Positions 1 through 64,000 of a DNA stretch of 64,000 bases are shown here, piece by piece. The stretch is from NCBI GenBank assembly GCA_035636095.1, contig DASPZU010000015.1, positions 15,371-79,370 of the forward strand, written 5' to 3'. The DNA comes from Thermoanaerobaculia bacterium. GTDB taxonomy: Bacteria > Acidobacteriota > Thermoanaerobaculia > Gp7-AA8. The notes below the pieces were generated by a model, which saw only the letters and a program-made list of their open reading frames with translations, was not told the origin of the DNA and ran no database searches. The position numbers and the translations under genes are program-made. The first letter of the stretch is position 1. Each line of letters begins with the position of its first letter.

Positions 1-874
1 CTTCAACGCCGCGCATGCCGATCGCATCAGCGCGGCATCGCTACGCAGCTCGGACGAAGACGAGGACGATCCGAACAAACAATTCCGAATCGCGAACGGC
101 TACGACGCGCTGATCGAGTGGTTGCGCGCCGGCCTCGATCCCGAACGCTCGCAGCTTCACCTGGGCAGCGAGGTCACCGAGGTCTCGTGGTCGCGCGACG
201 CGGTCGAGGTTCAGACCGCGCGTGGACAGACATTTCGCGCAAAGGCGGCGGTCATCACGATTCCGATCGGTGTCTGGAAAGCGACCGCCATCCGATTCGA
301 TCCCGTGCTGCGCGACAAGCGCAAAGCGATCGCGAAACTCGAAGTCGGCCACGTCGTGAAGATCATTTTCCGTTTCCGCAAGCGATTCTGGGACGAGCCC
401 GATTTCGTCAAGCGGCGGGCGAAGACAAAGAATTGGCAAGAAGGGATGCCGCTCAATTTCCTGCAGACCGCCGATCGATTCATTCCGACGTGGTGGACGA
501 CCGCCCCCGTTCGCGCGCCCCTGCTCACCGGCTGGGCGGGCGGACACGCCGCTGACACGCTGCTCGCTGAAGGTTCAGAGTCGATGGTCGATCGCGCCCT
601 CGACTCGCTCGCGACCGCGTTCGCGATCAAGCGGCGCGAAATCGACACCTTGTTCGATTCCTCCCACACCCACGACTGGCAATCGGATCGATTCAGCCGC
701 GGGGCGTATAGTTATCCGGGCGTCGGCGGTCAAAAGGCGCACGATTCCCTCGCCAAGCCGATCGCCGGGACGCTATTCTTTGCCGGGGAAGCGACAACCG
801 CTAAGGAGACTGGGACCGTCGCGGGAGCGATCTCAACCGGAAAACATGTTGCAAAGCAGATTCTCTCGACCTAA
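1..874 (+). CDS. Flavin-containing amine oxidase (C-terminal part; 5' end lies outside the window)
   Basis: The frame is open from position 2, with no start in the window. Motifs GYDALIEWL and the C-terminal FFAGEATT are typical of FAD amine/polyamine oxidases. Confidence 0.65.
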   Translation, partial: FNAAHADRISAASLRSSDEDEDDPNKQFRIANGYDALIEWLRAGLDPERSQLHLGSEVTEVSWSRDAVEVQTARGQTFRAKAAVITIPIGVWKATAIRFDPVLRDKRKAIAKLEVGHVVKIIFRFRKRFWDEPDFVKRRAKTKNWQEGMPLNFLQTADRFIPTWWTTAPVRAPLLTGWAGGHAADTLLAEGSESMVDRALDSLATAFAIKRREIDTLFDSSHTHDWQSDRFSRGAYSYPGVGGQKAHDSLAKPIAGTLFFAGEATTAKETGTVAGAISTGKHVAKQILST

Positions 875-908
875 TATGCTGTGACGGCATATCAAATAAG
901 GAGGCTGC

Positions 909-3698
909 ATGACCCGCGTAGCCCGACTCGTCGCCGCGTTTCTCCTCTTCTCTGCGATTTCCGAAGCCCGAGTTATTTCGTATGCGCCGTACACAAATCG
1001 CGCGTCGATCCCTGCCGTTCAGAATCGGCTCAATCGGCATTTCGTGCTGATCGAGCAAACCCCGGCGGGTTCGAGTTCGATCATTTCTCCACCTCCTCCG
1101 TGCTGCAATAACCCCACACCGTCGCAGCTCGTCCTCTACGACGCGCAGGGCCTGGAGGAGCCGCGCGTCATCTTTCCTGCCGATGGGTCGTCGTCTGCCA
1201 TCAGCAGCGCGACGGTTCGCGAAGAGGCAGGCGTTGTCTCCATCCTCATCCAGACCAGCGCCAATTTCCTCGGCGCCAACCCGACCAATCAGTTCATCTG
1301 GCTGCTGACGAATGACAGCGGCGCGAGCTGGATGAAGGTGGCGATTCCGACAACCCCCACCGTGACGACCCTGGCGGCCGACTTCGGCGGACCGTTCGCG
1401 CGGGGCCGCTACAGCAACGTACGGGTCGGGACACCTGAAGTGCCGTTCGTCGTCGGCAATTCGCTGGGTGTATTCGCCGTGTCGAATGTCGGCACGGTGA
1501 AGCAAATTTTCACTTCAAGCGTGATGTCGACAATTCCGCTGATCGGCTCCGATCGCGAAGGGCGACGATTCCTCGTCAACGCGCCCAACACGATTTACAC
1601 CGTCGATATCAACGGCAATCAAAGCGCAGTTGCGGCGAGGCCGGGCGCGGTTACGATCGAAGGTTGGATCACCCCCGACGGCGCCGCGTACCTCGAGCAG
1701 GCATTCAGTCCAGGCAATGTCGTGCTGTTTTACGCGAAGGACGGCAATATCACACCGGTCGCCGCCTCGTGGGATGGCCCGCCTAACGCGCAGCCACCGA
1801 TCAATTCTTCGTGGATATTTTTCGCGGTCCCGACCAGCGACTACTCCGGCGCGTGGGTCATGCGTCGCGGCGGCAATCGCCCGACGTCGCTTTTGCTGCA
1901 CACGCCGACTGCTGGACTCGTTCAGCAATGGCAGGACGTGTCGGCGCCGCAGGTCGAAGCGCTGCACGCCGCACCGTCAGGGACGAAGCTTCTGGTCCAG
2001 GTGCATCGCCCAAGACAGAGCGTCGATAACCTCCTGTTCAAAGATCCGGCGCTCGCGGTCTGGCCCATCGGCAGTCCTGCACCGCGCTCGTACGACGAAT
2101 TATTTCTGAGCGAGACATCGACCAAAGGGTTCGTGCATCTCGACGTCGACGCCATCGCGGGCGGTGCGACGTTCGTTTTCGATTCCGGCGTCCCGCAGCC
2201 GCTGGGCGGCGGCGTCATCATCTCGCCCGCGCCGCCGAGCGCCGGCGGAAGCGACGTCGTCCAGGAGTGGGGCGTCGTACGCGGCTCACTGCGGCAACAG
2301 CTCGTGCTTCCCGGCGTCGGCCGCACCCCTGGTGCTTTCGGCAGCAACTGGGCGACGGACGTCACGATCTACAACCCGTCCGACGGCCCGCTGCAGGTGA
2401 ACCTCAATTACGTGCCGAACGGCGGCGCTCCGGTTGCCGACGTCTTTGTCAATCTGTTGCTGCAGCCGCGTGAGATCCGCTCCATTCCCGACATCCTCGG
2501 CACCCTGTTCAACATCGACAACAGCAGCGGCGCGTTGTACATCTCTCCCGAGCAAGGCGGCGGCGTCAACATCACCAGCCGCACCTACAACAAGGCCGGC
2601 AACGGAACTTACGGCTTCACGATGAACGGGATCGATGTCTTCACCGCCGCCGGTCCACGCTTTCCGCTGACGTTCTCCGGCGCATTCGAAGGGGCGAACT
2701 TCCGCACCAACGTGATGCTGACCGACGTCTCCGGCCGCGGCACCGAAGTCTCCGCAACGGCCGCGAGCCCGAATGGATCGAGCGCAACGGAAGCGGTGAC
2801 GCTCACCGGCCCGAAGTCTGGGCAGACACAGATCAACGGCGTGGCGCCGCTGGTCGGACTGTCAACGACCGATACCGGCGCGCTCGTTTTGCGGCCTAAC
2901 AAGGGTGAGCTGCTGGCCTCCGTCTTCGTCGTCGACAATCGCACCAACGATCCGACCTTCTTCCCGCCCGATATTCCGGCCTCCGTCATGCGCGTCATTC
3001 CCGCCATCGGACACCTCGACGGCGCGAATGGATCGAAGTTCCGAAGCGATCTCTATCTCTTCAACAACTCTGCGCAGGTGAAGACGCTGACGCTCCAGGC
3101 GAAACTGTGGGACGTCTCGGAAAATCCGAGCACCCTGCAATTCACATTGCTCCCTTTCGAGGCCCGCGTGATCCGTGACGTGTTGATGACGGCCTTCGGC
3201 AAGACCGGCATCGCGCGATTGCGCTTCACAGCGCAAGGCACGACCAACGACACCAGCGTTCGCGTCACTTCGCGCACCTACACCATCGATCCCAGCGGCG
3301 GAACGTACGGCTTCCTCATGCCGCCGCTCAACAGCTTCCAATCCGGCGGCCCGGGTGACACGCTCGAGATTCTCGGCGCCACCCTCGATCCTCGTTTCCG
3401 CACCAACCTCGGCCTCGTTGATTTGACGGCCTTTCCGGGACCGAGGGCTGCGCGCGCGAAGATCGAGATCATCGACGACGCGGGCAAGGCGCTCGACAGT
3501 TTCGAGGTCAGCATCCTCTCCGCCGGCGGCATGCAGATCAACGATCTCTTCCACGGCCGCAGCCTGCCGGAGAGCGGCAAGCCGGTGCTGATTCGAGTGA
3601 CGACAATCGAGGGCATGATCGGTGCGTACGCCGCCTTCGTCGACAACGGCACCAATGACCCAGCCTACGTGGCGGCCAATTTAGCTGCGAAGGAGTAG
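909..3698 (+). CDS. Large secreted repeat-module protein (929 aa), function unknown
   Basis: ATG is preceded by AAGGAGG. Signal peptide MTRVARLVAAFLLFSAISEA. The composition is beta-rich (T/S/G/N). It contains at least two to three copies of a module carrying P-x-x-G-x-x-G-A-x-G-S-x-W/F ... NP ... Y-V-P. The module is paralogous to the partial gene at 63344. Confidence 0.6.
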   Translation: MTRVARLVAAFLLFSAISEARVISYAPYTNRASIPAVQNRLNRHFVLIEQTPAGSSSIISPPPPCCNNPTPSQLVLYDAQGLEEPRVIFPADGSSSAISSATVREEAGVVSILIQTSANFLGANPTNQFIWLLTNDSGASWMKVAIPTTPTVTTLAADFGGPFARGRYSNVRVGTPEVPFVVGNSLGVFAVSNVGTVKQIFTSSVMSTIPLIGSDREGRRFLVNAPNTIYTVDINGNQSAVAARPGAVTIEGWITPDGAAYLEQAFSPGNVVLFYAKDGNITPVAASWDGPPNAQPPINSSWIFFAVPTSDYSGAWVMRRGGNRPTSLLLHTPTAGLVQQWQDVSAPQVEALHAAPSGTKLLVQVHRPRQSVDNLLFKDPALAVWPIGSPAPRSYDELFLSETSTKGFVHLDVDAIAGGATFVFDSGVPQPLGGGVIISPAPPSAGGSDVVQEWGVVRGSLRQQLVLPGVGRTPGAFGSNWATDVTIYNPSDGPLQVNLNYVPNGGAPVADVFVNLLLQPREIRSIPDILGTLFNIDNSSGALYISPEQGGGVNITSRTYNKAGNGTYGFTMNGIDVFTAAGPRFPLTFSGAFEGANFRTNVMLTDVSGRGTEVSATAASPNGSSATEAVTLTGPKSGQTQINGVAPLVGLSTTDTGALVLRPNKGELLASVFVVDNRTNDPTFFPPDIPASVMRVIPAIGHLDGANGSKFRSDLYLFNNSAQVKTLTLQAKLWDVSENPSTLQFTLLPFEARVIRDVLMTAFGKTGIARLRFTAQGTTNDTSVRVTSRTYTIDPSGGTYGFLMPPLNSFQSGGPGDTLEILGATLDPRFRTNLGLVDLTAFPGPRAARAKIEIIDDAGKALDSFEVSILSAGGMQINDLFHGRSLPESGKPVLIRVTTIEGMIGAYAAFVDNGTNDPAYVAANLAAKE

Positions 3699-3758
3699 CC
3701 GCCCACGCGCCCGGTTGGGACGTTGGGATGTTGGGATGAGGGCTGTATGGCAGCCCTC
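3699..3758 (+). repeat. Left arm of a heptamer-array inverted repeat plus a terminator-like GC hairpin
   Basis: Leader CCCACGCGCCCGG is followed by (GTTGGGA)x3, then the hairpin GAGGGCTG-tatgg-CAGCCCTC and a U-rich tail. The mirror copy lies at 4143-4196. Confidence 0.6.
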
Positions 3759-4101
3759 ATCTTCGTCTGACGTAGCCGATGTATCCCTCCAGGGCGCGTC
3801 GCGATTCGTCGAGAGTTTCGAAGGGTTCTTTGCGCCGCAAGTAACCTACGCGTTCAGCGATGATCAGCTGCGTCTCGAGCTCGAACAATGATCCACGGGC
3901 CTGACTCAGAAATTGCCTTCGCTCACCCGAAGTCAGACGTCCTTCACCTTCAGCAATATTTGAGGGGATTGAGACCGCACTCTTTCGCACCTGATGCGTC
4001 AACCCGTAAATTTCTCGGCCGGGAAAAGCGTCAGTCACACGATAGATTTGCTCACAGAGAGTCATGGCGTGTTGCCACGCGACAAGGTCCTTGTAATTCA
4101 T
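3757..4101 (-). CDS. Four-helix-bundle protein (23S rRNA intervening-sequence protein / Avd-like family)
   Basis: 114 aa starting MNYKDLVAWQ...IYGLTHQVRKSAVSIPSNIAEGEGR...FLSQARGSLFELETQL, which is characteristic of the TIGR02436/PF05635-type four-helix bundle. ATG start at 4101. Confidence 0.8.
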   Translation of the reverse strand: MNYKDLVAWQHAMTLCEQIYRVTDAFPGREIYGLTHQVRKSAVSIPSNIAEGEGRLTSGERRQFLSQARGSLFELETQLIIAERVGYLRRKEPFETLDESRRALEGYIGYVRRR

Positions 4102-4142
4102 GAGTGATTGACGGAGCGACTACGGGAAGACGCGATCGCGCC

Positions 4143-4196
4143 TCGTGTGGGACACAGATCCTAACATCCTAACGTCCCAACCGGGTGGGTGGGGGG
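4143..4196 (-). repeat. Right arm (inverted copy) of the heptamer-array repeat
   Basis: On the minus strand it reads CCCACCCACCCGG + GTTGGGACGTTAGGATGTTAGGAT, about 27/29 identical to 3711-3739 in inverted orientation. Confidence 0.6.
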
Positions 4197-6104
4197 TCAG
4201 TGCGACCGTTCGTTCCCAATCCGCGTCTGGCTGAGCGTTTCCTGAAATTGCGGCGCGGGGACGGGGAAGCCGAAGTAGAAGCCCTGCACCTCGCGGCAGC
4301 CGTGCTCCCTCAGAAAATCGAGCTGCGGCTTGGTCTCGACTCCCTCCGCCACGACGCGCAGGTTGAGTCCCTGCGCGAGCTCGATGACCGACCGAACGAT
4401 GGCGGCATCTTCGAATCGGTCGGGCAGGTCCTCCACGAAATTGCGATCGATTTTGAGGCAGTCGATCGGGAAGCGTTTCAGGTAGCTCAGCGATGAGTGC
4501 CCCATGCCGAAATCGTCGATGGCGATGCTGATACCGGTGCGGCGCAAGCGCTCGAGTACCTTGAAAGTCAGATCGACATTCTCCATGGCCACGCTCTCGG
4601 TGATCTCGAGCTCGAGACACTCCGGTTCGATCCGCGCCTGCTTGATGGCCGACTCGATTCCGTCAACCAGCGAGAGCTCGCGGAACTGGCGCGCGGAAAG
4701 ATTCACGGCCACCCTGAAATCGGGGAAGCCGAGGTCCCGGAAGGCGCGGGCCTGATGAAGGGCGGTGCGCAGCACCCAATCGCCGATCAACACGATGAAT
4801 CCGCGCTCTTCGGCCACGGACAGGAAACTTCCCGGCGACATGAGCCCGCGCTCCGGATGCCGCCATCGCAGGAGTGCCTCCATGCCCACGATGCGATTGG
4901 TGCGGATGTCGATCTGGGGCTGGTAGTAGACCTCGAACTCGTTCCGCTCCATGGCCTGATGCAGACCGCTTTCGAGTGTCAGGCGCTCCTGCATCGAGCG
5001 GCTCAGCTCCTGGGTCGACATCTCGTAGCAATTGCGGCCGACCGCTTTCGCTCGATACATGGCATTGTCGGCGTTCTTGAGCAGCGTCTCGGCGTCCTCG
5101 CCGTCGTCGGGATAGACGGTGATGCCGACGCTGGCGGTGATGTAGAGGCGCTGGCCGTCGATGTCGATCGGCTCGGCGATGATCCGCAACACGCGCTGCG
5201 CCATCGATGCCGCGTCTTCTTTCTTTTCCAGCTCCTGAAGGACGATGGTGAACTCGTCGCCGCCGACGCGGGCCACGACATCGCCTTCGCGCACGCTGTT
5301 TTTCAAACGCGTTGCGATCTCGCGCAACAAACTGTCTCCGAGTGTGTGACCGAGGGAGTCGTTGACGACTTTGAAGTTATCGAGGTCGAGGAACAGCACC
5401 GCCACCGGGCGCCGCTTGCGCTGGGCAAGGGCAAGCGCGAGCGTCAGATGTTCCTGGAAGAGCCGGCGGTTGGCGAGTCCGGTGAGCGCGTCGTGATACG
5501 ACTGGTACTCCATCTGCTGCTCGGCGCGCTTTCGGTCGGTCAGATCGAGAATCTTGCCGATGACACCCGAGACGTTGCCCTTCGAATCAAACTGCGGGCG
5601 GTAGGAAGCGGTGATCCATCCCTGCCGGTCAGTTCCGGGAATCATGTACGAGGTCTCGGCGAGCGAAACTGTCTCGCCCATCAGGACGCGCGCCAGGATG
5701 TCGTCGATGGGCTGTTCGCCGAGGACGGGGAAGAAATCGCCGGCGCGTTTGCCCAGGACTTCCTCGGCGCGAAGACCGGTGAACTCTTCCATGAAGTGAT
5801 TCCAGACCTGACAACGCAGCTCCCGGTCGTAGACCACAATTCCCTCGGCGACATTCGACATGATGTCGGTAGCAAGGTCGGGATCATGGCGTACGCTCTC
5901 GGGGGTGGGGGCGGGCTCGGGCTCGCGCGATTCGCGGGGAGCGCTCCGCTCGCGCATCCGAACCAGCTGGGGCGTGCGTCCGGTGAGAGCGAGGGTGATC
6001 GATACGAAAGCGGAACCGACGACGATGCACACAGCCACCAACGCGGCGGAGATGGCTATGGCGAGGACAACTAGAGCGGCGGAAATCACTACCTCAGCCG
6101 GCAT
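4197..6104 (-). CDS. Membrane-anchored PAS-GGDEF-EAL protein (diguanylate cyclase/phosphodiesterase)
   Basis: N-terminal transmembrane segment. GGDEF (VARVGGDEF) and EAL (EALLRW) motifs are both intact. The track start at 6143 is TTG; the in-frame ATG (MPAEVV...) at 6104 is the alternative. Confidence 0.85.
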   Translation of the reverse strand: MPAEVVISAALVVLAIAISAALVAVCIVVGSAFVSITLALTGRTPQLVRMRERSAPRESREPEPAPTPESVRHDPDLATDIMSNVAEGIVVYDRELRCQVWNHFMEEFTGLRAEEVLGKRAGDFFPVLGEQPIDDILARVLMGETVSLAETSYMIPGTDRQGWITASYRPQFDSKGNVSGVIGKILDLTDRKRAEQQMEYQSYHDALTGLANRRLFQEHLTLALALAQRKRRPVAVLFLDLDNFKVVNDSLGHTLGDSLLREIATRLKNSVREGDVVARVGGDEFTIVLQELEKKEDAASMAQRVLRIIAEPIDIDGQRLYITASVGITVYPDDGEDAETLLKNADNAMYRAKAVGRNCYEMSTQELSRSMQERLTLESGLHQAMERNEFEVYYQPQIDIRTNRIVGMEALLRWRHPERGLMSPGSFLSVAEERGFIVLIGDWVLRTALHQARAFRDLGFPDFRVAVNLSARQFRELSLVDGIESAIKQARIEPECLELEITESVAMENVDLTFKVLERLRRTGISIAIDDFGMGHSSLSYLKRFPIDCLKIDRNFVEDLPDRFEDAAIVRSVIELAQGLNLRVVAEGVETKPQLDFLREHGCREVQGFYFGFPVPAPQFQETLSQTRIGNERSH

Positions 6105-6256
6105 CCGCAAAAATAGTGTCGTCGACTCGCGAAAATGTTGCAAGAAAAAACTTTAGGGTAATTATCGACAGATTTCAGTCTCAAGATCATGAGCTATTGC
6201 GATTCGCGCCCGTTTCTGATCAGCAGGAGCTCGCGACCAGGTAGGGGCTCACGCGG

Positions 6257-6607
6257 CTAGGGGAACGCCCAAAGCACGCCAGCCGCAACGATGGTGAGCA
6301 CGGTGGCTCCCCCGTAGCAAATGACGGCAATCAACCCGTACAGGTGCTCGAGCTGCAATCCGTCGTAGAGCGTGTAACGGAAGCGATGCCCCCAATGGAA
6401 GAACGAGAGTGACACGAGCACGAACAGCGACAGCCGGACCAGCGGATGCTGCAGCTTGTGGACGAACAGACTGTAGGACGGAGCTTCGACCCAGCCGATC
6501 GGAACGGAAATCAACAAGAGCAGGACAAGCGCGGGGAGGAAAAGCGCCGCTATTGTTCCGCCGCCGCTGAACAAAACCCAGAAAAACGGCTCTCTCGATC
6601 GCGGCAT
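6257..6607 (-). CDS. frdD: Fumarate reductase membrane anchor subunit D
   Basis: 116 aa and hydrophobic. EPFFWVLFSGGG aligns with E. coli FrdD EPVFWGLFGAGG. It is the last gene of a frdABCD-ordered cluster. Confidence 0.8.
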   Translation of the reverse strand: MPRSREPFFWVLFSGGGTIAALFLPALVLLLLISVPIGWVEAPSYSLFVHKLQHPLVRLSLFVLVSLSFFHWGHRFRYTLYDGLQLEHLYGLIAVICYGGATVLTIVAAGVLWAFP

Positions 6608-6610
6608 GGG

Positions 6611-7021
6611 TCACCCCTGCAGAAAAAACCAGAACACCAGCCACGAGGCGGCGAGAAATCCGAGATAGTGAGCGAGTAGCACCATTCGGCCTGGAACCTG
6701 ACGATGCCTCACACGGATCACCATCGCTTTCGGTGCCAGCTTGAGCCAGGTGATCGTATGAAAAAGCACGGCAACGAAGATCAGGGTGTGGAGAATCAAC
6801 GCAAGAGGAGACTGCAGAAACCGCATGAACCGCGCGTAGGTTTGCTCCCCGCCGCTGAGCATCCATACGAATACGACCAGAAGGACCGCCGAGTAGCCGA
6901 CCGCAAGACTGGTCAATTCGCGGATGATGAACTTGATATAGGAGAGTCTTTCCAACCACCAGAAAATCGGCATCTGGGCGCGGTACCACCTCGGGTGGTA
7001 GAGCTTGTAGGTCGGATTCAC
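6611..7021 (-). CDS. frdC: Fumarate reductase membrane anchor subunit C
   Basis: ...[28 protein letters not shown] resembles the E. coli FrdC N-terminus ([24 protein letters not shown]). The start is GTG at 7021 overlapping the frdB stop (GTGA), or ATG at 6973. Confidence 0.7.
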
Positions 7022-7758
7022 TGTTTTCCCCACGGCATCAACACCGATTTGATCCAATCCATCGTCGCCTGCACCTTGTAACGCTGAATCGCGCCAGCCG
7101 GATCGACCTTTTTCGGACAGACCACCGAGCACTCGCCGACGAATGTGCAGTTCCAGATGCCGTAGTGCGTCGACAACACATCCATCCTCTCGTCCGATCC
7201 CTGATCGCGTGAATCCATGTTGTAGCGCTGCGCGAGGGCGATGGCCGCCGGGCCAATGAACAGCGGCTCGAGCGGATAGATCGGACAGGCCGAATAGCAC
7301 AGCAGGCAGTTGATGCACATGCTGTACTTCTTGTATTCCGCCAGCTCTTCGGGTGTCTGCAGGTACTCTCCCTCGGAGAGCGGCTTCTCATGTGTGCGAG
7401 TGATCCACGGCTTGACGCGCTCGAGTTTGTCGACGAAGTCCTGAATGTCGACGACAAGATCGCGAATCACGGGAAACGCTTTCAGCGGCTCGACGCGGAC
7501 CGGGGCCGACACGCTGGACAGATAGGTCGCACAAGTGAGCACCGGCTCGCCATTCACCATCATCCCGCAGCTTCCGCATACGCCCATCCGGCACGCCCAA
7601 CGGTACGAGAGACTCCCGTCGAGATGATCCTTGATGTAATTGAGGGCATCGAGCACCATCCACTCGGAGCGGGCCGGAACCTCGAAGACGTCCCAGGAGG
7701 GCTTCTCCTCCTCTTCCGGCCGATAGCGCTGAATCTCGACGGTGACCAACTCTGTCAT
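7018..7758 (-). CDS. frdB: Fumarate reductase / succinate dehydrogenase iron-sulfur subunit
   Basis: Cysteine clusters [15 protein letters not shown] and [15 protein letters not shown] at 7758. Confidence 0.9.
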
Positions 7759-7759
7759 T

Positions 7760-9502
7760 TCACCTCCCGTATACCCGATCCGCCGGCGGCCAGCGGGTGA
7801 TGGTTACCGGTAGATACTCGATCCTTGGTGCTCCCGCTTCGTTTTTGTAGGCCAGGGAGTGAGCGAGAAACTTCGAGTCGTCTCGCTGTGGGTGATCGGT
7901 GCGCTGATGGGCGCCTCGCGATTCCTTCCGCTGCAGTCCGGAGTGGATGATCGATTCGGCGAGATCGAGCATATACGAGAGCTCCAGGCATCCGACCAAC
8001 TCGGTGTTGAAGGTGCGGCTTCTATCCTCCAGTGAGATGGAATGGAATCTCTCCTTGAGCGCAGCAATTTTTCCAGCCGCCGTCTCCAGACCACGCTGAT
8101 CCCGATAGATGCCCGCCCCTGCCTCCATGGTCAGCTGCATGTCGGTCCTCAAGTCGGCCAGCCGCTCCTTGCCGTTTTTCTTCTCGAGGAAATCTCCCAG
8201 CAGGTGGCGCTCCTCATCCATCGCCTGAGCCAGCACAGCGCGACTTGGACCGCCCTGAGTGGTCGCGAATGCGGCGGCGGCCTTTCCAGCGCGCGCTCCA
8301 AAGACGAGCAGCTCGGTGAGGGAGTTGGAACCGAGGCGGTTCGCCCCATTGATGCTGACGCAAGCCGCTTCGCCGGCGGCGTAGAGTCCGGGCAGAGGCG
8401 TCGCTCCCTCAATGTCGGTGTGGACCCCTCCCATCATGTAGTGCACCACCGGTCTGACCGGGATGAGCTCTCGCACCGGATCGACGTTCTCATACTTGAG
8501 GCATAGCTCTCGGACGAAGGGCAACTTCGTATCGATGAGTTTCTCGCCAAGGTGTCGAATGTCGAGATGAACGACGTGGCCGTGCGGCGTTTCGACCGTG
8601 CGTCCTTTTTCCATCTCCTTGACGAAGGCCTGTGACAGACGGTCGCGAGGTCCCAGCTCCATCGATCGCAGGACCGGCTTCGGCTCCGGCGTGCCGAGGT
8701 TGTAGTCCTGAAGGTAGCGGTAGCCATCCTTGTTGATCAGCCATCCTCCCTCCGAGCGCGCCGCCTCGGTGATCAGAATTCCGGTAAATGGGAGACCGGT
8801 CGGATGGTACTGAACAAACTCCATATCCTTCAGCGGGACTCCGGCGCGGTACGCCAGCGCCATCCCATCGCCCGTTTTGATGTTGGCGTTGGTCGTGAAA
8901 GCGAACACTTTTCCGCACCCTCCGGTGCAGAGGATCACCGCCTTAGCCAGGATGGCGTGAATCTTTCCGCTGGCCAGCTCGATGGCCACCACCCCCTGGC
9001 ATCGACCTTCGTCGACGAGCAGCGTGGTGACAAACCACTCATCGTAACGAGCAACGGTCTTGTACTTCAGCGTGGTCTGAAAAAGCGTGTGAAGCATGTG
9101 GAAGCCGGTCTTGTCGGCGGCAAACCACGTGCGCTCGATCTTCATCCCGCCGAAAGGTCTGACCGCAATGTGGCCGTCGGGCTCCCGGCTCCATGGGCAG
9201 CCCCAGTGCTCCAACCGGATCATCTCTTCCGGAGCCTCGCGCACGAAGGCCTCGACGGCATCCTGATCCGATAACCAGTCGCTGCCGCTGACGGTGTCGT
9301 AAGCATGGGCGTCGAGGCTGTCGTTCGCCTTGATGACCGCCGCCGCCCCTCCTTCCGCGGAGACGGTATGGCTCCGCATGGGGTAGACCTTGGAGACCAC
9401 GGCGACGCTGAGATTCGGATTGGTTTCGGCGATGGCGATCGCGGCCCGCAGACCTGCGCCTCCACCGCCCACCAGAAGAACGTCGTGAAAGGAAGTTTCC
9501 AT
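7760..9502 (-). CDS. frdA: Fumarate reductase flavoprotein subunit
   Basis: FAD-binding N-terminus [17 protein letters not shown] and the covalent-FAD region [13 protein letters not shown] at 9502 (METSFHD...) with GGGAG upstream. The track ORF is over-extended to 9589. Confidence 0.9.
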
Positions 9503-9575
9503 CGCTCCCGGTGTGATTGTATTTCGCGAGTTCAGAGGAGTATATCGTGCGAAGATCCGTCGGAAGGAAGGCGTC

Positions 9576-10073
9576 ATGTTCGAGCTCAAGCCGTTGTCGA
9601 AGGAAGCGATCCCGAAAGCGCTGGAGAGAGCGGATCGCTATCGACTGCTCAACGAGCCGGGCGAGGCCGAGAGTATCTGCATGGATGTGCTGGCGGCGGA
9701 GCCTGAAAATCAACGCGCTCTGGTGACGCTCATCCTGGCCCTGACGGATCAATTCGGACAGCAACGGTTCAATGTTGGCGACAATCGATGTGACGAATTC
9801 ATCGCGCGTCTGCACGACAAGTACGAACGCGTGTACTACGCCGGTGTTGTTTGCGAACGGCGAGCGAAGGCCGCCTACAGCCACCATCAGGGTGGAACGA
9901 TGGCCTATGAATGGTTTCGCGATGCCATGGGCTTTTACGAAGAAGCGGAAAAGCTCCGTCCGGCGGGGAACGACGATGCTGTTCTGCGATGGAACACCTG
10001 CGCGCGCATTCTTCAGAGCAATCGCGATCTGCAACCGGCCGAAGAGCAGGGCATCGAGCCCTACCTGGAGTGA
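9576..10073 (+). CDS. Hypothetical protein (about 165 aa, helical, TPR-like?)
   Basis: ATG with GGAAGGAAG upstream. No motif I can name. It is divergent from frdA and overlaps the 3' end of the Rieske gene by about 13 nt. Confidence 0.45.
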
Positions 10074-11104
10074 GCCAGCCCCATCGCGTCGGCATACAGC
10101 CCATGAAAGTGATGTACGCCGTTCTCGCGCGCGGGCGAATAGCGGCCGGCGTGGTATGTCGGTGACCGCAGGCCGCGCTGCACCGCTTCGCAGATCTCCA
10201 TGTCTTCGAGCTGGATCTCGTCGCTGAAGGCGATCGTCTCGTCAATCTGCTTTTTCGCGGAATCGGGATCGCGGAAGTACCACTCGAAAATCGTGAGCGT
10301 TCGATCGTGGCCGGCCGGAACGATCAGGTTCGTCGAGAAGTTGTCGGGATAGACGTTGAGCATCAGGTTCGGAAAAATCCAGAAGTACTCCGCTTCACCG
10401 TCGCCTCGAATGCGTTCGGGCCGTTTCAGCGGCGCATGCTGGATCGAGTAATGGGCGCGCGTCTCGGTGCGGTAATTGGGGTAGTCGATTTCGCGGAACA
10501 GCGACGGATGCACGATCGGGATGTGGTAGCCCTCGAGGTAGTTGTCGACGTAGACCTTCCAGTTGCAGTTGACCGACCACTCCTTCCGCGCAGCCAGCCG
10601 GCCTTCGAAGGCATGCCCGGCCAGATCGCCGAGGAATTCCTGGAGGGACGGAGCATCGGGCGAGAGGTTCACGAACAGCAGCCCGTTCCAGGCGTCGATT
10701 CGAAATTTCGGAAGCGCGACCGCCGAACGGTCCCAGCATTCGATGCCCTCCATCTCCAGCGCCGTCCGCAGAGTTCCGTCGAGCGCGTACGTCCAGCCGT
10801 GATAGCCGCACTGCAGCGAAGCGCGTTTTCCGGAGCCTTTCGCGACCGGACCGGCGCGATGCCGGCAGACATTCGACATGGCGCGCAGTACGTTATCGTC
10901 GCCGCGAACGATCAGCAGCGGCTCGTCGGCAACCGTGGTGGTGAAGTATTGGCCGCGCTCCCGAACTTGCTCCGCGTGTCCGGCCAGTTGCCACGTTCGC
11001 GCGAACACGGTTTGATTCTCGGCCGCCAGCACCGCCGGATCGTTGTAGAAGGCCGAAGGGATGGTGGACGCGCGGGAGAGTTGCGGCTCGAATCGATAGC
11101 TCAT
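10061..11104 (-). CDS. Rieske [2Fe-2S] non-heme iron oxygenase, alpha subunit-like
   Basis: Rieske motif CRHRAGPV ... CGYHGWTY. The C-terminal catalytic domain has conserved His/Asp. Its stop overlaps the start of the upstream permease (ATGA). Confidence 0.8.
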   Translation of the reverse strand: MSYRFEPQLSRASTIPSAFYNDPAVLAAENQTVFARTWQLAGHAEQVRERGQYFTTTVADEPLLIVRGDDNVLRAMSNVCRHRAGPVAKGSGKRASLQCGYHGWTYALDGTLRTALEMEGIECWDRSAVALPKFRIDAWNGLLFVNLSPDAPSLQEFLGDLAGHAFEGRLAARKEWSVNCNWKVYVDNYLEGYHIPIVHPSLFREIDYPNYRTETRAHYSIQHAPLKRPERIRGDGEAEYFWIFPNLMLNVYPDNFSTNLIVPAGHDRTLTIFEWYFRDPDSAKKQIDETIAFSDEIQLEDMEICEAVQRGLRSPTYHAGRYSPARENGVHHFHGLYADAMGLAHSR

Positions 11105-12417
11105 GGCGCCGTCTGTCGCTGCTTCAACAGAAGATATACCGGGAAACTGACAGCCAGAACCGCCAGGGCGATCAGACTCTTCCTGGTATCCGACACGATC
11201 GCTCCGACCAGAAACGCGACCGACGCTAGCAGGGCCAGACCGGTGGTGAAAGGATGTCCGATGGCGCGGAAAGGCCTGGAAGCGTCGGGCTCGCGACTGC
11301 GGAGTTTGAATAGTGATATAAATGATAGAGTATAATTAGCTACGAAAAAGAACGATAAAACTGCGATGACCTGATCGAACCGGCCCGACACGATGAAGGC
11401 CGTCGCCATCAGGCTGCTGCACAGCAGCGCGATCTCAGGGGTGCCGCCGGCGTTGACATCCGTCGCGCCGCGCCAGAAAAGACCGTCGCGGCTCATCGCA
11501 AACAGCACCCGTGGCGCCATCAAGACATTCGAGTTCACCGCGCTGATCATCGCTGCGATCGTCAACCAGCGCAGAACATTGTCGGCCAGCGGGCCAAAGA
11601 GATGCTGTACCACCACACCGGCCGCCAGCGGTTCGCCGGCCAGCGTCGGCAGCGGCACGACGCGGAGAAAAGCGACGTTCAACAGCAGATAGATCGCCGT
11701 GACGGCCAGCAAACCGCCGAACGTTGCGCGCGGAATGTTGCGCTGGGACTCCTTCACCTCTTCGGAAAAGTAAATGACCGCCGACCAGCCATCGTAGGTG
11801 TAGATCACTGCCTGCAGCGCCAGGATGAACGCCAGAAAGAGCGATCCCTCCGTCTCGATCTCCATGCTGCTGACGGCCGGATTGCGGCTGCCGAGGATGA
11901 AGCACGCGCTGATCAGAAACAAAAAAGCGGTGCCCTTGAGAAAGCTCGTGACGTCCTGCGACCACCCGCCCCACCGCACGCCCAGCCACTGCACCAGCGT
12001 GAGCACCGCGATCAGCGCGATCGCGACGACCTCCACCGCACGCAAATGCTTGACGTGGAGGATGGCGTATTCGCCCACCACCATCGAGACGGCCGCCATC
12101 GTTCCGCAGGTCGAGATCCAATCGCTCCAACCGACCACGAATCCCGCGTAGTCGCCCAGGGCGTGGCGCACGAAAACATATTGCCCGCCTGATTTGGGGA
12201 GCATCGTGCCGAGCTCCGAGAGCGCGTTGGCGCCCAGCAGCGCGTAGATCGCGCCGATGATCCAGACCGAGATGAACGGCCAGAACGTCGGCAGACGCGC
12301 GGCGATCTCGCCCGGCGTCCGGAAAATCCCGGCGCCGATCGTGTTGCCGACGATCACGGCCAGACCAAACGTCAGACCGAGGACGCGGAGCAGAGGACGA
12401 CGTGCCGGACCCAGCAC
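11101..12417 (-). CDS. APC-superfamily amino-acid/amine permease
   Basis: About 12 transmembrane segments. The N-terminus GNTIGAGIFRTPGEIA is typical of the APC family. GTG start at 12417. Confidence 0.85.
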   Translation of the reverse strand: MLGPARRPLLRVLGLTFGLAVIVGNTIGAGIFRTPGEIAARLPTFWPFISVWIIGAIYALLGANALSELGTMLPKSGGQYVFVRHALGDYAGFVVGWSDWISTCGTMAAVSMVVGEYAILHVKHLRAVEVVAIALIAVLTLVQWLGVRWGGWSQDVTSFLKGTAFLFLISACFILGSRNPAVSSMEIETEGSLFLAFILALQAVIYTYDGWSAVIYFSEEVKESQRNIPRATFGGLLAVTAIYLLLNVAFLRVVPLPTLAGEPLAAGVVVQHLFGPLADNVLRWLTIAAMISAVNSNVLMAPRVLFAMSRDGLFWRGATDVNAGGTPEIALLCSSLMATAFIVSGRFDQVIAVLSFFFVANYTLSFISLFKLRSREPDASRPFRAIGHPFTTGLALLASVAFLVGAIVSDTRKSLIALAVLAVSFPVYLLLKQRQTAP

Positions 12418-12429
12418 CTACACAGTGTA

Positions 12430-12462
12430 AAGGACTGGGGACTGAGGACTGAGAGTCAGTCG
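12430..12462 (-). repeat. Heptamer-array hairpin (GGACTGR x3 / GAGTCAGTC) overlapping the stop codon of the DUF4097 gene
   Basis: aaGGACTGGGGACTGAGGACTGAGAGTCAGTCgtc. It lies between two co-directional genes, so it is likely an intrinsic terminator. Confidence 0.5.
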
Positions 12463-13331
12463 TCGCTCTCGCGAACCGAAACCGGCCCGTTGACCGTCGA
12501 CATGCGTACGACAGTTGGTCCCGAGCCGAGCTCGATTTTGCGATTGTCCTCATCGTCCCACGTGCGTCGCGCCTCCCGACACGCGGCCGCGCGGCACGAT
12601 ACCGGACCGTGACCGTCCGATTCGACCACCACGCCCGATCGGAATCCCGCCGGGATTCGGAGGGATGCCGGACCGTTCTGCGTGTGCGCCTCGATGCTGC
12701 CGTCCCAAGTCGTGCCGCGCAGCCTGACCGAAACCGGACCATTCTCTGCGTTCAGCTTCATTGTGCCCGATCCGCCGTCGAGCGAGACCGGGCCGTTCTC
12801 GGTCTCGAGATGCATCGTTCCGCTCGATTCTTTGGCGCAGATGGGACCGTTGGTGGCGTTCGCGGTAACCGTGCCGTTGACGCTCCGGAGCGATATCGGT
12901 CCGTTGTATGTTCTCAGATCAAGGGACGCACCGCGCGGCGCGCGCACGATGAAAAAGACAGTCCATTCGCCGCCGCCGGGACCGTCGGCGGTCACCTCAT
13001 TTCCACTGACTCGAGTTCGTATCTGACTGAGATCCTCGTCATACCAGGCTGCCTTGCAGGCCGTCACTTCGTAACCCGACGACCCTCCTATCACGTAGAC
13101 CCCGCCATTCTGCGGCGCGCGGATGCTGAGCGACCGTGGCGAGCCGACCGGAACGCTCTCTTCGGCTCGAAGTGCCGGCCGATCATTGAAGGTGACGCGT
13201 ACCGCGCCGCAATTGCTCACCAGATCATCGTCATCGATGGACATCGACATTCCGTGATGGCCGTGGCGGCCTGACGCCGAGAGGGTCGTGGCTACCGCGA
13301 AAAGGGAGAGCGCGAGGAGAGTTCTCCGCAT
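12456..13331 (-). CDS. Secreted beta-strand-repeat protein (DUF4097 'putative adhesin'-like)
   Basis: Signal peptide MRRTLLALSLFAVATTLSA. It carries about 10 degenerate repeats containing NGP[IV]S (NGPISLRSVNGTVTANATNGPICAKESSGTMHLETENGPVSLDGGSGTMKLNAENGPVSV...). Confidence 0.65.
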   Translation of the reverse strand: MRRTLLALSLFAVATTLSASGRHGHHGMSMSIDDDDLVSNCGAVRVTFNDRPALRAEESVPVGSPRSLSIRAPQNGGVYVIGGSSGYEVTACKAAWYDEDLSQIRTRVSGNEVTADGPGGGEWTVFFIVRAPRGASLDLRTYNGPISLRSVNGTVTANATNGPICAKESSGTMHLETENGPVSLDGGSGTMKLNAENGPVSVRLRGTTWDGSIEAHTQNGPASLRIPAGFRSGVVVESDGHGPVSCRAAACREARRTWDDEDNRKIELGSGPTVVRMSTVNGPVSVRESDD

Positions 13332-13390
13332 GACAGTTACCTCCGTTCGTACCTATGGACGGAACAGCGCCATGAAAGTTAGCATCACCC

Positions 13391-14191
13391 ATGCAAATCG
13401 TTCTTCTCACCATCCTCCTCGCCACTCCGGTGCAAACGTGGTACGGGCATTACGAGCGCGGACTGCGACTCGTCCAGGAAGGCCAACCGGTAGCGGCGCG
13501 CTCGGAGCTCGAGGCCGCTTATTCGCTTCGCGGCAAGGAACAGCTTCAGGCAGCGACGCGCCCTCAGGAGTACATCGACTATCTGCCCCATCTGTATCTG
13601 GCGATTGCCAATCAGATGGCGGGAGACATCGAGAGCGCGCGCAAGCACCTCACGCAGGCCGAGGATAGCGGAGTGGCCGCGAAGAGCGAGGTCGGCCGCC
13701 CGCTGCTGATCGCGTATCAACTCCTGCTTCGTGGAGACGCAACCGGGAAGTACAGCCGTCCGGCCTATGCCGTGTACACCGCCAGGCCGCCGGTGATCAG
13801 CGATGCCGAATTCAAGCAATTGCGGCAGGACGTGATGACGAAATGCAACATACCGCCTGATTCGAAGCACGCTCCGTGGTACGCGCGGTACGAATTGGGT
13901 CTCGAGCTCGAACGCAAAGGCGACTACTCCCGCGCCCTCGGCGAACTGATCGAGGCGGTGGCGCTGCGACCGAATCCGCAACAACGCGCGCGGATGTACG
14001 GCATGTGGCTGATCGATTACTACCCGTACTTCCACATCGCGCGATCGCACGTACGGCTGGAGAACTGGCAATGCGCGAAGAACGCGCTCGACATCTCGCA
14101 AAAAGTCAACGAGATCCCGCCCGCCGCCCCTGAATTTGCCGAGTTCCTGGCGTTACAACAGGAGACCGCGAAGAAGCTCGCGGAGAAGTAA
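13391..14191 (+). CDS. Hypothetical secreted helical-repeat (TPR-like) protein
   Basis: ATG start and hydrophobic N-terminus. No catalytic motif. Confidence 0.45.
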   Translation: MQIVLLTILLATPVQTWYGHYERGLRLVQEGQPVAARSELEAAYSLRGKEQLQAATRPQEYIDYLPHLYLAIANQMAGDIESARKHLTQAEDSGVAAKSEVGRPLLIAYQLLLRGDATGKYSRPAYAVYTARPPVISDAEFKQLRQDVMTKCNIPPDSKHAPWYARYELGLELERKGDYSRALGELIEAVALRPNPQQRARMYGMWLIDYYPYFHIARSHVRLENWQCAKNALDISQKVNEIPPAAPEFAEFLALQQETAKKLAEK

Positions 14192-14195
14192 GTTT

Positions 14196-14267
14196 GGTAA
14201 GGCCGGTAAGGCGGGTAAGTAGGGTGGTAGCCCCGTCTTACCGGCCTTACGTCCTTACTGTCCTTAC
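14196..14267 (+). repeat. Hairpin built from a 9-nt tandem unit (GGTAAGGCS x3-4 / inverse CTTACNGKC) between convergent genes
   Basis: GGTAAGGCCGGTAAGGCGGGTAAGTAGGGTGGTAGccccGTCTTACCGGCCTTACGTCCTTACTGTCCTTA. It spans both stop codons. Confidence 0.55.
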
Positions 14268-16147
14268 ATCGTAATGACCAGCTCCACGCGCCGATTCTGA
14301 CTTCGTCCCGAAACGGTCTTGTTGCTCGAGACCGGATCGGCCTCGCCTTTTCCGGTCGCGGTGATGTGATCCTCGGGGATGCCGAGGGAAACCAGATAGT
14401 CGCGGACGGCCTGTGCGCGCTTTTCTGAGATCGTCATGTTCTTCTCAGCTTTTCCGACGTTGTCGGTGTGTCCTTCGACCGACACGCGAATGTTCTCATT
14501 CGCTTTGAGCTGATTCGCGATTCTCTGAAGCGTTTTCTTCGCGCTGGGCTTCAACGTCGTCTTACCGGGATCGAATGAAACGCTGGGCAGCGTCACGACG
14601 AGTCCGCGCGATTCGTTCTTCGTCGCGGCGATGGCCGCAAGATGTTGTTGCAACCGGAGCTGTTGCGCTTCAGCGTCACGGCGCGCGAGCTCCTCACGAG
14701 TACGCGCAAGCTCGGCCTGCGCTGACTGCGCGGCCTGACGCGATTTCTCCGCGTCGTACGCGCTCGCCTGCGCCTGCTGCGTCAGTTGCTGCTGCTGCGC
14801 TGAGGCTTGCTGCTGCGCCGCCTGCAACTGTTGTTGCGCTTGTGCCGCTTGCGACTGCGCGGCCTCGGCAGCCCGTGCCTGCTGCTGTGCCTGGGCTTGT
14901 GCCTGCTCGATCTGAGCGCGCAGCGCTTGCGCCTGCGCTTCGAGCTGCTGCCGCTGTTGCTGCGCCGCCATGATGGCAGCTTCGTGCCGCCGCTCAATCT
15001 CGCCGCGGGCGGTGACATCCAACTGCAGCTCGCGCTGATACTGATCGAGCTGCGCTTGACGCTGTGTCAAATCGGCCTGCTGATTCGCGTCGGTTCGAGC
15101 GGTGGTGATGTCCGCCGACAGTGCCTGGGCATCGAGTTTTTCGCGCTCCTGCACCGTTCGCAACGCGATCTCCGCATCTTCAACCTGACGGCGCAGACGA
15201 TCGAGATCGGCGGAATTGCCGTTGACCGCGGCGGATTCGTACTGACGCATCGCCGCATCGAGTTTCGTCTCGGCGTCGAGACGGGCAGCGCGATCGCTTT
15301 CGATGCGCGTCTGCATCGCGCGACGCGTCTCATCGACTTGCGCCCGCAACCGCTCCAGCTCCTCGGCCTGCATCTGACGGTTGGCCTGCTCGGCCGCCAG
15401 TTGCCGCTGCAGCTCCGCCGTCCGGCGTTCGACTTCTTCGCGCTGCGCGCGCTCCTGATTCGCCTGCTGTTCGCTGTAGGTTTGGGCCAGACGCGTCCGC
15501 TGCAGTTGAACGTCGGGCAGAGAGCGACTCGCCTCGTTGAAGCGCGCCATGTAGTACGCACGGCGCGCGATCATCTCCCCGATGTAGGCCTGATAATCGG
15601 CCACGTCGGAATTGCTCGACGCGCGGCGCGCGCTCGCGACATAGGACTCGGCCGTCTTCAGATCGTTGTCCGCCACCAGCCGTTCGGCGCCGGCAGCGCG
15701 GGCCTGATCGATGGCCGCCTGCGCGGCAGCGATGCGCTCACTGGTGGGCCCGCCGCGCCGGTAATCGATGTTCGGATCTTCAGTCATGAGACTGACGTTC
15801 GACGCTCCGCCGAAACGACGGATGTCGATCTGAAGATTGGCGATGGTGGCATTGGTGGCAAGCCATCGGGCTTTGGCTCGTGCGGCCTCAGCGGCGAAGA
15901 TCGCCTCTCGCGCGCGCATCTCGGCTTGCGCCTGCATCGACGACTTCGATGAATTGATGTTGTCCTGCGCGAAGCGGATGCGGTAAGCCGCATCGTCGTA
16001 CAGACTCCTGGCGTAGATTTGCGCACCGGCCGCGTCTGCCAGCGTGAGCGCTTGCTGAGCCTGGCTGATGATTGCGACGTTCTGTTGTGCCGCCAGTGGG
16101 AGCGCCACCAGCCCGACGGCCACAACCCATCGGATGATTCGTTGCAT
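14264..16147 (-). CDS. OmpA-family peptidoglycan-binding protein with a very long Q/A-rich coiled coil
   Basis: Signal peptide MQRIIRWVVAVGLVALPLAA. About 450 aa of heptad-like A/Q/R/E-rich sequence. The C-terminal OmpA_C domain reads ...TLPSVSFDPGKTTL...HTDNVGKAEKNMTISEKRAQAV...NRRVEL. Confidence 0.85.
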   Translation of the reverse strand: MQRIIRWVVAVGLVALPLAAQQNVAIISQAQQALTLADAAGAQIYARSLYDDAAYRIRFAQDNINSSKSSMQAQAEMRAREAIFAAEAARAKARWLATNATIANLQIDIRRFGGASNVSLMTEDPNIDYRRGGPTSERIAAAQAAIDQARAAGAERLVADNDLKTAESYVASARRASSNSDVADYQAYIGEMIARRAYYMARFNEASRSLPDVQLQRTRLAQTYSEQQANQERAQREEVERRTAELQRQLAAEQANRQMQAEELERLRAQVDETRRAMQTRIESDRAARLDAETKLDAAMRQYESAAVNGNSADLDRLRRQVEDAEIALRTVQEREKLDAQALSADITTARTDANQQADLTQRQAQLDQYQRELQLDVTARGEIERRHEAAIMAAQQQRQQLEAQAQALRAQIEQAQAQAQQQARAAEAAQSQAAQAQQQLQAAQQQASAQQQQLTQQAQASAYDAEKSRQAAQSAQAELARTREELARRDAEAQQLRLQQHLAAIAATKNESRGLVVTLPSVSFDPGKTTLKPSAKKTLQRIANQLKANENIRVSVEGHTDNVGKAEKNMTISEKRAQAVRDYLVSLGIPEDHITATGKGEADPVSSNKTVSGRSQNRRVELVITM

Positions 16148-16207
16148 ATGACCTCCTCAGAGCCTGCGAGGAAGCGTTGCAAGAGGGGTGCTAATGCACG
16201 CGTGACG

Positions 16208-17752
16208 CTACGACGCCGGCGTTTCGCGAGTCCCTGACGTGTACGCGCCGCCCGCGCCGTGCTCGGCGATCTCCTTGGCGAGATTCACCGACATCACACT
16301 GTGCTTGCGGCCGTAGCTGAAATAGATCACCAGGCCGATTCCCATCCACAGGAAAAGGCGCCACCAGTTCTCCCACGGCAGCGAGAACATCAGCATCAGG
16401 CAGCAGAGCACGCCCATGATCGGGACGAACGGCACCCACGGGCAGCGGAACGGCCGCTCCGCATTCGGATACTTCTTGCGCATGATGAGGACTGCGGTGC
16501 ACACGATCGCGAATGCGAACAGAGTCCCGATGTTGGTGAGCAGCAGCAGGAATTCGAGCGGCAAGAAGCCAGCGGCGAGAACGACGCCGGAGCCAATCAG
16601 AATCGTGGACTTCCATGGCGTTCGGAACTTCGGGTGGACGTCGCCGAAGAATTTACGCGACACGAGTCCGTCGCGCGCCATCGCCAAAAAGACGCGTGGA
16701 CCGGACAACATCATGACGAGCATCACTGAGGTGATGCCGGCGGCGCCGGCAACGGCGATGAGGCCTTCCGCCCACCCGATCCCTTTCTGCTTGAAGGCCA
16801 GGCTGACCGGCGCGTTGATGTCGAGCGTGTCGTACTTCACCATGCCGGTGAGCACGGCCACCACCGCGATGTAGAGGACCGTGCAGACGATGAGCGACGT
16901 CACGATGCCGATCGGCACGTCGCGCTGCGGGTTGCGCGCCTCCTCGGTGTGCGTCGACACGGAGTCGAAGCCGATGTACGCGAAAAAGATGATGGCCGCA
17001 CCGGCTAACATCCCCACCGGTTGTCCTCCGGCGTTTTGTTGTCCCGCGATTGGATGGCCGAAGAAGTTGAGCCCCGTCCAGCCGTACGGCGCGAAGGGAT
17101 GCCAGTTGGCCGGATCGATGTAGAAAGCACCGACCACGATGACGAAGATGACCGCCGCGACTTTGATGGCGACCATGATCGCGTTGAAGGACGCGCTCTC
17201 CTGAATTCCCTTTACCAGGATCATCGTGATGATGGTGACGATCACGATGGCAGGGAGATTCATCAGTGAACCGGTGCTTTCGAGGTGACCCTGGACAAAT
17301 CGCCAGGGACTGAGCTGCAACGTCTTTGGAAGAACGATTCCCACCTTGGCCAGGACGTTCTGAAAGTAGCCCGACCAGCCGGTGGCGACGGTGGCGCTGC
17401 CGACGGCGTATTCGAGGACGAGATCCCAGCCGATGATCCAGGCGAACAGCTCGCCCATGGTCGCGTAGGCGTACGTGTACGCCGAGCCGGCCACCGGAAC
17501 CATCGATGCGAACTCCGCGTAGCAGAGCGCCGCGAAGACGCAGGTGATGCCGGCCACGGTGTACGAGAGCATCAGCGCAGGGCCGCCGACGTTGTGCGCG
17601 GCGGCGCCGGTGGCGACGAAGATTCCGGCGCCGATGATCGCGCCAATGCCGAGCGATGTCAGCTGAATCGGACCGAGGATGCGGCGGAGCCGGTGCTCCC
17701 CCTTCATTTCCTCGAGCAACAGCTCGAGGGGCTTGCGGTCAAAGAGACCCAT
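16208..17752 (-). CDS. APC-family amino-acid permease (cationic/YhdG-like)
   Basis: SLGIGAIIGAGIFVATG...SYTVAGITCVFAALCYAEFASMVP is typical. 12-14 transmembrane segments. Confidence 0.85.
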   Translation of the reverse strand: MGLFDRKPLELLLEEMKGEHRLRRILGPIQLTSLGIGAIIGAGIFVATGAAAHNVGGPALMLSYTVAGITCVFAALCYAEFASMVPVAGSAYTYAYATMGELFAWIIGWDLVLEYAVGSATVATGWSGYFQNVLAKVGIVLPKTLQLSPWRFVQGHLESTGSLMNLPAIVIVTIITMILVKGIQESASFNAIMVAIKVAAVIFVIVVGAFYIDPANWHPFAPYGWTGLNFFGHPIAGQQNAGGQPVGMLAGAAIIFFAYIGFDSVSTHTEEARNPQRDVPIGIVTSLIVCTVLYIAVVAVLTGMVKYDTLDINAPVSLAFKQKGIGWAEGLIAVAGAAGITSVMLVMMLSGPRVFLAMARDGLVSRKFFGDVHPKFRTPWKSTILIGSGVVLAAGFLPLEFLLLLTNIGTLFAFAIVCTAVLIMRKKYPNAERPFRCPWVPFVPIMGVLCCLMLMFSLPWENWWRLFLWMGIGLVIYFSYGRKHSVMSVNLAKEIAEHGAGGAYTSGTRETPAS

Positions 17753-17784
17753 CGTCGTTTCGTCCTTTCGGGCGGCATCTTACA

Positions 17785-18485
<701 letters not shown>

Positions 18486-18489
<4 letters not shown>

Positions 18490-19256
18490 GCTTCCACCGG
18501 CTCGCCGAGGTAGGCCTCGATCACCACGGGATTGGCGCGGACCTCGGCCGGCGTGCCGTGCGCGATGGTCTTGCCGAAGTTGAGGACCACGATGCGCTCG
18601 CAGATGCCCATCACCAGTTCCATGTTATGTTCGATAAGTAATATCGTGACATTAAATCGATCGCGTATTTCGTGTATCTTTTCCATCAGCGCGATCGTTT
18701 CGCCGGTGTTCAGCCCCGCCGCCGGCTCGTCGAGCAGCAGCAGCTTCGGACGGGCGGCCAGTGCCCGCGCGATCTCGAGCCGCCGCTGATCGCCATAGGG
18801 CAGATTCCTGGAATCGTCGCGCGCGCGCCGATCCAGATTGAAGATGCGGAGCAGCTCGATGGCCTCGGCTTCCGCCGCCTCTTCCGCCTGACGGAAGCGC
18901 GTGGTGTGCAGGACCGCGGAAGTGCCGGAGTACTGGTAGTGGATGTGGCCGCCGATCTTGACGTTGTCGAGGACCGTCAGCTCTTTGAAGAGGCGGATGT
19001 TTTGAAACGTGCGCGCCACGCCCAGCGCGGTGATCTGGAATGGCTTGAGTCCAAGCGTCGACTTTCCCTCGAAGAAAACCTCTCCCTCGCTCGGTTGATA
19101 CTCGCCGGTCAGGATGTTGAAGACGGTGGTCTTACCCGCGCCGTTCGGTCCGATCAATCCGACCAGCTCGTGCGGCTCGATGGCAAGATTGAAATCGGCG
19201 ACGGCGGTCAGGCCGCCAAACCGGATGGTGACGTGTTTAGTTTCGAGAAGCGGCAT
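18486..19256 (-). CDS. livG: Branched-chain amino-acid ABC transporter ATP-binding protein LivG
   Basis: Walker A GPNGAGKTT, and the LivG-specific insertion with a C-terminal extension. Confidence 0.9.
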
Positions 19257-20289
19257 CCGGCTCCTCGGTCGGGGCGTCTTTGCGCCGCGACAAAACCTGC
19301 CACAGCTCGCGCCGGCCTAACAGACCCTGCGGCCGCGTCAGCATCAACACGATCAGAGTGATCGCGTAGACAATCATCCGCGGATCTTTTCCGCCCGGGA
19401 TGTAGTTCTTCACGTCGCGGAGCACTTCCACCAGCACCGTGAGCACGGTCGCGGAAACGATCGAACCGGAAATGGAGCCCAGGCCGCCCAGCACGACGAT
19501 GACCACGATCTCGAATGACTTGATGAACTCGAACGTGCGCGGATTCAGGTACATCACGTAATGAGCGAACAGGCCGCCTGCGACGCCCGCCAGAAACGAG
19601 CTGATGACGAAGGCCTTCACCTTGTATCGCGTGGTGTCGACGCCCATGGCCTCGGCCGCGATCTGGTCTTCACGCACTGCCAGGAATGCGCGACCTACGG
19701 ACGACCTCACCAGTCGCCACGAAATCAGAGTAGTGACGCCGACGAAAAAGTAGACCCAGAAAAAATTGGCCCACTTCGGAATCCCCGATAATCCGCGCGC
19801 CGCGCCGACTTTGTCAGTGTTGAGAATGAGCACACGAATGATCTCGCCAAAGCCCAGCGTGACGATGGCGAGGTAATCGCCCCTGAGGCGCAGCGACGGG
19901 AGGCCGACCAGGTATCCCGCGACTGCAGTCGCCAATCCGCCGCCCAGCACGGCCACGATGAGCAACCCGTTCTGCAGCAGCCATTGCTGCGTCCCCTCCG
20001 GAAACTTGCTCACGTAGGGCAGGAAATAGAAAACGGTCAGGAAGGAGGCGAAGTAGGCGCCCAGAGCCATGAAGCCGGCGTGCCCAAGAGAAAATTGTCC
20101 GGCGTGACCGCTGATGATGTTCAGCGAAACCGCCAGCATGATGTTGATCCCGACCAGCACGATGATGCGCTGGTAGTAGAGGATGCCGGCGATGTGGATG
20201 GCGTCGAGCCCGTACGACGCGCCGATCAGAATGGCGACGAAGATCGCGGCGTAGGTCAGGTCGCGCAGCCACCAGGGCAGGCGTTTCAA
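19237..20289 (-). CDS. livM: Branched-chain amino-acid ABC transporter permease LivM
   Basis: Polytopic permease 3' to livH. TTG start. Confidence 0.85.
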   Translation of the reverse strand: MKRLPWWLRDLTYAAIFVAILIGASYGLDAIHIAGILYYQRIIVLVGINIMLAVSLNIISGHAGQFSLGHAGFMALGAYFASFLTVFYFLPYVSKFPEGTQQWLLQNGLLIVAVLGGGLATAVAGYLVGLPSLRLRGDYLAIVTLGFGEIIRVLILNTDKVGAARGLSGIPKWANFFWVYFFVGVTTLISWRLVRSSVGRAFLAVREDQIAAEAMGVDTTRYKVKAFVISSFLAGVAGGLFAHYVMYLNPRTFEFIKSFEIVVIVVLGGLGSISGSIVSATVLTVLVEVLRDVKNYIPGGKDPRMIVYAITLIVLMLTRPQGLLGRRELWQVLSRRKDAPTEEPDAASRN

Positions 20290-21203
20290 ACTTTCTCCGC
20301 CTCGTACTTACCGAAGAGTCCCGACGGCCGGAACAGAAGGATGCCGATCAGGATCACGAAAGCGATGGCCGGAGTGAAATTCGAAAAGCGGCTGCCGCCG
20401 ACGAACGACTCGATGATGCCGATGACGAACCCCCCCACCACCGCCCCGGGCACGTTGCCGATTCCGCCTAACACCGCCGCGATGAAGGCCTTCAGTCCCG
20501 GCAGAATGCCCATGAGCGGATCGATTTTCGGGTAGGAGAGTCCGTAGAGAATGCCCGCCACCGCCGCCAGAGCGGAGCCGATGACAAAGGTGGTCGAGAT
20601 GATGCGATCGGTCGGAATCCCCATCAACGACGCAGTCTCGTAGTTGAACGACACCGCGCGCATGGCGCGACCGAATTTTGTGCCGTAGACGATGTATTGA
20701 AGGACCGCCATGAAGACGATCGCCACCACCAGCACGATGAGCTGGTAATTGGTGGTGGTGATGCCGCCGAACTGGATCAGGTGTTTTTCAACCAGAGTCG
20801 GAAAAAACTTCGGATCGGGCCCGAACACGAATTGACCGCCGTATTCGAGGAAGAACGAGACGCCGATGGCCGTGATCAGCGACGCGATGCGGGGCGCCTT
20901 GCGCAGCGGGCGGTACGCGATGCGCTCGTTCAGATAACCAAACGTGCCACAGACGATCATCGCGAGAAGCATGACGCCGGCGGCGATGAGCCACGACGTG
21001 AGGGTGCCGGCCTGGTCATGCGTGTGGGCGGCCGCCCACCGCCCGGCGTAGTAGCCCGTGAACGCGCCGAGCATGAAGACGTCGCCGTGCGCGAAGTTGA
21101 TCAGCTTGAGGATGCCGTACACCATGGTGTAGCCGAGGGCGATGAGGGCGTAGATTGCCCCGACGGCGATTCCGTTGAGCAGGTTCTGCAGAAGTAACTG
21201 CAT
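20286..21203 (-). CDS. livH: Branched-chain amino-acid ABC transporter permease LivH
   Basis: MQLLLQNLLNGIAVGAIYALIALGYTMVYG is a classic LivH N-terminus. The track ORF is over-extended to 21626; ATG at 21203. Confidence 0.85.
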   Translation of the reverse strand: MQLLLQNLLNGIAVGAIYALIALGYTMVYGILKLINFAHGDVFMLGAFTGYYAGRWAAAHTHDQAGTLTSWLIAAGVMLLAMIVCGTFGYLNERIAYRPLRKAPRIASLITAIGVSFFLEYGGQFVFGPDPKFFPTLVEKHLIQFGGITTTNYQLIVLVVAIVFMAVLQYIVYGTKFGRAMRAVSFNYETASLMGIPTDRIISTTFVIGSALAAVAGILYGLSYPKIDPLMGILPGLKAFIAAVLGGIGNVPGAVVGGFVIGIIESFVGGSRFSNFTPAIAFVILIGILLFRPSGLFGKYEAEKV

Positions 21204-21217
21204 TCGCTGCGGCGAGC

Positions 21218-22423
21218 TTACTGCGCTGCGGTGGCCGTTTGCGTCACGTTGTTCGGGTCGATGGTGGCCCGCAGGGTGAGCTGACCGTTCTTCACTTCTT
21301 CGATGATGATCTTCTTGCCGACCGCGTTTCTGTCCGGTCCGATCGTGATGGTGCCGGTCACGCCCGCGAAGTTCCTGGTTGCTGCGATGGCATCGCGCAC
21401 CGACGGGCCATCGAGCTTCTTGGCGTGTTTGAGAGCTTCGGCAAGAACGCGGGCCGCGTCGTAGCCGAGCGCCGCCATTCCGTCGGGGATCGCGCCGTAT
21501 CGGTCCTTGTACTTCTGCACGAAGTTCCGCACCACCGGGGACGCGTCGGCATAAAAGTAATGGTTGGTGTACATCGAGCCGTCGAGGGCTCGGCCGCCGA
21601 TCTCGATCAGCTTCGGCGATTCCCATCCGTCTCCGCCTAACAGCGGCTGCTTCATGCCCAGCTCACGCGCCTGAATCGCGATCTGTCCGACGTCGGTGTA
21701 GTACCCGGGAACGAAGATCGCTTCCGGATTCGTCGCTCGAATAGCAGCCAGTTGCGAGTGAAAATCGTTGTCGCCGTTGGAATAGCTGCTCTTCCCCACG
21801 ATCTGGCCGCCCAGCGAAGTGAACACGCGCTCGATCGTGGATGTCAGGCCGGTCGAGTAGTCATTTTTCACATCGGTGAGAATCGCGGCGCGCTTGATGT
21901 GCAACTGCGTCGCGGCGTAACGGGCGATGTTTTCGCCCTGGTAGTCATCCGTGAAGCAGACTCGGAAAATGTAATCGCCTTTCTTGGTGACCTGGGGATT
22001 GGTCGATGACGGCGTGATCATCGGCACCTTGTTGGACTGGCAGACGTCGGCGCCGGCGATCGAATTTGACGACGCCACTTCTCCCAGCATCGCCAGCACG
22101 CCGTTCTGCGAGATCAGCTTCGTGACGGCCGTCGATGCCTCTTCCGACTTCGACTGATCGTCCTCGGTGAGCACTTTGATTTTGCGTCCGTTGACGCCGC
22201 CGGCGGCATTGATCTCGTCGATCGCCATCATGATGGCATTGTGCGTCGACTGGCCGAAGGTCGCCTGCGCGCCGGTCAGCGAGCCGTATTCGCCGATCAG
22301 AATGTCGCCGCCGCTTGTCGCGGCATTGCCACCGCCGCCACCAGCCGATTCGTTTTTCGGCGGACAGCCGACGAGCCCTACCGCCAGGGTAATGGTTAGG
22401 AATTTCAGGAAGTTACGTCTCAT
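21218..22423 (-). CDS. Branched-chain amino-acid ABC transporter substrate-binding lipoprotein (LivK/LivJ-like)
   Basis: ATG at 22423, then MRRNFLKFLTITLAVGLVGC with a lipobox. Type-I periplasmic binding fold. Confidence 0.85.
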   Translation of the reverse strand: MRRNFLKFLTITLAVGLVGCPPKNESAGGGGGNAATSGGDILIGEYGSLTGAQATFGQSTHNAIMMAIDEINAAGGVNGRKIKVLTEDDQSKSEEASTAVTKLISQNGVLAMLGEVASSNSIAGADVCQSNKVPMITPSSTNPQVTKKGDYIFRVCFTDDYQGENIARYAATQLHIKRAAILTDVKNDYSTGLTSTIERVFTSLGGQIVGKSSYSNGDNDFHSQLAAIRATNPEAIFVPGYYTDVGQIAIQARELGMKQPLLGGDGWESPKLIEIGGRALDGSMYTNHYFYADASPVVRNFVQKYKDRYGAIPDGMAALGYDAARVLAEALKHAKKLDGPSVRDAIAATRNFAGVTGTITIGPDRNAVGKKIIIEEVKNGQLTLRATIDPNNVTQTATAAQ

Positions 22424-22456
22424 GGCCGCCGTCCAGTGCAAAGAATGAGCGCAATT

Positions 22457-22879
22457 CTAGCGCATCGTCGCGGTGTCCCCGACGTGAATTGTTCCGCCCT
22501 GTGCAATGTCACCAAAAATACCGGCATGCCAGTGTGGCCGCAGAGGCTCCTGCATCTCTTTCATGAGGCGGCAAGGTGGATTCTCACCTCGAATATTGAT
22601 GACGCAGCCGCCCAGGCTGAGTTGTTTCCCGCGCGAGTTTTCGAGATCGACACCGCGGAGCATCACATTGGCGCGACGCAGCGAGGGATCGACGTCGATT
22701 CCAAGCTCCTCGGTCGCGGCATTCCATGCCGCTTCGTCGATGATGGTCACCTGCCGCCACCCGCCCTGATCGGCATTGCCCGCGATCCCGCGCCCGGCGA
22801 CTAACTCCGCCTGCTGAACAGAGTCCAACGGTAAGCGGTGTGCCCGCTTGATCCAGATGGGGACGATCTGCCCCTCCAT
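22457..22879 (-). CDS. MOSC-domain protein (small, YiiM-like)
   Basis: ATG at 22879 (MEGQIVPIWIK...) and a conserved C-terminal Cys (GGCVINIRGENPPCRLM). The track ORF is over-extended. Confidence 0.65.
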   Translation of the reverse strand: MEGQIVPIWIKRAHRLPLDSVQQAELVAGRGIAGNADQGGWRQVTIIDEAAWNAATEELGIDVDPSLRRANVMLRGVDLENSRGKQLSLGGCVINIRGENPPCRLMKEMQEPLRPHWHAGIFGDIAQGGTIHVGDTATMR

Positions 22880-22910
22880 CCTCGGCATTCTACAAATTGC
22901 GCTCGTCCTC

Positions 22911-24161
22911 ATGACGCCGCAGCAGTGGCGCGAAGACCTGCGTTTTGCGGCGCGCGAGATGGAGCGGGCGCACAAGAATCTCTATCACAGCATCTCGCGT
23001 GAGCAGTTCGCGGCGATGGTGAACACGCTGGATGCCGAGATACCGTCGCTGGCGCGACATCGAATCATCGTCGAAATGGCGAAAATCGCGGCCGCGGTCG
23101 GTGATGGCCACACCAATCTGGCGCCCACGCGGGATCCCAAGATTGGCTTTCACACGCTTCCGATCGCGCTCTACTTTTTCGAGGACGGACTTTTCATCCG
23201 TGCAGCGCACAAGTCGCAGGCCAGCCTGGTCGGTGCGCGCATTGTGCGCATCGGGAATGCGACCGTCGAGGATGCATACAAGGCCGTCAGAACGATGATC
23301 AGTCGGGACAATGAACAAGGCGTCCGTTATTGGGCGCCGCAGTTTCTGGTGATGCCGGAAGTCTTACACGCCCTTGGTTTGATCGACGATATCGAAGTGG
23401 TGCCCGTGACGATTGAGCGCGATGGCAAACGCGAAGTTGTGACGCTTCGAGCGCTCGGGCCAGCGGAGATGATGCCTCCGGACACCGATATGACCTGGAG
23501 TCGCCGCGCTGATTGGATCGATGCGCGCGGAGACAACGATCCGCTGTGGCTGCGCGATGCAAAATCGCCGGCTCGCATGGAAGTACTTCCCGGAACGAAG
23601 ACTCTGTACGTCCAACTGAATCAAATCAGCGATGACCTGAAACAGTTCTCCGAAACGATGCGGCGTAGGATCGTCGCCGATGACGTCGATCGTTTGATCC
23701 TCGATCTTCGACTCAATCGCGGTGGTCACGGCGACTACAACGTTTTCCTCGTTCGCGCGGTCATTCAATCGCAGTCCATCGATCAGGACGGTCGCTTCTT
23801 CTGCCTCATCGGACGCGCGACGTTTTCGGCGGCGCAGTCGCTGGCGGATCAACTCGAAAAGTACACCAACGTCACGTTTGTCGGAGAGCCGAGCGGATCG
23901 AAGGGCAACGCGTTCGGGGATTCGCGGAAGATCATTCTGCCTAACAGCGGCATCACCGTGCGCGCGTCGGTCTTCTACTGGCAGGAGTGGTTTCCGCTCG
24001 ACAAGCGTGAAGCGACCGAGCCGAAAATCGCCGCCCCGCTGACCTTCGACGCTTACCGCAAGAACATCGATCCGGCGCTGGCGGTCATTTCTTCAGCGCC
24101 GCCGTCCAGTTCTGAACGAGCGTCAACGGCGCGATCTCGGTCTGCTCCATCGGGGTATTGA
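22911..24161 (+). CDS. Peptidase S41 family (C-terminal processing peptidase-like)
   Basis: LILDLRLNRGGHGDY (the S41 DLRxNxGG motif) and GRATFSAAQSLA. The start is uncertain (22848 or 22911). The 3' end overlaps the convergent kinase gene by about 75 nt. Confidence 0.65.
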   Translation: MTPQQWREDLRFAAREMERAHKNLYHSISREQFAAMVNTLDAEIPSLARHRIIVEMAKIAAAVGDGHTNLAPTRDPKIGFHTLPIALYFFEDGLFIRAAHKSQASLVGARIVRIGNATVEDAYKAVRTMISRDNEQGVRYWAPQFLVMPEVLHALGLIDDIEVVPVTIERDGKREVVTLRALGPAEMMPPDTDMTWSRRADWIDARGDNDPLWLRDAKSPARMEVLPGTKTLYVQLNQISDDLKQFSETMRRRIVADDVDRLILDLRLNRGGHGDYNVFLVRAVIQSQSIDQDGRFFCLIGRATFSAAQSLADQLEKYTNVTFVGEPSGSKGNAFGDSRKIILPNSGITVRASVFYWQEWFPLDKREATEPKIAAPLTFDAYRKNIDPALAVISSAPPSSSERASTARSRSAPSGY

Positions 24162-26739
24162 CGAGAACGCGCTTTCCATCAGCGCTGAAGTCATATTGCG
24201 CGCCGTTGATCCGCTTCATGTTGATGGGAAACAAAACGCGCGGAGTTCCGGCCACGAAATCGTCTCGGCCAGGAGCAACGTCCACAGCCATCAATCTGAA
24301 GTCAGGTGAAACGTAATAGATCCGCTTTCCATCCGCGCTCCAACGTGGGCGGCTTGCGCCACTTGTCGAGATCTGCCATTTCCCACGCTTGCCGGAAAGA
24401 GCCATCACATAGACTTCCGTTCTGCCCGATTCGTCCGTTTGGTACAAGAGCCAGCGGCCGTCCGGTGAGAACCGTCCGTTCGTCTCCTGAAACGGAGTTT
24501 GCAGCAGGACGGTGGCTTTGTGATTCTCGAGCGAGTACATCCACAAATCGAAAGCCATTTTGGGACTCTGCTCAAAGAACAAGATGGTTTTTCCATCGCG
24601 GGACCAGTCGGTCGGGACTTTCAGGTACTGGTTGGCGTAGAGGACTTCTTCAGCGCCGGTTCCCGAGCTGTCCTTGATCATCAAATCGCCCGGACCTTTG
24701 GCATCCGAGCTGTACACTACCTTGCTGTCGTCGGGCGACCACTGCGGCGCAAACTCATTGGCAGCGTCGAACGTCAGACGCGTCGACGCACCGCGCTGGA
24801 GATCATCGATCCAAATGTCGAGGCGCCCAGATCCGCTGTCTGCGATGCTGGAAGCCACTTTGCGCCCGTCGTGCGAGATGATAGGGGAACGGTAATCAGC
24901 CACTTTCGGGAATACGCCCGACTCCTTGCCGGTCGCGTCGACCCAGCGCAATTGTGAATTGGCTTGACCGGCGCCCGTTTGATAAACGAGCGTCCCTTCG
25001 TCGGAAATCGAGAAATAGGCGTCGCCGCGCGGGCTCCTCGCGACGGTTTCTGCGATCGGAGCAAGGTTGCGTTCTAACGTCAGCGTTTTCGCATCGAACT
25101 TCTGCGCCACCAAAGAATGGTCGCGCCAGTAGACGAGATATCCCGAAGGCGCATAGCCAACATTGGAGCTGCCGTTGAGGAGCCGCCTACTCATATCGCC
25201 ATCGACCGAACCGACGACAATGCTGCCGGTATTGTCGAGATTGAGCGCGGACCGCTGGGCGAGATAAAGGAAGTGACGCCCATCCGGCAGAAACGATGGC
25301 AGACGATGCGTGACATCGCCGCGTTCGCGATCGAGCTGTGTAACAGGTGTGGCAACGCCGCCATCGTCGGATACTTTCGAGAGACCGCCACTCGTCGACG
25401 GCGCAAAAACGATCACGCCCGCAGGCGACCAGGTTCCACCGCGCGGAGTCGGCGCATCGGCGAGCGTCTGCGCGGGACCGCCGGAAGCATCGATTTTTTT
25501 CAACTTGCCGCCGGCGAAGAATCCAATCGACCGTCCGTCCGGCGACCAGAAGGGATAAATGGCGTCATCCGTGCCAGTGAGAGCTTGCGCAACACCTCCG
25601 CTCAGCGCTCGCACATATAGAAGGCGTGGTCCGGCGCCCGCAGGCTGCGCTGGAAACACGATTCGCTTCCCGTCGGGCGACAACGCAGGAGGGCCGGCAG
25701 CTTCGAACGCGAATTGAGCCTTCTCAGGCGGCAGGATCGACGATTGGACCACGTGCGGCGGCTCGCGTCGCAATTGGATGATTCCCCAGGTCAGACCGAC
25801 TGCGGCTGCCGCGGTCGCGAGATGCAGCATCCACGATAGTCGCTCGCGCGTTCTCCGTCGTGCGGTGATCGGGGCCGCCACGCCCGCCTGCGATCCCTTG
25901 CTCCTGATCCACTTCAGCTCTTCGGCGACGTCGTGCGCGCTTTGCCAACGGTCGGCAGCATCCTTCTCCAGGCATCGTTCGATCACGTGTTCGAGCGGGG
26001 GAGGCGTCAGCGGCTGCACTTGCGAGAGCGGCGCGGGGCGGCCGCTCACGATCGCCGCGATCAGGCTCGTCTTCGTCTTCCCTTCGAAGGCGCGCTTGCC
26101 GGTCGCCATCTCGTACAAAACGGCGCCGAGGGCGAAGATGTCGCTGCGCGGATCGGCGTCGACGCCCTCGAGCTGCTCGGGCGACATGTACTGAAAGGTC
26201 CCGACGATCGTCCCTTCCTGCGTGAGCGCTTTCTGCTGCGTGGCCCCAGTCAGATCAACCGGAGCGCCTGATTTGGCGAGTCCGAAGTCGAGCAGCTTCG
26301 CACCCGTCTTCGTCAGCATGACGTTGCCGGGTTTCAGATCGCGATGCACGATCCCTTGCCGATGCGCCCGATCGAGCGCCTCGGCGATCTCCACGCCGTA
26401 GCGCAATACTTCCTCGGTCGACATCGGACCGTGCGTCAGGCGATCGGCGAGCGTTTCCCCATCGAGAAGCTCCATCACCAGATAATCGGAGCCGTTCTCG
26501 TGTCCGATGTCGTAGAGCGTGCAGATGTGCGGATGATTGAGCGCCGAGATGGTCTTCGCTTCGCGCTCGAAACGGAGTTTGAATTGGGCGTCGGCGGCGA
26601 ATTCAGCCGGCAGAATCTTGATGGCCACGTTGCGATCGAGCCGCGTGTCGCGCGCGCGATAGACCTCGCCCATCCCGCCCGCCCCAAGAGGCGCAACGAC
26701 TTCGTACGGTCCGAGCCGAACTCCGGGGGCAAGAGCCAT
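24085..26739 (-). CDS. Ser/Thr protein kinase fused to TolB-like WD40 beta-propeller repeats
   Basis: Kinase N-terminus LGAGGMGEVYRA...AIKIL...HRDLKPGNVML. One transmembrane segment. The C-terminus has repeated SPDG[KR] propeller blades. Confidence 0.9.
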   Translation of the reverse strand: MALAPGVRLGPYEVVAPLGAGGMGEVYRARDTRLDRNVAIKILPAEFAADAQFKLRFEREAKTISALNHPHICTLYDIGHENGSDYLVMELLDGETLADRLTHGPMSTEEVLRYGVEIAEALDRAHRQGIVHRDLKPGNVMLTKTGAKLLDFGLAKSGAPVDLTGATQQKALTQEGTIVGTFQYMSPEQLEGVDADPRSDIFALGAVLYEMATGKRAFEGKTKTSLIAAIVSGRPAPLSQVQPLTPPPLEHVIERCLEKDAADRWQSAHDVAEELKWIRSKGSQAGVAAPITARRRTRERLSWMLHLATAAAAVGLTWGIIQLRREPPHVVQSSILPPEKAQFAFEAAGPPALSPDGKRIVFPAQPAGAGPRLLYVRALSGGVAQALTGTDDAIYPFWSPDGRSIGFFAGGKLKKIDASGGPAQTLADAPTPRGGTWSPAGVIVFAPSTSGGLSKVSDDGGVATPVTQLDRERGDVTHRLPSFLPDGRHFLYLAQRSALNLDNTGSIVVGSVDGDMSRRLLNGSSNVGYAPSGYLVYWRDHSLVAQKFDAKTLTLERNLAPIAETVARSPRGDAYFSISDEGTLVYQTGAGQANSQLRWVDATGKESGVFPKVADYRSPIISHDGRKVASSIADSGSGRLDIWIDDLQRGASTRLTFDAANEFAPQWSPDDSKVVYSSDAKGPGDLMIKDSSGTGAEEVLYANQYLKVPTDWSRDGKTILFFEQSPKMAFDLWMYSLENHKATVLLQTPFQETNGRFSPDGRWLLYQTDESGRTEVYVMALSGKRGKWQISTSGASRPRWSADGKRIYYVSPDFRLMAVDVAPGRDDFVAGTPRVLFPINMKRINGAQYDFSADGKRVLVNTPMEQTEIAPLTLVQNWTAALKK

Positions 26740-26754
26740 TTGGATTGGTAGGAA

Positions 26755-28224
26755 TTATAGGTTGACCCAGACCGACTTGGTCTGGGTGTACTTCTCCAGC
26801 GCGTCCTTGCCCTGGTCGCGGCCGAAGCCCGATTCCTTGAATCCGCCGAAGGGCAGGGCCGGATCGTAGAGGTTGTAGGTATTGATCCAAACCGTTCCGG
26901 CCTTGATGGCGCGGGCGATGCGATGCGCTTTCGAGATGTCGCGCGTCCAGACCGCCGCCGCGAGTCCGTACACGGTCGCGTTCGCTTTCGCGACGGCATC
27001 GTCGGCGTCCTTGAATCGGATGGTCGCCAGCACCGGTCCGAAAATTTCTTCGCGCGCGATCTTCATGTTCGAATCGACGTCGTCGAAGATGGTCGGCTTC
27101 ACGAAGTAGCCCTTGCCGGTGCCGATGTCGGCGCGCTCGCCGCCCGCGACGAGTTTCGCCCCTTCTTTCTTGCCGGCCTCGATGTATTTCATGACGGTCG
27201 CCAACTGCTCCTCGGAGACGATGGCACCGAGGCGCGTCTTCGGATGCAGAGGATCGCCGGCGACCATTTTCTCGGCGCGGTCGCGCACCTTGACCATCAG
27301 CTCATCGTGAATGGACTCTTCGACCAGCAGCCGCGACCCGGCAGCGCACACTTCGCCCTTTCCGTAGAAGATGGCGTTGAGCGCGCCGCGCGAGGCGGCT
27401 TCCAGATCGGCATCGGCGAAGACGATGTTCGGAGATTTTCCGCCTAACTCGAGCGAGACTTTCTTGAGCGTCCTGGCGGCACGCGCCATCAGCTCCTTGC
27501 CGACTTCCGTCGAGCCGGTGAAGGCGATGGCGTCGATGCCGGGATGATCGACCATCGCGTTTCCGACCACGCTTCCGCGACCAGGGATCACGTTGAGCAC
27601 GCCCGCCGGCAGTCCGCATTCTTTTGCGTACTCCGCGAATTTCAGAAGCGACAGCGATGTGTTCGACGCCGGCTTGACGATGACGGTGTTGCCGCACGCC
27701 AGGGCCGGAGCGATCTTCCACACCGCCAGCATCAGCGGAAAGTTCCACGGCACGATCGCCCCCACCACGCCGATCGGCTCGCGCAGCGTGTAGGTCAGCG
27801 CATTGTCCTGAATCGGAATCGTTTCGCCGGTGACTTTTCCCGACCATCCCGCGAAGTAGTACAGGCATTCGGCGGCGGCGGGCGTGTCCACAAACTGCGA
27901 TTCGAAAATCGGCTTGCCGTTGTCGACGGTCTCGATCCGTCCGATTTCCTCCGCGCGCTTCGCAAGCATCTCGCCCATGCGCCACAAAATCTTGCCGCGA
28001 TCGCGCGGCTTCATCTTCTGCCAATCGGACCCCGGCTCCATCTGCCCGCGCGCCGCGCGGACCGCCGCGTCAACGTCCTCCGGGCCGGCGGATGCGACTT
28101 CGGTGATCCGCTCTTCGGTCGCGGGATTGATGGTCGGAAAAGTCTTGCCGCTTTTCGCGTCGACGAATTCGCCGTTGATGAAGAGCTGGTTGCGCAAGGT
28201 CTGCTCGGTAGCGATGGCGGTCAT
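26755..28224 (-). CDS. NAD(P)-dependent aldehyde dehydrogenase
   Basis: ATG at 28224 (MTAIATEQ...). ALDH glutamate and cysteine active-site regions (ELGGKSP, GEVCAAGSR). The track ORF is over-extended. Confidence 0.9.
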   Translation of the reverse strand: MTAIATEQTLRNQLFINGEFVDAKSGKTFPTINPATEERITEVASAGPEDVDAAVRAARGQMEPGSDWQKMKPRDRGKILWRMGEMLAKRAEEIGRIETVDNGKPIFESQFVDTPAAAECLYYFAGWSGKVTGETIPIQDNALTYTLREPIGVVGAIVPWNFPLMLAVWKIAPALACGNTVIVKPASNTSLSLLKFAEYAKECGLPAGVLNVIPGRGSVVGNAMVDHPGIDAIAFTGSTEVGKELMARAARTLKKVSLELGGKSPNIVFADADLEAASRGALNAIFYGKGEVCAAGSRLLVEESIHDELMVKVRDRAEKMVAGDPLHPKTRLGAIVSEEQLATVMKYIEAGKKEGAKLVAGGERADIGTGKGYFVKPTIFDDVDSNMKIAREEIFGPVLATIRFKDADDAVAKANATVYGLAAAVWTRDISKAHRIARAIKAGTVWINTYNLYDPALPFGGFKESGFGRDQGKDALEKYTQTKSVWVNL

Positions 28225-28268
28225 GGGAACACATCCTAACGCAGTGCTACATTGCCCTGCCGAGGAGG

Positions 28269-29294
28269 ATGGAGATGTTGAGGAAAACGACATGGGTTGC
28301 GACACTGCTCGCCCTGGCAACATCGGCGGCCGGCCAGGCCGTACATAAACTCGAGCCGTCGCCGGCGACCGTGGCCTGGGGTCACTACGATGCGTCGACG
28401 CCGCCGGTGCTGCGGATCCAATCGGGCGATATCGTCCAGGCACACACGCTGATCACCTCCAGTCCGGCGCGGTTGGAGGGCGCCGGCGTCCCCGCAGACC
28501 AGGTCGAGCAATCGCTCCGAGACATTCATCGCGAGGTGACCAACAAGGGACCGGGCGGTCACATCCTCGATGGTCCGATCTATGTCGAAGGTGCCGAGCC
28601 GGGCGATGTCCTCGAGGTGCGCATCCAACGTGTGGAGCTGGCTATTCCGTACGCCTACAACGGTTTTCGTCCAGGACGCGGATACCTGCCGGAGGATTTT
28701 CCGTATTCGCGCGTGAAGATCATTCCACTCGATCGCACCCGGATGATCGCGCAGTTCGCTTCAGGCATCGAGATCCCGCTGCGCCCATTCTTCGGCAGCA
28801 TGGGAGTCGCGCCGCCGGAGAGCGTCGGCCGCATCGACAGCGCGCCGCCGTGGATCCACGGAGGAAATCTTGACAACAAAGAGCTGATCGCCGGAACGAC
28901 GCTCTATTTGCCTGTGCATGTCAAGGGCGCTCTCTTCCAGGTCGGCGATGGGCACGCTGGACAGGGGAACGGAGAGATCGACATCACCGCCCTCGAGACG
29001 TCACTGATCGGAACGTTGCAGCTCGTGGTTCGCAAGGACATGCACCTGCGCTGGCCGCGCGCCGAGACGCCGACGCACTACGTGACGATGGGACTGCACG
29101 AAGATCTCGCCGAAGCGACCAAGCTGGCCATTCGCGAAATGATCGACTATCTGACGACCGATCGGCATCTCAGTCGCGATGACGCTTACATGCTCGCCAG
29201 CGTGGCCGCCGACTTGTCCATCACCGAGCTCGTCGACGGCAACAAGGGCGTCCACATGATGATCCCGAAGTCGATTTTCGTGACCCGGCGCTAG
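28269..29294 (+). CDS. Acetamidase/formamidase family protein (secreted)
   Basis: Signal peptide. FmdA/AmdA-type sequence (GPIYVEGAEPGDVLEV...GGNLD...). Divergent from the ALDH gene. Confidence 0.8.
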   Translation: MEMLRKTTWVATLLALATSAAGQAVHKLEPSPATVAWGHYDASTPPVLRIQSGDIVQAHTLITSSPARLEGAGVPADQVEQSLRDIHREVTNKGPGGHILDGPIYVEGAEPGDVLEVRIQRVELAIPYAYNGFRPGRGYLPEDFPYSRVKIIPLDRTRMIAQFASGIEIPLRPFFGSMGVAPPESVGRIDSAPPWIHGGNLDNKELIAGTTLYLPVHVKGALFQVGDGHAGQGNGEIDITALETSLIGTLQLVVRKDMHLRWPRAETPTHYVTMGLHEDLAEATKLAIREMIDYLTTDRHLSRDDAYMLASVAADLSITELVDGNKGVHMMIPKSIFVTRR

Positions 29295-30400
29295 GCGCCG
29301 ACCGCAACCTCGACGTAGGGCGTGATGTCGAAGTTACGCTCGTGGAGTTCGTGAATGCGCTCCATCTCGGCGTCGCTGAGCGGCGGATGATCGGATGCTG
29401 ATGCAAACTCGCGGAGCTGCTGGTCGTCGTAGATGTTGGGCAGCACGGACACGATGCTGCGATGCGCGTACTGCCACAGGAGCGCGAACTGGCCGATCGT
29501 GACGCTTCGCGCGTCGCACATCGGTTTGAGTCGATCGACCTTCTGCAGTCCTTCCACCAGCCACGCGCGCGGACGATGCGAGCGGTGATCGTTCTCATCG
29601 AACTTCGTGTCGAGCGTGTACTTCCCTTCCAGCATGCCCGACGAATGCGGCACGCGGACGAGAAATTGCGGCTGCGGGTTCGCCTTCCAGGCGCGGAAAT
29701 TTGAGTCGAAGAAGCTCGTGCGCGTGCAAAGTTTCTTGTGCGTCTGACCCTGCATCGCCTCCGGCACTGCCGGATACGATGCGCCGCGCTCGGCGGCCAG
29801 CATGAACTCGCGTCCGGGATCCTGCTCCAGGAGGTTGTAGATCATCTGCGTGACCGGAGCCTTGCGCATTGCGGTAGCGTAAATGCCCTCGTCACGCCAT
29901 CCGATCGCCGGACCGAGCGACGGGCCGTACGACTGAATCTTTCCTTCGCGTTTCAGCGCCTCGAGCGTGTCCCAATGCTCGTCCTGCATGAGGACATCCA
30001 CGCGCGGATTGTGGGGTTGATAAATCGCGATGGTGCCGACGCCGAGGCGCTGCAGCGATTGCTCGCAGGCAAAGCGGATGAACTTCGGCGACATGTCCTG
30101 CGGCAGCTCGCGCTGACCGCGCGGGCGCTCGGGGTTGTTGTAGAAGTCGTATCCGAATTTCGTACCGATGACGAGATCGCGGTGCTCTTTCAGAATCGGC
30201 TTCAGGATCGATTCGCCGCGGCCGTTGCCGTAGGCATCGGCGGTGTCGATGTAGTTGATGCCGAGGTCGATGGCGGAGCGGATCAGGTCCTGCGCTTGTG
30301 TGTCGGTGTAGTCGCCCCACCAGCCCGTCGACACCGTCCAGGTACCGAAGCCGAGCTCGGAGAGTGTTAGGTCTGTGCCGTGTAATTTTCGGTATCGCAT
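29291..30400 (-). CDS. Aldo/keto reductase
   Basis: LGFGTW...IDTADAYGNGRGE is the AKR N-terminus. Confidence 0.9.
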   Translation of the reverse strand: MRYRKLHGTDLTLSELGFGTWTVSTGWWGDYTDTQAQDLIRSAIDLGINYIDTADAYGNGRGESILKPILKEHRDLVIGTKFGYDFYNNPERPRGQRELPQDMSPKFIRFACEQSLQRLGVGTIAIYQPHNPRVDVLMQDEHWDTLEALKREGKIQSYGPSLGPAIGWRDEGIYATAMRKAPVTQMIYNLLEQDPGREFMLAAERGASYPAVPEAMQGQTHKKLCTRTSFFDSNFRAWKANPQPQFLVRVPHSSGMLEGKYTLDTKFDENDHRSHRPRAWLVEGLQKVDRLKPMCDARSVTIGQFALLWQYAHRSIVSVLPNIYDDQQLREFASASDHPPLSDAEMERIHELHERNFDITPYVEVAVGA

Positions 30401-30466
30401 GGTTGCTGGGTTACTGGGTTGCTAGGTTGCTAAAGGGTTGCTCAGCAACCGAGCAACCCAGCAACT
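30401..30466 (-). repeat. Heptamer-array hairpin (GGTTGCT x4 / AGCAACC x3) between the crotonase stop and the AKR start
   Basis: GGTTGCTGGGTTACTGGGTTGCTAGGTTGCTaaaGGGTTGCTCAGCAACCGAGCAACCCAGCAACtattttc. Confidence 0.6.
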
Positions 30467-31265
30467 ATTTTCCCGCAAATTGCGGTTTACGTTTCTGGTT
30501 GTATGCCCCCAGCCCTTCCTTGGCATCGTCGCTCTGGAAGAGTTGCTGCTGCAGCTCGCGCTCGACCGCCAGCGCGCTTTCGAGCGGGATTTCCCAGCCC
30601 GTTTGCACGGAGCGTTTGATGCGGCCAACAGCTTTCGCGGCTTTGTTAGGCGGACAGAAACTCCACGCGTACTCCATGACGCGGTCCCACCACTTCCGCC
30701 CACCCTCCTCTGCCGGCCACACGTAGTTGACGATGCCCCATTCCCGCGCCTGCTCGAACTCGAACAGATTGCCTTCGCCCATGAGCTGGATCGCACGTGA
30801 CTTGCCGACCAGGCGCGACAACCGCTGGGTGCCGCCGGTGCCCGGCAGAACGCCCAGCGTGACTTCCGGCAGACCGACTTTGCCTGCGCCCTTGAGCGCG
30901 ATGCGAATGTCGGCCGCCATCGCGATTTCCAATCCACCGCCGACGGTGTGGCCGTTCAGCGCGGCGATCACCAGCTTCGGCGTCTGCTCGAGGCGCAGCA
31001 GCGTCTCATTCGCATGCAGGCAGAAGAAGTATTTGAACTGCGGTGTGACCTCGGAAAGCATCTTGATGTTTGCGCCGGCGGAGAAAAACTTCTCGCCTGC
31101 GCCGCGCATCACGATCACGTGGACGTCGTCATCCATCCGCGCCTTCAGGATGCAGTCATCCAGCTCGCGGTTCATCTCGTAGGTGTAGGTGTTGGCGGGA
31201 GGGTCGTTGAGCTCGAAAATCGCAACGCCCTTCTCCACGCGGTAGTCGATTAAGTTTCCAGCCAT
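30465..31265 (-). CDS. Enoyl-CoA hydratase/isomerase (crotonase) family protein
   Basis: ATG at 31265. MRGAGEKFFSAGANI and a crotonase fold. Confidence 0.85.
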   Translation of the reverse strand: MAGNLIDYRVEKGVAIFELNDPPANTYTYEMNRELDDCILKARMDDDVHVIVMRGAGEKFFSAGANIKMLSEVTPQFKYFFCLHANETLLRLEQTPKLVIAALNGHTVGGGLEIAMAADIRIALKGAGKVGLPEVTLGVLPGTGGTQRLSRLVGKSRAIQLMGEGNLFEFEQAREWGIVNYVWPAEEGGRKWWDRVMEYAWSFCPPNKAAKAVGRIKRSVQTGWEIPLESALAVERELQQQLFQSDDAKEGLGAYNQKRKPQFAGK

Positions 31266-31297
31266 CCTGTCTCCTCGCATTCAGCGCGGGATTGTAC

Positions 31298-32368
31298 TCA
31301 TAGACTGTCTCCAAACGAGATACCGAGACTCCGCGCCGTTGCCACCAACTCACCGTTCGGGTCGACATATTTCGGATTCGATACCGCATCCCGAATTGGG
31401 GCCGCCACGATGCTCTCGCCGCGAAGCGCGACCATCTTCCCGAAATCGCCTCTCGCGATCAGATCGGCCGCTGCCTTGCCGAAGCGCGTCGCCAGGACGC
31501 GATCGAACGGGATCGGCGATCCGCCGCGCTGAATGTGACCGAGCACCGTGACGCGAATCTCGAGGTTGATCTCGCGCGAAATCTCGTCGGCCACCTGATA
31601 CGCGATGCCGCCCAGGCGTTTGGAACGGCGGTCGACGTAGCGCTCCGCCCCACCCACCCGCTTGGCGCCCTCCGCCACCACGATGATGTCGAATGGCGAG
31701 CCTTCCGTTTGCCGCGACCGGATCGATTCGACGATCGCCTCCGGAGTGTACGGAATCTCCGGAATGAGAATGATGTCCGCTCCCCCCGCCAGCCCTGCGT
31801 GCAACGCGATCCAGCCGCAGTGGCGCCCCATCACTTCCAGGATCATCACGCGATCGTGGCTCTCGGCCGTCGTGTGCAGTCGATCGACGGCATCGGTCGC
31901 GACCGCAACTGCGGTCATGAAACCAAACGTGAAATCGGTCGCGGCCAGATCGTTGTCGATCGTCTTGGGCACCGCGATCATCGGAATGCCCATCTCGAAC
32001 AGGCGCTGCGCGATCTTGAGCGTCCCATCGCCGCCGATGGCGATGATTCCGTCCAGTCCCAGCTCCTCGATGTTCCTGCGCACAAGCTGGGAGCGGTCTT
32101 CCTTCCCGGCTTCGACCGGAAACTCGAAGGGATTGCCGCGATTGGTGGTGCGCAACAGCGTTCCGCCTTTGGGAAGGATTCCGCGAATCAGCTCGCTGGT
32201 GAGCGGAATGCACGACTTGTTGAGCAGGCCCTCGAATCCGAGTTGGATGCCCAGGACTTCCAGGTCGTGGTCGCGGGTGGCGGTGCGGACCGCCGCGCGA
32301 ATCACGGCGTTGAGTCCCGGACAATCGCCGCCGCCGGTCAGAATGCCGATTCGTTTGATTGCGCGCAT
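31298..32368 (-). CDS. pfkA: 6-phosphofructokinase
   Basis: ILTGGGDCPGLNAVIRA and IGGDGTLKIA. It has PKTIDND (Lys at the PPi-type position) together with GGDGT (Gly at the ATP-type position). Confidence 0.9.
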   Translation of the reverse strand: MRAIKRIGILTGGGDCPGLNAVIRAAVRTATRDHDLEVLGIQLGFEGLLNKSCIPLTSELIRGILPKGGTLLRTTNRGNPFEFPVEAGKEDRSQLVRRNIEELGLDGIIAIGGDGTLKIAQRLFEMGIPMIAVPKTIDNDLAATDFTFGFMTAVAVATDAVDRLHTTAESHDRVMILEVMGRHCGWIALHAGLAGGADIILIPEIPYTPEAIVESIRSRQTEGSPFDIIVVAEGAKRVGGAERYVDRRSKRLGGIAYQVADEISREINLEIRVTVLGHIQRGGSPIPFDRVLATRFGKAAADLIARGDFGKMVALRGESIVAAPIRDAVSNPKYVDPNGELVATARSLGISFGDSL

Positions 32369-32374
32369 GTATGC

Positions 32375-32442
32375 AGTCCTGAGTCCTGAGTGCGAGTCCT
32401 GAGTTTATATGGCTCAGTCTGCTCAGGACTCAGCACTCAGGA
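32375..32442 (+). repeat. Heptamer-array hairpin (AGTCCTG x3 / CTCAGGA x3) in the divergent pfk/glsB promoter region
   Basis: AGTCCTGAGTCCTGAGTGCGAGTCCTGAGtttatatggCTCAGTCTGCTCAGGACTCAGCACTCAGGA. It shares the same heptamer as the hairpin at 58894-58967. Confidence 0.6.
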
Positions 32443-32510
32443 ATCGGCACTGTGCTTGCTCATCCATTAGCCCGTCAGCATCACGCTGACGAAAGCTTGG
32501 AGGAAAGAGC

Positions 32511-32765
32511 ATGACTATCCTTGGATGGCTGTTGTTTGGTCTCATCGTCGGCGCGATCGCAAAGTTCCTCATGCCGGGACGCGATCCTGGTGGCTGGATC
32601 GTCACCATCCTGCTCGGAGTCGCCGGCTCCTTCGTCGGCGGCTTCCTGGCCACGACCCTTCTCGGACGCCAGGAGCAGACAGCCGGCTGGATCGGCTCGA
32701 TCATCGGGGCGATGGTTCTCCTTTTCATCTATCGGCTGATCGTCGGCCGCCGAACTGTAGTTTAA
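32511..32765 (+). CDS. GlsB/YeaQ/YmgE-family small membrane stress protein
   Basis: 84 aa, MTILGWLLFGLIVGAIAKFLMPGRDPGGWIVTILLGVAGSFVGG. Followed by a terminator. Confidence 0.85.
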   Translation: MTILGWLLFGLIVGAIAKFLMPGRDPGGWIVTILLGVAGSFVGGFLATTLLGRQEQTAGWIGSIIGAMVLLFIYRLIVGRRTVV

Positions 32766-32785
32766 ACTCCTCTCCTGCTGTGGTT

Positions 32786-32815
32786 TTGGCCCCGCGCGAG
32801 CGGGGCTTTTTGTTT
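32786..32815 (+). terminator. Rho-independent terminator
   Basis: GCCCCGCGCGAGCGGGGC followed by TTTTTGTTT. Confidence 0.8.
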
Positions 32816-32971
32816 GCCTATCGTTTCAACGGCCGCGGCGAGCCGGTCGTACTATCGACGAAACAATTCGTCGGGTTGTTCGTCACACCTCCTAGACGGC
32901 AGCCGCAGGCGGGTGGAAAATACCTGGACCACGGCCAACGTTCTTCAACCCACAAGGAGCACTCAAAAACC

Positions 32972-34534
32972 ATGAACTCACGCACCAAACGCATTTTGTC
33001 GACCGTCGCGATCATCATCGCGTCGGTCGCGTTCGGCATCGTCCTCAGCGCCGACCTCGGTCTGATGCGCAAGTCGAACGCCCAATCCGCGCCGGCCATT
33101 CAAATCTCGTCCGGCCCGGCAGTGGCAACGTCGGTGAGCATCCCGTCGTTCGCCGACATCGCCTCGCGCGTCGCGCCGGCGGTTGTTTCGATCACCTCCA
33201 CCGAGGTCGTCAAGACCAGCGACATGCGGCGCAGGAATTTCGGGATCGATCCGTTCGACTTCTTCTTCCCGAATCCGAACGACGGACGTCGCCGGCCGAA
33301 CAATCGCGATCAGGGCGATGACGACGAGCATGCCCAGCGCAGCGGCGGCTCGGGATTCATCATCTCGCCCGACGGCTACATCCTCACCAACAACCACGTC
33401 ATCGACGGCGCCACGAAAGTGGAAGTCCACTACGGCGCCGATGCCGACGGCAACGGCGGCCACACTGTTCCCGCCAAGATCGTCGGTCGCGACCCGGCCA
33501 CCGATATCGCTCTGTTGAAGATCGATGCCGGAAGCGGCCTGCCCAACGTTCCCCTGGGCGACTCGGACCGCATCCGCAAGGGCGATTGGGCGATCGCAAT
33601 CGGAAACCCGTACCAGTTCGAAAACACGCTGACGGTCGGCGTCATCTCCGCCAAAGGCCGCTCGCTCGGACTGAGTCAGGAGACCCAGTCGTTCGAGAAC
33701 TTCATCCAGACCGACGCCGCCATCAACTTCGGCAACTCCGGCGGTCCTCTGCTCAACATCAACGGAGAGGTCGTCGGCATCAACACCGCAATTCGCGGCG
33801 GCGGCGCGCAGGGACTCGGATTCGCAACGCCCATCAACACCGCCAAGCGCCTTCTTCCCGAGCTGAAGACCGGCAAAGTCGTTCGCGGTTACCTGGGCAT
33901 GGGAATCGTTCCGGTGACCGACGACGTCAAAGACTCGTTCAAGCTGGCTGAAGCGCGCGGCGCGCTGGTGCAGAACGTCGAAGCGGGTAAGCCGGCAGAA
34001 AAGGCGGGCATCCAGCCCGGCGATGTCATCGTGGAGATCGACGGACGGAAGATCAACACCAACCGCGAGCTGATCGACTACATCTCGTATCTGCCGGTCG
34101 GCTCGAAGGTGAACATCACCGTCGTCCGCGACGGACAGCGCAAGACGCTGACCGCGACCACGACCGAGCGCACCCTCGAAGCGGAGAACCTGGACCGAAG
34201 CGACAACAACAGCGTTCAGCCGTCGCGCAACCGTCTGGGCATGTCGGTCGACAATCTGACACCGCAGAACCGGCAGGCCTACAACATCGACGACAAGATT
34301 CGCAATGGCGTCGTGGTCACGAACGTCAAGGAAGTCTCGCCCGCCGGTGAGGCGCTGAACGAAGGGGATGTCATCACCGAGGTGCAGGGGACGCGAGTCA
34401 ATGACGTCAACGATTTCCGCACCGCCATCGATCGCCTGCGCAGCGGGCAGACGGTTCACATGTACGTTGTGAGCTCCGGCCGCGGCGGCAACAGCCGCCT
34501 GCTCCAGGGCTATCGCTTCATCAAAGTTCCCTGA
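32972..34534 (+). CDS. htrA: Do-family periplasmic serine endopeptidase (HtrA/DegP/DegQ) with two PDZ domains
   Basis: ATG at 32972 with AAGGAG 10 nt upstream. A transmembrane/signal segment. Catalytic triad regions TNNHV, DIALLKI and GNSGGPL. The track ORF is over-extended to 32525. Confidence 0.9.
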   Translation: MNSRTKRILSTVAIIIASVAFGIVLSADLGLMRKSNAQSAPAIQISSGPAVATSVSIPSFADIASRVAPAVVSITSTEVVKTSDMRRRNFGIDPFDFFFPNPNDGRRRPNNRDQGDDDEHAQRSGGSGFIISPDGYILTNNHVIDGATKVEVHYGADADGNGGHTVPAKIVGRDPATDIALLKIDAGSGLPNVPLGDSDRIRKGDWAIAIGNPYQFENTLTVGVISAKGRSLGLSQETQSFENFIQTDAAINFGNSGGPLLNINGEVVGINTAIRGGGAQGLGFATPINTAKRLLPELKTGKVVRGYLGMGIVPVTDDVKDSFKLAEARGALVQNVEAGKPAEKAGIQPGDVIVEIDGRKINTNRELIDYISYLPVGSKVNITVVRDGQRKTLTATTTERTLEAENLDRSDNNSVQPSRNRLGMSVDNLTPQNRQAYNIDDKIRNGVVVTNVKEVSPAGEALNEGDVITEVQGTRVNDVNDFRTAIDRLRSGQTVHMYVVSSGRGGNSRLLQGYRFIKVP

Positions 34535-34557
34535 TTCTCATTTCTTTCTTGGCAGTG

Positions 34558-34592
34558 GAGCGCCGCCGACTTCGGCGGCGCTTTTTTTTTGG
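34558..34592 (+). terminator. Rho-independent terminator
   Basis: GCGCCGCCGACTTCGGCGGCGC followed by TTTTTTTTT. Confidence 0.9.
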
Positions 34593-34627
34593 GGTCATAA
34601 TTCCGCGCCGTGGACCATGAACGCTTC

Positions 34628-35617
34628 ATGCGGCGCGCGCTGGAGCTGGCGGAGCGCGGCCGCTACTCGGTCAGCCCCAATCCGATGGTGGGCTGCGTGC
34701 TGGTACGCGGCGGTCACATCGTCGGCGAGGGATGGCATCAGCGCGCCGGCGAGCCCCACGCCGAGGTCAAGGCGCTGCAGAGCTGCCACGATCCACGCGG
34801 CACGACGATGTACGTCAACCTCGAGCCGTGCGTGCATCATGGCCGCACGCCTCCCTGCTCGCATGTCGTTCGTGACTCAGGCGTGTCGAAGGTCATCATT
34901 GCGACTGCAGACCCGCACGATATCGTCAATGGTCGCGGGATCGAGGAGCTCAGCGCCGCAGGTGTGCCGGTAGAAGTCGGCGTCCTCGAATTCGAGGCGC
35001 GACGCCTCAACGAAAAGTTTCTGCATGCTGTGACGGCCAGGAAGCCGTTCGTCTGCCTCAAAGCGGCCATGACACTCGATGGCAAGCTGGCCACGGTCGC
35101 GCGCGAGAGCCAGTGGATCACGTCGGAAGCGTCACGGCAGAAGAGCCTCGAGCTTCGCGAAGAGTACGACGCGATCCTCGTCGGCGGGGGCACGGTCTCC
35201 GAAGACAATCCGCAACTGACTCGCCGCCTCGGATGGAACAACGCCATCACGCCGTGGACGCGCGTCGTTCTCGATCGCGACCAGCGCGTGCCGCCGACCG
35301 CCCGTGTGCTGACGGACGGCGGCGCGACCCTGCACATCACTCGCGACGTCGACCTCGATGCCGTGCTCGGTGATCTGTATGGCCGCGGCATTCAGTCGCT
35401 GATCGTCGAAGGGGGGGCTTTCGTTCTCTCGGAGTTCATCCGGCGGCGGCTCTGGCAGAAAATGATCGTCTTCACGGCTCCGATGTTCGTTGGCGGCGGC
35501 GATGCACCGTCGATCCTGGCGGGCGAGGGGGTGCGGCGGTTGACAGAGGCCTATCGGTTTCGCTTTGATCACGTCGAACTCTTTGGCAGTGATTTGATGA
35601 TCACGGCGTATCCGTAA
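34628..35617 (+). CDS. ribD: Bifunctional riboflavin biosynthesis protein RibD (deaminase/reductase)
   Basis: MRRALELAERG...HAEVKAL...CVHHGRTPPC is the CMP/dCMP deaminase zinc motif, with a C-terminal reductase domain. The track start at 34610 is GTG; the ATG at 34628 aligns with the E. coli N-terminus. Confidence 0.9.
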   Translation: MRRALELAERGRYSVSPNPMVGCVLVRGGHIVGEGWHQRAGEPHAEVKALQSCHDPRGTTMYVNLEPCVHHGRTPPCSHVVRDSGVSKVIIATADPHDIVNGRGIEELSAAGVPVEVGVLEFEARRLNEKFLHAVTARKPFVCLKAAMTLDGKLATVARESQWITSEASRQKSLELREEYDAILVGGGTVSEDNPQLTRRLGWNNAITPWTRVVLDRDQRVPPTARVLTDGGATLHITRDVDLDAVLGDLYGRGIQSLIVEGGAFVLSEFIRRRLWQKMIVFTAPMFVGGGDAPSILAGEGVRRLTEAYRFRFDHVELFGSDLMITAYP

Positions 35618-36216
35618 TGTTCACCGGCATCATCCATAGCAGCGGCGTCATCGAATCGCTCGAGCGACTCGAAGCGGGCGGGCGGATGCGCATCCGCGGT
35701 GTCGACGATCAGCCGTTTATGCGCGGCGAAAGCGTGGCCGTGAATGGTGTGTGCCTCACCGTCATCCCGAACGGCATCGCACTCATGACCGAGATCTCGA
35801 ACGAGACATTGTCGCGCACGACCCTGGGCAGTCTCGGCATTGGCGCGCGCGTCAACATCGAGCGCGCCCTCGGCGTCGGCGATCGATTGGGCGGGCATTT
35901 CGTGCAGGGACACGTCGACACCACCGGAACTCTGATCTCGAAAAAATCGGAGGGCGAATTCGCCGTGTATCGATGGAGCTTCCCGGCCGAATTCGCGGAT
36001 CTGATCGTCAGCAAGGGATCGATCGCCGTCGACGGCGTCTCGCTCACGGTGGTCGACCCCGACGAATCGAGCTTTGCGGCCGCCTTGATCCCCGAAACGC
36101 TGCGCCGCACCACCCTGGGCACCGCGCGCATCGGCGAGCGGGTGAACCTGGAGTTCGACATGATCGCGAAATACGTGCGCACGCTGGTCGCGCCGTACCT
36201 CGCGGTACGCCCTTGA
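35617..36216 (+). CDS. ribE: Riboflavin synthase (alpha subunit)
   Basis: MFTGIIHSSGVI...VNGVCLTV, repeated in the second half (SIAVDGVSLTV). Its start overlaps the ribD stop (TAATG). Confidence 0.9.
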   Translation: MFTGIIHSSGVIESLERLEAGGRMRIRGVDDQPFMRGESVAVNGVCLTVIPNGIALMTEISNETLSRTTLGSLGIGARVNIERALGVGDRLGGHFVQGHVDTTGTLISKKSEGEFAVYRWSFPAEFADLIVSKGSIAVDGVSLTVVDPDESSFAAALIPETLRRTTLGTARIGERVNLEFDMIAKYVRTLVAPYLAVRP

Positions 36217-36245
36217 TCATCTATCGCAAAGCGCAGCAGCTCCGC

Positions 36246-37226
36246 ATGCAGCGAAGCGCGATTCCTGCTCCCCCGTTTTGGGCCGCCACCGCGATTGCGC
36301 CCTACGGCCCGCGGCGCGCGGCGCCGATCGCGATCGATTACCTCGATCTGCGCGCGAGCTACGCCGATCGAATGGAAGTTACCGTGTGCGAGGATGTTCG
36401 CGATGCGCTCGAGCGAAGCCCGCGCATTGCCGAGCCGGCGCTGATCGATGCCGCCGAATTCGCCGAGGTCATCTTTCGACGGGGGGAGGAAGTGCTGCGA
36501 TTCTGCTGCGACACGGGGGCGACGGCCGTCCACCTCGTTTCCACGCAGGGAGCGTTACCGGCAGCGGCCTGCGATCGCGCGGTCGTGGTCATCGCGGCGT
36601 GGCCAGTCGATTTTCCGCGGCTCGAAGAAATGTTCACAGGCGCGAAAGGCATGCGCTGGGGCGTCGTGGTTCCAGTGATCTACCCAGCCACGACAAATCT
36701 CGAGGCGCTCCGCCACATCGCGACATTGGCTCACGAACATGGCGCAATGTTTCTGGCGGCCCTCTCGCTGGAGCTCGACGCTGGGGCGCGGAAGGCGATC
36801 GCGGACGATCGCGAAGAGTACGACATGTTGTTTCACACCGACCTGGAGCCGATTCAGGTCGCGACAGAACGACACATCGCGGCGCTGGCGGCGGAGGTCG
36901 GCCTGGCCGACTTCATCCTGCCTCCGCGCTGGAACGAACGGTCGAACTGGAACGCCGCGATCCTGCTCACGCTGACCGCCACGCGGATGATCGGAATGAA
37001 GCGCGATGTCGAGATCGCCTCGCGCATCGCGCGATCGGCGCGAGCGGTGGCGCAGCTCGACAAGCCCCTCCAGCGCGTCGCCTCGGCCGCCAGCCTCTCC
37101 ATCGTCGAATCGCTCGACGAAATCAGCGTCGACATCCTCACCGAATGGCTGGAGACCGGCCGCTCGGCGTACGTCGATCACATCAACAAACAGTGGCGGC
37201 TGCGGCGGGATGTGGGCGTCCAATGA
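36246..37226 (+). CDS. Hypothetical protein (326 aa), no recognisable motif
   Basis: ATG (MQRSAIPAPPFW...). No Cys cluster or nucleotide-binding motif seen. Its stop overlaps the start of the downstream MOSC gene (ATGA). The track ORF is over-extended from 35751. Confidence 0.5.
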   Translation: MQRSAIPAPPFWAATAIAPYGPRRAAPIAIDYLDLRASYADRMEVTVCEDVRDALERSPRIAEPALIDAAEFAEVIFRRGEEVLRFCCDTGATAVHLVSTQGALPAAACDRAVVVIAAWPVDFPRLEEMFTGAKGMRWGVVVPVIYPATTNLEALRHIATLAHEHGAMFLAALSLELDAGARKAIADDREEYDMLFHTDLEPIQVATERHIAALAAEVGLADFILPPRWNERSNWNAAILLTLTATRMIGMKRDVEIASRIARSARAVAQLDKPLQRVASAASLSIVESLDEISVDILTEWLETGRSAYVDHINKQWRLRRDVGVQ

Positions 37227-37870
37227 AGCTCATTTCGGTCAATGTCGGCCCTCCTCGCGAAGTCGTGTGGCGCGGACGCACCGTGAAGACCTCGATCTGG
37301 AAGACGCCGACGAGCGGCAGAGTCGTCGTGCGCAATCTCAACGTCGCAGGCGACGCGCAATCTGACCTGACCGTTCATGGCGGTCCGGACAAAGCCGTCT
37401 ACGTCTATCCCAGCGAGCACTACGCGTTCTGGCGTGCGGAGCTTCCTGACATGGAGTTGTCGTGGGGCGCGTTCGGCGAGAATTTCACGACCGAGGGGCT
37501 GATCGAGTCGGAGGTGATGATCGGCGATCGGATGCAGATCGGTTCGGCGGAGTTCCAGGTGACGCAGCCTCGAATGCCGTGCTTCAAGCTCGGAATCCGC
37601 TTCGGCCGCGACGACATGATCAAACGCTTCCTGCGCAGCGGCCGAACAGGTTTTTACCTTGCCGTTCTGCGCGAAGGCGAGGTTGGGGCAGGAGATCCGA
37701 TCGCGTTCGCTGAGCGTCGCCAAGGCGGGCTGTCGGTGGCCGATGTGACATCGCTGTACGCTCGCGATGCTGATAATCAGGCGCTTCTGCGCCGGGCCGC
37801 CGAAGCAGAGGCGTTACCGGAGAGCTGGCGCGAGTACTTCCGCAAGCGATTGTGGGAAGCGGATTCATAG
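37223..37870 (+). CDS. MOSC-domain protein (YiiM-like)
   Basis: MKLISVNVGPPREV...GDAQSDLTVHGGPDKAVY...QPRMPCFKLG with a conserved Cys. Followed by a hairpin at 37905-37926. Confidence 0.8.
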   Translation: MKLISVNVGPPREVVWRGRTVKTSIWKTPTSGRVVVRNLNVAGDAQSDLTVHGGPDKAVYVYPSEHYAFWRAELPDMELSWGAFGENFTTEGLIESEVMIGDRMQIGSAEFQVTQPRMPCFKLGIRFGRDDMIKRFLRSGRTGFYLAVLREGEVGAGDPIAFAERRQGGLSVADVTSLYARDADNQALLRRAAEAEALPESWREYFRKRLWEADS

Positions 37871-38013
37871 ACACTGACGAATGCGCCGCGTTTCCGCTTG
37901 CGCTAGCACGAACAGGACGTTCGTGCCCCACCCTTAAAAACTTCCTTGAATCCTACCGGGGTCCGAGGAGAATAGCAGAATTTCACTGTGGCGTCACAAC
38001 GTTGCGGGATGCA

Positions 38014-38655
38014 ATGTCACGCAAAGCGATCGTCATCGGGGCCGTGGCGGTCCTTCTTGTGATCGGCATCACATTCGTCGGCTGGTGGTATTTCCTGAGG
38101 ACGACCCGCCATGCCGTGACGGAAGTATTTACTCCGCACGAGGAACAGGTCGATCTGACCACGCTCGTCACTCGGGTGCGGGCCCTCAATCGCCTCGAGA
38201 CAGCGTCGATGCGCGTGGTGCACGTGAGCACCATCACACAGTCGTATGAGTACGTCCCCGACGGCCTTACTGGCGATCAACTCACCTTCCTGGCGGCCGG
38301 CGACGTGATCGCCGGAATCGATCTCTCGCAACTGCGGCAGGAGGATGTCCGGCGCGAGGGCGACGGCACCATCGTGGTGCGCCTCCCCCCCTCCCAGGTC
38401 CTGGTCACGCGCCTCGACAATCGGGAGTCGCGCGTGATCAATCGCAAGACCGGCCTGTTTCGACGGGCGGACGTTCACATGGAGGGGCGCGCGCGCCAGT
38501 ACGCGGAGCAGGGCATCCGCAATGAGGCCGTCAAAAAAGGGATCCTGAGCCTGGCCTCAGAAAACGCCGAGGTCAAGGTCGCCGAGTTGCTCCATATGTT
38601 CGGCTTCCAGCGGGTCCGCTGCGAGGCCGTGCAAGCATCGCCTTCGCGAGGCTGA
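38014..38655 (+). CDS. Hypothetical membrane-anchored protein (single N-terminal transmembrane segment; DUF4230-like?)
   Basis: ATG at 38014 (MSRKAIVIGAVAVLLVIGITFVGWWYF). Its 3' end overlaps the convergent trpE by about 80 nt. Confidence 0.5.
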   Translation: MSRKAIVIGAVAVLLVIGITFVGWWYFLRTTRHAVTEVFTPHEEQVDLTTLVTRVRALNRLETASMRVVHVSTITQSYEYVPDGLTGDQLTFLAAGDVIAGIDLSQLRQEDVRREGDGTIVVRLPPSQVLVTRLDNRESRVINRKTGLFRRADVHMEGRARQYAEQGIRNEAVKKGILSLASENAEVKVAELLHMFGFQRVRCEAVQASPSRG

Positions 38656-40042
38656 TGGCCTTCCGCAGCGCCGCCGCTTTATTGACGCACTCGTGGTACT
38701 CGTAGGCCGGATCGGAGTCGTAAACGATGCCGCCGCCTGCCTGCACGAACGCGCGATCGTGCGCCAGAACCGCGGTGCGGATGGTGATGCACGAGTCGAG
38801 ATTGCCCGAGAAGCCGAAGTAGGCCACCGCGCCGCCGTACGGCCCGCGGCGACTCTTTTCGAATCGATCGATCAGCTCCATGGCGCGGATTTTCGGCGCG
38901 CCGGTGAGCGTGCCGGCCGGAAAACACGACAGGAAAGCATCGACGGAGGTGCGATCGTCGCGAAGTTTTCCGAGGACGTCCGTCACGAGATGCATGACGT
39001 GGCTGTAGCGCTCGACGTAGCAGAACTTGCTGACGGCCACCGATCCGCTTTTCGAGACGCGGCCGAGATCGTTGCGGCCGAGGTCGACCAGCATCAGGTG
39101 CTCGGCGTTTTCCTTCGGATCGGCGAGCAGCGCCGCCTCGAGCTGCGCATCTTCCTCCGGCGTTGCGCCGCGCCATCGCGTGCCGGCGATGGGCCGCGTC
39201 TCCGCGATGCCATCCTCGACCCGCACCAGCATCTCCGGCGACGCACCGACTAATGTGCACTCGGCGGTCCGCAGCAGAAACATGTAGGGCGACGGATTGA
39301 CCGACCGCAAGGTCCGATACAGGGTCAAGGCCTCGGCCGTCGGATAGGGAGTCTCCCAGCGCTGCGACAGAACGATCTGATAGATCTCGCCGGCCGCGAT
39401 CTCCTCTTTCGCTTCACGGATCATGGCCTCGAAGTCAGGACGCTCGAAGTTCGAGCGCAATTCGACCTGCTCGACATCCGCCGGCATCCCAAAAAGATCG
39501 ACGGTGGCGGAGCGCAGCTTCATGACGGCGCGATCAAGGCGGGCCTCCGCTTCCGCCAGCGAGGCATCCGGATCTTTCGTGAATATATTTGATACTAAAT
39601 ATAATCTCTGTTTAACGTGATCAAATACTGCAACATTATCGAAAAACAGCAACCGCGCGTCGGGGATGTTGAGATCATCGGCGTGCGAGTCGGGGATGCG
39701 CTCGGTCCAGCCGGCCACGCCGTGGCCGAAGAACCCGACCGCGCCGCCGCAAAACGGCGGAAGCTGATCCTCGTTGTACACCCGCAGCGGACGCAGCTCT
39801 TCTTTCAGCAGCCCGGCCGGATCGGGCGTGGTGCGATCGAAGCGCAGCGTGCGTCGCGGATCGAATCCAACGAAGGAATATCGGCCGAGGTTTTCGCCGC
39901 GCTCGACCGACTCGAAGAGAAACGCGTCATTGGCATCGCCGGAGAGGGCCGCGAAGGCCGCCACCGGCGTGAGCGCATCGGCGCTCAGCTCCCGCGCGAT
40001 GGGGACGATGTCGTAGTCGCGTCGCAGCTCGTCGAGATTCAT
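38573..40042 (-). CDS. trpE: Anthranilate synthase component I
   Basis: N-terminal Trp-feedback motif FLFESVERGENLGRYSF (LLES...GRYS). The C-terminal chorismate-binding domain ends ...GGAVAYFGFSGNLDSCITIRT. Its start overlaps the aroD-aroE stop (ATGA). No trpG is adjacent. Confidence 0.8.
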   Translation of the reverse strand: MNLDELRRDYDIVPIARELSADALTPVAAFAALSGDANDAFLFESVERGENLGRYSFVGFDPRRTLRFDRTTPDPAGLLKEELRPLRVYNEDQLPPFCGGAVGFFGHGVAGWTERIPDSHADDLNIPDARLLFFDNVAVFDHVKQRLYLVSNIFTKDPDASLAEAEARLDRAVMKLRSATVDLFGMPADVEQVELRSNFERPDFEAMIREAKEEIAAGEIYQIVLSQRWETPYPTAEALTLYRTLRSVNPSPYMFLLRTAECTLVGASPEMLVRVEDGIAETRPIAGTRWRGATPEEDAQLEAALLADPKENAEHLMLVDLGRNDLGRVSKSGSVAVSKFCYVERYSHVMHLVTDVLGKLRDDRTSVDAFLSCFPAGTLTGAPKIRAMELIDRFEKSRRGPYGGAVAYFGFSGNLDSCITIRTAVLAHDRAFVQAGGGIVYDSDPAYEYHECVNKAAALRKAISLAKAMLARPRSGPAGSRTYGATRRP

Positions 40043-41262
40043 CGAAAGGCCTCGAGGAACAGTGCATTTTGACGGATTGCCTGTGCCTGGAGAAGCTGGT
40101 GGCCACCACGATCATACGCTGCGGCGATGGTGGTCATTCCCGCAGGAATGGGAAGGTGAACGCCGGGCGGAAGCGTGTCGACGACCAGATCGCCCTTGAA
40201 CGCCGACAGATTCTCGAGCGGCTCGGCGCCGAATTTCGGACTGCGATTGTAAATCCGCACTTCCTTTCCGCTGCGTCGGAGCGCAACCATTGCGGCCCGC
40301 GCCGTCGCTCCCGCCCCCGCCACAGCCGCGCGCCGCGCGTGCACCCCCCGCAGCAGGATCTCGAAGCCGTCGACGTCAGTGTTGTCGGCGATGATGCCTG
40401 CCCGCGTCCGCACCAAGGTGTTGACGGCCTCCGCTTCTTTTGCGTTAGGCCCGACCTCCGCGCCGACCCGTTTCGCGAACGCCAGCGCCTCCGTCTTGAA
40501 CGGCGCCGTCACGCTGAGACCGGCGATGCGGCCGCCTTCGAACGATTTCGTGATCTCGTTGAAATTTTCGAAGGATGCGATGGTGTAGGCGCCCGCCAGT
40601 CGGTGCTTTCGAAACAGCGGATTGTGAATCGTCGGCGAAAGGCTGTTGCCGGCCGGGTCACCCGCGATCGCAAAGATTTTCTCCGGCTTCGGGAGTCTGC
40701 GATCGCCGTAAATCGCGAGAGCGCGATCGAGCGGCAACTGTCCCGGCGCGGCATCGCCTGCGAAAAACAGCTCCGATCCGAAAAATGGCGCGAGGATCCT
40801 CGAATAGAGCCCGCGCTCCCCCATCCCGATGATCGTCATTCCCGGCTTGATCGCCGCCAGCAGCGCTTCGTTTTCGCGGAGCGTGTGCGGCGTGACGGCG
40901 ATCTTGGTGTAGCAGCAGCGCTCCGCCAGCATCTTGTCGATCAGCGGCTGCACATCGGGCAGGCCGTCGAAATCGTGGAACGACAACACCGTCCGCTCGG
41001 GATGCTTCACTTTGCGGCCGTATTCGACGTCGATGAGTCCGAAGTCGGCGTCGATCGGCTCACCGCCGCGGTTCGTGAAGAGGATCGGCTTGGACGTCAC
41101 GCGCCGGAAGGCCTCGGCGTCGCGGCCGCCGAAGGCATCGAGGCGCACTTCGATCATGTCGTGATCGTCGCGCAGCGCCCGAATGGCGTTGATAGCGGCG
41201 TCCGCTGTCGGTTCGTAGATGGTGACGACGAGCTGCACGGCGGGAGTGTACGCTGTGGTCAT
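40039..41262 (-). CDS. Bifunctional type-I 3-dehydroquinate dehydratase / shikimate dehydrogenase (AroD-AroE fusion)
   Basis: The N-terminal half is type-I DHQase-like. The C-terminal half has the shikimate-DH signatures (GLSVTAPFK, NTD, GAGATARAA). ATG at 41262; the track ORF is over-extended. Confidence 0.8.
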   Translation of the reverse strand: MTTAYTPAVQLVVTIYEPTADAAINAIRALRDDHDMIEVRLDAFGGRDAEAFRRVTSKPILFTNRGGEPIDADFGLIDVEYGRKVKHPERTVLSFHDFDGLPDVQPLIDKMLAERCCYTKIAVTPHTLRENEALLAAIKPGMTIIGMGERGLYSRILAPFFGSELFFAGDAAPGQLPLDRALAIYGDRRLPKPEKIFAIAGDPAGNSLSPTIHNPLFRKHRLAGAYTIASFENFNEITKSFEGGRIAGLSVTAPFKTEALAFAKRVGAEVGPNAKEAEAVNTLVRTRAGIIADNTDVDGFEILLRGVHARRAAVAGAGATARAAMVALRRSGKEVRIYNRSPKFGAEPLENLSAFKGDLVVDTLPPGVHLPIPAGMTTIAAAYDRGGHQLLQAQAIRQNALFLEAFR

Positions 41263-41881
41263 GCGCCCCGAGCGCACCGAAGCGATCATCCTCAACACTT
41301 TTCCGGCGCGCGAGCGCGACAAACTGGTCGTCTTTCTCACTCCCGATCACGGCAAGAAAAAAGGTTGGGCTTACGGCGCGCGGAGCCTCAAAAGCCGCTT
41401 CGGCGCAGCGCTGGAGCCGCTTGCCAAAGTGAAAATCGGATTCATGGAGCGTGAATCGGAAGAAGTCGTCCGGATCGAATCGGTCGATCTGATCCGATCG
41501 CTCTTTCCAGCGCAGCAGAATCTCGTCAGCAACGTCGCGGCCTCGTACATCGCGGAGACGGTCGACACATTCGCCCAACCCGGCGATCCGGCGGACTTGA
41601 TTTATCGCCTTCTCGATCGCACGACCGCCGCCCTGCTGGAGGGGGCGGACCCGATGGCGGTGGTCGCCTACGCGGAGATTTGGATCCTGCGCCTCGCAGG
41701 AATCTTGCCTCCGCTGGACAATGCCATCGAAGCGCTGATTCGCCTGCCCATCGAGGAATTCGTGGAGCGTCAACCGAAAGTCCCGCTCCGCGGGATGCGC
41801 ACCCTGGCCGCCAAAGTCCGCCGCGAATTCCTCGGCCACGAGCTGAAGTCGTACGACATTCTGGCGGGAGTGCTCGGTTAG
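41261..41881 (+). CDS. recO: DNA repair protein RecO
   Basis: MRPERTEAIILNTFPARERDKLVVFLTPDHGKKKGWAYGARS aligns with the E. coli RecO N-terminus. Confidence 0.8.
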   Translation: MRPERTEAIILNTFPARERDKLVVFLTPDHGKKKGWAYGARSLKSRFGAALEPLAKVKIGFMERESEEVVRIESVDLIRSLFPAQQNLVSNVAASYIAETVDTFAQPGDPADLIYRLLDRTTAALLEGADPMAVVAYAEIWILRLAGILPPLDNAIEALIRLPIEEFVERQPKVPLRGMRTLAAKVRREFLGHELKSYDILAGVLG

Positions 41882-42477
41882 ACCAGCACTCCGCCCCGCC
41901 CTTCTGCAATCAGCTCGCGGCCGTGGTAGTGAAATTCGTTGAGCGCATCCAACAGCAGGAGGCGGCGCTCGATGCGCTCTTCGTCCGCGCGGGTGTAGAC
42001 GGTGGCCTCGAGAAAAGCGGTGCCGTCGCTTCGCAGCTCCACCGACGGAAGAAACGACGCCACCAGGGCGCGCACGATCTGCGCCGACTGCGTTCGGCGC
42101 AGCGCGGCATCGTATTCGTCGGATGACGCGATGACGGTCGTCATGCGCCATGACGCCGACCCGATGATCTCCGAGATGACCAGCCAGTATTCGAAGATCG
42201 CGGATGGCGTGCGATCGACCTCGAAATATTTGAAGAGCGGCTCGTCAGGAACGACGAAGGGTACGCTGAGGTCGCCGTCGATCTGGTACTGAACACGTCC
42301 GTCCAGATGAACTCCCTCCGCATATTCGAGGAGCGCCGATGCGAAGATCTCGAGATGCGCCGTGGGCGGAGTCTCGCCTGGAACAAAGGTGTCCCGAAAT
42401 TGCGCGGCGGCAAGCTCGTGTGCGCGTGCGATGCGATCGCGGATGCGGGTTACTTCGACTATCGGAATGGTCGTCAT
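41878..42477 (-). CDS. Hypothetical protein (about 199 aa)
   Basis: ATG at 42477 (MTTIPIVEV...); the track start at 42501 is TTG. No motif. Confidence 0.4.
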   Translation of the reverse strand: MTTIPIVEVTRIRDRIARAHELAAAQFRDTFVPGETPPTAHLEIFASALLEYAEGVHLDGRVQYQIDGDLSVPFVVPDEPLFKYFEVDRTPSAIFEYWLVISEIIGSASWRMTTVIASSDEYDAALRRTQSAQIVRALVASFLPSVELRSDGTAFLEATVYTRADEERIERRLLLLDALNEFHYHGRELIAEGRGGVLV

Positions 42478-42489
42478 CCTGAGCGTAAC

Positions 42490-42535
42490 GAAGGATCTCA
42501 ATATGCGAACAGCGTGGCAACCTGAGATCCTTCGC
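42490..42535 (-). terminator. Stem-loop (11-bp stem) between dsbD and the hypothetical gene
   Basis: GAAGGATCTCA-atatgcgaacagcgtggcaacc-TGAGATCCTTC. It has no clear U-tract. Confidence 0.4.
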
Positions 42536-42559
42536 CGTCTGCGCGGCTCGGGATGACGA

Positions 42560-44263
42560 TTACCGCACTTGCTTGAGGCGCGCCACGAACGCCTGCGGAT
42601 TTTCGAATCCGGTCAGCCGCTGCGCGTTCAGTTCGTGTCCGCCTGAATCGAGGAAGACGATCGTTGGCACACCGACGATCTTGTATTGCTCGGTGAGTTT
42701 TTGCACGGCCGGATCCTCGTTGTTGGTCAGATTGGCTTTCACGCGAACGAATCGGTCGAGCTCCGTGGCCACTGAGCGATCGCTGAATGTTTTTTCGTCC
42801 AGCTCTTTGCAGGGCAGGCACCAGTCAGCATAGAAGTCGACGATGACGGGCTTGCCGGCATTTGTGATGGTCTTCGTGTCATATTTCTGCCATTCGACGC
42901 TCGCGCCCTTCGTACGCGGCACGACAAATGCCGCGCCCAAGATCAGCAACAGACTGGCACAGGCCAGCCGAAGGACGCGACCGCCGCGCTGTCCGACGCC
43001 GCGGCTGAAGAACAAAAACAGCGCGCCGATGAGAAGACTCGCGGCCACGCCCCAGCGAAACGCGCCGTCTCCGATCAGCGGCCGCAGGAAGTAGAACGCC
43101 ATGGCGACGAGAACGAAACCCATCGCTTTCTTGACTTGCACCATCCATTCGCCGGGACGCGGCATGGCGTTGAGCGCGACCAGATATGGCGACCCGAGGC
43201 CAAGGGCGAGAGAGCCGAACATGACGAATCCGAGCAGGGGCTTTCCGATCCCGGCCACCAGCGTGAAAAGCGCGACCACAACCGGACCGACGCACGGCGC
43301 CGCGACGATGCCCACAAACAGCCCCATCACCGCCGCCCCCACCAACCCGGCCCGCCCCCCCGACCGCCGCCCGATGAACTGCGGCACGGTCATCTCCCAC
43401 GCCCCAAACATCGACGACGCCAGCACCAGCATCAAAAGCGCGAATCCAATCAGCACGGCCGGATGTTGCAGCCACGATCCGAACAGCTTTCCGGACAGCG
43501 CTGCCGCCACGCCTAACGCGGAATACATCACCACCAGGCCCGCGACATAAAAAGCGGAGAGCGCCAGGCGTCGCGATCGGCGGCCGTCGCTCTGCATCGC
43601 GAAGAATCCGAGCGTGATCGGAATCATCGGGAAGACGCATGGCGTCAGGTTCAGCGCCAGCCCGCCCACAAAAAGGATCAACAGCGTCAGCGGAAGGCCG
43701 TGCGATAGAAACGCGCTGGTGACCTTGTCTTTGGGGGCGGCGGAGAGGGGCATGAAGCTGGCGGGTGGAGCGCCGGCGGCCTCGCCGGTCCGCGCCGCCG
43801 CGGTCGGCGGCGCTCCACTCAGCGAAATCGCGAGCGTCGCGTTTCGTGGCGGAAGGCAGACATTGTCGTTGCACGCCTGATAGTGCAGCTTTGCGGTGAT
43901 GTTTTGAGCAGTGGTTTTGGCGGTGAAGGGAATCGAAATCGTTCCTTCATAAACCGCCAGCTTTGTTCCGCCGCTGAACGTGAAGCTCTTGATCAGGTGG
44001 GGCGGGAAGTCGGCCTTCAAAAGGTCGGCGCTCTCGAACGACAGCGTGGTCGGGATCGCGAAGGATTCGAGCGGATGCGCCGAGTTGACGTGCCATCCCT
44101 TCTCGATTGCGGCGGTAATCACGCCTCTCACCTGATCGCCGCTCTTCTGGGTGATGGCGGCGGTCAGCGTGACGAGATCCTTTTTTGGAATCGGAGATTC
44201 GAATTGCGCCGGAAGGGCGGCGGCCAGAAAAGAAGCGACGGCTGCGAAGAGTGGAGCGCGCAC
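42560..44263 (-). CDS. dsbD: Thiol:disulfide interchange protein DsbD
   Basis: Signal peptide, N-terminal domain, transmembrane core with CVFPMIP, and a C-terminal thioredoxin domain WCLPCKELDEKTF. GTG start. Confidence 0.85.
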   Translation of the reverse strand: MRAPLFAAVASFLAAALPAQFESPIPKKDLVTLTAAITQKSGDQVRGVITAAIEKGWHVNSAHPLESFAIPTTLSFESADLLKADFPPHLIKSFTFSGGTKLAVYEGTISIPFTAKTTAQNITAKLHYQACNDNVCLPPRNATLAISLSGAPPTAAARTGEAAGAPPASFMPLSAAPKDKVTSAFLSHGLPLTLLILFVGGLALNLTPCVFPMIPITLGFFAMQSDGRRSRRLALSAFYVAGLVVMYSALGVAAALSGKLFGSWLQHPAVLIGFALLMLVLASSMFGAWEMTVPQFIGRRSGGRAGLVGAAVMGLFVGIVAAPCVGPVVVALFTLVAGIGKPLLGFVMFGSLALGLGSPYLVALNAMPRPGEWMVQVKKAMGFVLVAMAFYFLRPLIGDGAFRWGVAASLLIGALFLFFSRGVGQRGGRVLRLACASLLLILGAAFVVPRTKGASVEWQKYDTKTITNAGKPVIVDFYADWCLPCKELDEKTFSDRSVATELDRFVRVKANLTNNEDPAVQKLTEQYKIVGVPTIVFLDSGGHELNAQRLTGFENPQAFVARLKQVR

Positions 44264-44266
44264 CGG

Positions 44267-45127
44267 CTAGGGCTGCTTGACGCGCTGCTCGAGCTGCGGC
44301 AGGACGACGTCGACATTCTGGATGTAAGGCGACTTCGGGAAGTTTGCCTTGAAGGTGCGGAACTCGTTGACGGCGTCCTGGAAATTTCCCTGGATCATGT
44401 AGATGTCGGCCGCCAGGAGGCGGGACCTCTCATACGATTCGCCTTTGCTCTGCACGGTGGCGAATTTTCGGATGGTTTTCAATCCGGCGTCGTATTTCTT
44501 TCCCACCACCTGGGTCATCGCCAGCTCGTAGTAGGCCTCGTCACGCACTTTCTGCGGGACGCCGGATTCCGTCGTGAGCGCTTGCAAGCGCGATTCGGTC
44601 TCCGGCAGCTCGAAATGCGTACGGAACTCTCGCGCCAGGTCGAGCCGCTTGTCGTAATCCTTCGAGATGGAGCCTTCGGACTTCACGCGCTTCAGAAAAT
44701 CTTTGTACTTCGACTCCGTCTCGGTCATGGTGCGAACGTACTCTTTTGCGGGCGCGTAACCGCGAATCATGCCGGCGACCGTACCATTTGGAGTGAGGAG
44801 AATCGTGGTGGGGAGGCTGGCGACGCTGAACCTCTGCGACAACTGCGTCCCCTCGCCGTTATCCTCGGTGTTGAGACGCAGCAACACCTTGTTCTCAGTG
44901 GCCTTCTGGAACGCCTCGCTGGGAAAAACGTCCTGCTCCATCTTGTGACACCAGCCGCACCAGTCGGCGAAGAGCTCGACGAAGATCAGCGCGTTGCGCT
45001 CCTTCGCTTTCCTTTGCGCGGTGGCCAGAGACTTCAGCCACGGGTCGGCGGGGAGTTGTTGCGCCGCCAGCGTGGCGACCACTGCCAGCAGCAGGGTTCG
45101 TTTCAATGCCGCTCCTCCGTGGCGCAT
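44267..45127 (-). CDS. Periplasmic thioredoxin-fold protein with a TPR-like C-terminus
   Basis: Signal peptide. FADWCGWCHKM thioredoxin-like CxxC. It lies directly downstream of dsbD. Confidence 0.75.
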   Translation of the reverse strand: MRHGGAALKRTLLLAVVATLAAQQLPADPWLKSLATAQRKAKERNALIFVELFADWCGWCHKMEQDVFPSEAFQKATENKVLLRLNTEDNGEGTQLSQRFSVASLPTTILLTPNGTVAGMIRGYAPAKEYVRTMTETESKYKDFLKRVKSEGSISKDYDKRLDLAREFRTHFELPETESRLQALTTESGVPQKVRDEAYYELAMTQVVGKKYDAGLKTIRKFATVQSKGESYERSRLLAADIYMIQGNFQDAVNEFRTFKANFPKSPYIQNVDVVLPQLEQRVKQP

Positions 45128-45147
45128 CAACCTACGCTCTCAAAACC

Positions 45148-45915
45148 CTATTCCGCTTCGGCCGCGCCGACCGGTGACAAATCGGCGGAGCGCTTCCGCT
45201 TTTTCTCCGCGTAGCGCCGTGCGGCGTCCACAAATGCGCCAAACAGCGATGCGGCGGACGACTCGCCCGCCATGTCTTCCGGGTGCCACTGCACACCGAC
45301 GTAGAACGGGTGGGCGGGATCTTCCAGGCCCTCGATGATTCCGTCGGGCGCGTGGGCGGTCACGCGAAGGCCGTCGCCGACGTGGCGAATGGCCTGATGG
45401 TGCGACGAGTTCACCTCCAGCTCCTGCTGGCCGAGGATCTGGGCCAGTCGGGTGCCGTCCTGGAGGAGAACATCGTGTCGATGGCGGTCGCTCGGCTCGC
45501 TGGCATGCTCGATGTCGGTCCGCATTTCCGAATCGATGTCTTGAATCAACGTTCCACCGGCTGCGACATTCATCACCTGGACGCCGAGGCAGATGCCCAG
45601 GGTGGGGATGCCGCGGTTCCGGGCGACGCGCGCCAGCGTGATGTCGTTGTTCTGCCGTCGCGGATCCATCGGCTCCACGGTCGGGTGCGGCTGCTCGCCA
45701 TAGACGGCAGGATCGCAGTCGTCGCCTCCGGCCAACAGAATTCCGTCGAGTCCTTCGGCGATGGTCTCAGCATTCTCGGGCTGAGGCGGTATGACTACCG
45801 GGACCGCGCCGGCGCGGCGCAGCGAGTCGATGTAGGTGTTGTACGCGAAGGCGCGGTCGCGCTCGCCTTTCTTCTGAAGAACATCGGAACCAATTCCGAT
45901 GATCGGCTTGATCAT
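45148..45915 (-). CDS. Class-I glutamine amidotransferase-like hydrolase (peptidase C26 / gamma-glutamyl-GABA hydrolase family)
   Basis: GILLAGGDDCDP...GICLGVQ with the catalytic Cys, and HH near the C-terminus. Confidence 0.8.
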   Translation of the reverse strand: MIKPIIGIGSDVLQKKGERDRAFAYNTYIDSLRRAGAVPVVIPPQPENAETIAEGLDGILLAGGDDCDPAVYGEQPHPTVEPMDPRRQNNDITLARVARNRGIPTLGICLGVQVMNVAAGGTLIQDIDSEMRTDIEHASEPSDRHRHDVLLQDGTRLAQILGQQELEVNSSHHQAIRHVGDGLRVTAHAPDGIIEGLEDPAHPFYVGVQWHPEDMAGESSAASLFGAFVDAARRYAEKKRKRSADLSPVGAAEAE

Positions 45916-45945
45916 GCATTTTTCCTGTTGCAAGTATGAGGCAAA

Positions 45946-48048
45946 TCAGCGGACGGTGATCGTTACAGAATCGCGGCGGCCTTCGTCGTCGACGGCGGTG
46001 ATCGTGTGCCTGCCCCCGCGCAGAGACCACGCGTCATCTGTGTGACGGCCATCGACCATCCACGTTACGGGAGCGGTGGCTTTGAGCTGAAGCGCCTGGA
46101 ACTCGGCACGAAGGGTTGGATCGATCCAGTAAGTCGCGCCCTCGGCGGGATTCAAGATGTGAAGGACAGGCGAGCGACGGGCTGAAGCCGGACCCACATC
46201 CCAGGCGCGATATTCAGCAGGCAATTCAACGCGCTGCGAGTGATGCCACGAACAGAATTCGACGCGATTTGAGGCGGGCATCCACTCGCTTTCGACGGCG
46301 GGACACTCCATCGACGGACGATGGCCGGAGAGCGCGCAAATCGGCCGCCGCTCGAGATCGGCAGGACGATCGACGATCGTTCCCCGCCCGCCCCCCACTC
46401 TCTTCACGGCCGCCAGCATCACGTCGTGAAAAATCGGCGCGGCGCCGGTGATGCCGCTCGAGTTGCGCAACTCGCTGCGATCGAAATTCCCCACCCACAC
46501 GCCGACAGTGATTTCGCGCGTGTACCCGACCGTCCAGTTGTCGCGATAGGCCTGCGAAGTTCCGGTCTTCACGGCGACCTGGAATGGGAAATCGAGACTG
46601 CCGCCCGATCCGAAGATGTACTCGCGGGCGTGTTCATCGCTGAGGATGTCGGTGATCCAGAACGCGGTGCGCTGCGACATCACGCCATCACCGCCGCGCG
46701 CGAAGATGGCATACGCCGTCACCAACTGCTCCAGGGTCACCTCGGCATCGCCGAGCGTCAGGCCGACTCCGTAGTAGTCGGCGGTGTGCGTGAGATCACG
46801 GAAGCCGGCGTGGCGAAGGAATCGCAGCAGCGACTCGGGACCGATTTTGGCGAGCGTCGCCACTGCCGGCACGTTTTCCGACCCGGCAAGCGCGACGCGC
46901 GCGCGCAGTGGTCCGCGAAATTTTCCATCGTAGTTGCGGGGCGTGTAGATGACGCCCGGCTCAGCAGTCGCGAAATGCGACGGCACGTCCGCGATGACCG
47001 TGGCGGGAGTCAAGCCTTGCTCGAAAGCGAGCGCGTACGTCAACGGCTTCAGAGTCGATCCAGGCTGGCGCAGCGTCGTCACGCCATCGATCGCGCCGCC
47101 GAAATTTTCACCGAAGTAATCGCCCGAGCCTTCCCACGCCAGCCATTCGCGCGTCCGATTGTCGAGGACCGCGATCGCGACGCTGTGCGCGCCGTGGCGC
47201 AGCAGATCGGAGCGATGCGCCGCGATGATGCCGTGGATTTCGCGCTGGAGATTTGCATCGAGAGAGGTGCGAATGATCGCCGCCGAGGTCGACGGCGCTC
47301 CACTGAGAATCCGCGCGACAAAATGCGGCGCGATCATCGGATGGCGTCCGCGGTCGAACGACAAACGCTCCGCGCGAGCGGTGCGGTAGTCGGGCTCGGA
47401 GATCATCTTCAGCTCACGCAGGCGGCGGAGGATCAAGCGTTGACGCTGTAGCGCGAGCCTGGGCGTTCCGGGTCGTCGCGGCAAAGCCGCCAGATATGCC
47501 GCCTGCGCGATGGTGAGTTGATCAGGCTGGCAGCCGAAGTAGCGATCGCTCGCGCGCGCGATTCCCACGGTCTGCTGGCCATAAGGGGCCAGATTCAGGT
47601 ACAACGCCAGAATCTCGGCCTTGGAGTGACGATGCTCGAGTCTGAGCGCCGTGATCGCCTCGCGAACTTTCGAGCGGACGCTGCGCGGCGCGCCCGGAAC
47701 CATGAGCTTCGCGACTTGCTGCGTGATCGTCGATCCCCCTTCGACGACGCGCACGTGCAGGAGATTGTGGAAGGCCGCTCGCGCGGTGCCGATCGGATCG
47801 ATGCCGATGTGATGGTAAAAGCGGTGATCTTCCGCGGCCATGGCGGCCTTGGCGATGTTGTCGGGAATCGCCGTGATCCAGGTGCTGCGCGTCCCATTTG
47901 CCGACAGCGGCTCGGAAAGAATGATGCCGTTGCGATCGACGATGGTCGGCGTCGTCTCGGGTCTGATCTCTGGAATCGGCCCAATTCGCATCCAAATAGC
48001 GAGACTGATGACCGACAACAGACAACCGACAACCGACAACTTTTTCAA
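45946..48048 (-). CDS. pbpC: Penicillin-binding protein 1C (glycosyltransferase + transpeptidase)
   Basis: GT51 motifs AEDHRFYHHIGID and GGSTITQQVAKL, with a transpeptidase domain. TTG start overlaps the A2M stop (TTGA). The signal peptide is encoded by (CCGACAA)n. Confidence 0.85.
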   Translation of the reverse strand: MKKLSVVGCLLSVISLAIWMRIGPIPEIRPETTPTIVDRNGIILSEPLSANGTRSTWITAIPDNIAKAAMAAEDHRFYHHIGIDPIGTARAAFHNLLHVRVVEGGSTITQQVAKLMVPGAPRSVRSKVREAITALRLEHRHSKAEILALYLNLAPYGQQTVGIARASDRYFGCQPDQLTIAQAAYLAALPRRPGTPRLALQRQRLILRRLRELKMISEPDYRTARAERLSFDRGRHPMIAPHFVARILSGAPSTSAAIIRTSLDANLQREIHGIIAAHRSDLLRHGAHSVAIAVLDNRTREWLAWEGSGDYFGENFGGAIDGVTTLRQPGSTLKPLTYALAFEQGLTPATVIADVPSHFATAEPGVIYTPRNYDGKFRGPLRARVALAGSENVPAVATLAKIGPESLLRFLRHAGFRDLTHTADYYGVGLTLGDAEVTLEQLVTAYAIFARGGDGVMSQRTAFWITDILSDEHAREYIFGSGGSLDFPFQVAVKTGTSQAYRDNWTVGYTREITVGVWVGNFDRSELRNSSGITGAAPIFHDVMLAAVKRVGGGRGTIVDRPADLERRPICALSGHRPSMECPAVESEWMPASNRVEFCSWHHSQRVELPAEYRAWDVGPASARRSPVLHILNPAEGATYWIDPTLRAEFQALQLKATAPVTWMVDGRHTDDAWSLRGGRHTITAVDDEGRRDSVTITVR

Positions 48049-51000
48049 GGCTTGACCTCCACGACGTCGGTGGAGGTGCGGCCGAACACTTCCGGCTCAT
48101 ACATCTCCTCGACGCGCGCAGGGGCGGCGATGAATGTGCCGGCGGTCGTGGCGCGGACGAGGTACGTGAATTCGTGGACGCCTTCATCGAGCCGCGTCGC
48201 AAAAAGATTGACGCGATCGTCGTGGCGCTCGATGTGATCGAACCCGCCGTGGCGCCACCACGACGTCCAGTCGTAGTTCTCGGGATTGTCGGTTCGAAGC
48301 TGCTCGGACATTTCCGAGGCCGTGGTCGCGAACCAGGTGTCGACCGGCTCGGTGCCGGCCGGAATCGGATCGGTGACCGCCACGTAGCGGCGCTCCTTGG
48401 TGTTGCGCAAGCGGAGCGTGACCTTGATCAGATCGCCGGCTTTGAAATCCTTCTGCGAGTAATGCCGCTCGATCGAGAATCCGCGGTCGGCAGAATCGTG
48501 GAAGATGCCTGTCAGGCCATACTTCAGCGTCACGAGGTAGAACAGCGTGCCGGTGCCCTCGCGGTTGAAGATCACCGCCGAGGTCGGCGGTGCTCCACTG
48601 AGCTTCATCATCGGCACGTCGTGCGTCTTGGCCTCGGTCGTCCTTCCGCGGAATTCGTCGCGCGCGATGACGGAGTCGGCAACCGTCGCGGTGGCGGTGA
48701 AATTCGGCGGTTCCTTCTCGTAGCGCTTGTAGTAATCGATGAGCGATTCCATCGCCCAGGCGTTCTCCTGCGTGTTGCCCCAGCGCCCTTTCACGCGCAC
48801 CTTCATCAGCCAGCGCACGATCTGCTTTGTCATCTGCTCATCGGCGGTATTGCGGACCAGCGCGTCGAGAACGATGGCGCTGCTTCGCACGTTGGAATTC
48901 CAGAACCACAGCAGGTACGGATCGGCCAGCTCCTCGACATGCGCCGTTCCACCTTCGGGAAGAATCGCGTTGTTGATGCGGCGCAGGAGCTCGGTGCGAT
49001 GCTGCGGGTCGGCATCGGCGAGAAATGCGATGCCGAAGACCGGCATACGATCGACATACGAATACAGCCGGTTGATATGGCTGTCCTCGTTGCGTCCGCC
49101 CTCGACCAGCACTTTGACCGCGAAGGCTTGCCAGGCAGTGTAGGCCGGCCACCAGCCTTCGTTCTCCGGCCGCTGCTCCTTGAGACTGCCGTCGAGATAG
49201 TCGTACGCGCGTTTGAGAACATCGGCGCTGACGTCGTAGTTCAACTTCTGTCCGCGCTGCAGCACGTGAACGACGTTGGCGGTCAGATATGGCGACGTGA
49301 ACCGGCAATCGCCCGGCCAGTAGGCGAATCCGCCGTTGGGACACTGGAACTTGTATAGCTCGATGATCGTCTGCTGCGCGATGGTACGACCCTTCTTGGC
49401 GTCGATGCCCGGCAGCGCGAAGGCGTCGCCGAGGTCGGCGGTGAGCATGAGGGCCATGGCGCCGGACGCGCGTTGCTCGGCGCATCCGTACGGATATTCG
49501 ACCAGATACTCCGCCCCCTCGGCCAGACCGACCATGGCGGTCGATGACAGCTCCAGGTGCAGGCCGCCAATCGACGGCACGACGTCGTGCGGAACTTCGA
49601 GAGTTTCCCTGGCAGTCGGTTTCGCTTCGCCGTAGGCCGCGACAGTTTCGGTGGGACTGAGCAGGCGAACCGGTAGCACATCTTCGAACGCGTCGCTCTC
49701 GCCGTTCAGATTGACGGTCATTTGAAGGCGCGCGACGCCGACCGATTTCGCAGCAGCGTTGAATCGAACTTCCGCCGTCCCCTGCGGCCCGACATCGATC
49801 GCTGAAGTTGGATCGCCGGTGATCTCGACGATCGCCGGATCGAGCGATTTGATCGTGACCGTCGCTCTACCGCCTTGTTTCAACTGCGAGTGGACCACCG
49901 ATCCGAAATAGGCCTTGTCGCCGAGGGCCAGGAATCGCGGGAAGGCCTGGGTGAGCAGCACGGGCTTGTTGATGCGGATCTCGTTTTGTCCCCAGCCGAA
50001 TCGCGAGACCTTGTCACCCGCGACGGCCATGATGCGATAGGTCGTCAGCGATTCAGGCAATGTCACGTCAGCGTGCGCGCGGCCGCGCGCGTCGGTCGCG
50101 ATCGAGCCAAGCCAAAACGCCAGGACGCGGAAGTCGCGCCGCATCATCCCCGGCCCCGACTCCGCCCCGCCGCCCCCACCCTGCGTCGCTCCCTTGGGCG
50201 TCAACACACGCCGGCTGACGATTTTCTGCCGCGAATCGTCGTTGACGACCTGCAGCGCCTTGCTGATGTAGATCGATTCGAGCACGTCCGGCGTTCGGTA
50301 GCCGGTCAGCGAGAGCACGCCGTAGTCGACTGCCCATAGCGTGACTTCAGAACGAACTGCTTTCCCATCCACGTCATGAACGTTGACGTCGACGCTGGCC
50401 CTGGCGGCCGGACGAAACTCGCTGCTGTTCGCTTTGACGTCGACCTTGAGGCGCTTGGTTGCATCCTCGACTTGCAGCTCGACGTAGCCGAGTCGAAACG
50501 TCGGCTTGCCGGGGTCGCTTTCGTCTTCGACGCCCTCCTTCGTCCGGCCTTTGACGAGCAACACCGAGACGAAAACATTGGGGATCTCGTGCTCGGTGAT
50601 CGGCACCGTGACGGTTTGCTGCGTCGAGGTCAGCTCGAATGGCGTCCAGGTGCGCACGCCTTCTCGCTCGGTGGTCAGCAGCGCTGTGGCGCGCTCCCAC
50701 GGCGACTTGATCATGATGCGGGCCGTTTCGCCGGGGCGATACGTTTTCCGTTCCGGCACGAGGTCGATGCGGTTGCTGTCGTATCGCGCCCATGCCGTGT
50801 AGCCGGGACCGAGGGCGTAGAACCAACTGCGCGTGGTCGTCGATCGGCCTTGCGCATCGGATGCACGCGCAATGAGGACGTATTCGCCGCCGTCGTTCAA
50901 GGGCACATGCAGCGGCACCGGTTGCCCCTCCGAAGTGATCGTCCACGTGCCGGCCGGGATTTCCTTACGCTTCGTTTCCCAGGTGTAAAAACCGTTTCCG

Positions 51001-53753
51001 GTGGCGGAGCGGACGCTGTTCCACTGGATGCGGTGCAAATCGACAGTCACCGTGACGCCGGGAGCGGCCTCGCCGTTCAGCCCGACCGCGACGATGGAAG
51101 TGTCAATGCCCCTGGCAGCCTCAGCGAAGTACGGTGGCGCCTTGGTACCAATGTACCAAGGTAGCGGATCGACTCGGAAGGAGGCGCGGTTGGCGATGTG
51201 CTGGCGCGAGACGTCGGTCACGTCGCCTTCGAGGGTGTACGTGAACGGCCAGCCCGCCTTGAGGTCGGTGTCGAGATCGAGAGTGAGCAGCCCCTTGGCG
51301 TTCACCTTGGCGTCTTTTTTCGCGATCGTCCCGCCGGGGATGTTCTCCTCGTAGTCGCGTCCGAGAAAAGTGAATTGGTCTTCCGGATATCGATCGCGGA
51401 TCGCGGCCGGCACGTCGTAGGCCATCGATTTCGAGTACGTCCATTGCACCGGCCGCGAGGCCATCGGCGCGCCGAAGAGATACTGCGCGCTGACGGTGCC
51501 GGTCAGCTTCGTCCCAGCGATGGTGCTGGGCGAGTTGAGCGTAACGTCGACTCGGAAATCAGGGCGCCGATAGGCCGCCACCAGAAAACTTCCATAGACG
51601 CGAAGATGTTGCCCTTTCGCTCGTGCCAGAACCTGATAGCCGCCCAGCACGCCCTCGGCGGGAATGGTCATCGTCCATTCGGAGCTGCTCCACTCGTTGA
51701 GGTTGACGGTCCGCTTGTCGATTTCTTTGTCGTGGCTGTCGCGGACGCTGACGTCGACCGCGGTTTGTGGCAGCAGCTGCACTCCCGTCGGCGTGTCGCC
51801 GCGCAGGACGGCCTTGAAGTGCACCTCTTCGCCGAGCTTGTAGACGCCGCGGTCGGTGAAGACCTGGCCGCGAAGCAGCGAACCTGCTTCGGCCAGATTG
51901 AAGCTCGTTCCGAATTCCCACGGCTGCACGCCCTCATTCCAATTGCTGGCGGCGTAGGCCATGTCGCCGTCCTTTTCGGCAACCACGATGAAGTGAAGAT
52001 CGCCGAGCGCCGGCCACTCATTGACGTACTCCTCCTCGTCGGGCTTGGGTTCTTTCCGTTCGGCTCGCAGATCGGTGTTAGGCGCGACGACAATCCCATG
52101 CTCGTCGGTCGAACCGGTCCAAAACACTTTGTTGTCGGTTGTCCGAATCGAGACCTTGACTCCCGCCACCGGCGCCGCCGTGTCGAGTCGGGCGATCAGA
52201 ATCAGCGTGTTCTGCGGGCTGTCCTTGATCGAAATGCCGAGGTTCGTGACTTGCACCAGGGTGGAGGCGGTCTGGCCGACGATTGCGTGTGCGCGTGGGA
52301 TGGGTTGGCCGGCCTGCACTGCCGCCCACACAAATCCGTGGCCGTTGGCGCCGAGCACCGATTTCAGATTCAAACCGTAGGATTGGATCTTGTCGGGAAC
52401 CGGAGCAAACTTGCGTTCCGACGAAGCGGAAGGCGGCGTCTGATGAAACCCGTTCTTCTCCAGCTCGAGCATGGTCGGCATCATCTGCTCGATGGACAGC
52501 GGCATCATCCACTGCGTCGCGTTCTGAAAGTTTCGTGAGTGGAATGGAAGTACCGTTCCTCCGCTCGACTCCCACACCCCGTGTCCGTCCCCGAAGCTGA
52601 TGAAGGCCCGCTTGTGCCAATACTCGATCAAGCCCGTCCAGGTGTATCCGAGCTTTTGACCATCTTCGGATTCGAGATTCGGATCGACCCGGACTGCGTA
52701 TGTGTGCGCCGGCTGCAGCGAGAATCCGAGCTCGTCGAGACTCACGGAACTCGTGATGTTCCGCCAGTCGGGAACTTCGCGCTTCGCCCGAACGAGCGGA
52801 ACCTTGTGTGCGGGGTCCGTTACGTCCGCGACCTGGACCGCGTCGCGGATGTGCTCCCAGCTCGCGGAAGCGCGCAGCCCGATGGGGTTGTAATCTTCCG
52901 GCTCGCATTCCTTCTTGCACCAGAGCCCCGACACGAACAACGTTTGCCCGAGCTGAATGGTGTACGACTGATTGCGCCCGCTTGCGACTCTTCCGCTTCT
53001 TTCGACGAGCTTCTCATCGAGATAAACCTGAATCCAGGTATCGGGTGGAATTCCAGGCTTCGTTTCGACCACCACCAGATCTTTCGCGGGCGGAAAGAGC
53101 TTCTTGTCCCACTCGGTCGGAAAGAACGACAGAATCGGGACGCCATCGGACGCCGCTGCCTCTCGCGCCGCTGCAACTTTGGCCTCGAAGGCAGAATCGT
53201 TTTCGGCCGGAGCGTCAGGCTCGGGTAATTCGTGCGCTTTCGTTCGAAGCTGCAGATGCTGGCCGATGGTGTTGGCGTCGACGGGCTGATTGAATCGCAA
53301 TGCGATCACGACCGGCGCATCGAATCGGCCCCCCTTGCGATTCCAGTTGGTATTGAGAAGCGCGATGGTCGGCGTCGTGAACGAAAAGTCGTAGGCCTGA
53401 TCGAGCGTCTTGCCGCTGACGGCTTTCGCGTCGGCGTCGATGGTGACATCGAATTTCGTCGCGAACGGCAGCGGCGTTTTCGGATCGGGTGTGAAGATCA
53501 GCGTGGTCGTGCCGGACCAGCGAAAAATTCCGCTGACTTGCGGCGCGATGTGAAAAAAAGGAGCGGCAACGACTTTCGGGATTTTGCCGAGGACTACCAT
53601 CGGCTCAGAGAAGACGACCCGAATCTCGTTCGCTTCAGCGAGGCTGGCGATCTCGCCGACCGGACCCGCCTTGACAATGGTCAGCTTGTCGGCCGCGCGG
53701 GCGCCTGCCGCCACGAGCATGAGGAGGATGCAAACTGCCGCTTGACGAATCAT
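48045..53753 (-). CDS. Bacterial alpha-2-macroglobulin family protein (YfhM/ECAM-like), thioester-containing
   Basis: 1902 aa. Signal peptide MIRQAAVCILLMLVAAGARA. Thioester motif YPYGCAEQ. Classic pairing with pbpC. Confidence 0.9.
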   Translation of the reverse strand: MIRQAAVCILLMLVAAGARAADKLTIVKAGPVGEIASLAEANEIRVVFSEPMVVLGKIPKVVAAPFFHIAPQVSGIFRWSGTTTLIFTPDPKTPLPFATKFDVTIDADAKAVSGKTLDQAYDFSFTTPTIALLNTNWNRKGGRFDAPVVIALRFNQPVDANTIGQHLQLRTKAHELPEPDAPAENDSAFEAKVAAAREAAASDGVPILSFFPTEWDKKLFPPAKDLVVVETKPGIPPDTWIQVYLDEKLVERSGRVASGRNQSYTIQLGQTLFVSGLWCKKECEPEDYNPIGLRASASWEHIRDAVQVADVTDPAHKVPLVRAKREVPDWRNITSSVSLDELGFSLQPAHTYAVRVDPNLESEDGQKLGYTWTGLIEYWHKRAFISFGDGHGVWESSGGTVLPFHSRNFQNATQWMMPLSIEQMMPTMLELEKNGFHQTPPSASSERKFAPVPDKIQSYGLNLKSVLGANGHGFVWAAVQAGQPIPRAHAIVGQTASTLVQVTNLGISIKDSPQNTLILIARLDTAAPVAGVKVSIRTTDNKVFWTGSTDEHGIVVAPNTDLRAERKEPKPDEEEYVNEWPALGDLHFIVVAEKDGDMAYAASNWNEGVQPWEFGTSFNLAEAGSLLRGQVFTDRGVYKLGEEVHFKAVLRGDTPTGVQLLPQTAVDVSVRDSHDKEIDKRTVNLNEWSSSEWTMTIPAEGVLGGYQVLARAKGQHLRVYGSFLVAAYRRPDFRVDVTLNSPSTIAGTKLTGTVSAQYLFGAPMASRPVQWTYSKSMAYDVPAAIRDRYPEDQFTFLGRDYEENIPGGTIAKKDAKVNAKGLLTLDLDTDLKAGWPFTYTLEGDVTDVSRQHIANRASFRVDPLPWYIGTKAPPYFAEAARGIDTSIVAVGLNGEAAPGVTVTVDLHRIQWNSVRSATGNGFYTWETKRKEIPAGTWTITSEGQPVPLHVPLNDGGEYVLIARASDAQGRSTTTRSWFYALGPGYTAWARYDSNRIDLVPERKTYRPGETARIMIKSPWERATALLTTEREGVRTWTPFELTSTQQTVTVPITEHEIPNVFVSVLLVKGRTKEGVEDESDPGKPTFRLGYVELQVEDATKRLKVDVKANSSEFRPAARASVDVNVHDVDGKAVRSEVTLWAVDYGVLSLTGYRTPDVLESIYISKALQVVNDDSRQKIVSRRVLTPKGATQGGGGGAESGPGMMRRDFRVLAFWLGSIATDARGRAHADVTLPESLTTYRIMAVAGDKVSRFGWGQNEIRINKPVLLTQAFPRFLALGDKAYFGSVVHSQLKQGGRATVTIKSLDPAIVEITGDPTSAIDVGPQGTAEVRFNAAAKSVGVARLQMTVNLNGESDAFEDVLPVRLLSPTETVAAYGEAKPTARETLEVPHDVVPSIGGLHLELSSTAMVGLAEGAEYLVEYPYGCAEQRASGAMALMLTADLGDAFALPGIDAKKGRTIAQQTIIELYKFQCPNGGFAYWPGDCRFTSPYLTANVVHVLQRGQKLNYDVSADVLKRAYDYLDGSLKEQRPENEGWWPAYTAWQAFAVKVLVEGGRNEDSHINRLYSYVDRMPVFGIAFLADADPQHRTELLRRINNAILPEGGTAHVEELADPYLLWFWNSNVRSSAIVLDALVRNTADEQMTKQIVRWLMKVRVKGRWGNTQENAWAMESLIDYYKRYEKEPPNFTATATVADSVIARDEFRGRTTEAKTHDVPMMKLSGAPPTSAVIFNREGTGTLFYLVTLKYGLTGIFHDSADRGFSIERHYSQKDFKAGDLIKVTLRLRNTKERRYVAVTDPIPAGTEPVDTWFATTASEMSEQLRTDNPENYDWTSWWRHGGFDHIERHDDRVNLFATRLDEGVHEFTYLVRATTAGTFIAAPARVEEMYEPEVFGRTSTDVVEVKP

Positions 53754-53849
53754 GTCGATGCCGCTCCCCTGTCAATAAAAGTCGGCGATTGGGCATGAGC
53801 GAGGAAACCGAAAGGAAAATTTTGGACGCGATTGTGGCGGAAGTATGAC

Positions 53850-56048
53850 TCACTCGGCCGGAACAAGCGCGGCCGCCGGCCTTCCCAGCAGAAATCCCTG
53901 CACTTCCTCGCAGCCGGCGGCGCGCAGAAATGCCAGCTCCGCCGCGGTTTCGACGCCCTCAGCCACCACGCGCAGGTTGAGTCCACGGGCCATGGCGATG
54001 ATGGCGGACACGATGGCGCGGTCGGCGGCACTCCAATCGATGGCGTGCACGAATTCCTGATCGATCTTCACGCTGTGAATCGGAAACCGCCGCAGATAGC
54101 TCAGCGCCGAGTGACCGGTGCCGAAATCGTCCAGCGCCAGCTGCACGCCCATTTCGTTCAGCCGGTTGAGGGTCGCGATGGTGCGCTCCGAGTTCTGCAT
54201 GGCGGCGCTCTCAGTGATCTCGAGCTGCAGATCGCGCGGAGCAAGTCCCGATTCTTCCAGCGCGGCGCTGATCATCTTGACCAGGTCGGTGTGCTGAAAC
54301 TGCCACGGTGAAAGGTTCACCGACATGCGCAGCTCGGGATAGTCCCGCTGCCATCGCTTGGCCTGGCGACAAGCCTGACGCAGCACCCACTCCCCGATGG
54401 GTACGATCAGCCGCGTCTCTTCGGCAATGGGGATGAAGTCGGCCGGCTCGATCGGCTCCTGACCGGGACGATTCCAGCGCAAGAGCGCCTCCATCCCCAC
54501 CATCGATTCGGTCGCGACCTTGATGACGGGCTGATAGTGCAGGCTGAATTCGCCGCGCTCGATGGCATGCCGCAGGCTGTTCTCGAGCGACATCCGCTCC
54601 ATCGCGCGCGTGTTCATCGAGGGCGTGAAGAGCTGCACCAGGTTGGGCCCGGCTTCTTTGGCGCGATACATGGCGTGATCGGCATTCTTCAGCAGCGCTT
54701 CGGCGGTGTCGCCGTCGTTGGGAAACAGCGCGATGCCGACACTGGTGGTGATGAAGATCTCCGTCCCTTCGACACGGAGCGGCTGCGCGACGACGTCGAG
54801 GATCTTCTGCGCGATTCTGACCGCGTCATCGGCAGTTTTCAGGTTCGCGATGAGAATGGTGAACTCGTCGCCGCCCATGCGCGCGATCGAGTCTTCCTGC
54901 CGCAGCGCGCTTCGGAGCCGGATCGCGATGGCCTTGAGCAGCTCGTCACCGAAACTGTGCCCCAGGCTGTCGTTGACGTCCTTGAAGCGATCGAGATCGA
55001 GAAAGACAACCGCCAGCGGCGTGTCCATGCGCCGCGCGTGCGCCAGCGCGATGGTCAGGCGGTCGCGAAACAGCCGCCGGTTCGGCAAACCGGTCAGCGC
55101 GTCGTGGTAAGCCTGATGCTCGATCTGCTCCTCGACGATTTTTCTTTCCGTGATATCGCGCGAGACGCTGATGAACTCATCGACGTCGTTGGTGAGGGGA
55201 TTTCGCACCGAGCGGCTGGTGGTTTCGAACCACGCCGATGCTCCGCTCTTTTTCATGAGCCGGTAGGTGTAGGTCGTGGGCGTGGTCTCGTTGATCAGAT
55301 AGCTGAGATGCCGCGTCTCTTCACGATCATCGGGATGCATGAATTCGTAAATCGATCGGCCCACAAGCTCCGCGGCTTCATAGCCGATCAGTCGCCGACA
55401 GGCATCGGAGGCGTAGAGGATGATGCCGGAAGTGGTCGTGCGCGAGATGATGTCGGTCGAGTTCTCTGCCATCAGTCGGTAGCGGGCCTCACTCTCGCGC
55501 AAGGCGCGCTCCACGCGATTGCGCTGCAGCGCGTTGATGAAGATTTCGCCGGTGATCCTGAGCAGCGCCACGGTCTCGTCGGACCATTCCACTTTCGAGG
55601 CGCTGCCAACGCCCAGGACGCCGATGGTTTCACGGTTGTACAGCATTGGGATGGCGATGGCAGATCGATTGCCCCCTTCTTGATAGACCTCGCGCTCTCG
55701 TGCGGCCTCTTCCGGCATGTCGTCGACGTCCACCACGATGTGTTGCTGCTGCAGAAGGTGGCGCATGGTCCACGGAAAGTCGGCGATTGAAAAATTTCGG
55801 TCCGAACCGGTGGCGGGCCATTCATAGACCATACGCGCTGTTTTCCGATCATCAGAAAACAGATAGACGGAGGAGTGATCGGCGCCTACGAAGCGAGCAA
55901 CCGTGCCGAGGGCCTCACTGATGCCGTTGTCGATCTCCTCGGGCGGAAGATTGATGAAGTTCGTGGAAATCGACGAAATCAGCTTCTCGAAGTCGAGACG
56001 GTGGCGCAGCGAATTCGTCTTGGAGACCAAGCTTTGGAATCGTAACAA
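53850..56048 (-). CDS. GAF-PAS-GGDEF-EAL signalling protein
   Basis: N-terminal GAF-like and PAS regions. GGDEF (IARMGGDEF) and EAL (EALLRW) motifs are intact. TTG start. Confidence 0.9.
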
Positions 56049-56054
56049 ATGCGG

Positions 56055-56756
56055 TTAGGAGCAGCGTTCCAGCGGGTAGATTTTGACGCTCACTTCGCCG
56101 GCGTAATGCCTCATGGGCTGCGTCTCGGCGTGGCGAATGCCGGCCGCCCACGTCATCGTCTCCTGGCAGTCGTCGACCACGGCGCGCTGCACACGGTAGG
56201 GCCGATGGTGGACGCGTGCCCGACGGAGTCGGCGGTCGTCGCCGGTGGTGTAGAGGATGTAACGCTCGATGAGGAAATGCTCGATGGTATCGGGACTCGC
56301 CTGCGTGACGATGCCGTCCATGGCGCGGTAGCGAATTCGCAGGTTCGCGGGCGTGGTCCCACGGGGATCGTCACGCCTGGCAACGAAGTCGATCGTCGGA
56401 AGAGCCTCGGTCGACGCGAAAAAGTCGATCCTGGAATGGAAATACGGCAGCTTGTAAGCCGCTCGCGCCGCAGCCACCGCGATCGCGCTCGACGCATCGA
56501 GGCTGAAGAACCACACCCCGGGATCGCGGCCGCCCAGATGCACGTAGGTCCGCACGTTGACTTCATGAAAATTCGAGATCCACGGAAGCGGCGGCGTCAT
56601 CACCGCCCGAACACCCGTCATGGTAAACGGCACCAGACCGACATAGGCCTTTCCGTCGAACGTATCGACGGTCAATTCCGGAGCGATCAGCTTCTGCAAT
56701 TCCTGCGGAGGGACTTCCCAATGCAGAAACAGCAGGTGGTGCCAGTTCTGATGCAT
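56055..56756 (-). CDS. DUF2071 (YqjF-like) family protein
   Basis: ATG at 56756; MHQNWHHLLFLHWEVP is the typical family N-terminus. The track ORF is over-extended. Confidence 0.55.
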   Translation of the reverse strand: MHQNWHHLLFLHWEVPPQELQKLIAPELTVDTFDGKAYVGLVPFTMTGVRAVMTPPLPWISNFHEVNVRTYVHLGGRDPGVWFFSLDASSAIAVAAARAAYKLPYFHSRIDFFASTEALPTIDFVARRDDPRGTTPANLRIRYRAMDGIVTQASPDTIEHFLIERYILYTTGDDRRLRRARVHHRPYRVQRAVVDDCQETMTWAAGIRHAETQPMRHYAGEVSVKIYPLERCS

Positions 56757-56821
56757 GACCACCGGCGCGTCGGGCTGGCGAGTGGGCGCAATGCGGTCGA
56801 TATCCAATAGAATCCAATCCG

Positions 56822-57280
56822 ATGAGGCGTTTTGGGCTGCTGACTTTGTCTTTCGCCATTTTTGCATGCGCGAGCTCGAAGCAGGCGGCCTCGAAGCCAA
56901 AAATCGCCGAGCCGGGAATCGGGCTGGAGCAGGAGGTTGGGCCCGCGCAGCTTGGTTACCCGTACGGCCCGATCGAGATCAAGTACAACCTCAGCGTTCA
57001 AAACAACGCCGCCATCGCCATCACACTGATCCGCGTTGACATCCAGTCGATCAATCCGGCCGGCGGCGCGTACAACCTGCGGCACAGCTTCTACAACTTC
57101 AAGCAGGAGATTCCGCCTAACAGCGTCGGCGTGGTGACCTTCTGGGCGAGGGCATTCGGGTGGGGCCGCGGACTGCGTGAAAACGAACCGGTGAGCGTGC
57201 GCGGAGTGGCGTACTTCGAATCGCCGAGCGGGGCGCTGCAGAAGGTGTTCATCCGCGAACTGTCCCAGTATCCGGACTAA
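56822..57280 (+). CDS. Hypothetical lipoprotein
   Basis: MRRFGLLTLSFAIFACASSKQ with a lipobox-like FAC. Confidence 0.5.
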   Translation: MRRFGLLTLSFAIFACASSKQAASKPKIAEPGIGLEQEVGPAQLGYPYGPIEIKYNLSVQNNAAIAITLIRVDIQSINPAGGAYNLRHSFYNFKQEIPPNSVGVVTFWARAFGWGRGLRENEPVSVRGVAYFESPSGALQKVFIRELSQYPD

Positions 57281-58119
57281 CGCAGTGGACGCATCCGCTG
57301 CTGCAAGAGCCAGCGCGCCATTCCGGCGTCGGCGTAGGCAAGATCCCACGCATCGTGTCCAATGCCCGGATACTCGGTGTATGTCACCGTTCCACCGCCG
57401 CGCCGAAGAGCTTCGACCATGTTGCGCGACTCGCGCACGGGAACTTCATCGTCCCTGGTTCCGTGAAACGCCCACACCGGGGTCGTGCCGATTGCCTGTG
57501 CCAATGCCGAATATGGATCGGGCGCACCGACGATGCGCGCGATGTCCGGCGGCAGCTCGACCGGAAACGGATCGGCGGGATCGCGTGCGACTTCGCCGCA
57601 GATCGGAACCACAGCCGCGAATCTCCGGCGATGGCGCGCCATGTACCACGCACCCGTCCCGCCCATCGAGATGCCGGTGAGGTACACCCGTCGCCGATCG
57701 CCATGGAATTCGCGAATCGAGCTTTCGAGCGCTGCCATCACCTGCGATTCCATGTCGCCGTACCACTCCTGCCCGAAGCCGCATTGCGGAAAGATCACCA
57801 CCGCTTTGTACCGGTCGCCGAAATGCTCGAGTGCCGGAGCGAGACCTAACGCCAGTTGCCTTTCGTTGTCATCGCCCCGCTCATTGCTGCCGTGCAGAAA
57901 GAGAATCACCGGCCAGTGATGCACCTTCGTGTAATGCGGCGGCAGCCAGACGCGATAGCGATACTGATGATCGCCGAGGGAGACGCTGCGCTCGAGAAAA
58001 CGAGACTCGCGGGCGCAGGACAGGAGAAGGCAGAAGGCAAAAAGCAGAAGGCAGAAGTAAGAAGATTGCTTTGCGGTTACTTCTGCCTTCTGCCTTCTGC
58101 TTTCTGCCTTTTCGATCAC
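57277..58119 (-). CDS. Alpha/beta-hydrolase esterase (phospholipase/carboxylesterase or PHB-depolymerase-like), probable lipoprotein
   Basis: ILFLHGSNERGDD...GISMGGTGAW...GHDAW gives a Ser-Asp-His triad. The only start compatible with the upstream GT2 stop is GTG at 58119 (GTGA overlap). That gives a signal peptide ...YFCLLLFAFCLLLSC (lipobox) encoded by the GAAGGCA/TGCCTTC hairpin. The track N-terminus of about 130 aa is spurious. Confidence 0.65.
   Translation of the reverse strand: MIEKAESRRQKAEVTAKQSSYFCLLLFAFCLLLSCARESRFLERSVSLGDHQYRYRVWLPPHYTKVHHWPVILFLHGSNERGDDNERQLALGLAPALEHFGDRYKAVVIFPQCGFGQEWYGDMESQVMAALESSIREFHGDRRRVYLTGISMGGTGAWYMARHRRRFAAVVPICGEVARDPADPFPVELPPDIARIVGAPDPYSALAQAIGTTPVWAFHGTRDDEVPVRESRNMVEALRRGGGTVTYTEYPGIGHDAWDLAYADAGMARWLLQQRMRPLR
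58026..58110 (-). repeat. Heptamer-array hairpin (GAAGGCA x4 / TGCCTTC x4) inside the 5' end of the esterase CDS
   Basis: GAAGGCAGAAGGCAAAAAGCAGAAGGCAGAAGtaagaagattgctttgcggttaCTTCTGCCTTCTGCCTTCTGCTTTCTGCCTT. Confidence 0.65.
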
Positions 58120-58829
58120 TCGAACAGATCGTATTCGGTGACCGGCAGCGGCGACGACTGCTCCGCCATGTCGGACTGCCAGGTCGCGAAGACATACAGA
58201 TCCCAATGGAGGAGAAAAACCTCGCGACTCATTTCCCAGCGCGCGGCAAGGCCCGGCCACAATCCGCGTTTGCTCTCTTTGATGAGGTGGCCGAGGTTGT
58301 AGACGATGGTCTGCTGTTGCCGGAAGCCGGCGTGCGAGCAGAAAAAGTTGAGGGCGGCCTCGATCTTGAAGCGCTCCTGATACCGCACCGGAACGGTCTC
58401 CCACACTGCCCGGCGCATGACTCGGATGCCGGAAAGAACTGGACCGACCTTCATCTGCAGATGGAAAAAGTTGCGGATCCAGCCGCGGCTGCGCACGCCG
58501 ATGTTCATGTCGCATTGGTCGCGCAGAACGGGCGTAATGAGCGCTGCGATGTGATCGTCGGTGACGTCGAACATATCGCCATCGACAAAGAAGAGGATGT
58601 CGTGCCGGGCGTAGTCCACGCCGACGCGCATGGCGTATCCCTTGCCGCGGTTCTCGCGCAGGGCAATGGTGGTGACATCGAAGGAGCGGGCGATCTCGAC
58701 GGTGGCATCGGTCGAGCCGTCGCTGACCACGATGATTTCGTCAATCAGCCGGTTACGCGTCAGTACCGTGAGGACTTCAGCGATCGTTTTCTCTTCGTTA
58801 TACGCGGCGATGATTGCCGAAATCCCCAA
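58116..58829 (-). CDS. Family-2 glycosyltransferase
   Basis: ISAIIAAYNEE...VVSDGSTD...FVDGD carries the GT2 DxD and D motifs. TTG start. Confidence 0.8.
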   Translation of the reverse strand: MGISAIIAAYNEEKTIAEVLTVLTRNRLIDEIIVVSDGSTDATVEIARSFDVTTIALRENRGKGYAMRVGVDYARHDILFFVDGDMFDVTDDHIAALITPVLRDQCDMNIGVRSRGWIRNFFHLQMKVGPVLSGIRVMRRAVWETVPVRYQERFKIEAALNFFCSHAGFRQQQTIVYNLGHLIKESKRGLWPGLAARWEMSREVFLLHWDLYVFATWQSDMAEQSSPLPVTEYDLFE

Positions 58830-58893
58830 ACTTCACCTCAAAACGCCACTCTCTTTGCAACCGGCAGACCATAACACACCCGCCCACCCGCCC

Positions 58894-58967
58894 GGTCCTG
58901 AGTGCTGAGTCCTGAGTCCTGAGTCCTGAGCGGGCGAGTGTGTCTCAGGACTCAGAACTCAGGACTC
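58894..58967 (+). repeat. Heptamer-array hairpin (GTCCTGA x5 / TCAGGAC x3) in a divergent promoter region, with a CCCACCCGCCCGG leader
   Basis: cgcCCACCCGCCCGGTCCTGAGTGCTGAGTCCTGAGTCCTGAGTCCTGAGcgggcgagtgtgtCTCAGGACTCAGAACTCAGGACTC. Confidence 0.65.
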
Positions 58968-58988
58968 GCTTTTGCAGAACTCGCCAGC

Positions 58989-59447
58989 ATGAGACGCACA
59001 CTTACTTACGTATCGGTTTTGTTTTTGTTGAGCGGCTGCAACACGCTCGCGAATCTGCACATCATCAACCCGACCTATTCGATTCGGGGTATCGACCCGC
59101 GCGTCAACCTCGGGATCCCGCCCACGATGGACTTTGACTTCACGGTGGGCGTCGACAACCCGAATTCAGTCGCGCTGCGACTCGATCACTTCGATTTCGA
59201 TTTGTTGATCAACAACAATCGGGTGCTGAACAACGTTCGCAGCGATCAGGGCATCCACATCCCGGCACGCGGTACCGGCGACGTGCATCTGACATCGCAT
59301 GTCACGTACGACAACCTCCGGACGATCTTTAACGAAGTGGCAAACGTCGTCCAGGGGAACCGCGCCACGTACGCCATTCAAGGCAATGCCTATTACGACA
59401 CGCCGGCGGGCCGGGTGCAGTTCCCCGTAACGGTTTATTCGCGTTAG
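58989..59447 (+). CDS. LEA_2 / WHy-domain lipoprotein
   Basis: ATG at 58989. MRRTLTYVSVLFLLSGC lipobox. FTVGVDNPNSVALRLDHFDFDL is typical of the WHy/LEA14 fold. Confidence 0.6.
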   Translation: MRRTLTYVSVLFLLSGCNTLANLHIINPTYSIRGIDPRVNLGIPPTMDFDFTVGVDNPNSVALRLDHFDFDLLINNNRVLNNVRSDQGIHIPARGTGDVHLTSHVTYDNLRTIFNEVANVVQGNRATYAIQGNAYYDTPAGRVQFPVTVYSR

Positions 59448-59824
59448 CCGCGAACGTTGCGCGTGACGGTAATGGTGTCGGCCAGAAAGCGGCCGTTGCC
59501 GCTGTTGCCGCTGACGTTGATCTGGTCTCCGCGCTCGAGATCGGTGACGTTGTATCCGCTGTTGCCCTGGTAGACGACCTTGGTGCGGTTGTCGTAATAG
59601 ATCGACTGATTGCCCTGCGAGTTGCGCAGATTGTTCACGTACTGGATGTTGACATCGATCCGCTGATTCGTGGTGTCCACGAAGTTGACGGTCGCCTGCA
59701 CCGTCCCCGAATTGCTGCTCGACGTCTGCGGAACGCCGAAGATGCTGCCGAGGTCGCCAAGACCGCTGTTGGAGCTACAGGCAGCCATCAGCAGAACCAG
59801 CGCCACAATCGAAAGCTTACGCAT
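59444..59824 (-). CDS. Hypothetical lipoprotein
   Basis: ATG at 59824. MRKLSIVALVLLMAACSS lipobox. N/S/G/Q-rich. Confidence 0.5.
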   Translation of the reverse strand: MRKLSIVALVLLMAACSSNSGLGDLGSIFGVPQTSSSNSGTVQATVNFVDTTNQRIDVNIQYVNNLRNSQGNQSIYYDNRTKVVYQGNSGYNVTDLERGDQINVSGNSGNGRFLADTITVTRNVRG

Positions 59825-59873
59825 ACAAAACCTCCTATCGGTCGTGCACAATGAGAGAGCAAGGATCAAGCCG

Positions 59874-61067
59874 TTGTCGGAACGCCAGCGCACCCCTCTC
59901 GCCGTGGGCGCGATCGCAGCCGTGCTCTACTTTTCGGAAGGTCTGCCGTACGGCATCGTCACCGAGCTCGTCCCGCTGTATCTGCGCGTCGAGCACATCG
60001 AGCTCAAGGTCATCGGTCTCGCGAGCAGCGTGACCATCGCCTGGACGCTGAAGTTCTTGTGGTCGCCGCTGGTCGACACCTTCGGCACGTATCGGCGGTG
60101 GATCGCCGGTGCGCTCATCGTGATCGCGGGTGTGTTAGGCGCGATCGCGGTTCTGCCGGCCACCGTCACCGCCATCTTTTACGCGCTGGTGGCCCTCATG
60201 GCCCTGGGATCCGCGACGCAGGACATCGCGGTCGACGCATTCACGATTCGCGCGACGCCCACATCGATGCTCGGCCCCGTCAACTCGATCCGAGTGACTG
60301 CCTACCGCGTGGCAATGATGGTCGGCGCGGGCGGACTGGCCATCGTCGCGGGGCGGGTGGGATGGCGGACGGCGTGGGGCGTTGCGGCGACCCTGGCGGC
60401 CGGGATCCTGATCTTCGCGCTCATGTTGCCCGACGATCGTGGCGAACGGAAAGAACAGTCGAGCGTCTTCGCCGATCTCGCGCATTGGCTGCGCAGGCCG
60501 CGCGCCGGAATTCTGCTCACCATCGTTTTTCTCTATCGGATCGGCGAGTTTGCGATCGTGACGATGATCAAGCCGTACTGGGTCGACCGCGGCTATTCGC
60601 CTGCCGAGATCGGTACCATCACCAGCGTGGTCGGCGCACTCGCCATCATCGGCGGCGCGATTATCGGCGGTTGGTTCGTCGCGAAATTCGGAATGGTCGC
60701 CGGCCTGCTCTGGCTGGGCGTGGCGCAGACGCTCTCCAACCTCGGATACGCGATGGTGGCCACCATGCATGCGGGCCGATGGGCGATTTACGCCGCCGCG
60801 ATTGTAGAAAACCTCGGTTACGGCCTCGGCAACGCTGCCTTCCTCGCCTATCTGATGTCGATCTGCGATCGCGAACGCGCCGCGACAGAATATGCGCTGC
60901 TGTCGGCAGCCTTCGGACTCACCGGCGCTGCCGTCCGCGCCGGCAGCGGCTACGTGGCGCAGTACGCCGGCTATCCGTTCTATTTCTGGCTCACCGTGTT
61001 CCTCGGCATTCCGGTGCTGTTTCTGATTCCGCGAATCCGCGATGAAGCATCGATTCTTCGTTCCTGA
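59874..61067 (+). CDS. MFS transporter (AmpG/LplT-like)
   Basis: 12 transmembrane segments. The start is uncertain: TTG at 59874 with AAGGA upstream, or GTG at 59844. The track ORF at 59670 overlaps the convergent lipoprotein. Confidence 0.75.
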   Translation: MSERQRTPLAVGAIAAVLYFSEGLPYGIVTELVPLYLRVEHIELKVIGLASSVTIAWTLKFLWSPLVDTFGTYRRWIAGALIVIAGVLGAIAVLPATVTAIFYALVALMALGSATQDIAVDAFTIRATPTSMLGPVNSIRVTAYRVAMMVGAGGLAIVAGRVGWRTAWGVAATLAAGILIFALMLPDDRGERKEQSSVFADLAHWLRRPRAGILLTIVFLYRIGEFAIVTMIKPYWVDRGYSPAEIGTITSVVGALAIIGGAIIGGWFVAKFGMVAGLLWLGVAQTLSNLGYAMVATMHAGRWAIYAAAIVENLGYGLGNAAFLAYLMSICDRERAATEYALLSAAFGLTGAAVRAGSGYVAQYAGYPFYFWLTVFLGIPVLFLIPRIRDEASILRS

Positions 61068-61728
61068 TCGCGTTGAAGTCGGCGCGACCATCGCCCTCCA
61101 CTCGGAGGAGCGACATCACGCGCGCGTGTTGCGAGTGCGCGAAGGGGAAGAAGTCGAGATCTTCGATTCGCAAGGCAGAAATTTTGTTGCGCGTCTCGAC
61201 GATCCGGATTCGATCGCGATACTTCGCGAATCTGAGAGCCGAGAACTGAGAACCGAGATCCGACTCGCGATGTCGATCATTCAGCTCGAGAAATTCGAGC
61301 TCGTTCTGCAAAAAGCGACCGAGTTAGGCGTGGCGTCCTTCATTCCGCTGATCACCGACCGCATGGAAGTGCGCATCGAGCGTTTGCGCGGAAGAGAAGA
61401 TCGCTGGAAAAAAATCGTGCTGGAAGCGGTCAAGCAATCGGGACGCTCAAAAATCCCGGTGATCGAAACGCCAACGGAATTCGACGACGCCATCAAACGT
61501 GAAGGGACAAAGATCATTTTCGATGCCGACACACCGCCAGCAACCGAGCAACCGAGCAACCCAGCAACCCTTTTCATCGGTCCCGAAGGCGGCTTTTCCG
61601 AACGCGAATTACAGCTCGCGCGCGCATCCGGTGCAGCGTTGGAACAACTCGGGCCGCGACGGTTGCGCGCCGAAACTGCCGCCATCGTAGCGGTCGCGCT
61701 GGTCGCTGCGAGAAGTGGCGACATTTGA
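61042..61728 (+). CDS. rsmE: 16S rRNA (uracil1498-N3)-methyltransferase RsmE
   Basis: MKHRFFVP..., LFIGPEGGFSERE and LGPRRLRAETA. It carries an in-frame heptamer-array insert (PATEQPSNPAT) just before IGPEGG. Confidence 0.85.
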   Translation: MKHRFFVPDRVEVGATIALHSEERHHARVLRVREGEEVEIFDSQGRNFVARLDDPDSIAILRESESRELRTEIRLAMSIIQLEKFELVLQKATELGVASFIPLITDRMEVRIERLRGREDRWKKIVLEAVKQSGRSKIPVIETPTEFDDAIKREGTKIIFDADTPPATEQPSNPATLFIGPEGGFSERELQLARASGAALEQLGPRRLRAETAAIVAVALVAARSGDI

Positions 61729-61744
61729 TAGGCTTACGCGCCCG

Positions 61745-63034
<1,290 letters not shown>

Positions 63035-63035
63035 T

Positions 63036-63223
63036 GGGGTCAGGTCTTTGGTTCTCGATTCACTCTACGCTATGAAGAATCCGGACTGCTCAATTGAGCG
63101 ACTTAAGCTTTTCACGGAAAGCTTGCCGCGCGTCGGTTTGCGCAGCTTTCTCTTTTTCAATCTGAAAGTTACTTGAAATTTCTACAGCCAGTATAGGAAA
63201 GCGAGAATCAAAGACCTGACCCC
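63036..63223. repeat. MITE-like element: about 188 bp bounded by 22-bp terminal inverted repeats, with a lower-GC interior
   Basis: Left repeat GGGGTCAGGTCTTTGGTTCTCG at 63036-63057. Right repeat CGAGAATCAAAGACCTGACCCC at 63202-63223 (21/22 complementary). There is a partial third copy GGGTCAGG at about 63229. The interior is AT-richer than the genome and contains the small hairpin AAGCTTTtcacggAAAGCTT. Confidence 0.5.
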
Positions 63224-63343
63224 ATCGTGGGTCAGGCTGTCACCCGCAGGCGCCATGGTCGCCCACCGAGGAGACGTCTTCCGTCAGCGGACTGTGGCAT
63301 AACGGCTGCTCACTTCCCCACCGCCGGTCCCATGAGGGGTGAG

Positions 63344-64000
63344 TATGAGAGCCATCAGATTAGCGGTCGTTTGTTGCCTTTTCCTCGGTGTTTCCTCGGC
63401 CTTTGCACAGCTCAATGACACGTACGTGATTCCTGTCGCGGGCAATACGCCGGGAGCATTCGGCACGCGCTGGATGACGCAATTCAGCGTCTTCAATCCG
63501 CAGTCCTACGCGCTGAAAGTCAGCATCACATACGTTCCAACGCTCGGCGGAAAGGGGCTGGAAGCGCTCATTCGCGTTCCTGCGAACGCAGTGGCGTTCT
63601 CGAACAACGTTCTCAGCGATGTTTTCAATTTGTCGGGCGGCGGCGCGCTGCTGGTCGCGACGTTCGCCGAAGACAACCCCGGCGTTCCGAACGACGTGAT
63701 CTCGCGCGCGTTTCTGGTCACGACGAACACGTTCAACAACTCCTCCGCCGGAACCTTCGGTCAGACGATCCCGGGCGTGTGGGCTGGGCTGATGGATTTC
63801 GACACCGATGGGATCAGCGCCGTGGCGCACGGCGTCCGCAACATCTCGCGTCAGGGGTGGCGGACCAATGTCGGCGCCGTCAACCTCGGCCGAACGAGCA
63901 TCACCATGCGATTGAATGTCTACGACATCGACGGCAACACGGTCGCGCGCAACATTCCGTTCACGATTCCGCCTCTGGCGCACATGCAGGACACGCTGCC
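63344..64000 (+). CDS. Secreted protein (N-terminal part; runs off the window), paralogue of the 909-3698 repeat module
   Basis: ATG preceded by GAGGGGTGAG. Signal peptide MRAIRLAVVCCLFLGVSSAFA. YVIPVAGNTPGAFGTRWMTQFSVFNPQ...ITYVP matches LVLPGVGRTPGAFGSNWATDVTIYNPS...LNYVP in the first gene. It is not in the ORF track because no stop falls in the window. Confidence 0.6.

Follow-up and report, generated by a model that had tools for sequence, protein, structure and literature searches.

The rsmE gene of a Thermoanaerobaculia bacterium carries within its reading frame four copies of the octanucleotide AGCAACCN (site 2), which we interpret, with a probability of about 0.6, as a long-resident microsatellite in a tolerant coil of the protein, its frame being under selection and its units homogenised. 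The array is old and keeps a fixed register among orthologues, its units change jointly, the length of the encoded loop is unchanged, the encoded segment lies in a coil, and the unit belongs to a genome-wide family of arrays. An initial annotation of the window, that is the whole stretch of 64,000 nucleotides analysed here, had taken the tract for the arm of an intergenic hairpin that invaded the gene; its sequence observations are partly confirmed and its interpretation is partly supported by the results presented below.

Table 1. Position of rsmE, its two repeat sites and the intergenic hairpin in the window
Feature	Position	Strand	Basis or remark
rsmE, 16S rRNA m3U1498 methyltransferase family	61042..61728	+	228 aa; host gene of array
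Degenerate heptamer array, GAGAACC type, 4.3 copies, 82% matches (site 1)	61234..61263	+	TRF
Octamer tandem array AGCAACCN x3.9 (site 2)	61539..61569	+	TRF period 8, 95% matches
Hairpin with tandem-repeat arms, GGTTGCTN x ~5 (30401-30442) then NAGCAACC x3 (30443-30465)	30401..30465	.	sequence, TRF, folding

The octamer array and its host gene

The host open reading frame matches the Pfam families PF04452 (Methyltrans_RNA; E-value 1.3e-41, 142.4 bits against a cut-off of 23.9) and PUA_4, the N-terminal PUA domain (32.3 bits against 23.9), and these domains above curated cut-offs assign its predicted product to RsmE, the SPOUT 16S rRNA m3U1498 methyltransferase. The protein is a 100% match to RsmE of a Thermoanaerobaculia MAG, its orthologues at 62-83% identity are without exception 227-229 residues long, and RsmE homologues in the PDB match it with E-values down to 4e-34. 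The residues G180-P181-E182-G183 and R206-R207-L208-R209 are invariant in 35 orthologues, and the C-terminal knot motifs IGPEGG and RRLRAETA are in frame and intact 3' of the repeat; enzymatic activity is predicted.

The repeat previously placed at about 61536-61575 was found as CAGCAACCGAGCAACCGAGCAACCCAGCAACCCTTTTC at 61538-61575 with a TRF period of 8, and the gene is translated across it as ...DADTPPATEQPSNPATLFIGPEGG. Each unit lies in a different reading frame, 24 nucleotides comprising three units and eight codons, and the array encodes residues 166-176, PATEQPSNPAT, in frame just before IGPEGG as originally described. According to the AF2 model this peptide falls in a coil (residues 161-174) between the strands 156-160 and 175-179, the block of lowest pLDDT, and the final GCA ACC specifies Ala175-Thr176, the first residues of the strand heading into IGPEGG. 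Since the peptide is not repetitive, the 8-nt periodicity cannot come from selection on the protein. The tract is a head-to-tail array of a short unit and longer than chance, as are long simple sequence repeats. The window contains 15 copies of the heptamer AGCAACC, compared to 5.3 +/- 2.1 in shuffles, 15 being reached in none of 100, and 10 of the 15 copies belong to the rsmE array and the hairpin at 30.4 kb. The rsmE array has no self-structure (-3.6 kcal/mol, z +0.36) and no GGTTGCT partner arm near the gene, the nearest minus-strand AGCAACC match in the window being at 50771, and it stands without the complementary hairpin arm that completes REP/REPIN or MITE-like elements. Pairing of the array mRNA with the downstream GGTTGCG (in the RRLRAE codons) was rejected as a candidate; its TTG Leu codon is equally frequent in genes with (7 of 24) and without (17 of 55) the array, so that GGTTGCG does not covary with the array.

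In addition to the 8-nt unit of codons 166-176, rsmE contains a second non-triplet repeat, a 7-nt unit over codons 65-74 (site 1), which encodes SRELRTEIRL, part of ESESRELRTEIRL, in the coil between the PUA and methyltransferase domains (coil 65-72 in the AF2 model). Near-perfect arrays occupy this site in some relatives, with AACCGAG in 4.6 copies (96-100% matches) in L001 and L002 and 4.3 copies in L004, and arrays of the AACCGCG type are present in L005, L006, L007, L010 and L017. The conserved Arg-Glu codons CGC GAA form part of a quasi-repeat in outgroups, GAT CGC GAA GCG CGG ACG, and, in the clade of the window, of a perfect array of heptamers, AAC CGC GAA CCG CGA ACG, with the same length in both. 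To judge from this comparison, site 1 can illustrate the origin of such arrays in place, without any change in length.

Site 2 was compared among 81 rsmE orthologues, a set that leaves out the closest genomes (L199, L200) and is biased towards intact genes by its tblastn confirmation. A clear 7- or 8-nt periodicity was present at this site in 32 of them, compared to 67 of 6824 background windows. Three to four GCAACC-like cores stand in the same register in 30 of the 81 genes, the last core always on the invariant Thr176 codon, and these orthologues extend down to 59% masked amino-acid identity. Moreover, the array matches that of the window at 28-32 of 33 bases in rsmE genes whose overall identity is just 65-75%, and at merely 17-25 of 33 bases in the closest relatives compared. 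Neither the shared register nor the retained bases agree with a coding region that was invaded by a repeat. Likewise, the loop does not behave as an insertion, since the segment from FDAD to LFIG has a mode of 13 residues in the 32 repeat-bearing as in the 49 repeat-free orthologues and is longer in E. coli. The E. coli enzyme, which had been said to have no spacer here, has three extra residues (PDB 4e8b, ...LHPRASnsiNTLPLPVERVRLLIGPEGG), and the segments of the other solved RsmE homologues shown in the alignment are equal to that of the window or longer.

Of the 32 orthologues with the array, 30 retain about 4 copies and a loop of 12-14 residues, and it is the unit sequence that varies; the copy-number differences among relatives (slippage polymorphism) that characterise long simple sequence repeats were not observed at site 2. 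In about half of the orthologues the array has decayed or is missing, and the loop length is the same. All 81 genes are in frame through the array, with no frameshifted or copy-number-variant allele, a negative result that is weak because the orthologue search favoured intact genes. Within arrays, identical pairs of spacer dinucleotides amounted to 2.43, compared to 1.35 +/- 0.16 across arrays, and none of 5000 permutations reached 2.43, the sequences being treated in this test and in the codon test as independent of shared ancestry. The uniform spacer states CA, CG and GC give rise to the peptides ATQQPSNPAT, ATRQPGNPAT and ATAQPRNRAT, respectively. Close relatives (79-84% amino-acid identity) carry other units at site 2, namely ACAACCCG and the heptamers GACAACC and GGCCACC; GACAACC replaces GCAACCNN in rsmE of L004, L007 and L037, and the final unit is GTAACC in L005, L038 and L065. 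GCA accounts for 48% of the Ala codons of the loop but for 11% of those elsewhere in the same rsmE genes, and CAA for 66% of the loop Gln codons but 36% elsewhere. As judged from codon bias and base identity, the similarity of the arrays is caused at the level of DNA and not at that of the peptide.

Arrays and hairpins across the lineage

The hairpin reported at 30441-30472 was located as TCAGCAACCGAGCAACCCAGCAACTATTTTC at 30442-30472, with two period-8 arrays called by TRF at 30401-30431 and 30443-30465. It occupies a 64-nt spacer between two minus-strand genes, identified by Pfam as enoyl-CoA hydratase (ECH, stop codon at 30465-30467) and aldo/keto reductase (AKR, start codon at 30398-30400), and its right arm abuts the ATG of AKR. 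It folds with -41.5 kcal/mol on the minus and -43.5 kcal/mol on the plus strand, at z values of -6.2 and -6.7, respectively. Its two intergenic arrays lie side by side and carry one unit in opposite orientations, like the paired arrays of Xanthomonas and Nostoc. The hairpin and rsmE have an exact 22-mer in common, AGCAACCGAGCAACCCAGCAAC (30444-30465 and 61547-61568, respectively), and both show the spacer order CA-GA-(GA)-CA, in agreement with the register and unit order noted at the outset. The trailing TTTTC, to which kinship had also been attributed, is present at both loci; it represents the codons CTT TTC for Leu177-Phe178 in rsmE and, at 30.4 kb, the complement of the last two ECH codons, GGA AAA, on the other strand, which are kept in orthologues whose hairpins carry different units. 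Read in this coding context, TTTTC is shared only through the codons that happen to adjoin the repeats, and it is no evidence of kinship. In relatives the units of this hairpin are GGTCTCGN, AGTCCTG, CATGAGG or none, although the flanking genes are 75-90% identical in DNA, which makes the 30.4-kb hairpin a very unlikely donor of the rsmE array. No Rfam family reached its gathering score anywhere in the window, and a simple scan for canonical intrinsic terminators, a role considered for the tandem-arm hairpins and rejected, flagged none in 30200-30700 or 57900-59100.

A total of 392 kb contained 57 period-7 and 23 period-8 arrays (the latter counted at three or more copies), compared to 0.8 and 0 in shuffles. 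At least seven different units occur in the 64-kb window, and GGTTGCTN, AGTCCTG, AGAAGGC, GGTAAGGNN and ACCGACA among them lack runs of at least three G; GTTGGGAT holds a single GGG. The 6.6-Mb Thermoanaerobaculia chromosome OY970284.1 has at least 13 GCAACCNN arrays in at least 10 loci. Among the matches listed, 42 of 118 matches to GCAACCNN arrays come from Acidobacteriota, the arrays of the rsmE-type unit in Thermoanaerobaculia are mostly hairpin pairs and mostly non-coding, CAGCAACC is the commonest unit of the family's genomic arrays, alternation of CA and GA spacers is common across the family, and the rsmE unit is also found in intergenic hairpins and other ORFs. The proposed kinship with a repeat arm is thereby borne out at the level of the unit family, which rsmE shares with the intergenic hairpin arms and which is multi-copy in Thermoanaerobaculia genomes; the search for further copies found them dispersed and, among the matches listed, mostly non-coding. 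Many dispersed copies per genome are also a property of REP/REPIN and MITE-like elements. Arrays in coding sequence outside rsmE are strongly depleted (at most 4 of 56, one of which is itself in an rsmE PUA region), while rsmE has two sites. The GACAACC unit is also arrayed in the window at 48011-48040, in the N-terminal part of pbpC, and at other loci. Loci that are unrelated have several units in common (AAGGCAG at 12 sites, CTCAGGA at 7 and GACAACC at 7), but a small repertoire of preferred units is not claimed, since the excess is only about twofold over chance in an estimate that is rough, one mismatch being allowed and orthologous duplicates being included in the sample.

Origin and maintenance of the array

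We propose that the rsmE array is part of the excess of 7-8-nt arrays in Thermoanaerobaculia and related Acidobacteriota, of which most are intergenic and many form inverted pairs and thus long hairpins. In rsmE one arm occurs alone and is translated. The loop at site 2 is probably a coil tolerant of almost any sequence. Because of the 8-nt length of the unit, successive units are read in three frames and give the eight-residue pattern A-T-x-Q-P-x-N-x, without repetition at the protein level. The units would be held alike by homogenisation of the DNA, for which we infer either slipped-strand mispairing, in which the loss of one unit is offset by the gain of another, or misaligned short-patch conversion within the array, and selection would preserve the frame and a loop length of about 13 residues. 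No position of the unit is a third codon position in more than one of the three frames, so that a variant spreading through the array alters several amino acids together; this can account for an array that is either almost unchanged, even at synonymous sites, or exchanged as a whole for another unit. Apart from specifying a tolerated loop, the array presumably has no role. On the other side, slippage by one unit would pass through frameshifted alleles, of which the 81 orthologues contained none (tblastn favours intact genes). That (CAGCAACC)n is strongly conserved in distant lineages could also point to a function of the DNA or RNA, or to conversion by the dispersed family, which has the same commonest unit. 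In addition, the presence of two sites in rsmE while other coding sequence is depleted makes this gene an unusual host, for which tolerance alone may not be a sufficient explanation.

Overwriting or homogenisation of the rsmE array by ectopic gene conversion from dispersed GGTTGCNN/NNGCAACC hairpin arms and GACAACC-type arrays appears rather unlikely. This would be a modified form of the invasion first envisaged, namely copying into a pre-existing array instead of insertion. A single genome can indeed contain many copies of the unit family (OY970284.1 has at least 13 arrays), CAGCAACC, the commonest genomic unit among the matches listed, is also the 'frozen' state of distant rsmE arrays, GACAACC of the L004, L007 and L037 rsmE genes is arrayed at other loci including 48011-48040, and the largest array differences are found in the closest relatives; however, no donor-recipient pair emerged, the 30.4-kb hairpin turns over faster than the rsmE array, and site 1 apparently arose in place. 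The 22-mer and the spacer order common to the rsmE array and the 30.4-kb arm point in the same direction, but the shared order is weak evidence since CA/GA alternation is family-wide among the matches listed. More generally, it is conceivable but quite unlikely that in this lineage the 7-8-nt arrays are no passive microsatellites but form a dispersed family that copies itself actively, in which hairpin units are replaced at orthologous sites and templated conversion overwrites tolerant coding loops without change in length, rsmE being a long-term recipient. If true, they would represent a repeat element that spreads by conversion and not by insertion, or would be made by a dedicated enzyme specific to this lineage.

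A functional cis element, the DNA or mRNA of the array itself being important as a phase-variable rsmE switch or as an unstructured C/A-rich mRNA bound by a factor, we regard as improbable. The non-triplet unit length inside an ORF, the conservation of DNA across synonymous positions and the status of rsmE as an outlier host with two array sites would be consistent with it, but the array has just about four units, no frameshifted or copy-number allele was found among the 81 orthologues, about half of these have a decayed or absent array in a loop of the same length, there is neither a partner arm nor covariation with the downstream GGTTGCG, and three-frame reading together with homogenisation already accounts for the conservation. 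Moreover, the unit is abundant in intergenic hairpins and other ORFs (among the matches listed) and thus not specific to rsmE, for which reason a factor-binding version such as recognition of the array by RsmE as a mimic of its own 16S substrate is given a low probability. The 3' region of E. coli 16S rRNA has G-U1498-A-A-C and G-U-A-A-C-C spaced eight nucleotides, and the final GTAACC unit of L005, L038 and L065 would fit such a mimic. The initial reading in its literal form, in which an arm of the 30.4-kb hairpin, or of a sister copy, recently entered rsmE as an extra, tolerated surface loop, is very improbable; the shared unit, the 22-nt identity, the common register and the position of the peptide in a coil (AF2 model) speak for it, but no length is added relative to repeat-free orthologues or solved RsmE structures and filled and empty sites are not distinguishable, the register is common to 30 of 81 orthologues, the hairpin units differ in relatives with flanking genes 75-90% identical in DNA, and TTTTC is coincidental. 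Finally, chance low-complexity similarity in a Pro/Thr/Gln-rich linker is extremely improbable. The composition of the linker is biased and the TTTTC match coincidental, but shuffles yielded no period-8 array of three or more copies and never the observed AGCAACC count (0 of 100), non-preferred GCA and CAA codons are used so that the repeat persists, and selection on a non-repetitive peptide cannot yield 8-nt periodicity. The initial annotation had regarded linkers of similar length encoded by non-repetitive DNA as the mark of chance; such lengths do occur in close orthologues, but in many of them the linker DNA is repetitive, and the resemblance is therefore not due to chance low complexity.

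Relation to known repeat systems

Long simple sequence repeats with 5-11-nt units have been described in prokaryotic genomes, with heptamers as the commonest class, mainly in large GC-rich genomes of non-pathogens, and with polymerase slippage blamed (Mrazek et al., 2007, as cited in PMC4679880 and PMC4692102). Head-to-tail 7-8-nt units far above chance were likewise found here. While units of within-gene repeats in that survey are, according to the same summaries, mostly multiples of three (PMC4679880, PMC4692102), rsmE, a housekeeping gene, holds an 8-nt and a 7-nt unit fixed at about four copies, and its array is conserved in position across diverged orthologues, with variation of unit sequence and not of copy number. 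Intergenic heptamer repeats include the paired convergent GGGAATC arrays of Xanthomonas, with 70-75 opposite-strand, stem-loop capable pairs per genome, and the GGGGAYT arrays of Nostoc (Rehm et al., 2015, PMC4692102), as well as cyanobacterial STRR and the TAACTGA repeats of Beggiatoaceae (PMC4679880); such repeats occur less often than expected in coding sequence and, when translated, have a peptide period equal to the unit length (PMC4679880, PMC4692102). The arrays of Thermoanaerobaculia are similarly intergenic tandem arrays, often close opposite-strand pairs, and scarce in coding sequence. However, Xanthomonas and Nostoc have one dominant G-tract unit with G-quadruplex potential per genome, whereas neither such a unit nor a dominance of one was found in Thermoanaerobaculia, where many units without G-tracts (at least seven in 64 kb) occur, units at one orthologous spacer vary among relatives, and the array within a gene is old and conserved.

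Phase-variable contingency loci, such as those with tetranucleotide or heptanucleotide SSRs in Haemophilus, resemble rsmE in having a non-triplet unit within an ORF, where a one-unit change would shift the frame. In contrast to such loci, rsmE has just about four units, encodes an rRNA-modification enzyme and not a surface or restriction-modification protein, and showed no copy-number or frameshift variants, and thus no on/off alleles, among 81 orthologues in a search that favoured intact genes. REP/REPIN and MITE-like elements are described as dispersed, multi-copy, hairpin-forming intergenic palindromes that evolve within genomes (PMC3116915), and the Thermoanaerobaculia hairpins are likewise dispersed, multi-copy and intergenic; however, their arms are tandem arrays, the rsmE copy adds no length, neither a conserved consensus over the full length nor terminal repeats nor target duplications were seen, and no RAYT-like transposase gene is evident around the arrays inspected. 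In Borg elements, rapidly evolving DNA tandem repeats create disordered protein regions (PMC9879509), which is comparable in that tandem repeats of DNA come to encode a coil or disordered segment, but the rsmE array occupies an existing loop and adds no new region, and because its unit is not a multiple of three the peptide, unlike that of Borgs, is not a repeat.

The rsmE array opens no long-standing question, but it represents a clean natural case of a non-triplet microsatellite that has long resided in a housekeeping gene, with one unit read in all three frames. The encoded loop jumps among discrete peptide states, TTDNRQPTT in addition to the three named above, which indicates that the sequence of a protein loop can be dictated by a mutational process of the DNA rather than by selection on the protein. 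In a limited literature search no description of a repeat landscape of this type in Acidobacteria was found. The abundant hairpins of Thermoanaerobaculia, whose arms are tandem repeats and whose units are exchanged while their intergenic sites stay fixed, are relevant to gene calling, MAG assembly and studies of terminators and mRNA stability in this common soil lineage.

The octamer array of rsmE and a second array in the same gene

The octamer array in the loop preceding the IGPEGG motif of RsmE (site 2) encodes residues P166 to T176 within ...DADTPPATEQPSNPATLFIGPEGG, in a protein that is 100% identical to one from a Thermoanaerobaculia MAG (phylum Acidobacteriota). Three units of 8 nt equal eight codons. 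Successive units fall in different frames, which leaves the peptide without repetition; the periodicity therefore cannot stem from selection on the protein. Among 81 rsmE genes, comprising that of the window and those of 80 metagenome loci (L numbers denote loci from other genomes or metagenomes), many contain a tandem array at site 2, although the unit is not always identical. Octamer units were AGCAACCN in the window and L008 (peptide ATEQPSNPAT), GGCAACCC in L003, L018 and L025 (ATRQPSNPAT, ATWQPGNPAT and ATRQPGNPAT), CAGCAACC in L029, L038 and L065 (ATQQPSNP[AV]T), CGCAACCG in L036 and L053 (ATAQPRNRAT) and ACAACCCG in L002 (ATRQPDNAAT), while heptamers were GACAACC in L004, L007 and L037 (TTDNRQPTT in L004, variants in the other two), CCGCCAA in L073 and L074 (PPTANRQPPT) and GGCCACC in L009 (GHRPPAT).

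Three to four GCAACC-like cores in exactly the register of the window, ending with the codon of the invariant Thr176, were found in 30 of the 81 genes. The two variable spacer bases between the cores set three residues together, and uniform CA, CG or GC spacers give ATQQPSNPAT, ATRQPGNPAT or ATAQPRNRAT, respectively, exactly as observed. Identical spacer pairs numbered 2.43 per gene compared to 1.35 ± 0.16 under independence, a value reached in none of 5000 permutations, with shared ancestry being ignored. Codon choice in the loop tracks the repeat and not the usage of the genes: GCA represents 48% of the Ala codons inside the loop versus 11% elsewhere in these genes, and CAA 66% versus 36% of the Gln codons. 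Conservation of the 33-nt array is bimodal, with 28 to 32 bases as in the window in L008, L005, L029, L065, L038 and L025, whose genes are only 65-75% identical overall, and only 17 to 25 bases in the closest relatives L001, L002, L004 and L009.

The heptamer array in the domain linker (site 1) is degenerate in the window and near-perfect in relatives (AACCGAG, 4.3-4.6 copies, or AACCGCG-type, 3.4-4.9 copies). It spans the R-E codons conserved across RsmE, which in outgroups lie inside the quasi-repeat GAT CGC GAA GCG CGG ACG and in the window's clade inside a perfect repeat of the same length, AAC CGC GAA CCG CGA ACG. Judged by these sequences, site 1 looks like a proto-repeat homogenised in place rather than inserted. 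An AlphaFold2 model (mean pLDDT 84.5) places coils at both sites, residues 65-72 linking the PUA and methyltransferase domains and residues 161-174, the lowest-confidence block, connecting strands 156-160 and 175-179.

Coordinates of the repeat arrays and associated features (window positions unless a locus is named)
Feature	Position	Description
rsmE ORF	61042-61728	RsmE by Pfam
Site 1	61234-61263	GAGAACC-type heptamer array, codons 65-74
Site 2	61539-61569	period 8, 3.9 copies, 95% matches (Tandem Repeats Finder)
String CAGCAACCGAGCAACCGAGCAACCCAGCAACCCTTTTC	61538-61575	in rsmE
ECH-AKR hairpin	30401-30465	period-8 arrays of opposite polarity, 30401-30431 and 30443-30465 (Tandem Repeats Finder)
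String TCAGCAACCGAGCAACCCAGCAACTATTTTC	30442-30472	intergenic
ECH-AKR spacer, L199-L204	about 2300-2415	locus coordinates
Hairpin upstream of rsmE, L028	1873-1936	CAGAATG/ATTCTGC arms
Hairpin upstream of rsmE, L044	2918-2997	CAAAATG/ATTTTGC arms
Further tandem-arm hairpins/arrays	14196-14267; 32375-32451; 58025-58110; 58895-58967; 12431-12453
PBP1C-type gene	45946-48048	penicillin-binding protein
Heptamer array	48011-48040	ACCGACA, 4.3 copies
Alpha-2-macroglobulin gene	48045-53753
Intervening sequence protein ORF	3757-4101 (-)	114 aa, PF05635, E 1.6e-32
Inverted octamer arrays	3711-3738; 4158-4185	28 nt each
GC hairpin	3739-3760	separate
Heptamer array, L054	376-404	CCGGCAA-type

A class of 7- and 8-nt arrays

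In 392 kb of the window and related loci, period-7 arrays numbered 57 and period-8 arrays 23, compared to 0.8 and 0 in shuffled sequence. Most arrays in the window form inverted pairs that fold into extended hairpins of high stability (-37 to -58 kcal/mol, z -3.9 to -8.4), and these paired arrays are intergenic, with a unit specific to each locus (GTTGGGAT, GGTAAGGNN, GGTTGCTN, AGTCCTG, AGAAGGC). The GGTAAGGNN 9-mer hairpin lies between convergent genes and the AGTCCTG hairpin between divergent genes, AGAAGGC and GTCCTGA hairpins flank a GT2 glycosyltransferase gene on either side, a single AGGACTG array of three copies occupies a 38-nt spacer, and within the window the CTCAGGA/AGTCCTG unit turns up at three sites unrelated to one another.

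A search for GCAACCNNGCAACCNNGCAACC in one genome per species yielded at least 118 loci, of which 42 of those listed belong to Acidobacteriota, mostly Thermoanaerobaculia; one 6.6-Mb chromosome contained at least 10 loci and at least 13 arrays among the matches listed. Hairpins of the form (GGTTGCNN)n - loop - (NNGCAACC)n are typical there and in many cases are nested with GGTCTCGN/NCGAGACC units. Among the matches listed there were 51 such arrays; no long ORF spanned 29 of them, 9 sat at the edge of an ORF, and the 13 within ORF-like frames include a few that look like real linkers, such as AQQPSNPATQQP after a signal peptide in L160. Outside rsmE, coding sequence is avoided (at most 4 of the 56 arrays in 415 kb are coding, one of these itself in the rsmE PUA region), which makes rsmE, with its two sites, an atypical host.

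The array at 48011-48040, which reads GTTGTCG on the sense (minus) strand, encodes the hydrophobic N-terminal MKKLSVVGCLLSVISLAIW of the PBP1C-type protein if translation starts at the TTG at 48048. The alpha-2-macroglobulin gene upstream has its stop codon 5 nt before the array, whose GACAACC unit is also that of site 2 in L004, L007 and L037. The G/T-rich strand of these units gives hydrophobic peptide and the C/A-rich strand Pro/Thr/Gln/Asn linkers. The L054 array, in a long high-GC3 ORF upstream of rsmE, encodes ...ETGNRQPPT..., a peptide of the site 2 kind, and may represent another coding-embedded array.

Origin of the array in rsmE

Both strings reported in the initial annotation are present, and the rsmE array and the hairpin between the ECH (enoyl-CoA hydratase) and AKR (aldo/keto reductase) genes have an exact 22-mer in common. 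AGCAACC occurs 15 times in the window versus 5.3 ± 2.1 times in shuffled sequence, 10 of the 15 copies being in these two loci, and chance similarity is the least probable of the explanations considered here. The further proposal that a hairpin arm had invaded rsmE as a spacer absent from E. coli did not hold. The E. coli protein contains this segment, three residues longer (4e8b: ...LHPRASnsiNTLPLPVERVRLLIGPEGG), and in the other solved homologues shown it is equal or longer. No gap appears at the site in alignments of orthologues sharing 62-83% identity, all of which have 227-229 aa, and the FDAD-LFIG stretch has a modal length of 13 residues both in the 32 orthologues with a clear 7/8-nt array and in the 49 without. 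Since loop length is equal with and without an array, nothing was inserted, and a literal recent insertion is highly improbable. The trailing TTTTC, previously taken as a sign of kinship, is a coincidence of neighbouring codons: in rsmE it is CTT TTC (Leu-Phe; CTC TTC in most orthologues), and at 30.4 kb the ECH gene on the minus strand has GGA AAA as its final two codons, the complement of which supplies the match; these codons are kept in orthologues whose hairpins have other units.

Ectopic conversion from a dispersed repeat family is a possible but rather unlikely alternative. Comparison with six relatives in which the ECH-AKR pair is syntenic (L199-L204) makes the 30.4-kb hairpin a very unlikely source. 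Their spacer always contains a hairpin, and its units vary while DNA identity of the neighbouring genes amounts to 75-90%: GGTCTCGN/NCGAGACC in L199 and L200 (ECH DNA identity to the window 90%) and in L201 (83%), an AGTCCTG heptamer in L202 (80%), a CATGAGG-type in L204 (80%) and a plain hairpin without tandem units in L203 (81%). Turnover of the intergenic hairpin is thus much more rapid than that of the rsmE array. In the window and L199-L201 the AKR start codon directly follows the right arm of this hairpin (..ACC ATG), without a Shine-Dalgarno-like sequence. Tandem-arm hairpins with unrelated units also lie directly upstream of rsmE in many loci (also L025, L056, L073, L079), and the unit change between L028 and its relative L044 is common to several copies and compensatory on the other arm. 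A function in cis, through phase variation or as a protein-binding or substrate-mimic mRNA segment, appears less likely still; the site 2 array RNA showed no intrinsic structure on folding (-3.6 kcal/mol, z +0.36), a search of the window found no partner arm nearby, and there was no covariation with the single downstream GGTTGCG.

We favor, at a probability of about 60%, a reading of site 2 as a non-triplet microsatellite that resides in a coil tolerant of sequence change. Selection would hold its reading frame and constant length, and slippage with compensating unit loss and gain, or misaligned short-patch conversion, would maintain uniformity at the DNA level. Whichever position of the unit is considered, at most one of the three frames places it third in its codon, so that a variant spreading through the array would alter several residues together. 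The array would then either be frozen, synonymous sites included, or swapped wholesale, which would account for the bimodal conservation seen. We infer both the route of homogenisation and the absence of a further function.

Relation to known repeats and consequences for annotation

For large GC-rich genomes, the over-representation of heptamers in long simple sequence repeats and its ascription to slippage are established, as is the rule that the units of repeats inside genes usually have a length divisible by three (Mrazek et al. 2007, as cited in PMC4679880 and PMC4692102); Xanthomonas has paired convergent heptamer arrays capable of forming stem-loops (PMC4692102). In contrast to these known repeats, many different units, free of G-tracts, are used here, orthologous spacers show turnover of their units, a housekeeping gene carries two non-triplet arrays at conserved positions, and unit sequence varies while copy number does not. 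A limited literature search found no description of such repeats in Acidobacteria, which is no proof of novelty. Arrays of GCAACCNN with 10-16 or more units occur in the unrelated phyla Bacteroidota and Verrucomicrobiota and in Burkholderiales (L084, L096, L101, L123, L157, L163, L187 and others), and a Helicobacter pylori locus (L181) has a six-unit AAGCAACC array.

Two octamer arrays in inverted orientation, CCCGGTTGGGACGTTGGGATGTTGGGAT on one side and, with two mismatches, its complement on the other, bracket the gene for a '23S rRNA intervening sequence protein', and the region resembles a small cassette that has tandem-repeat arms, some 420 nt apart, as its boundaries. Some of the very long GCAACCNN and AAGCAACC arrays sit at contig ends and so may break assemblies. 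Most homologues of the window ECH are 266 aa, and several called proteins are 277-323 aa; for the longer ones the gene may have been called too far at one end, perhaps into stop-free arrays, in which case such arrays would distort gene calling in MAGs.

Follow-up and report, generated by a model that had tools for sequence, protein, structure and literature searches.

Genes of the RAYT type that lie between terminal inverted repeats (TIRs) have been described as 'TIRtrons' and their enzymes as 'TIRYT' (Di Nocera et al. 2013, PMC3733652). According to the parts of that paper drawn on here, the TIRs follow the consensus GGGGWSAS, TIR repeat families are arranged as dimers and the best-defined TIRYT group is that of the Acidobacteria. 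TIRYT were subsequently equated with TnpA-Y1 subclass 2.1, i.e. enzymes with DnaA_C/HTH-like C-termini that correspond to RAYT group 1 of Bertels, and the relevant section of this work states that REP-like sequences beside subclass 2.1 genes were not found (Quentin et al. 2018, PMC6006769). Repeat abundance around RAYT group 1 genes is reported to be only modest, and a passage of the same paper attributes flanking 16mers that are commoner replicon-wide than IS-flanking ones only to RAYT groups 2 and 3 (Bertels et al. 2017, PMC5581495).

Here we analyse a 188-bp element that follows the citrate synthase gene gltA in a 64-kb stretch of DNA (hereafter the window, i.e. the entire stretch analysed). 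The original prediction, made from this sequence alone, was that of a MITE-like element or, alternatively, of a structured non-coding RNA with paired ends. Our data indicate that the element very probably belongs to a non-autonomous, hairpin-forming mobile family, which is mobilized in trans by a TIRYT (RAYT group 1/TnpA-Y1 subclass 2.1). This class of element is already published, which makes for modest novelty, and the most fitting label for the gltA element is that of a cargo-carrying, TIRYT-associated TIR dimer, which works like a REPIN or a MITE.

Results

Architecture of the element behind gltA

The whole non-autonomous element, which runs from GGGG to CCCC and is not assigned to a strand, occupies positions 63036..63223 (188 bp) and has termini in common with 80 paired elements elsewhere; if the conserved flanking T/A is counted in, its limits become 63035-63224. 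Its left terminal inverted repeat, GGGGTCAGGTCTTTGGTTCTCG (63036..63057, plus strand), opens with GGGGWSAS, the motif shared by TIRs that accompany TIRYT. The right one, CGAGAATCAAAGACCTGACCCC (63202..63223, minus strand), reads GGGGTCAGGTCTTTGATTCTCG on the minus strand and in this form is identical at 22 of 22 positions to the ends found in L001, L002 and L007 of the metagenome-assembled genome (MAG) QHVX01 as well as to those of the full-length element L020. Both arms open with GGGGTCAG, in line with GGGGWSAS; the element ends begin with GGGGTCAGG, and the repeat sequence is also given as GGGGTCAGGTCTTTGRTTCTCG. The 22-nt arms are reverse complements except for a single G:T mismatch, which corresponds to a G-U pair in plus-strand RNA, and imperfect arm pairing extends to 46 nt (63034-63079 with 63180-63225, 78% complementary). 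The predicted 188-bp element with 22-bp inverted repeats and one mismatch is therefore present exactly where it had been placed, and is absent from shuffled sequence. Further copies of the repeat were not found in the 64-kb window, and 100 shuffles of the window gave 0 matches.

Inside of the terminal repeats, each end carries a subterminal mini-palindrome in which four of five pairs form: TCTAC-gctat-GAAGA on the left (63064..63078, plus strand), which begins at nt 29 of the arm, and TCTAC-agcca-GTATA on the right (63181..63195, plus strand), which ends 28 nt from the right terminus. Between them lies a unique, AT-richer interior or 'cargo' (63079..63180, unstranded), for which BLAST detects no similarity to other copies or to the transposase gene described below. 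The GC content of the interior is 43-51%, as compared with about 58-65% in the flanks, and the element contains no credible open reading frame, just a 42-aa frame starting with TTG, so the GC-poor, ORF-free core was correctly predicted. So was the small AAGCTTT...AAAGCTT hairpin, which appears in computed RNA as well as DNA folds at about 63105-63124. A second small hairpin, GCGCGTCGGTTTGCGC (63128-63143, plus strand), is followed by a T-rich tail and is weakly terminator-like. As a whole, the stretch folds far better than shuffled sequences, with z-scores of -5.0 (plus strand) and -6.5 (minus strand) for RNA and -6.4 for DNA. The gltA copy is slightly degenerate, both in its two mini-palindromes and in its arms, which differ at one to three positions from the subfamily consensus, and for this reason it may be inactive.

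A probable insertion in the gltA 3' untranslated region that the closest relatives do not have

The gltA gene (61745..63034, plus strand, Pfam Citrate_synt) encodes a citrate synthase of 429 aa from the ATG at 61745. Its TAA stop codon occupies 63032-63034 and the element begins 1 nt further on, i.e. within the gltA 3' untranslated region, with the downstream signal-peptide gene beginning at 63346. Via an exact match to its GltA protein, the window can be equated with JGI contig Ga0137389_10000234 (12.2 kb at 100% identity). The element is bordered by ...GCGCTAAT on one side and by CGTGGGTCAGG on the other. Directly abutting it are a left AT (63034..63035, unstranded), whose A also ends the TAA stop codon of gltA, and a right AT (63224..63225, unstranded); the two could be a 2-bp duplication or the halves of a split A|T target.

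Relatives in which GltA is 96% and 88% identical keep the gene order rsmE-like gene, gltA, gene for a 305-aa protein and purC, and in these orthologous gltA loci (L130, L131 and L133) the element is missing. The intergenic spacer amounts to 311 nt in the window versus 109 nt in L130 and L131 (GltA 96% identical) and 107 nt in L133 (88%). Once 63036-63225 is taken out of the window sequence, the remainder aligns colinearly to the empty sites across the junction, and this junction alignment is free of gaps with just one AT removed. Two other candidates for empty-site comparison, L002 and L020, were unusable, as homology was confined to one flank or the sequence was masked.

The same alignment settles the nature of a putative truncated third repeat copy, GGGTCAGG (63229-63236). 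It lines up with the native GGTCAG of the element-free orthologous loci and is thus flanking sequence rather than a third copy. The right terminus, CCTGACCC, can alternatively pair with this native GGGTCAGG 5 nt downstream (window 63214-63237 for the whole arrangement), and the same holds for L083. Flanks resembling GGGTCAGG are mildly enriched (10 of 147, with about 2 expected); as an insertion requirement, however, a flank complementary to the terminus had to be rejected, since it is missing from most copies.

Other hairpins also occur in such positions. In L132 (4321-4450; GltA 89% identical), a different long hairpin with GGGGTCGCG-type ends and GGTTGCT heptamers is found right after the gltA stop codon, i.e. 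at the position of the window element, and this position seems to be attractive to hairpin elements. The window itself contains a second kind of intergenic hairpin, with arms made of tandem heptamers (GCAGAAG, GAGTCCT, GGTTGCT and others), at 58019-58113, 58895-58967, 30399-30468, 32374-32452 and 14197-14250; their sequences are unrelated to the TIR family.

A dispersed family with fixed ends and variable interiors

A search for additional copies of the 22-bp repeat, which had been proposed as a check of mobility, found it to be multicopy in related genomes and metagenomes. A genome scan with exact GGGGTCAGGTCTTTGRTTCT and one genome per species yielded these termini in at least seven genome stretches, and those listed all come from Acidobacteria/Thermoanaerobaculia MAGs. 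Three of the stretches are contigs of the single MAG QHVX01 ('gp7 AA11'), which holds a transposase-gene end and two short dimers. With a slightly degenerate pattern, the termini were found in more than 119 metagenome stretches. Among the matches listed, 128 loci contain 225 arms; matching plus with minus arms yields 80 elements (42-1399 bp) in discrete size classes of 67 bp (14 loci), 71 bp (10), 80-104, 127-131, 154-159, 186-199, 216-217 (8) and 984-1072 bp (5).

From outside to inside, the arms consist of the 22-nt terminal repeat, about 6 nt and a mini-palindrome, TCTAC-N5-GTAGA. If one mismatch per half is tolerated, 127 of 208 distinct arms contain the latter, as against 1.04 expected by shuffling, and in 122 of these 127 its first base is nt 27 or 29. 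Elements of the 67-71-bp class are single near-perfect hairpins tipped by the mini-palindrome; longer ones have one mini-palindrome per end and unrelated DNA in between, and subfamilies with the same arms carry unrelated interiors. Copying of entire units is apparent from the 216/217-bp subfamily, which is represented by eight sequenced loci at seven distinct sites (the flanks of L041 and L054 are identical): its copies share their interior and their arm asymmetry, with differing flanks and in both orientations. For the gltA element, no sibling was detected by BLAST with its 144-bp interior among the 128 fetched loci, which also indicates that this interior is not derived from the transposase gene. 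Arms can be clustered, as in L097 (8636-8766 and neighbours) and L073 (1237-1293), with elements 14 nt apart and two tandem plus arms, which fits a published remark on TIR repeats occurring in groups.

Immediately outside of the elements, the first base is an A in 62% and the second a T in 50%. An AT on both sides is present in 14 of 72 unique insertions, including the gltA element, and missing from many copies. A 2-bp duplication, a terminal T...A base pair and an A|T target would each be in line with these flanks; at the gltA locus, a 2-bp AT duplication and the insertion of a T...A unit between A and T look the same. As AT is its own reverse complement, it may also be part of the repeat.

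The 67-bp elements of L050, L057, L058, L068, L069, L084 and L112 combine near-identical 31-bp stems with GC-rich, near-random loops between CTAC and GTAG. For 67-bp copies with at most two differences over 62 stem positions, the divergence of the 5-nt loops is 62%, with 69% being the random value. Copying of these loops from flanking DNA was rejected (6 of 26 observed versus 5.2 expected, p = 0.43). For a given locus, the loops are stable across samples, as seen in the duplicate-locus pairs L021/L024, L086/L095 and L025/L092. Entire elements can also differ at a single place: one orthologous gap, between a gene ending in ...KRVFDQM* and a murB-like gene, contains in related genomes a 1058-bp full-length element (L125 8893-9950, and L077), a 101-bp two-hairpin element (L086 1026-1126, and L095) or a 71-bp single hairpin (L015 2224-2294). 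L005 and L112 have common flanks and different stem subfamilies.

The partner gene encodes a Y1/HUH transposase

Another proposed check, i.e. to look for a transposase gene with matching inverted repeats, was positive in L008, L020, L125 and L001. Full-length elements of about 1.06 kb (L008 1515-2583, L020 17-1088 and L125 8893-9950) have the same arms and mini-palindromes as gene-less elements of 67-217 bp, and their sole gene encodes a Y1/HUH protein, which is intact, with 326 aa, in L020 and L125. In L001, the stop codon of the transposase gene lies inside of the right terminal repeat, and homologues of the C-terminus encoded there include a Pfam Y1_Tnp protein. The transposase scores 91.7 bits against NCBIfam NF047646 (REP-associated tyrosine transposase; cut-off 80) and also matches Pfam Y1_Tnp. 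Its invariant motifs are NHxH and Y-x3-NP (residues Y119, N123 and P124), and the only match in a sequence search of the PDB is the TnpA-REP structure 4ER8. A fold search returned 4ER8 as well as the DNA-binding domain of DnaA (3PVP with target TM-scores of 0.83-0.85, or 0.82-0.85 when 1J1V is included; rmsd 1.6-1.7 Å), to which a weak Pfam Bac_DnaA_C match in the L122 protein can be added. These fold matches are used at the domain level only, because the structure model (mean pLDDT 63.8) is confident just in the C-terminal domain and of low confidence in the N-terminal half. As modelled, the 326-aa protein would combine a TnpA-REP-like N-terminal HUH/Y1 domain with a C-terminus similar to DnaA domain IV. 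It has thousands of homologues, mostly from Thermoanaerobaculia/Acidobacteriota and named RayT or transposase at their sources.

In the window, tblastn with the transposase C-terminus gave no match, and neither a transposase gene nor a second element copy is present in these 64 kb and 9 kb beyond; a cognate enzyme encoded elsewhere in the window's own genome is thus assumed. Some transposase genes look like decaying copies, namely a split, degenerate one in L009 (9688-10468; pieces of 86 and 155 aa), which is without recognizable terminal repeats, and the one in L008 (1557-1766), in which the conserved N-terminus is not preceded by a canonical start codon.

Placement next to stop codons and potential local effects

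Being placed right behind a stop codon is a common trait of these elements: 54 of 137 evaluable ends (39%) lie between -3 and +5 nt, and most often at +1, relative to the stop codon of a long ORF that converges on them, compared with 3.0% for random positions, and many elements span the space that separates convergent genes. This adjacency may be due either to targeting of T(A/G)AT or to selection. Stop codons also occur within the ends. The transposase stop codon is the TGA within CCTGACCCC, and at 16 element ends (e.g. in L025, L038, L041 and L088) long open frames continue into the element for 16 nt and are terminated by the TGA of ...CTTTGATTC. In this way, adjoining genes may receive their stop codons from elements, with some of these frames possibly being spurious.

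For gltA itself, the likely consequence, as predicted from folding, is a very stable stem-loop in the mRNA that starts 1-2 nt past the stop codon, and the internal terminator-like hairpin could end or stabilize the transcript. REP hairpins near stop codons of E. coli can stall ribosomes (Liang, Rudd & Deutscher 2015, cited in PMC12306157), and by analogy a similar stalling is possible at gltA. By contrast, the idea that the element supplies the promoter of the downstream secreted-protein gene found no support, since a scan of 62800-63500, which includes the element, revealed no sigma-70-like site.

Discussion

Mobility of the gltA element and a potential mechanism

An important question is how a gene-less element of this kind would be moved by its partner. 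The biochemistry of IS608 and ISDra2 and of the E. coli TnpA-REP is established and provides the basis for a mechanism by analogy; to our knowledge, transposition chemistry has been demonstrated for no TIRYT. Following IS200/IS605 TnpA and E. coli TnpA-REP, paired arms in single-stranded DNA would bring the termini together, the Y1 domain would recognize the GTAG-containing mini-hairpin(s), and it would cut and rejoin DNA at termini bordered by A/T, with no staggered-cut duplication of the classical kind. In addition, the duplex terminal repeat may be bound by the DnaA-like helix-turn-helix domain.

A more speculative extension concerns the hairpin tip. The CTAC-N5-GTAG apex may itself be a site where Y1 cuts and rejoins single-stranded DNA, with cargo, including the transposase gene, entering and leaving a pre-existing hairpin 'scaffold' in a manner that loosely recalls cassette exchange at folded attC sites. 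We consider this improbable; if true, however, it would explain why identical arms enclose unrelated interiors, why loops are near-random, why imperfect mini-palindromes are direct and not inverted copies in five of six informative families and why 71-, 101- and 1058-bp versions exist at one site. Loop variability and these site versions allow cargo exchange at the hairpin tip, but do not establish it.

Closely related to this idea is the alternative that the gltA element was remodelled in place, i.e. that this site was once occupied by a complete TIRYT element or by a scaffold of one hairpin, the interior of which was lost or exchanged, and that a 188-bp unit as such never arrived. The site with 1058-bp (L125/L077), 101-bp (L086/L095) or 71-bp (L015) versions and the unrelated interiors within the same arms of other elements are what one would expect from such a history. 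On the other hand, the spacers behind gltA in the closest relatives are devoid of elements, large or small, the interior bears no trace of a transposase gene and mid-size subfamilies clearly move as complete units, all of which makes remodelling at gltA a rather doubtful alternative to the insertion of a mobile unit.

Still less probable is a locus-specific structured RNA with paired ends, which takes up the second reading in the original prediction, be it as a small RNA, as an element of the gltA 3' untranslated region or as the 5' leader of the gene that follows. Very stable folds of both strands, a lone arm mismatch that becomes a G-U pair in gltA-sense RNA and the terminator-like hairpin inside are all in keeping with a functional RNA, but searching Rfam with both strands (E <= 10) produced a single chance-level match, the spacers of the closest relatives are without the element, and what is conserved are the termini, which are common to elements at hundreds of unrelated loci, whereas the interior is unique and unrelated between copies. 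A classical MITE, finally, i.e. an internal-deletion derivative of a DDE insertion sequence with cut-and-paste transposition and a fixed target-site duplication, is hardly credible despite terminal inverted repeats, small size, an AT-richer core and the AT on both sides of 14 of the 72 unique insertions including that at gltA, since all full-length elements found with such ends encode a Y1/HUH protein and nothing else, the self-complementary AT is perhaps part of the repeat and missing from many copies, and the interior is unrelated to the transposase gene.

The MITE-like reading of the original prediction holds in essence, with the element being mobile, multicopy and TIR-bounded and the closest relatives having empty sites; a classical DDE type is not supported, as the partner is a Y1/HUH enzyme, and for the same reason the closest analogue is a REPIN or a TIR dimer rather than a classical MITE. 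For the window, the insertion of a mobile element means that an odd intergenic structure is a mobile-element insertion in the gltA 3' untranslated region and not a conserved regulator, and for annotation that it should be treated as a repeat. For the field, it points to a large and diverse population of gene-less derivatives in uncultured soil Acidobacteria, with subfamilies copied to many loci and with a clean comparison of filled and empty sites. The fixed mini-hairpin, the randomized loops and the placement at stop codons represent handles for biochemical studies of how Y1 enzymes choose and process their DNA.

Comparison with known systems

Among bacterial families of 100-200-bp, TIR-bounded intergenic repeats, such as Correia/NEMIS, ERIC, RUP and other MITEs, the gltA element finds counterparts that are co-transcribed with neighbouring genes and form long RNA hairpins. 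Those of these families whose partners are known are linked to DDE transposases and have defined duplications (e.g. TA for Correia), whereas here the partner is a Y1 enzyme.

The IS200/IS605 family (IS608, ISDra2) is closer in this respect, with its Y1/HUH transposase and subterminal hairpins at both ends. Here, the imperfect mini-palindromes of the two ends, when read along one strand, agree in polarity in five of the six informative families, including the full-length elements L008 and L020, and thereby resemble the LE/RE hairpins of IS200/IS605; small as this sample is, it hints, by analogy, at a similarly strand-specific recognition. Membership in IS200/IS605 was nevertheless rejected, since the elements described here have terminal inverted repeats of 22-33 nt, of which IS200/IS605 has none, and the tyrosine motif is of the TnpA-REP type (Y-x3-NP) and not Y-x3-Q; the DnaA-like domain is an additional feature.

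With REPINs, as characterized in the part of Bertels & Rainey 2011 (PMC3116915) used for comparison, the family shares the inverted pair of units that gives one long hairpin, its non-autonomous nature and intergenic location, a single Y1/HUH partner gene flanked by the same units and a GTAG beside a small palindrome. When checked for REPIN features, the arms pair and each contains a 15-nt CTAC-N5-GTAG mini-palindrome, with most of the arm not being self-palindromic. The units are thus terminal repeats of 22-33 nt, unlike the REPs of that description, which are self-palindromic and 20-40 nt long; moreover, the partner belongs to RAYT group 1 and not to groups 2 or 3, and spacers reach up to about 150 bp and are unrelated between subfamilies.

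The best fit overall, which extends to every defining feature that could be checked, is to the TIRYT/TIRtron system as far as the sections cited above describe it: the start with GGGGWSAS (here GGGGTCAG), TIRs that flank a RAYT-like Y1 gene whose end overlaps a TIR, dispersed repeats in the form of inverted dimers, an enzyme with NHxH, Y-x3-NP and a DnaA_C-like helix-turn-helix, and an occurrence in Acidobacteria. Relative to these sections, the subfamily studied here is distinguished by its origin from uncultured Thermoanaerobaculia-like or gp7 Acidobacteria. The fixed TCTAC-N5-GTAGA, size classes with unrelated cargo, empty sites and adjacency to stop codons, all of which are seen here, may already have been described for TIRtrons in other parts of that literature.
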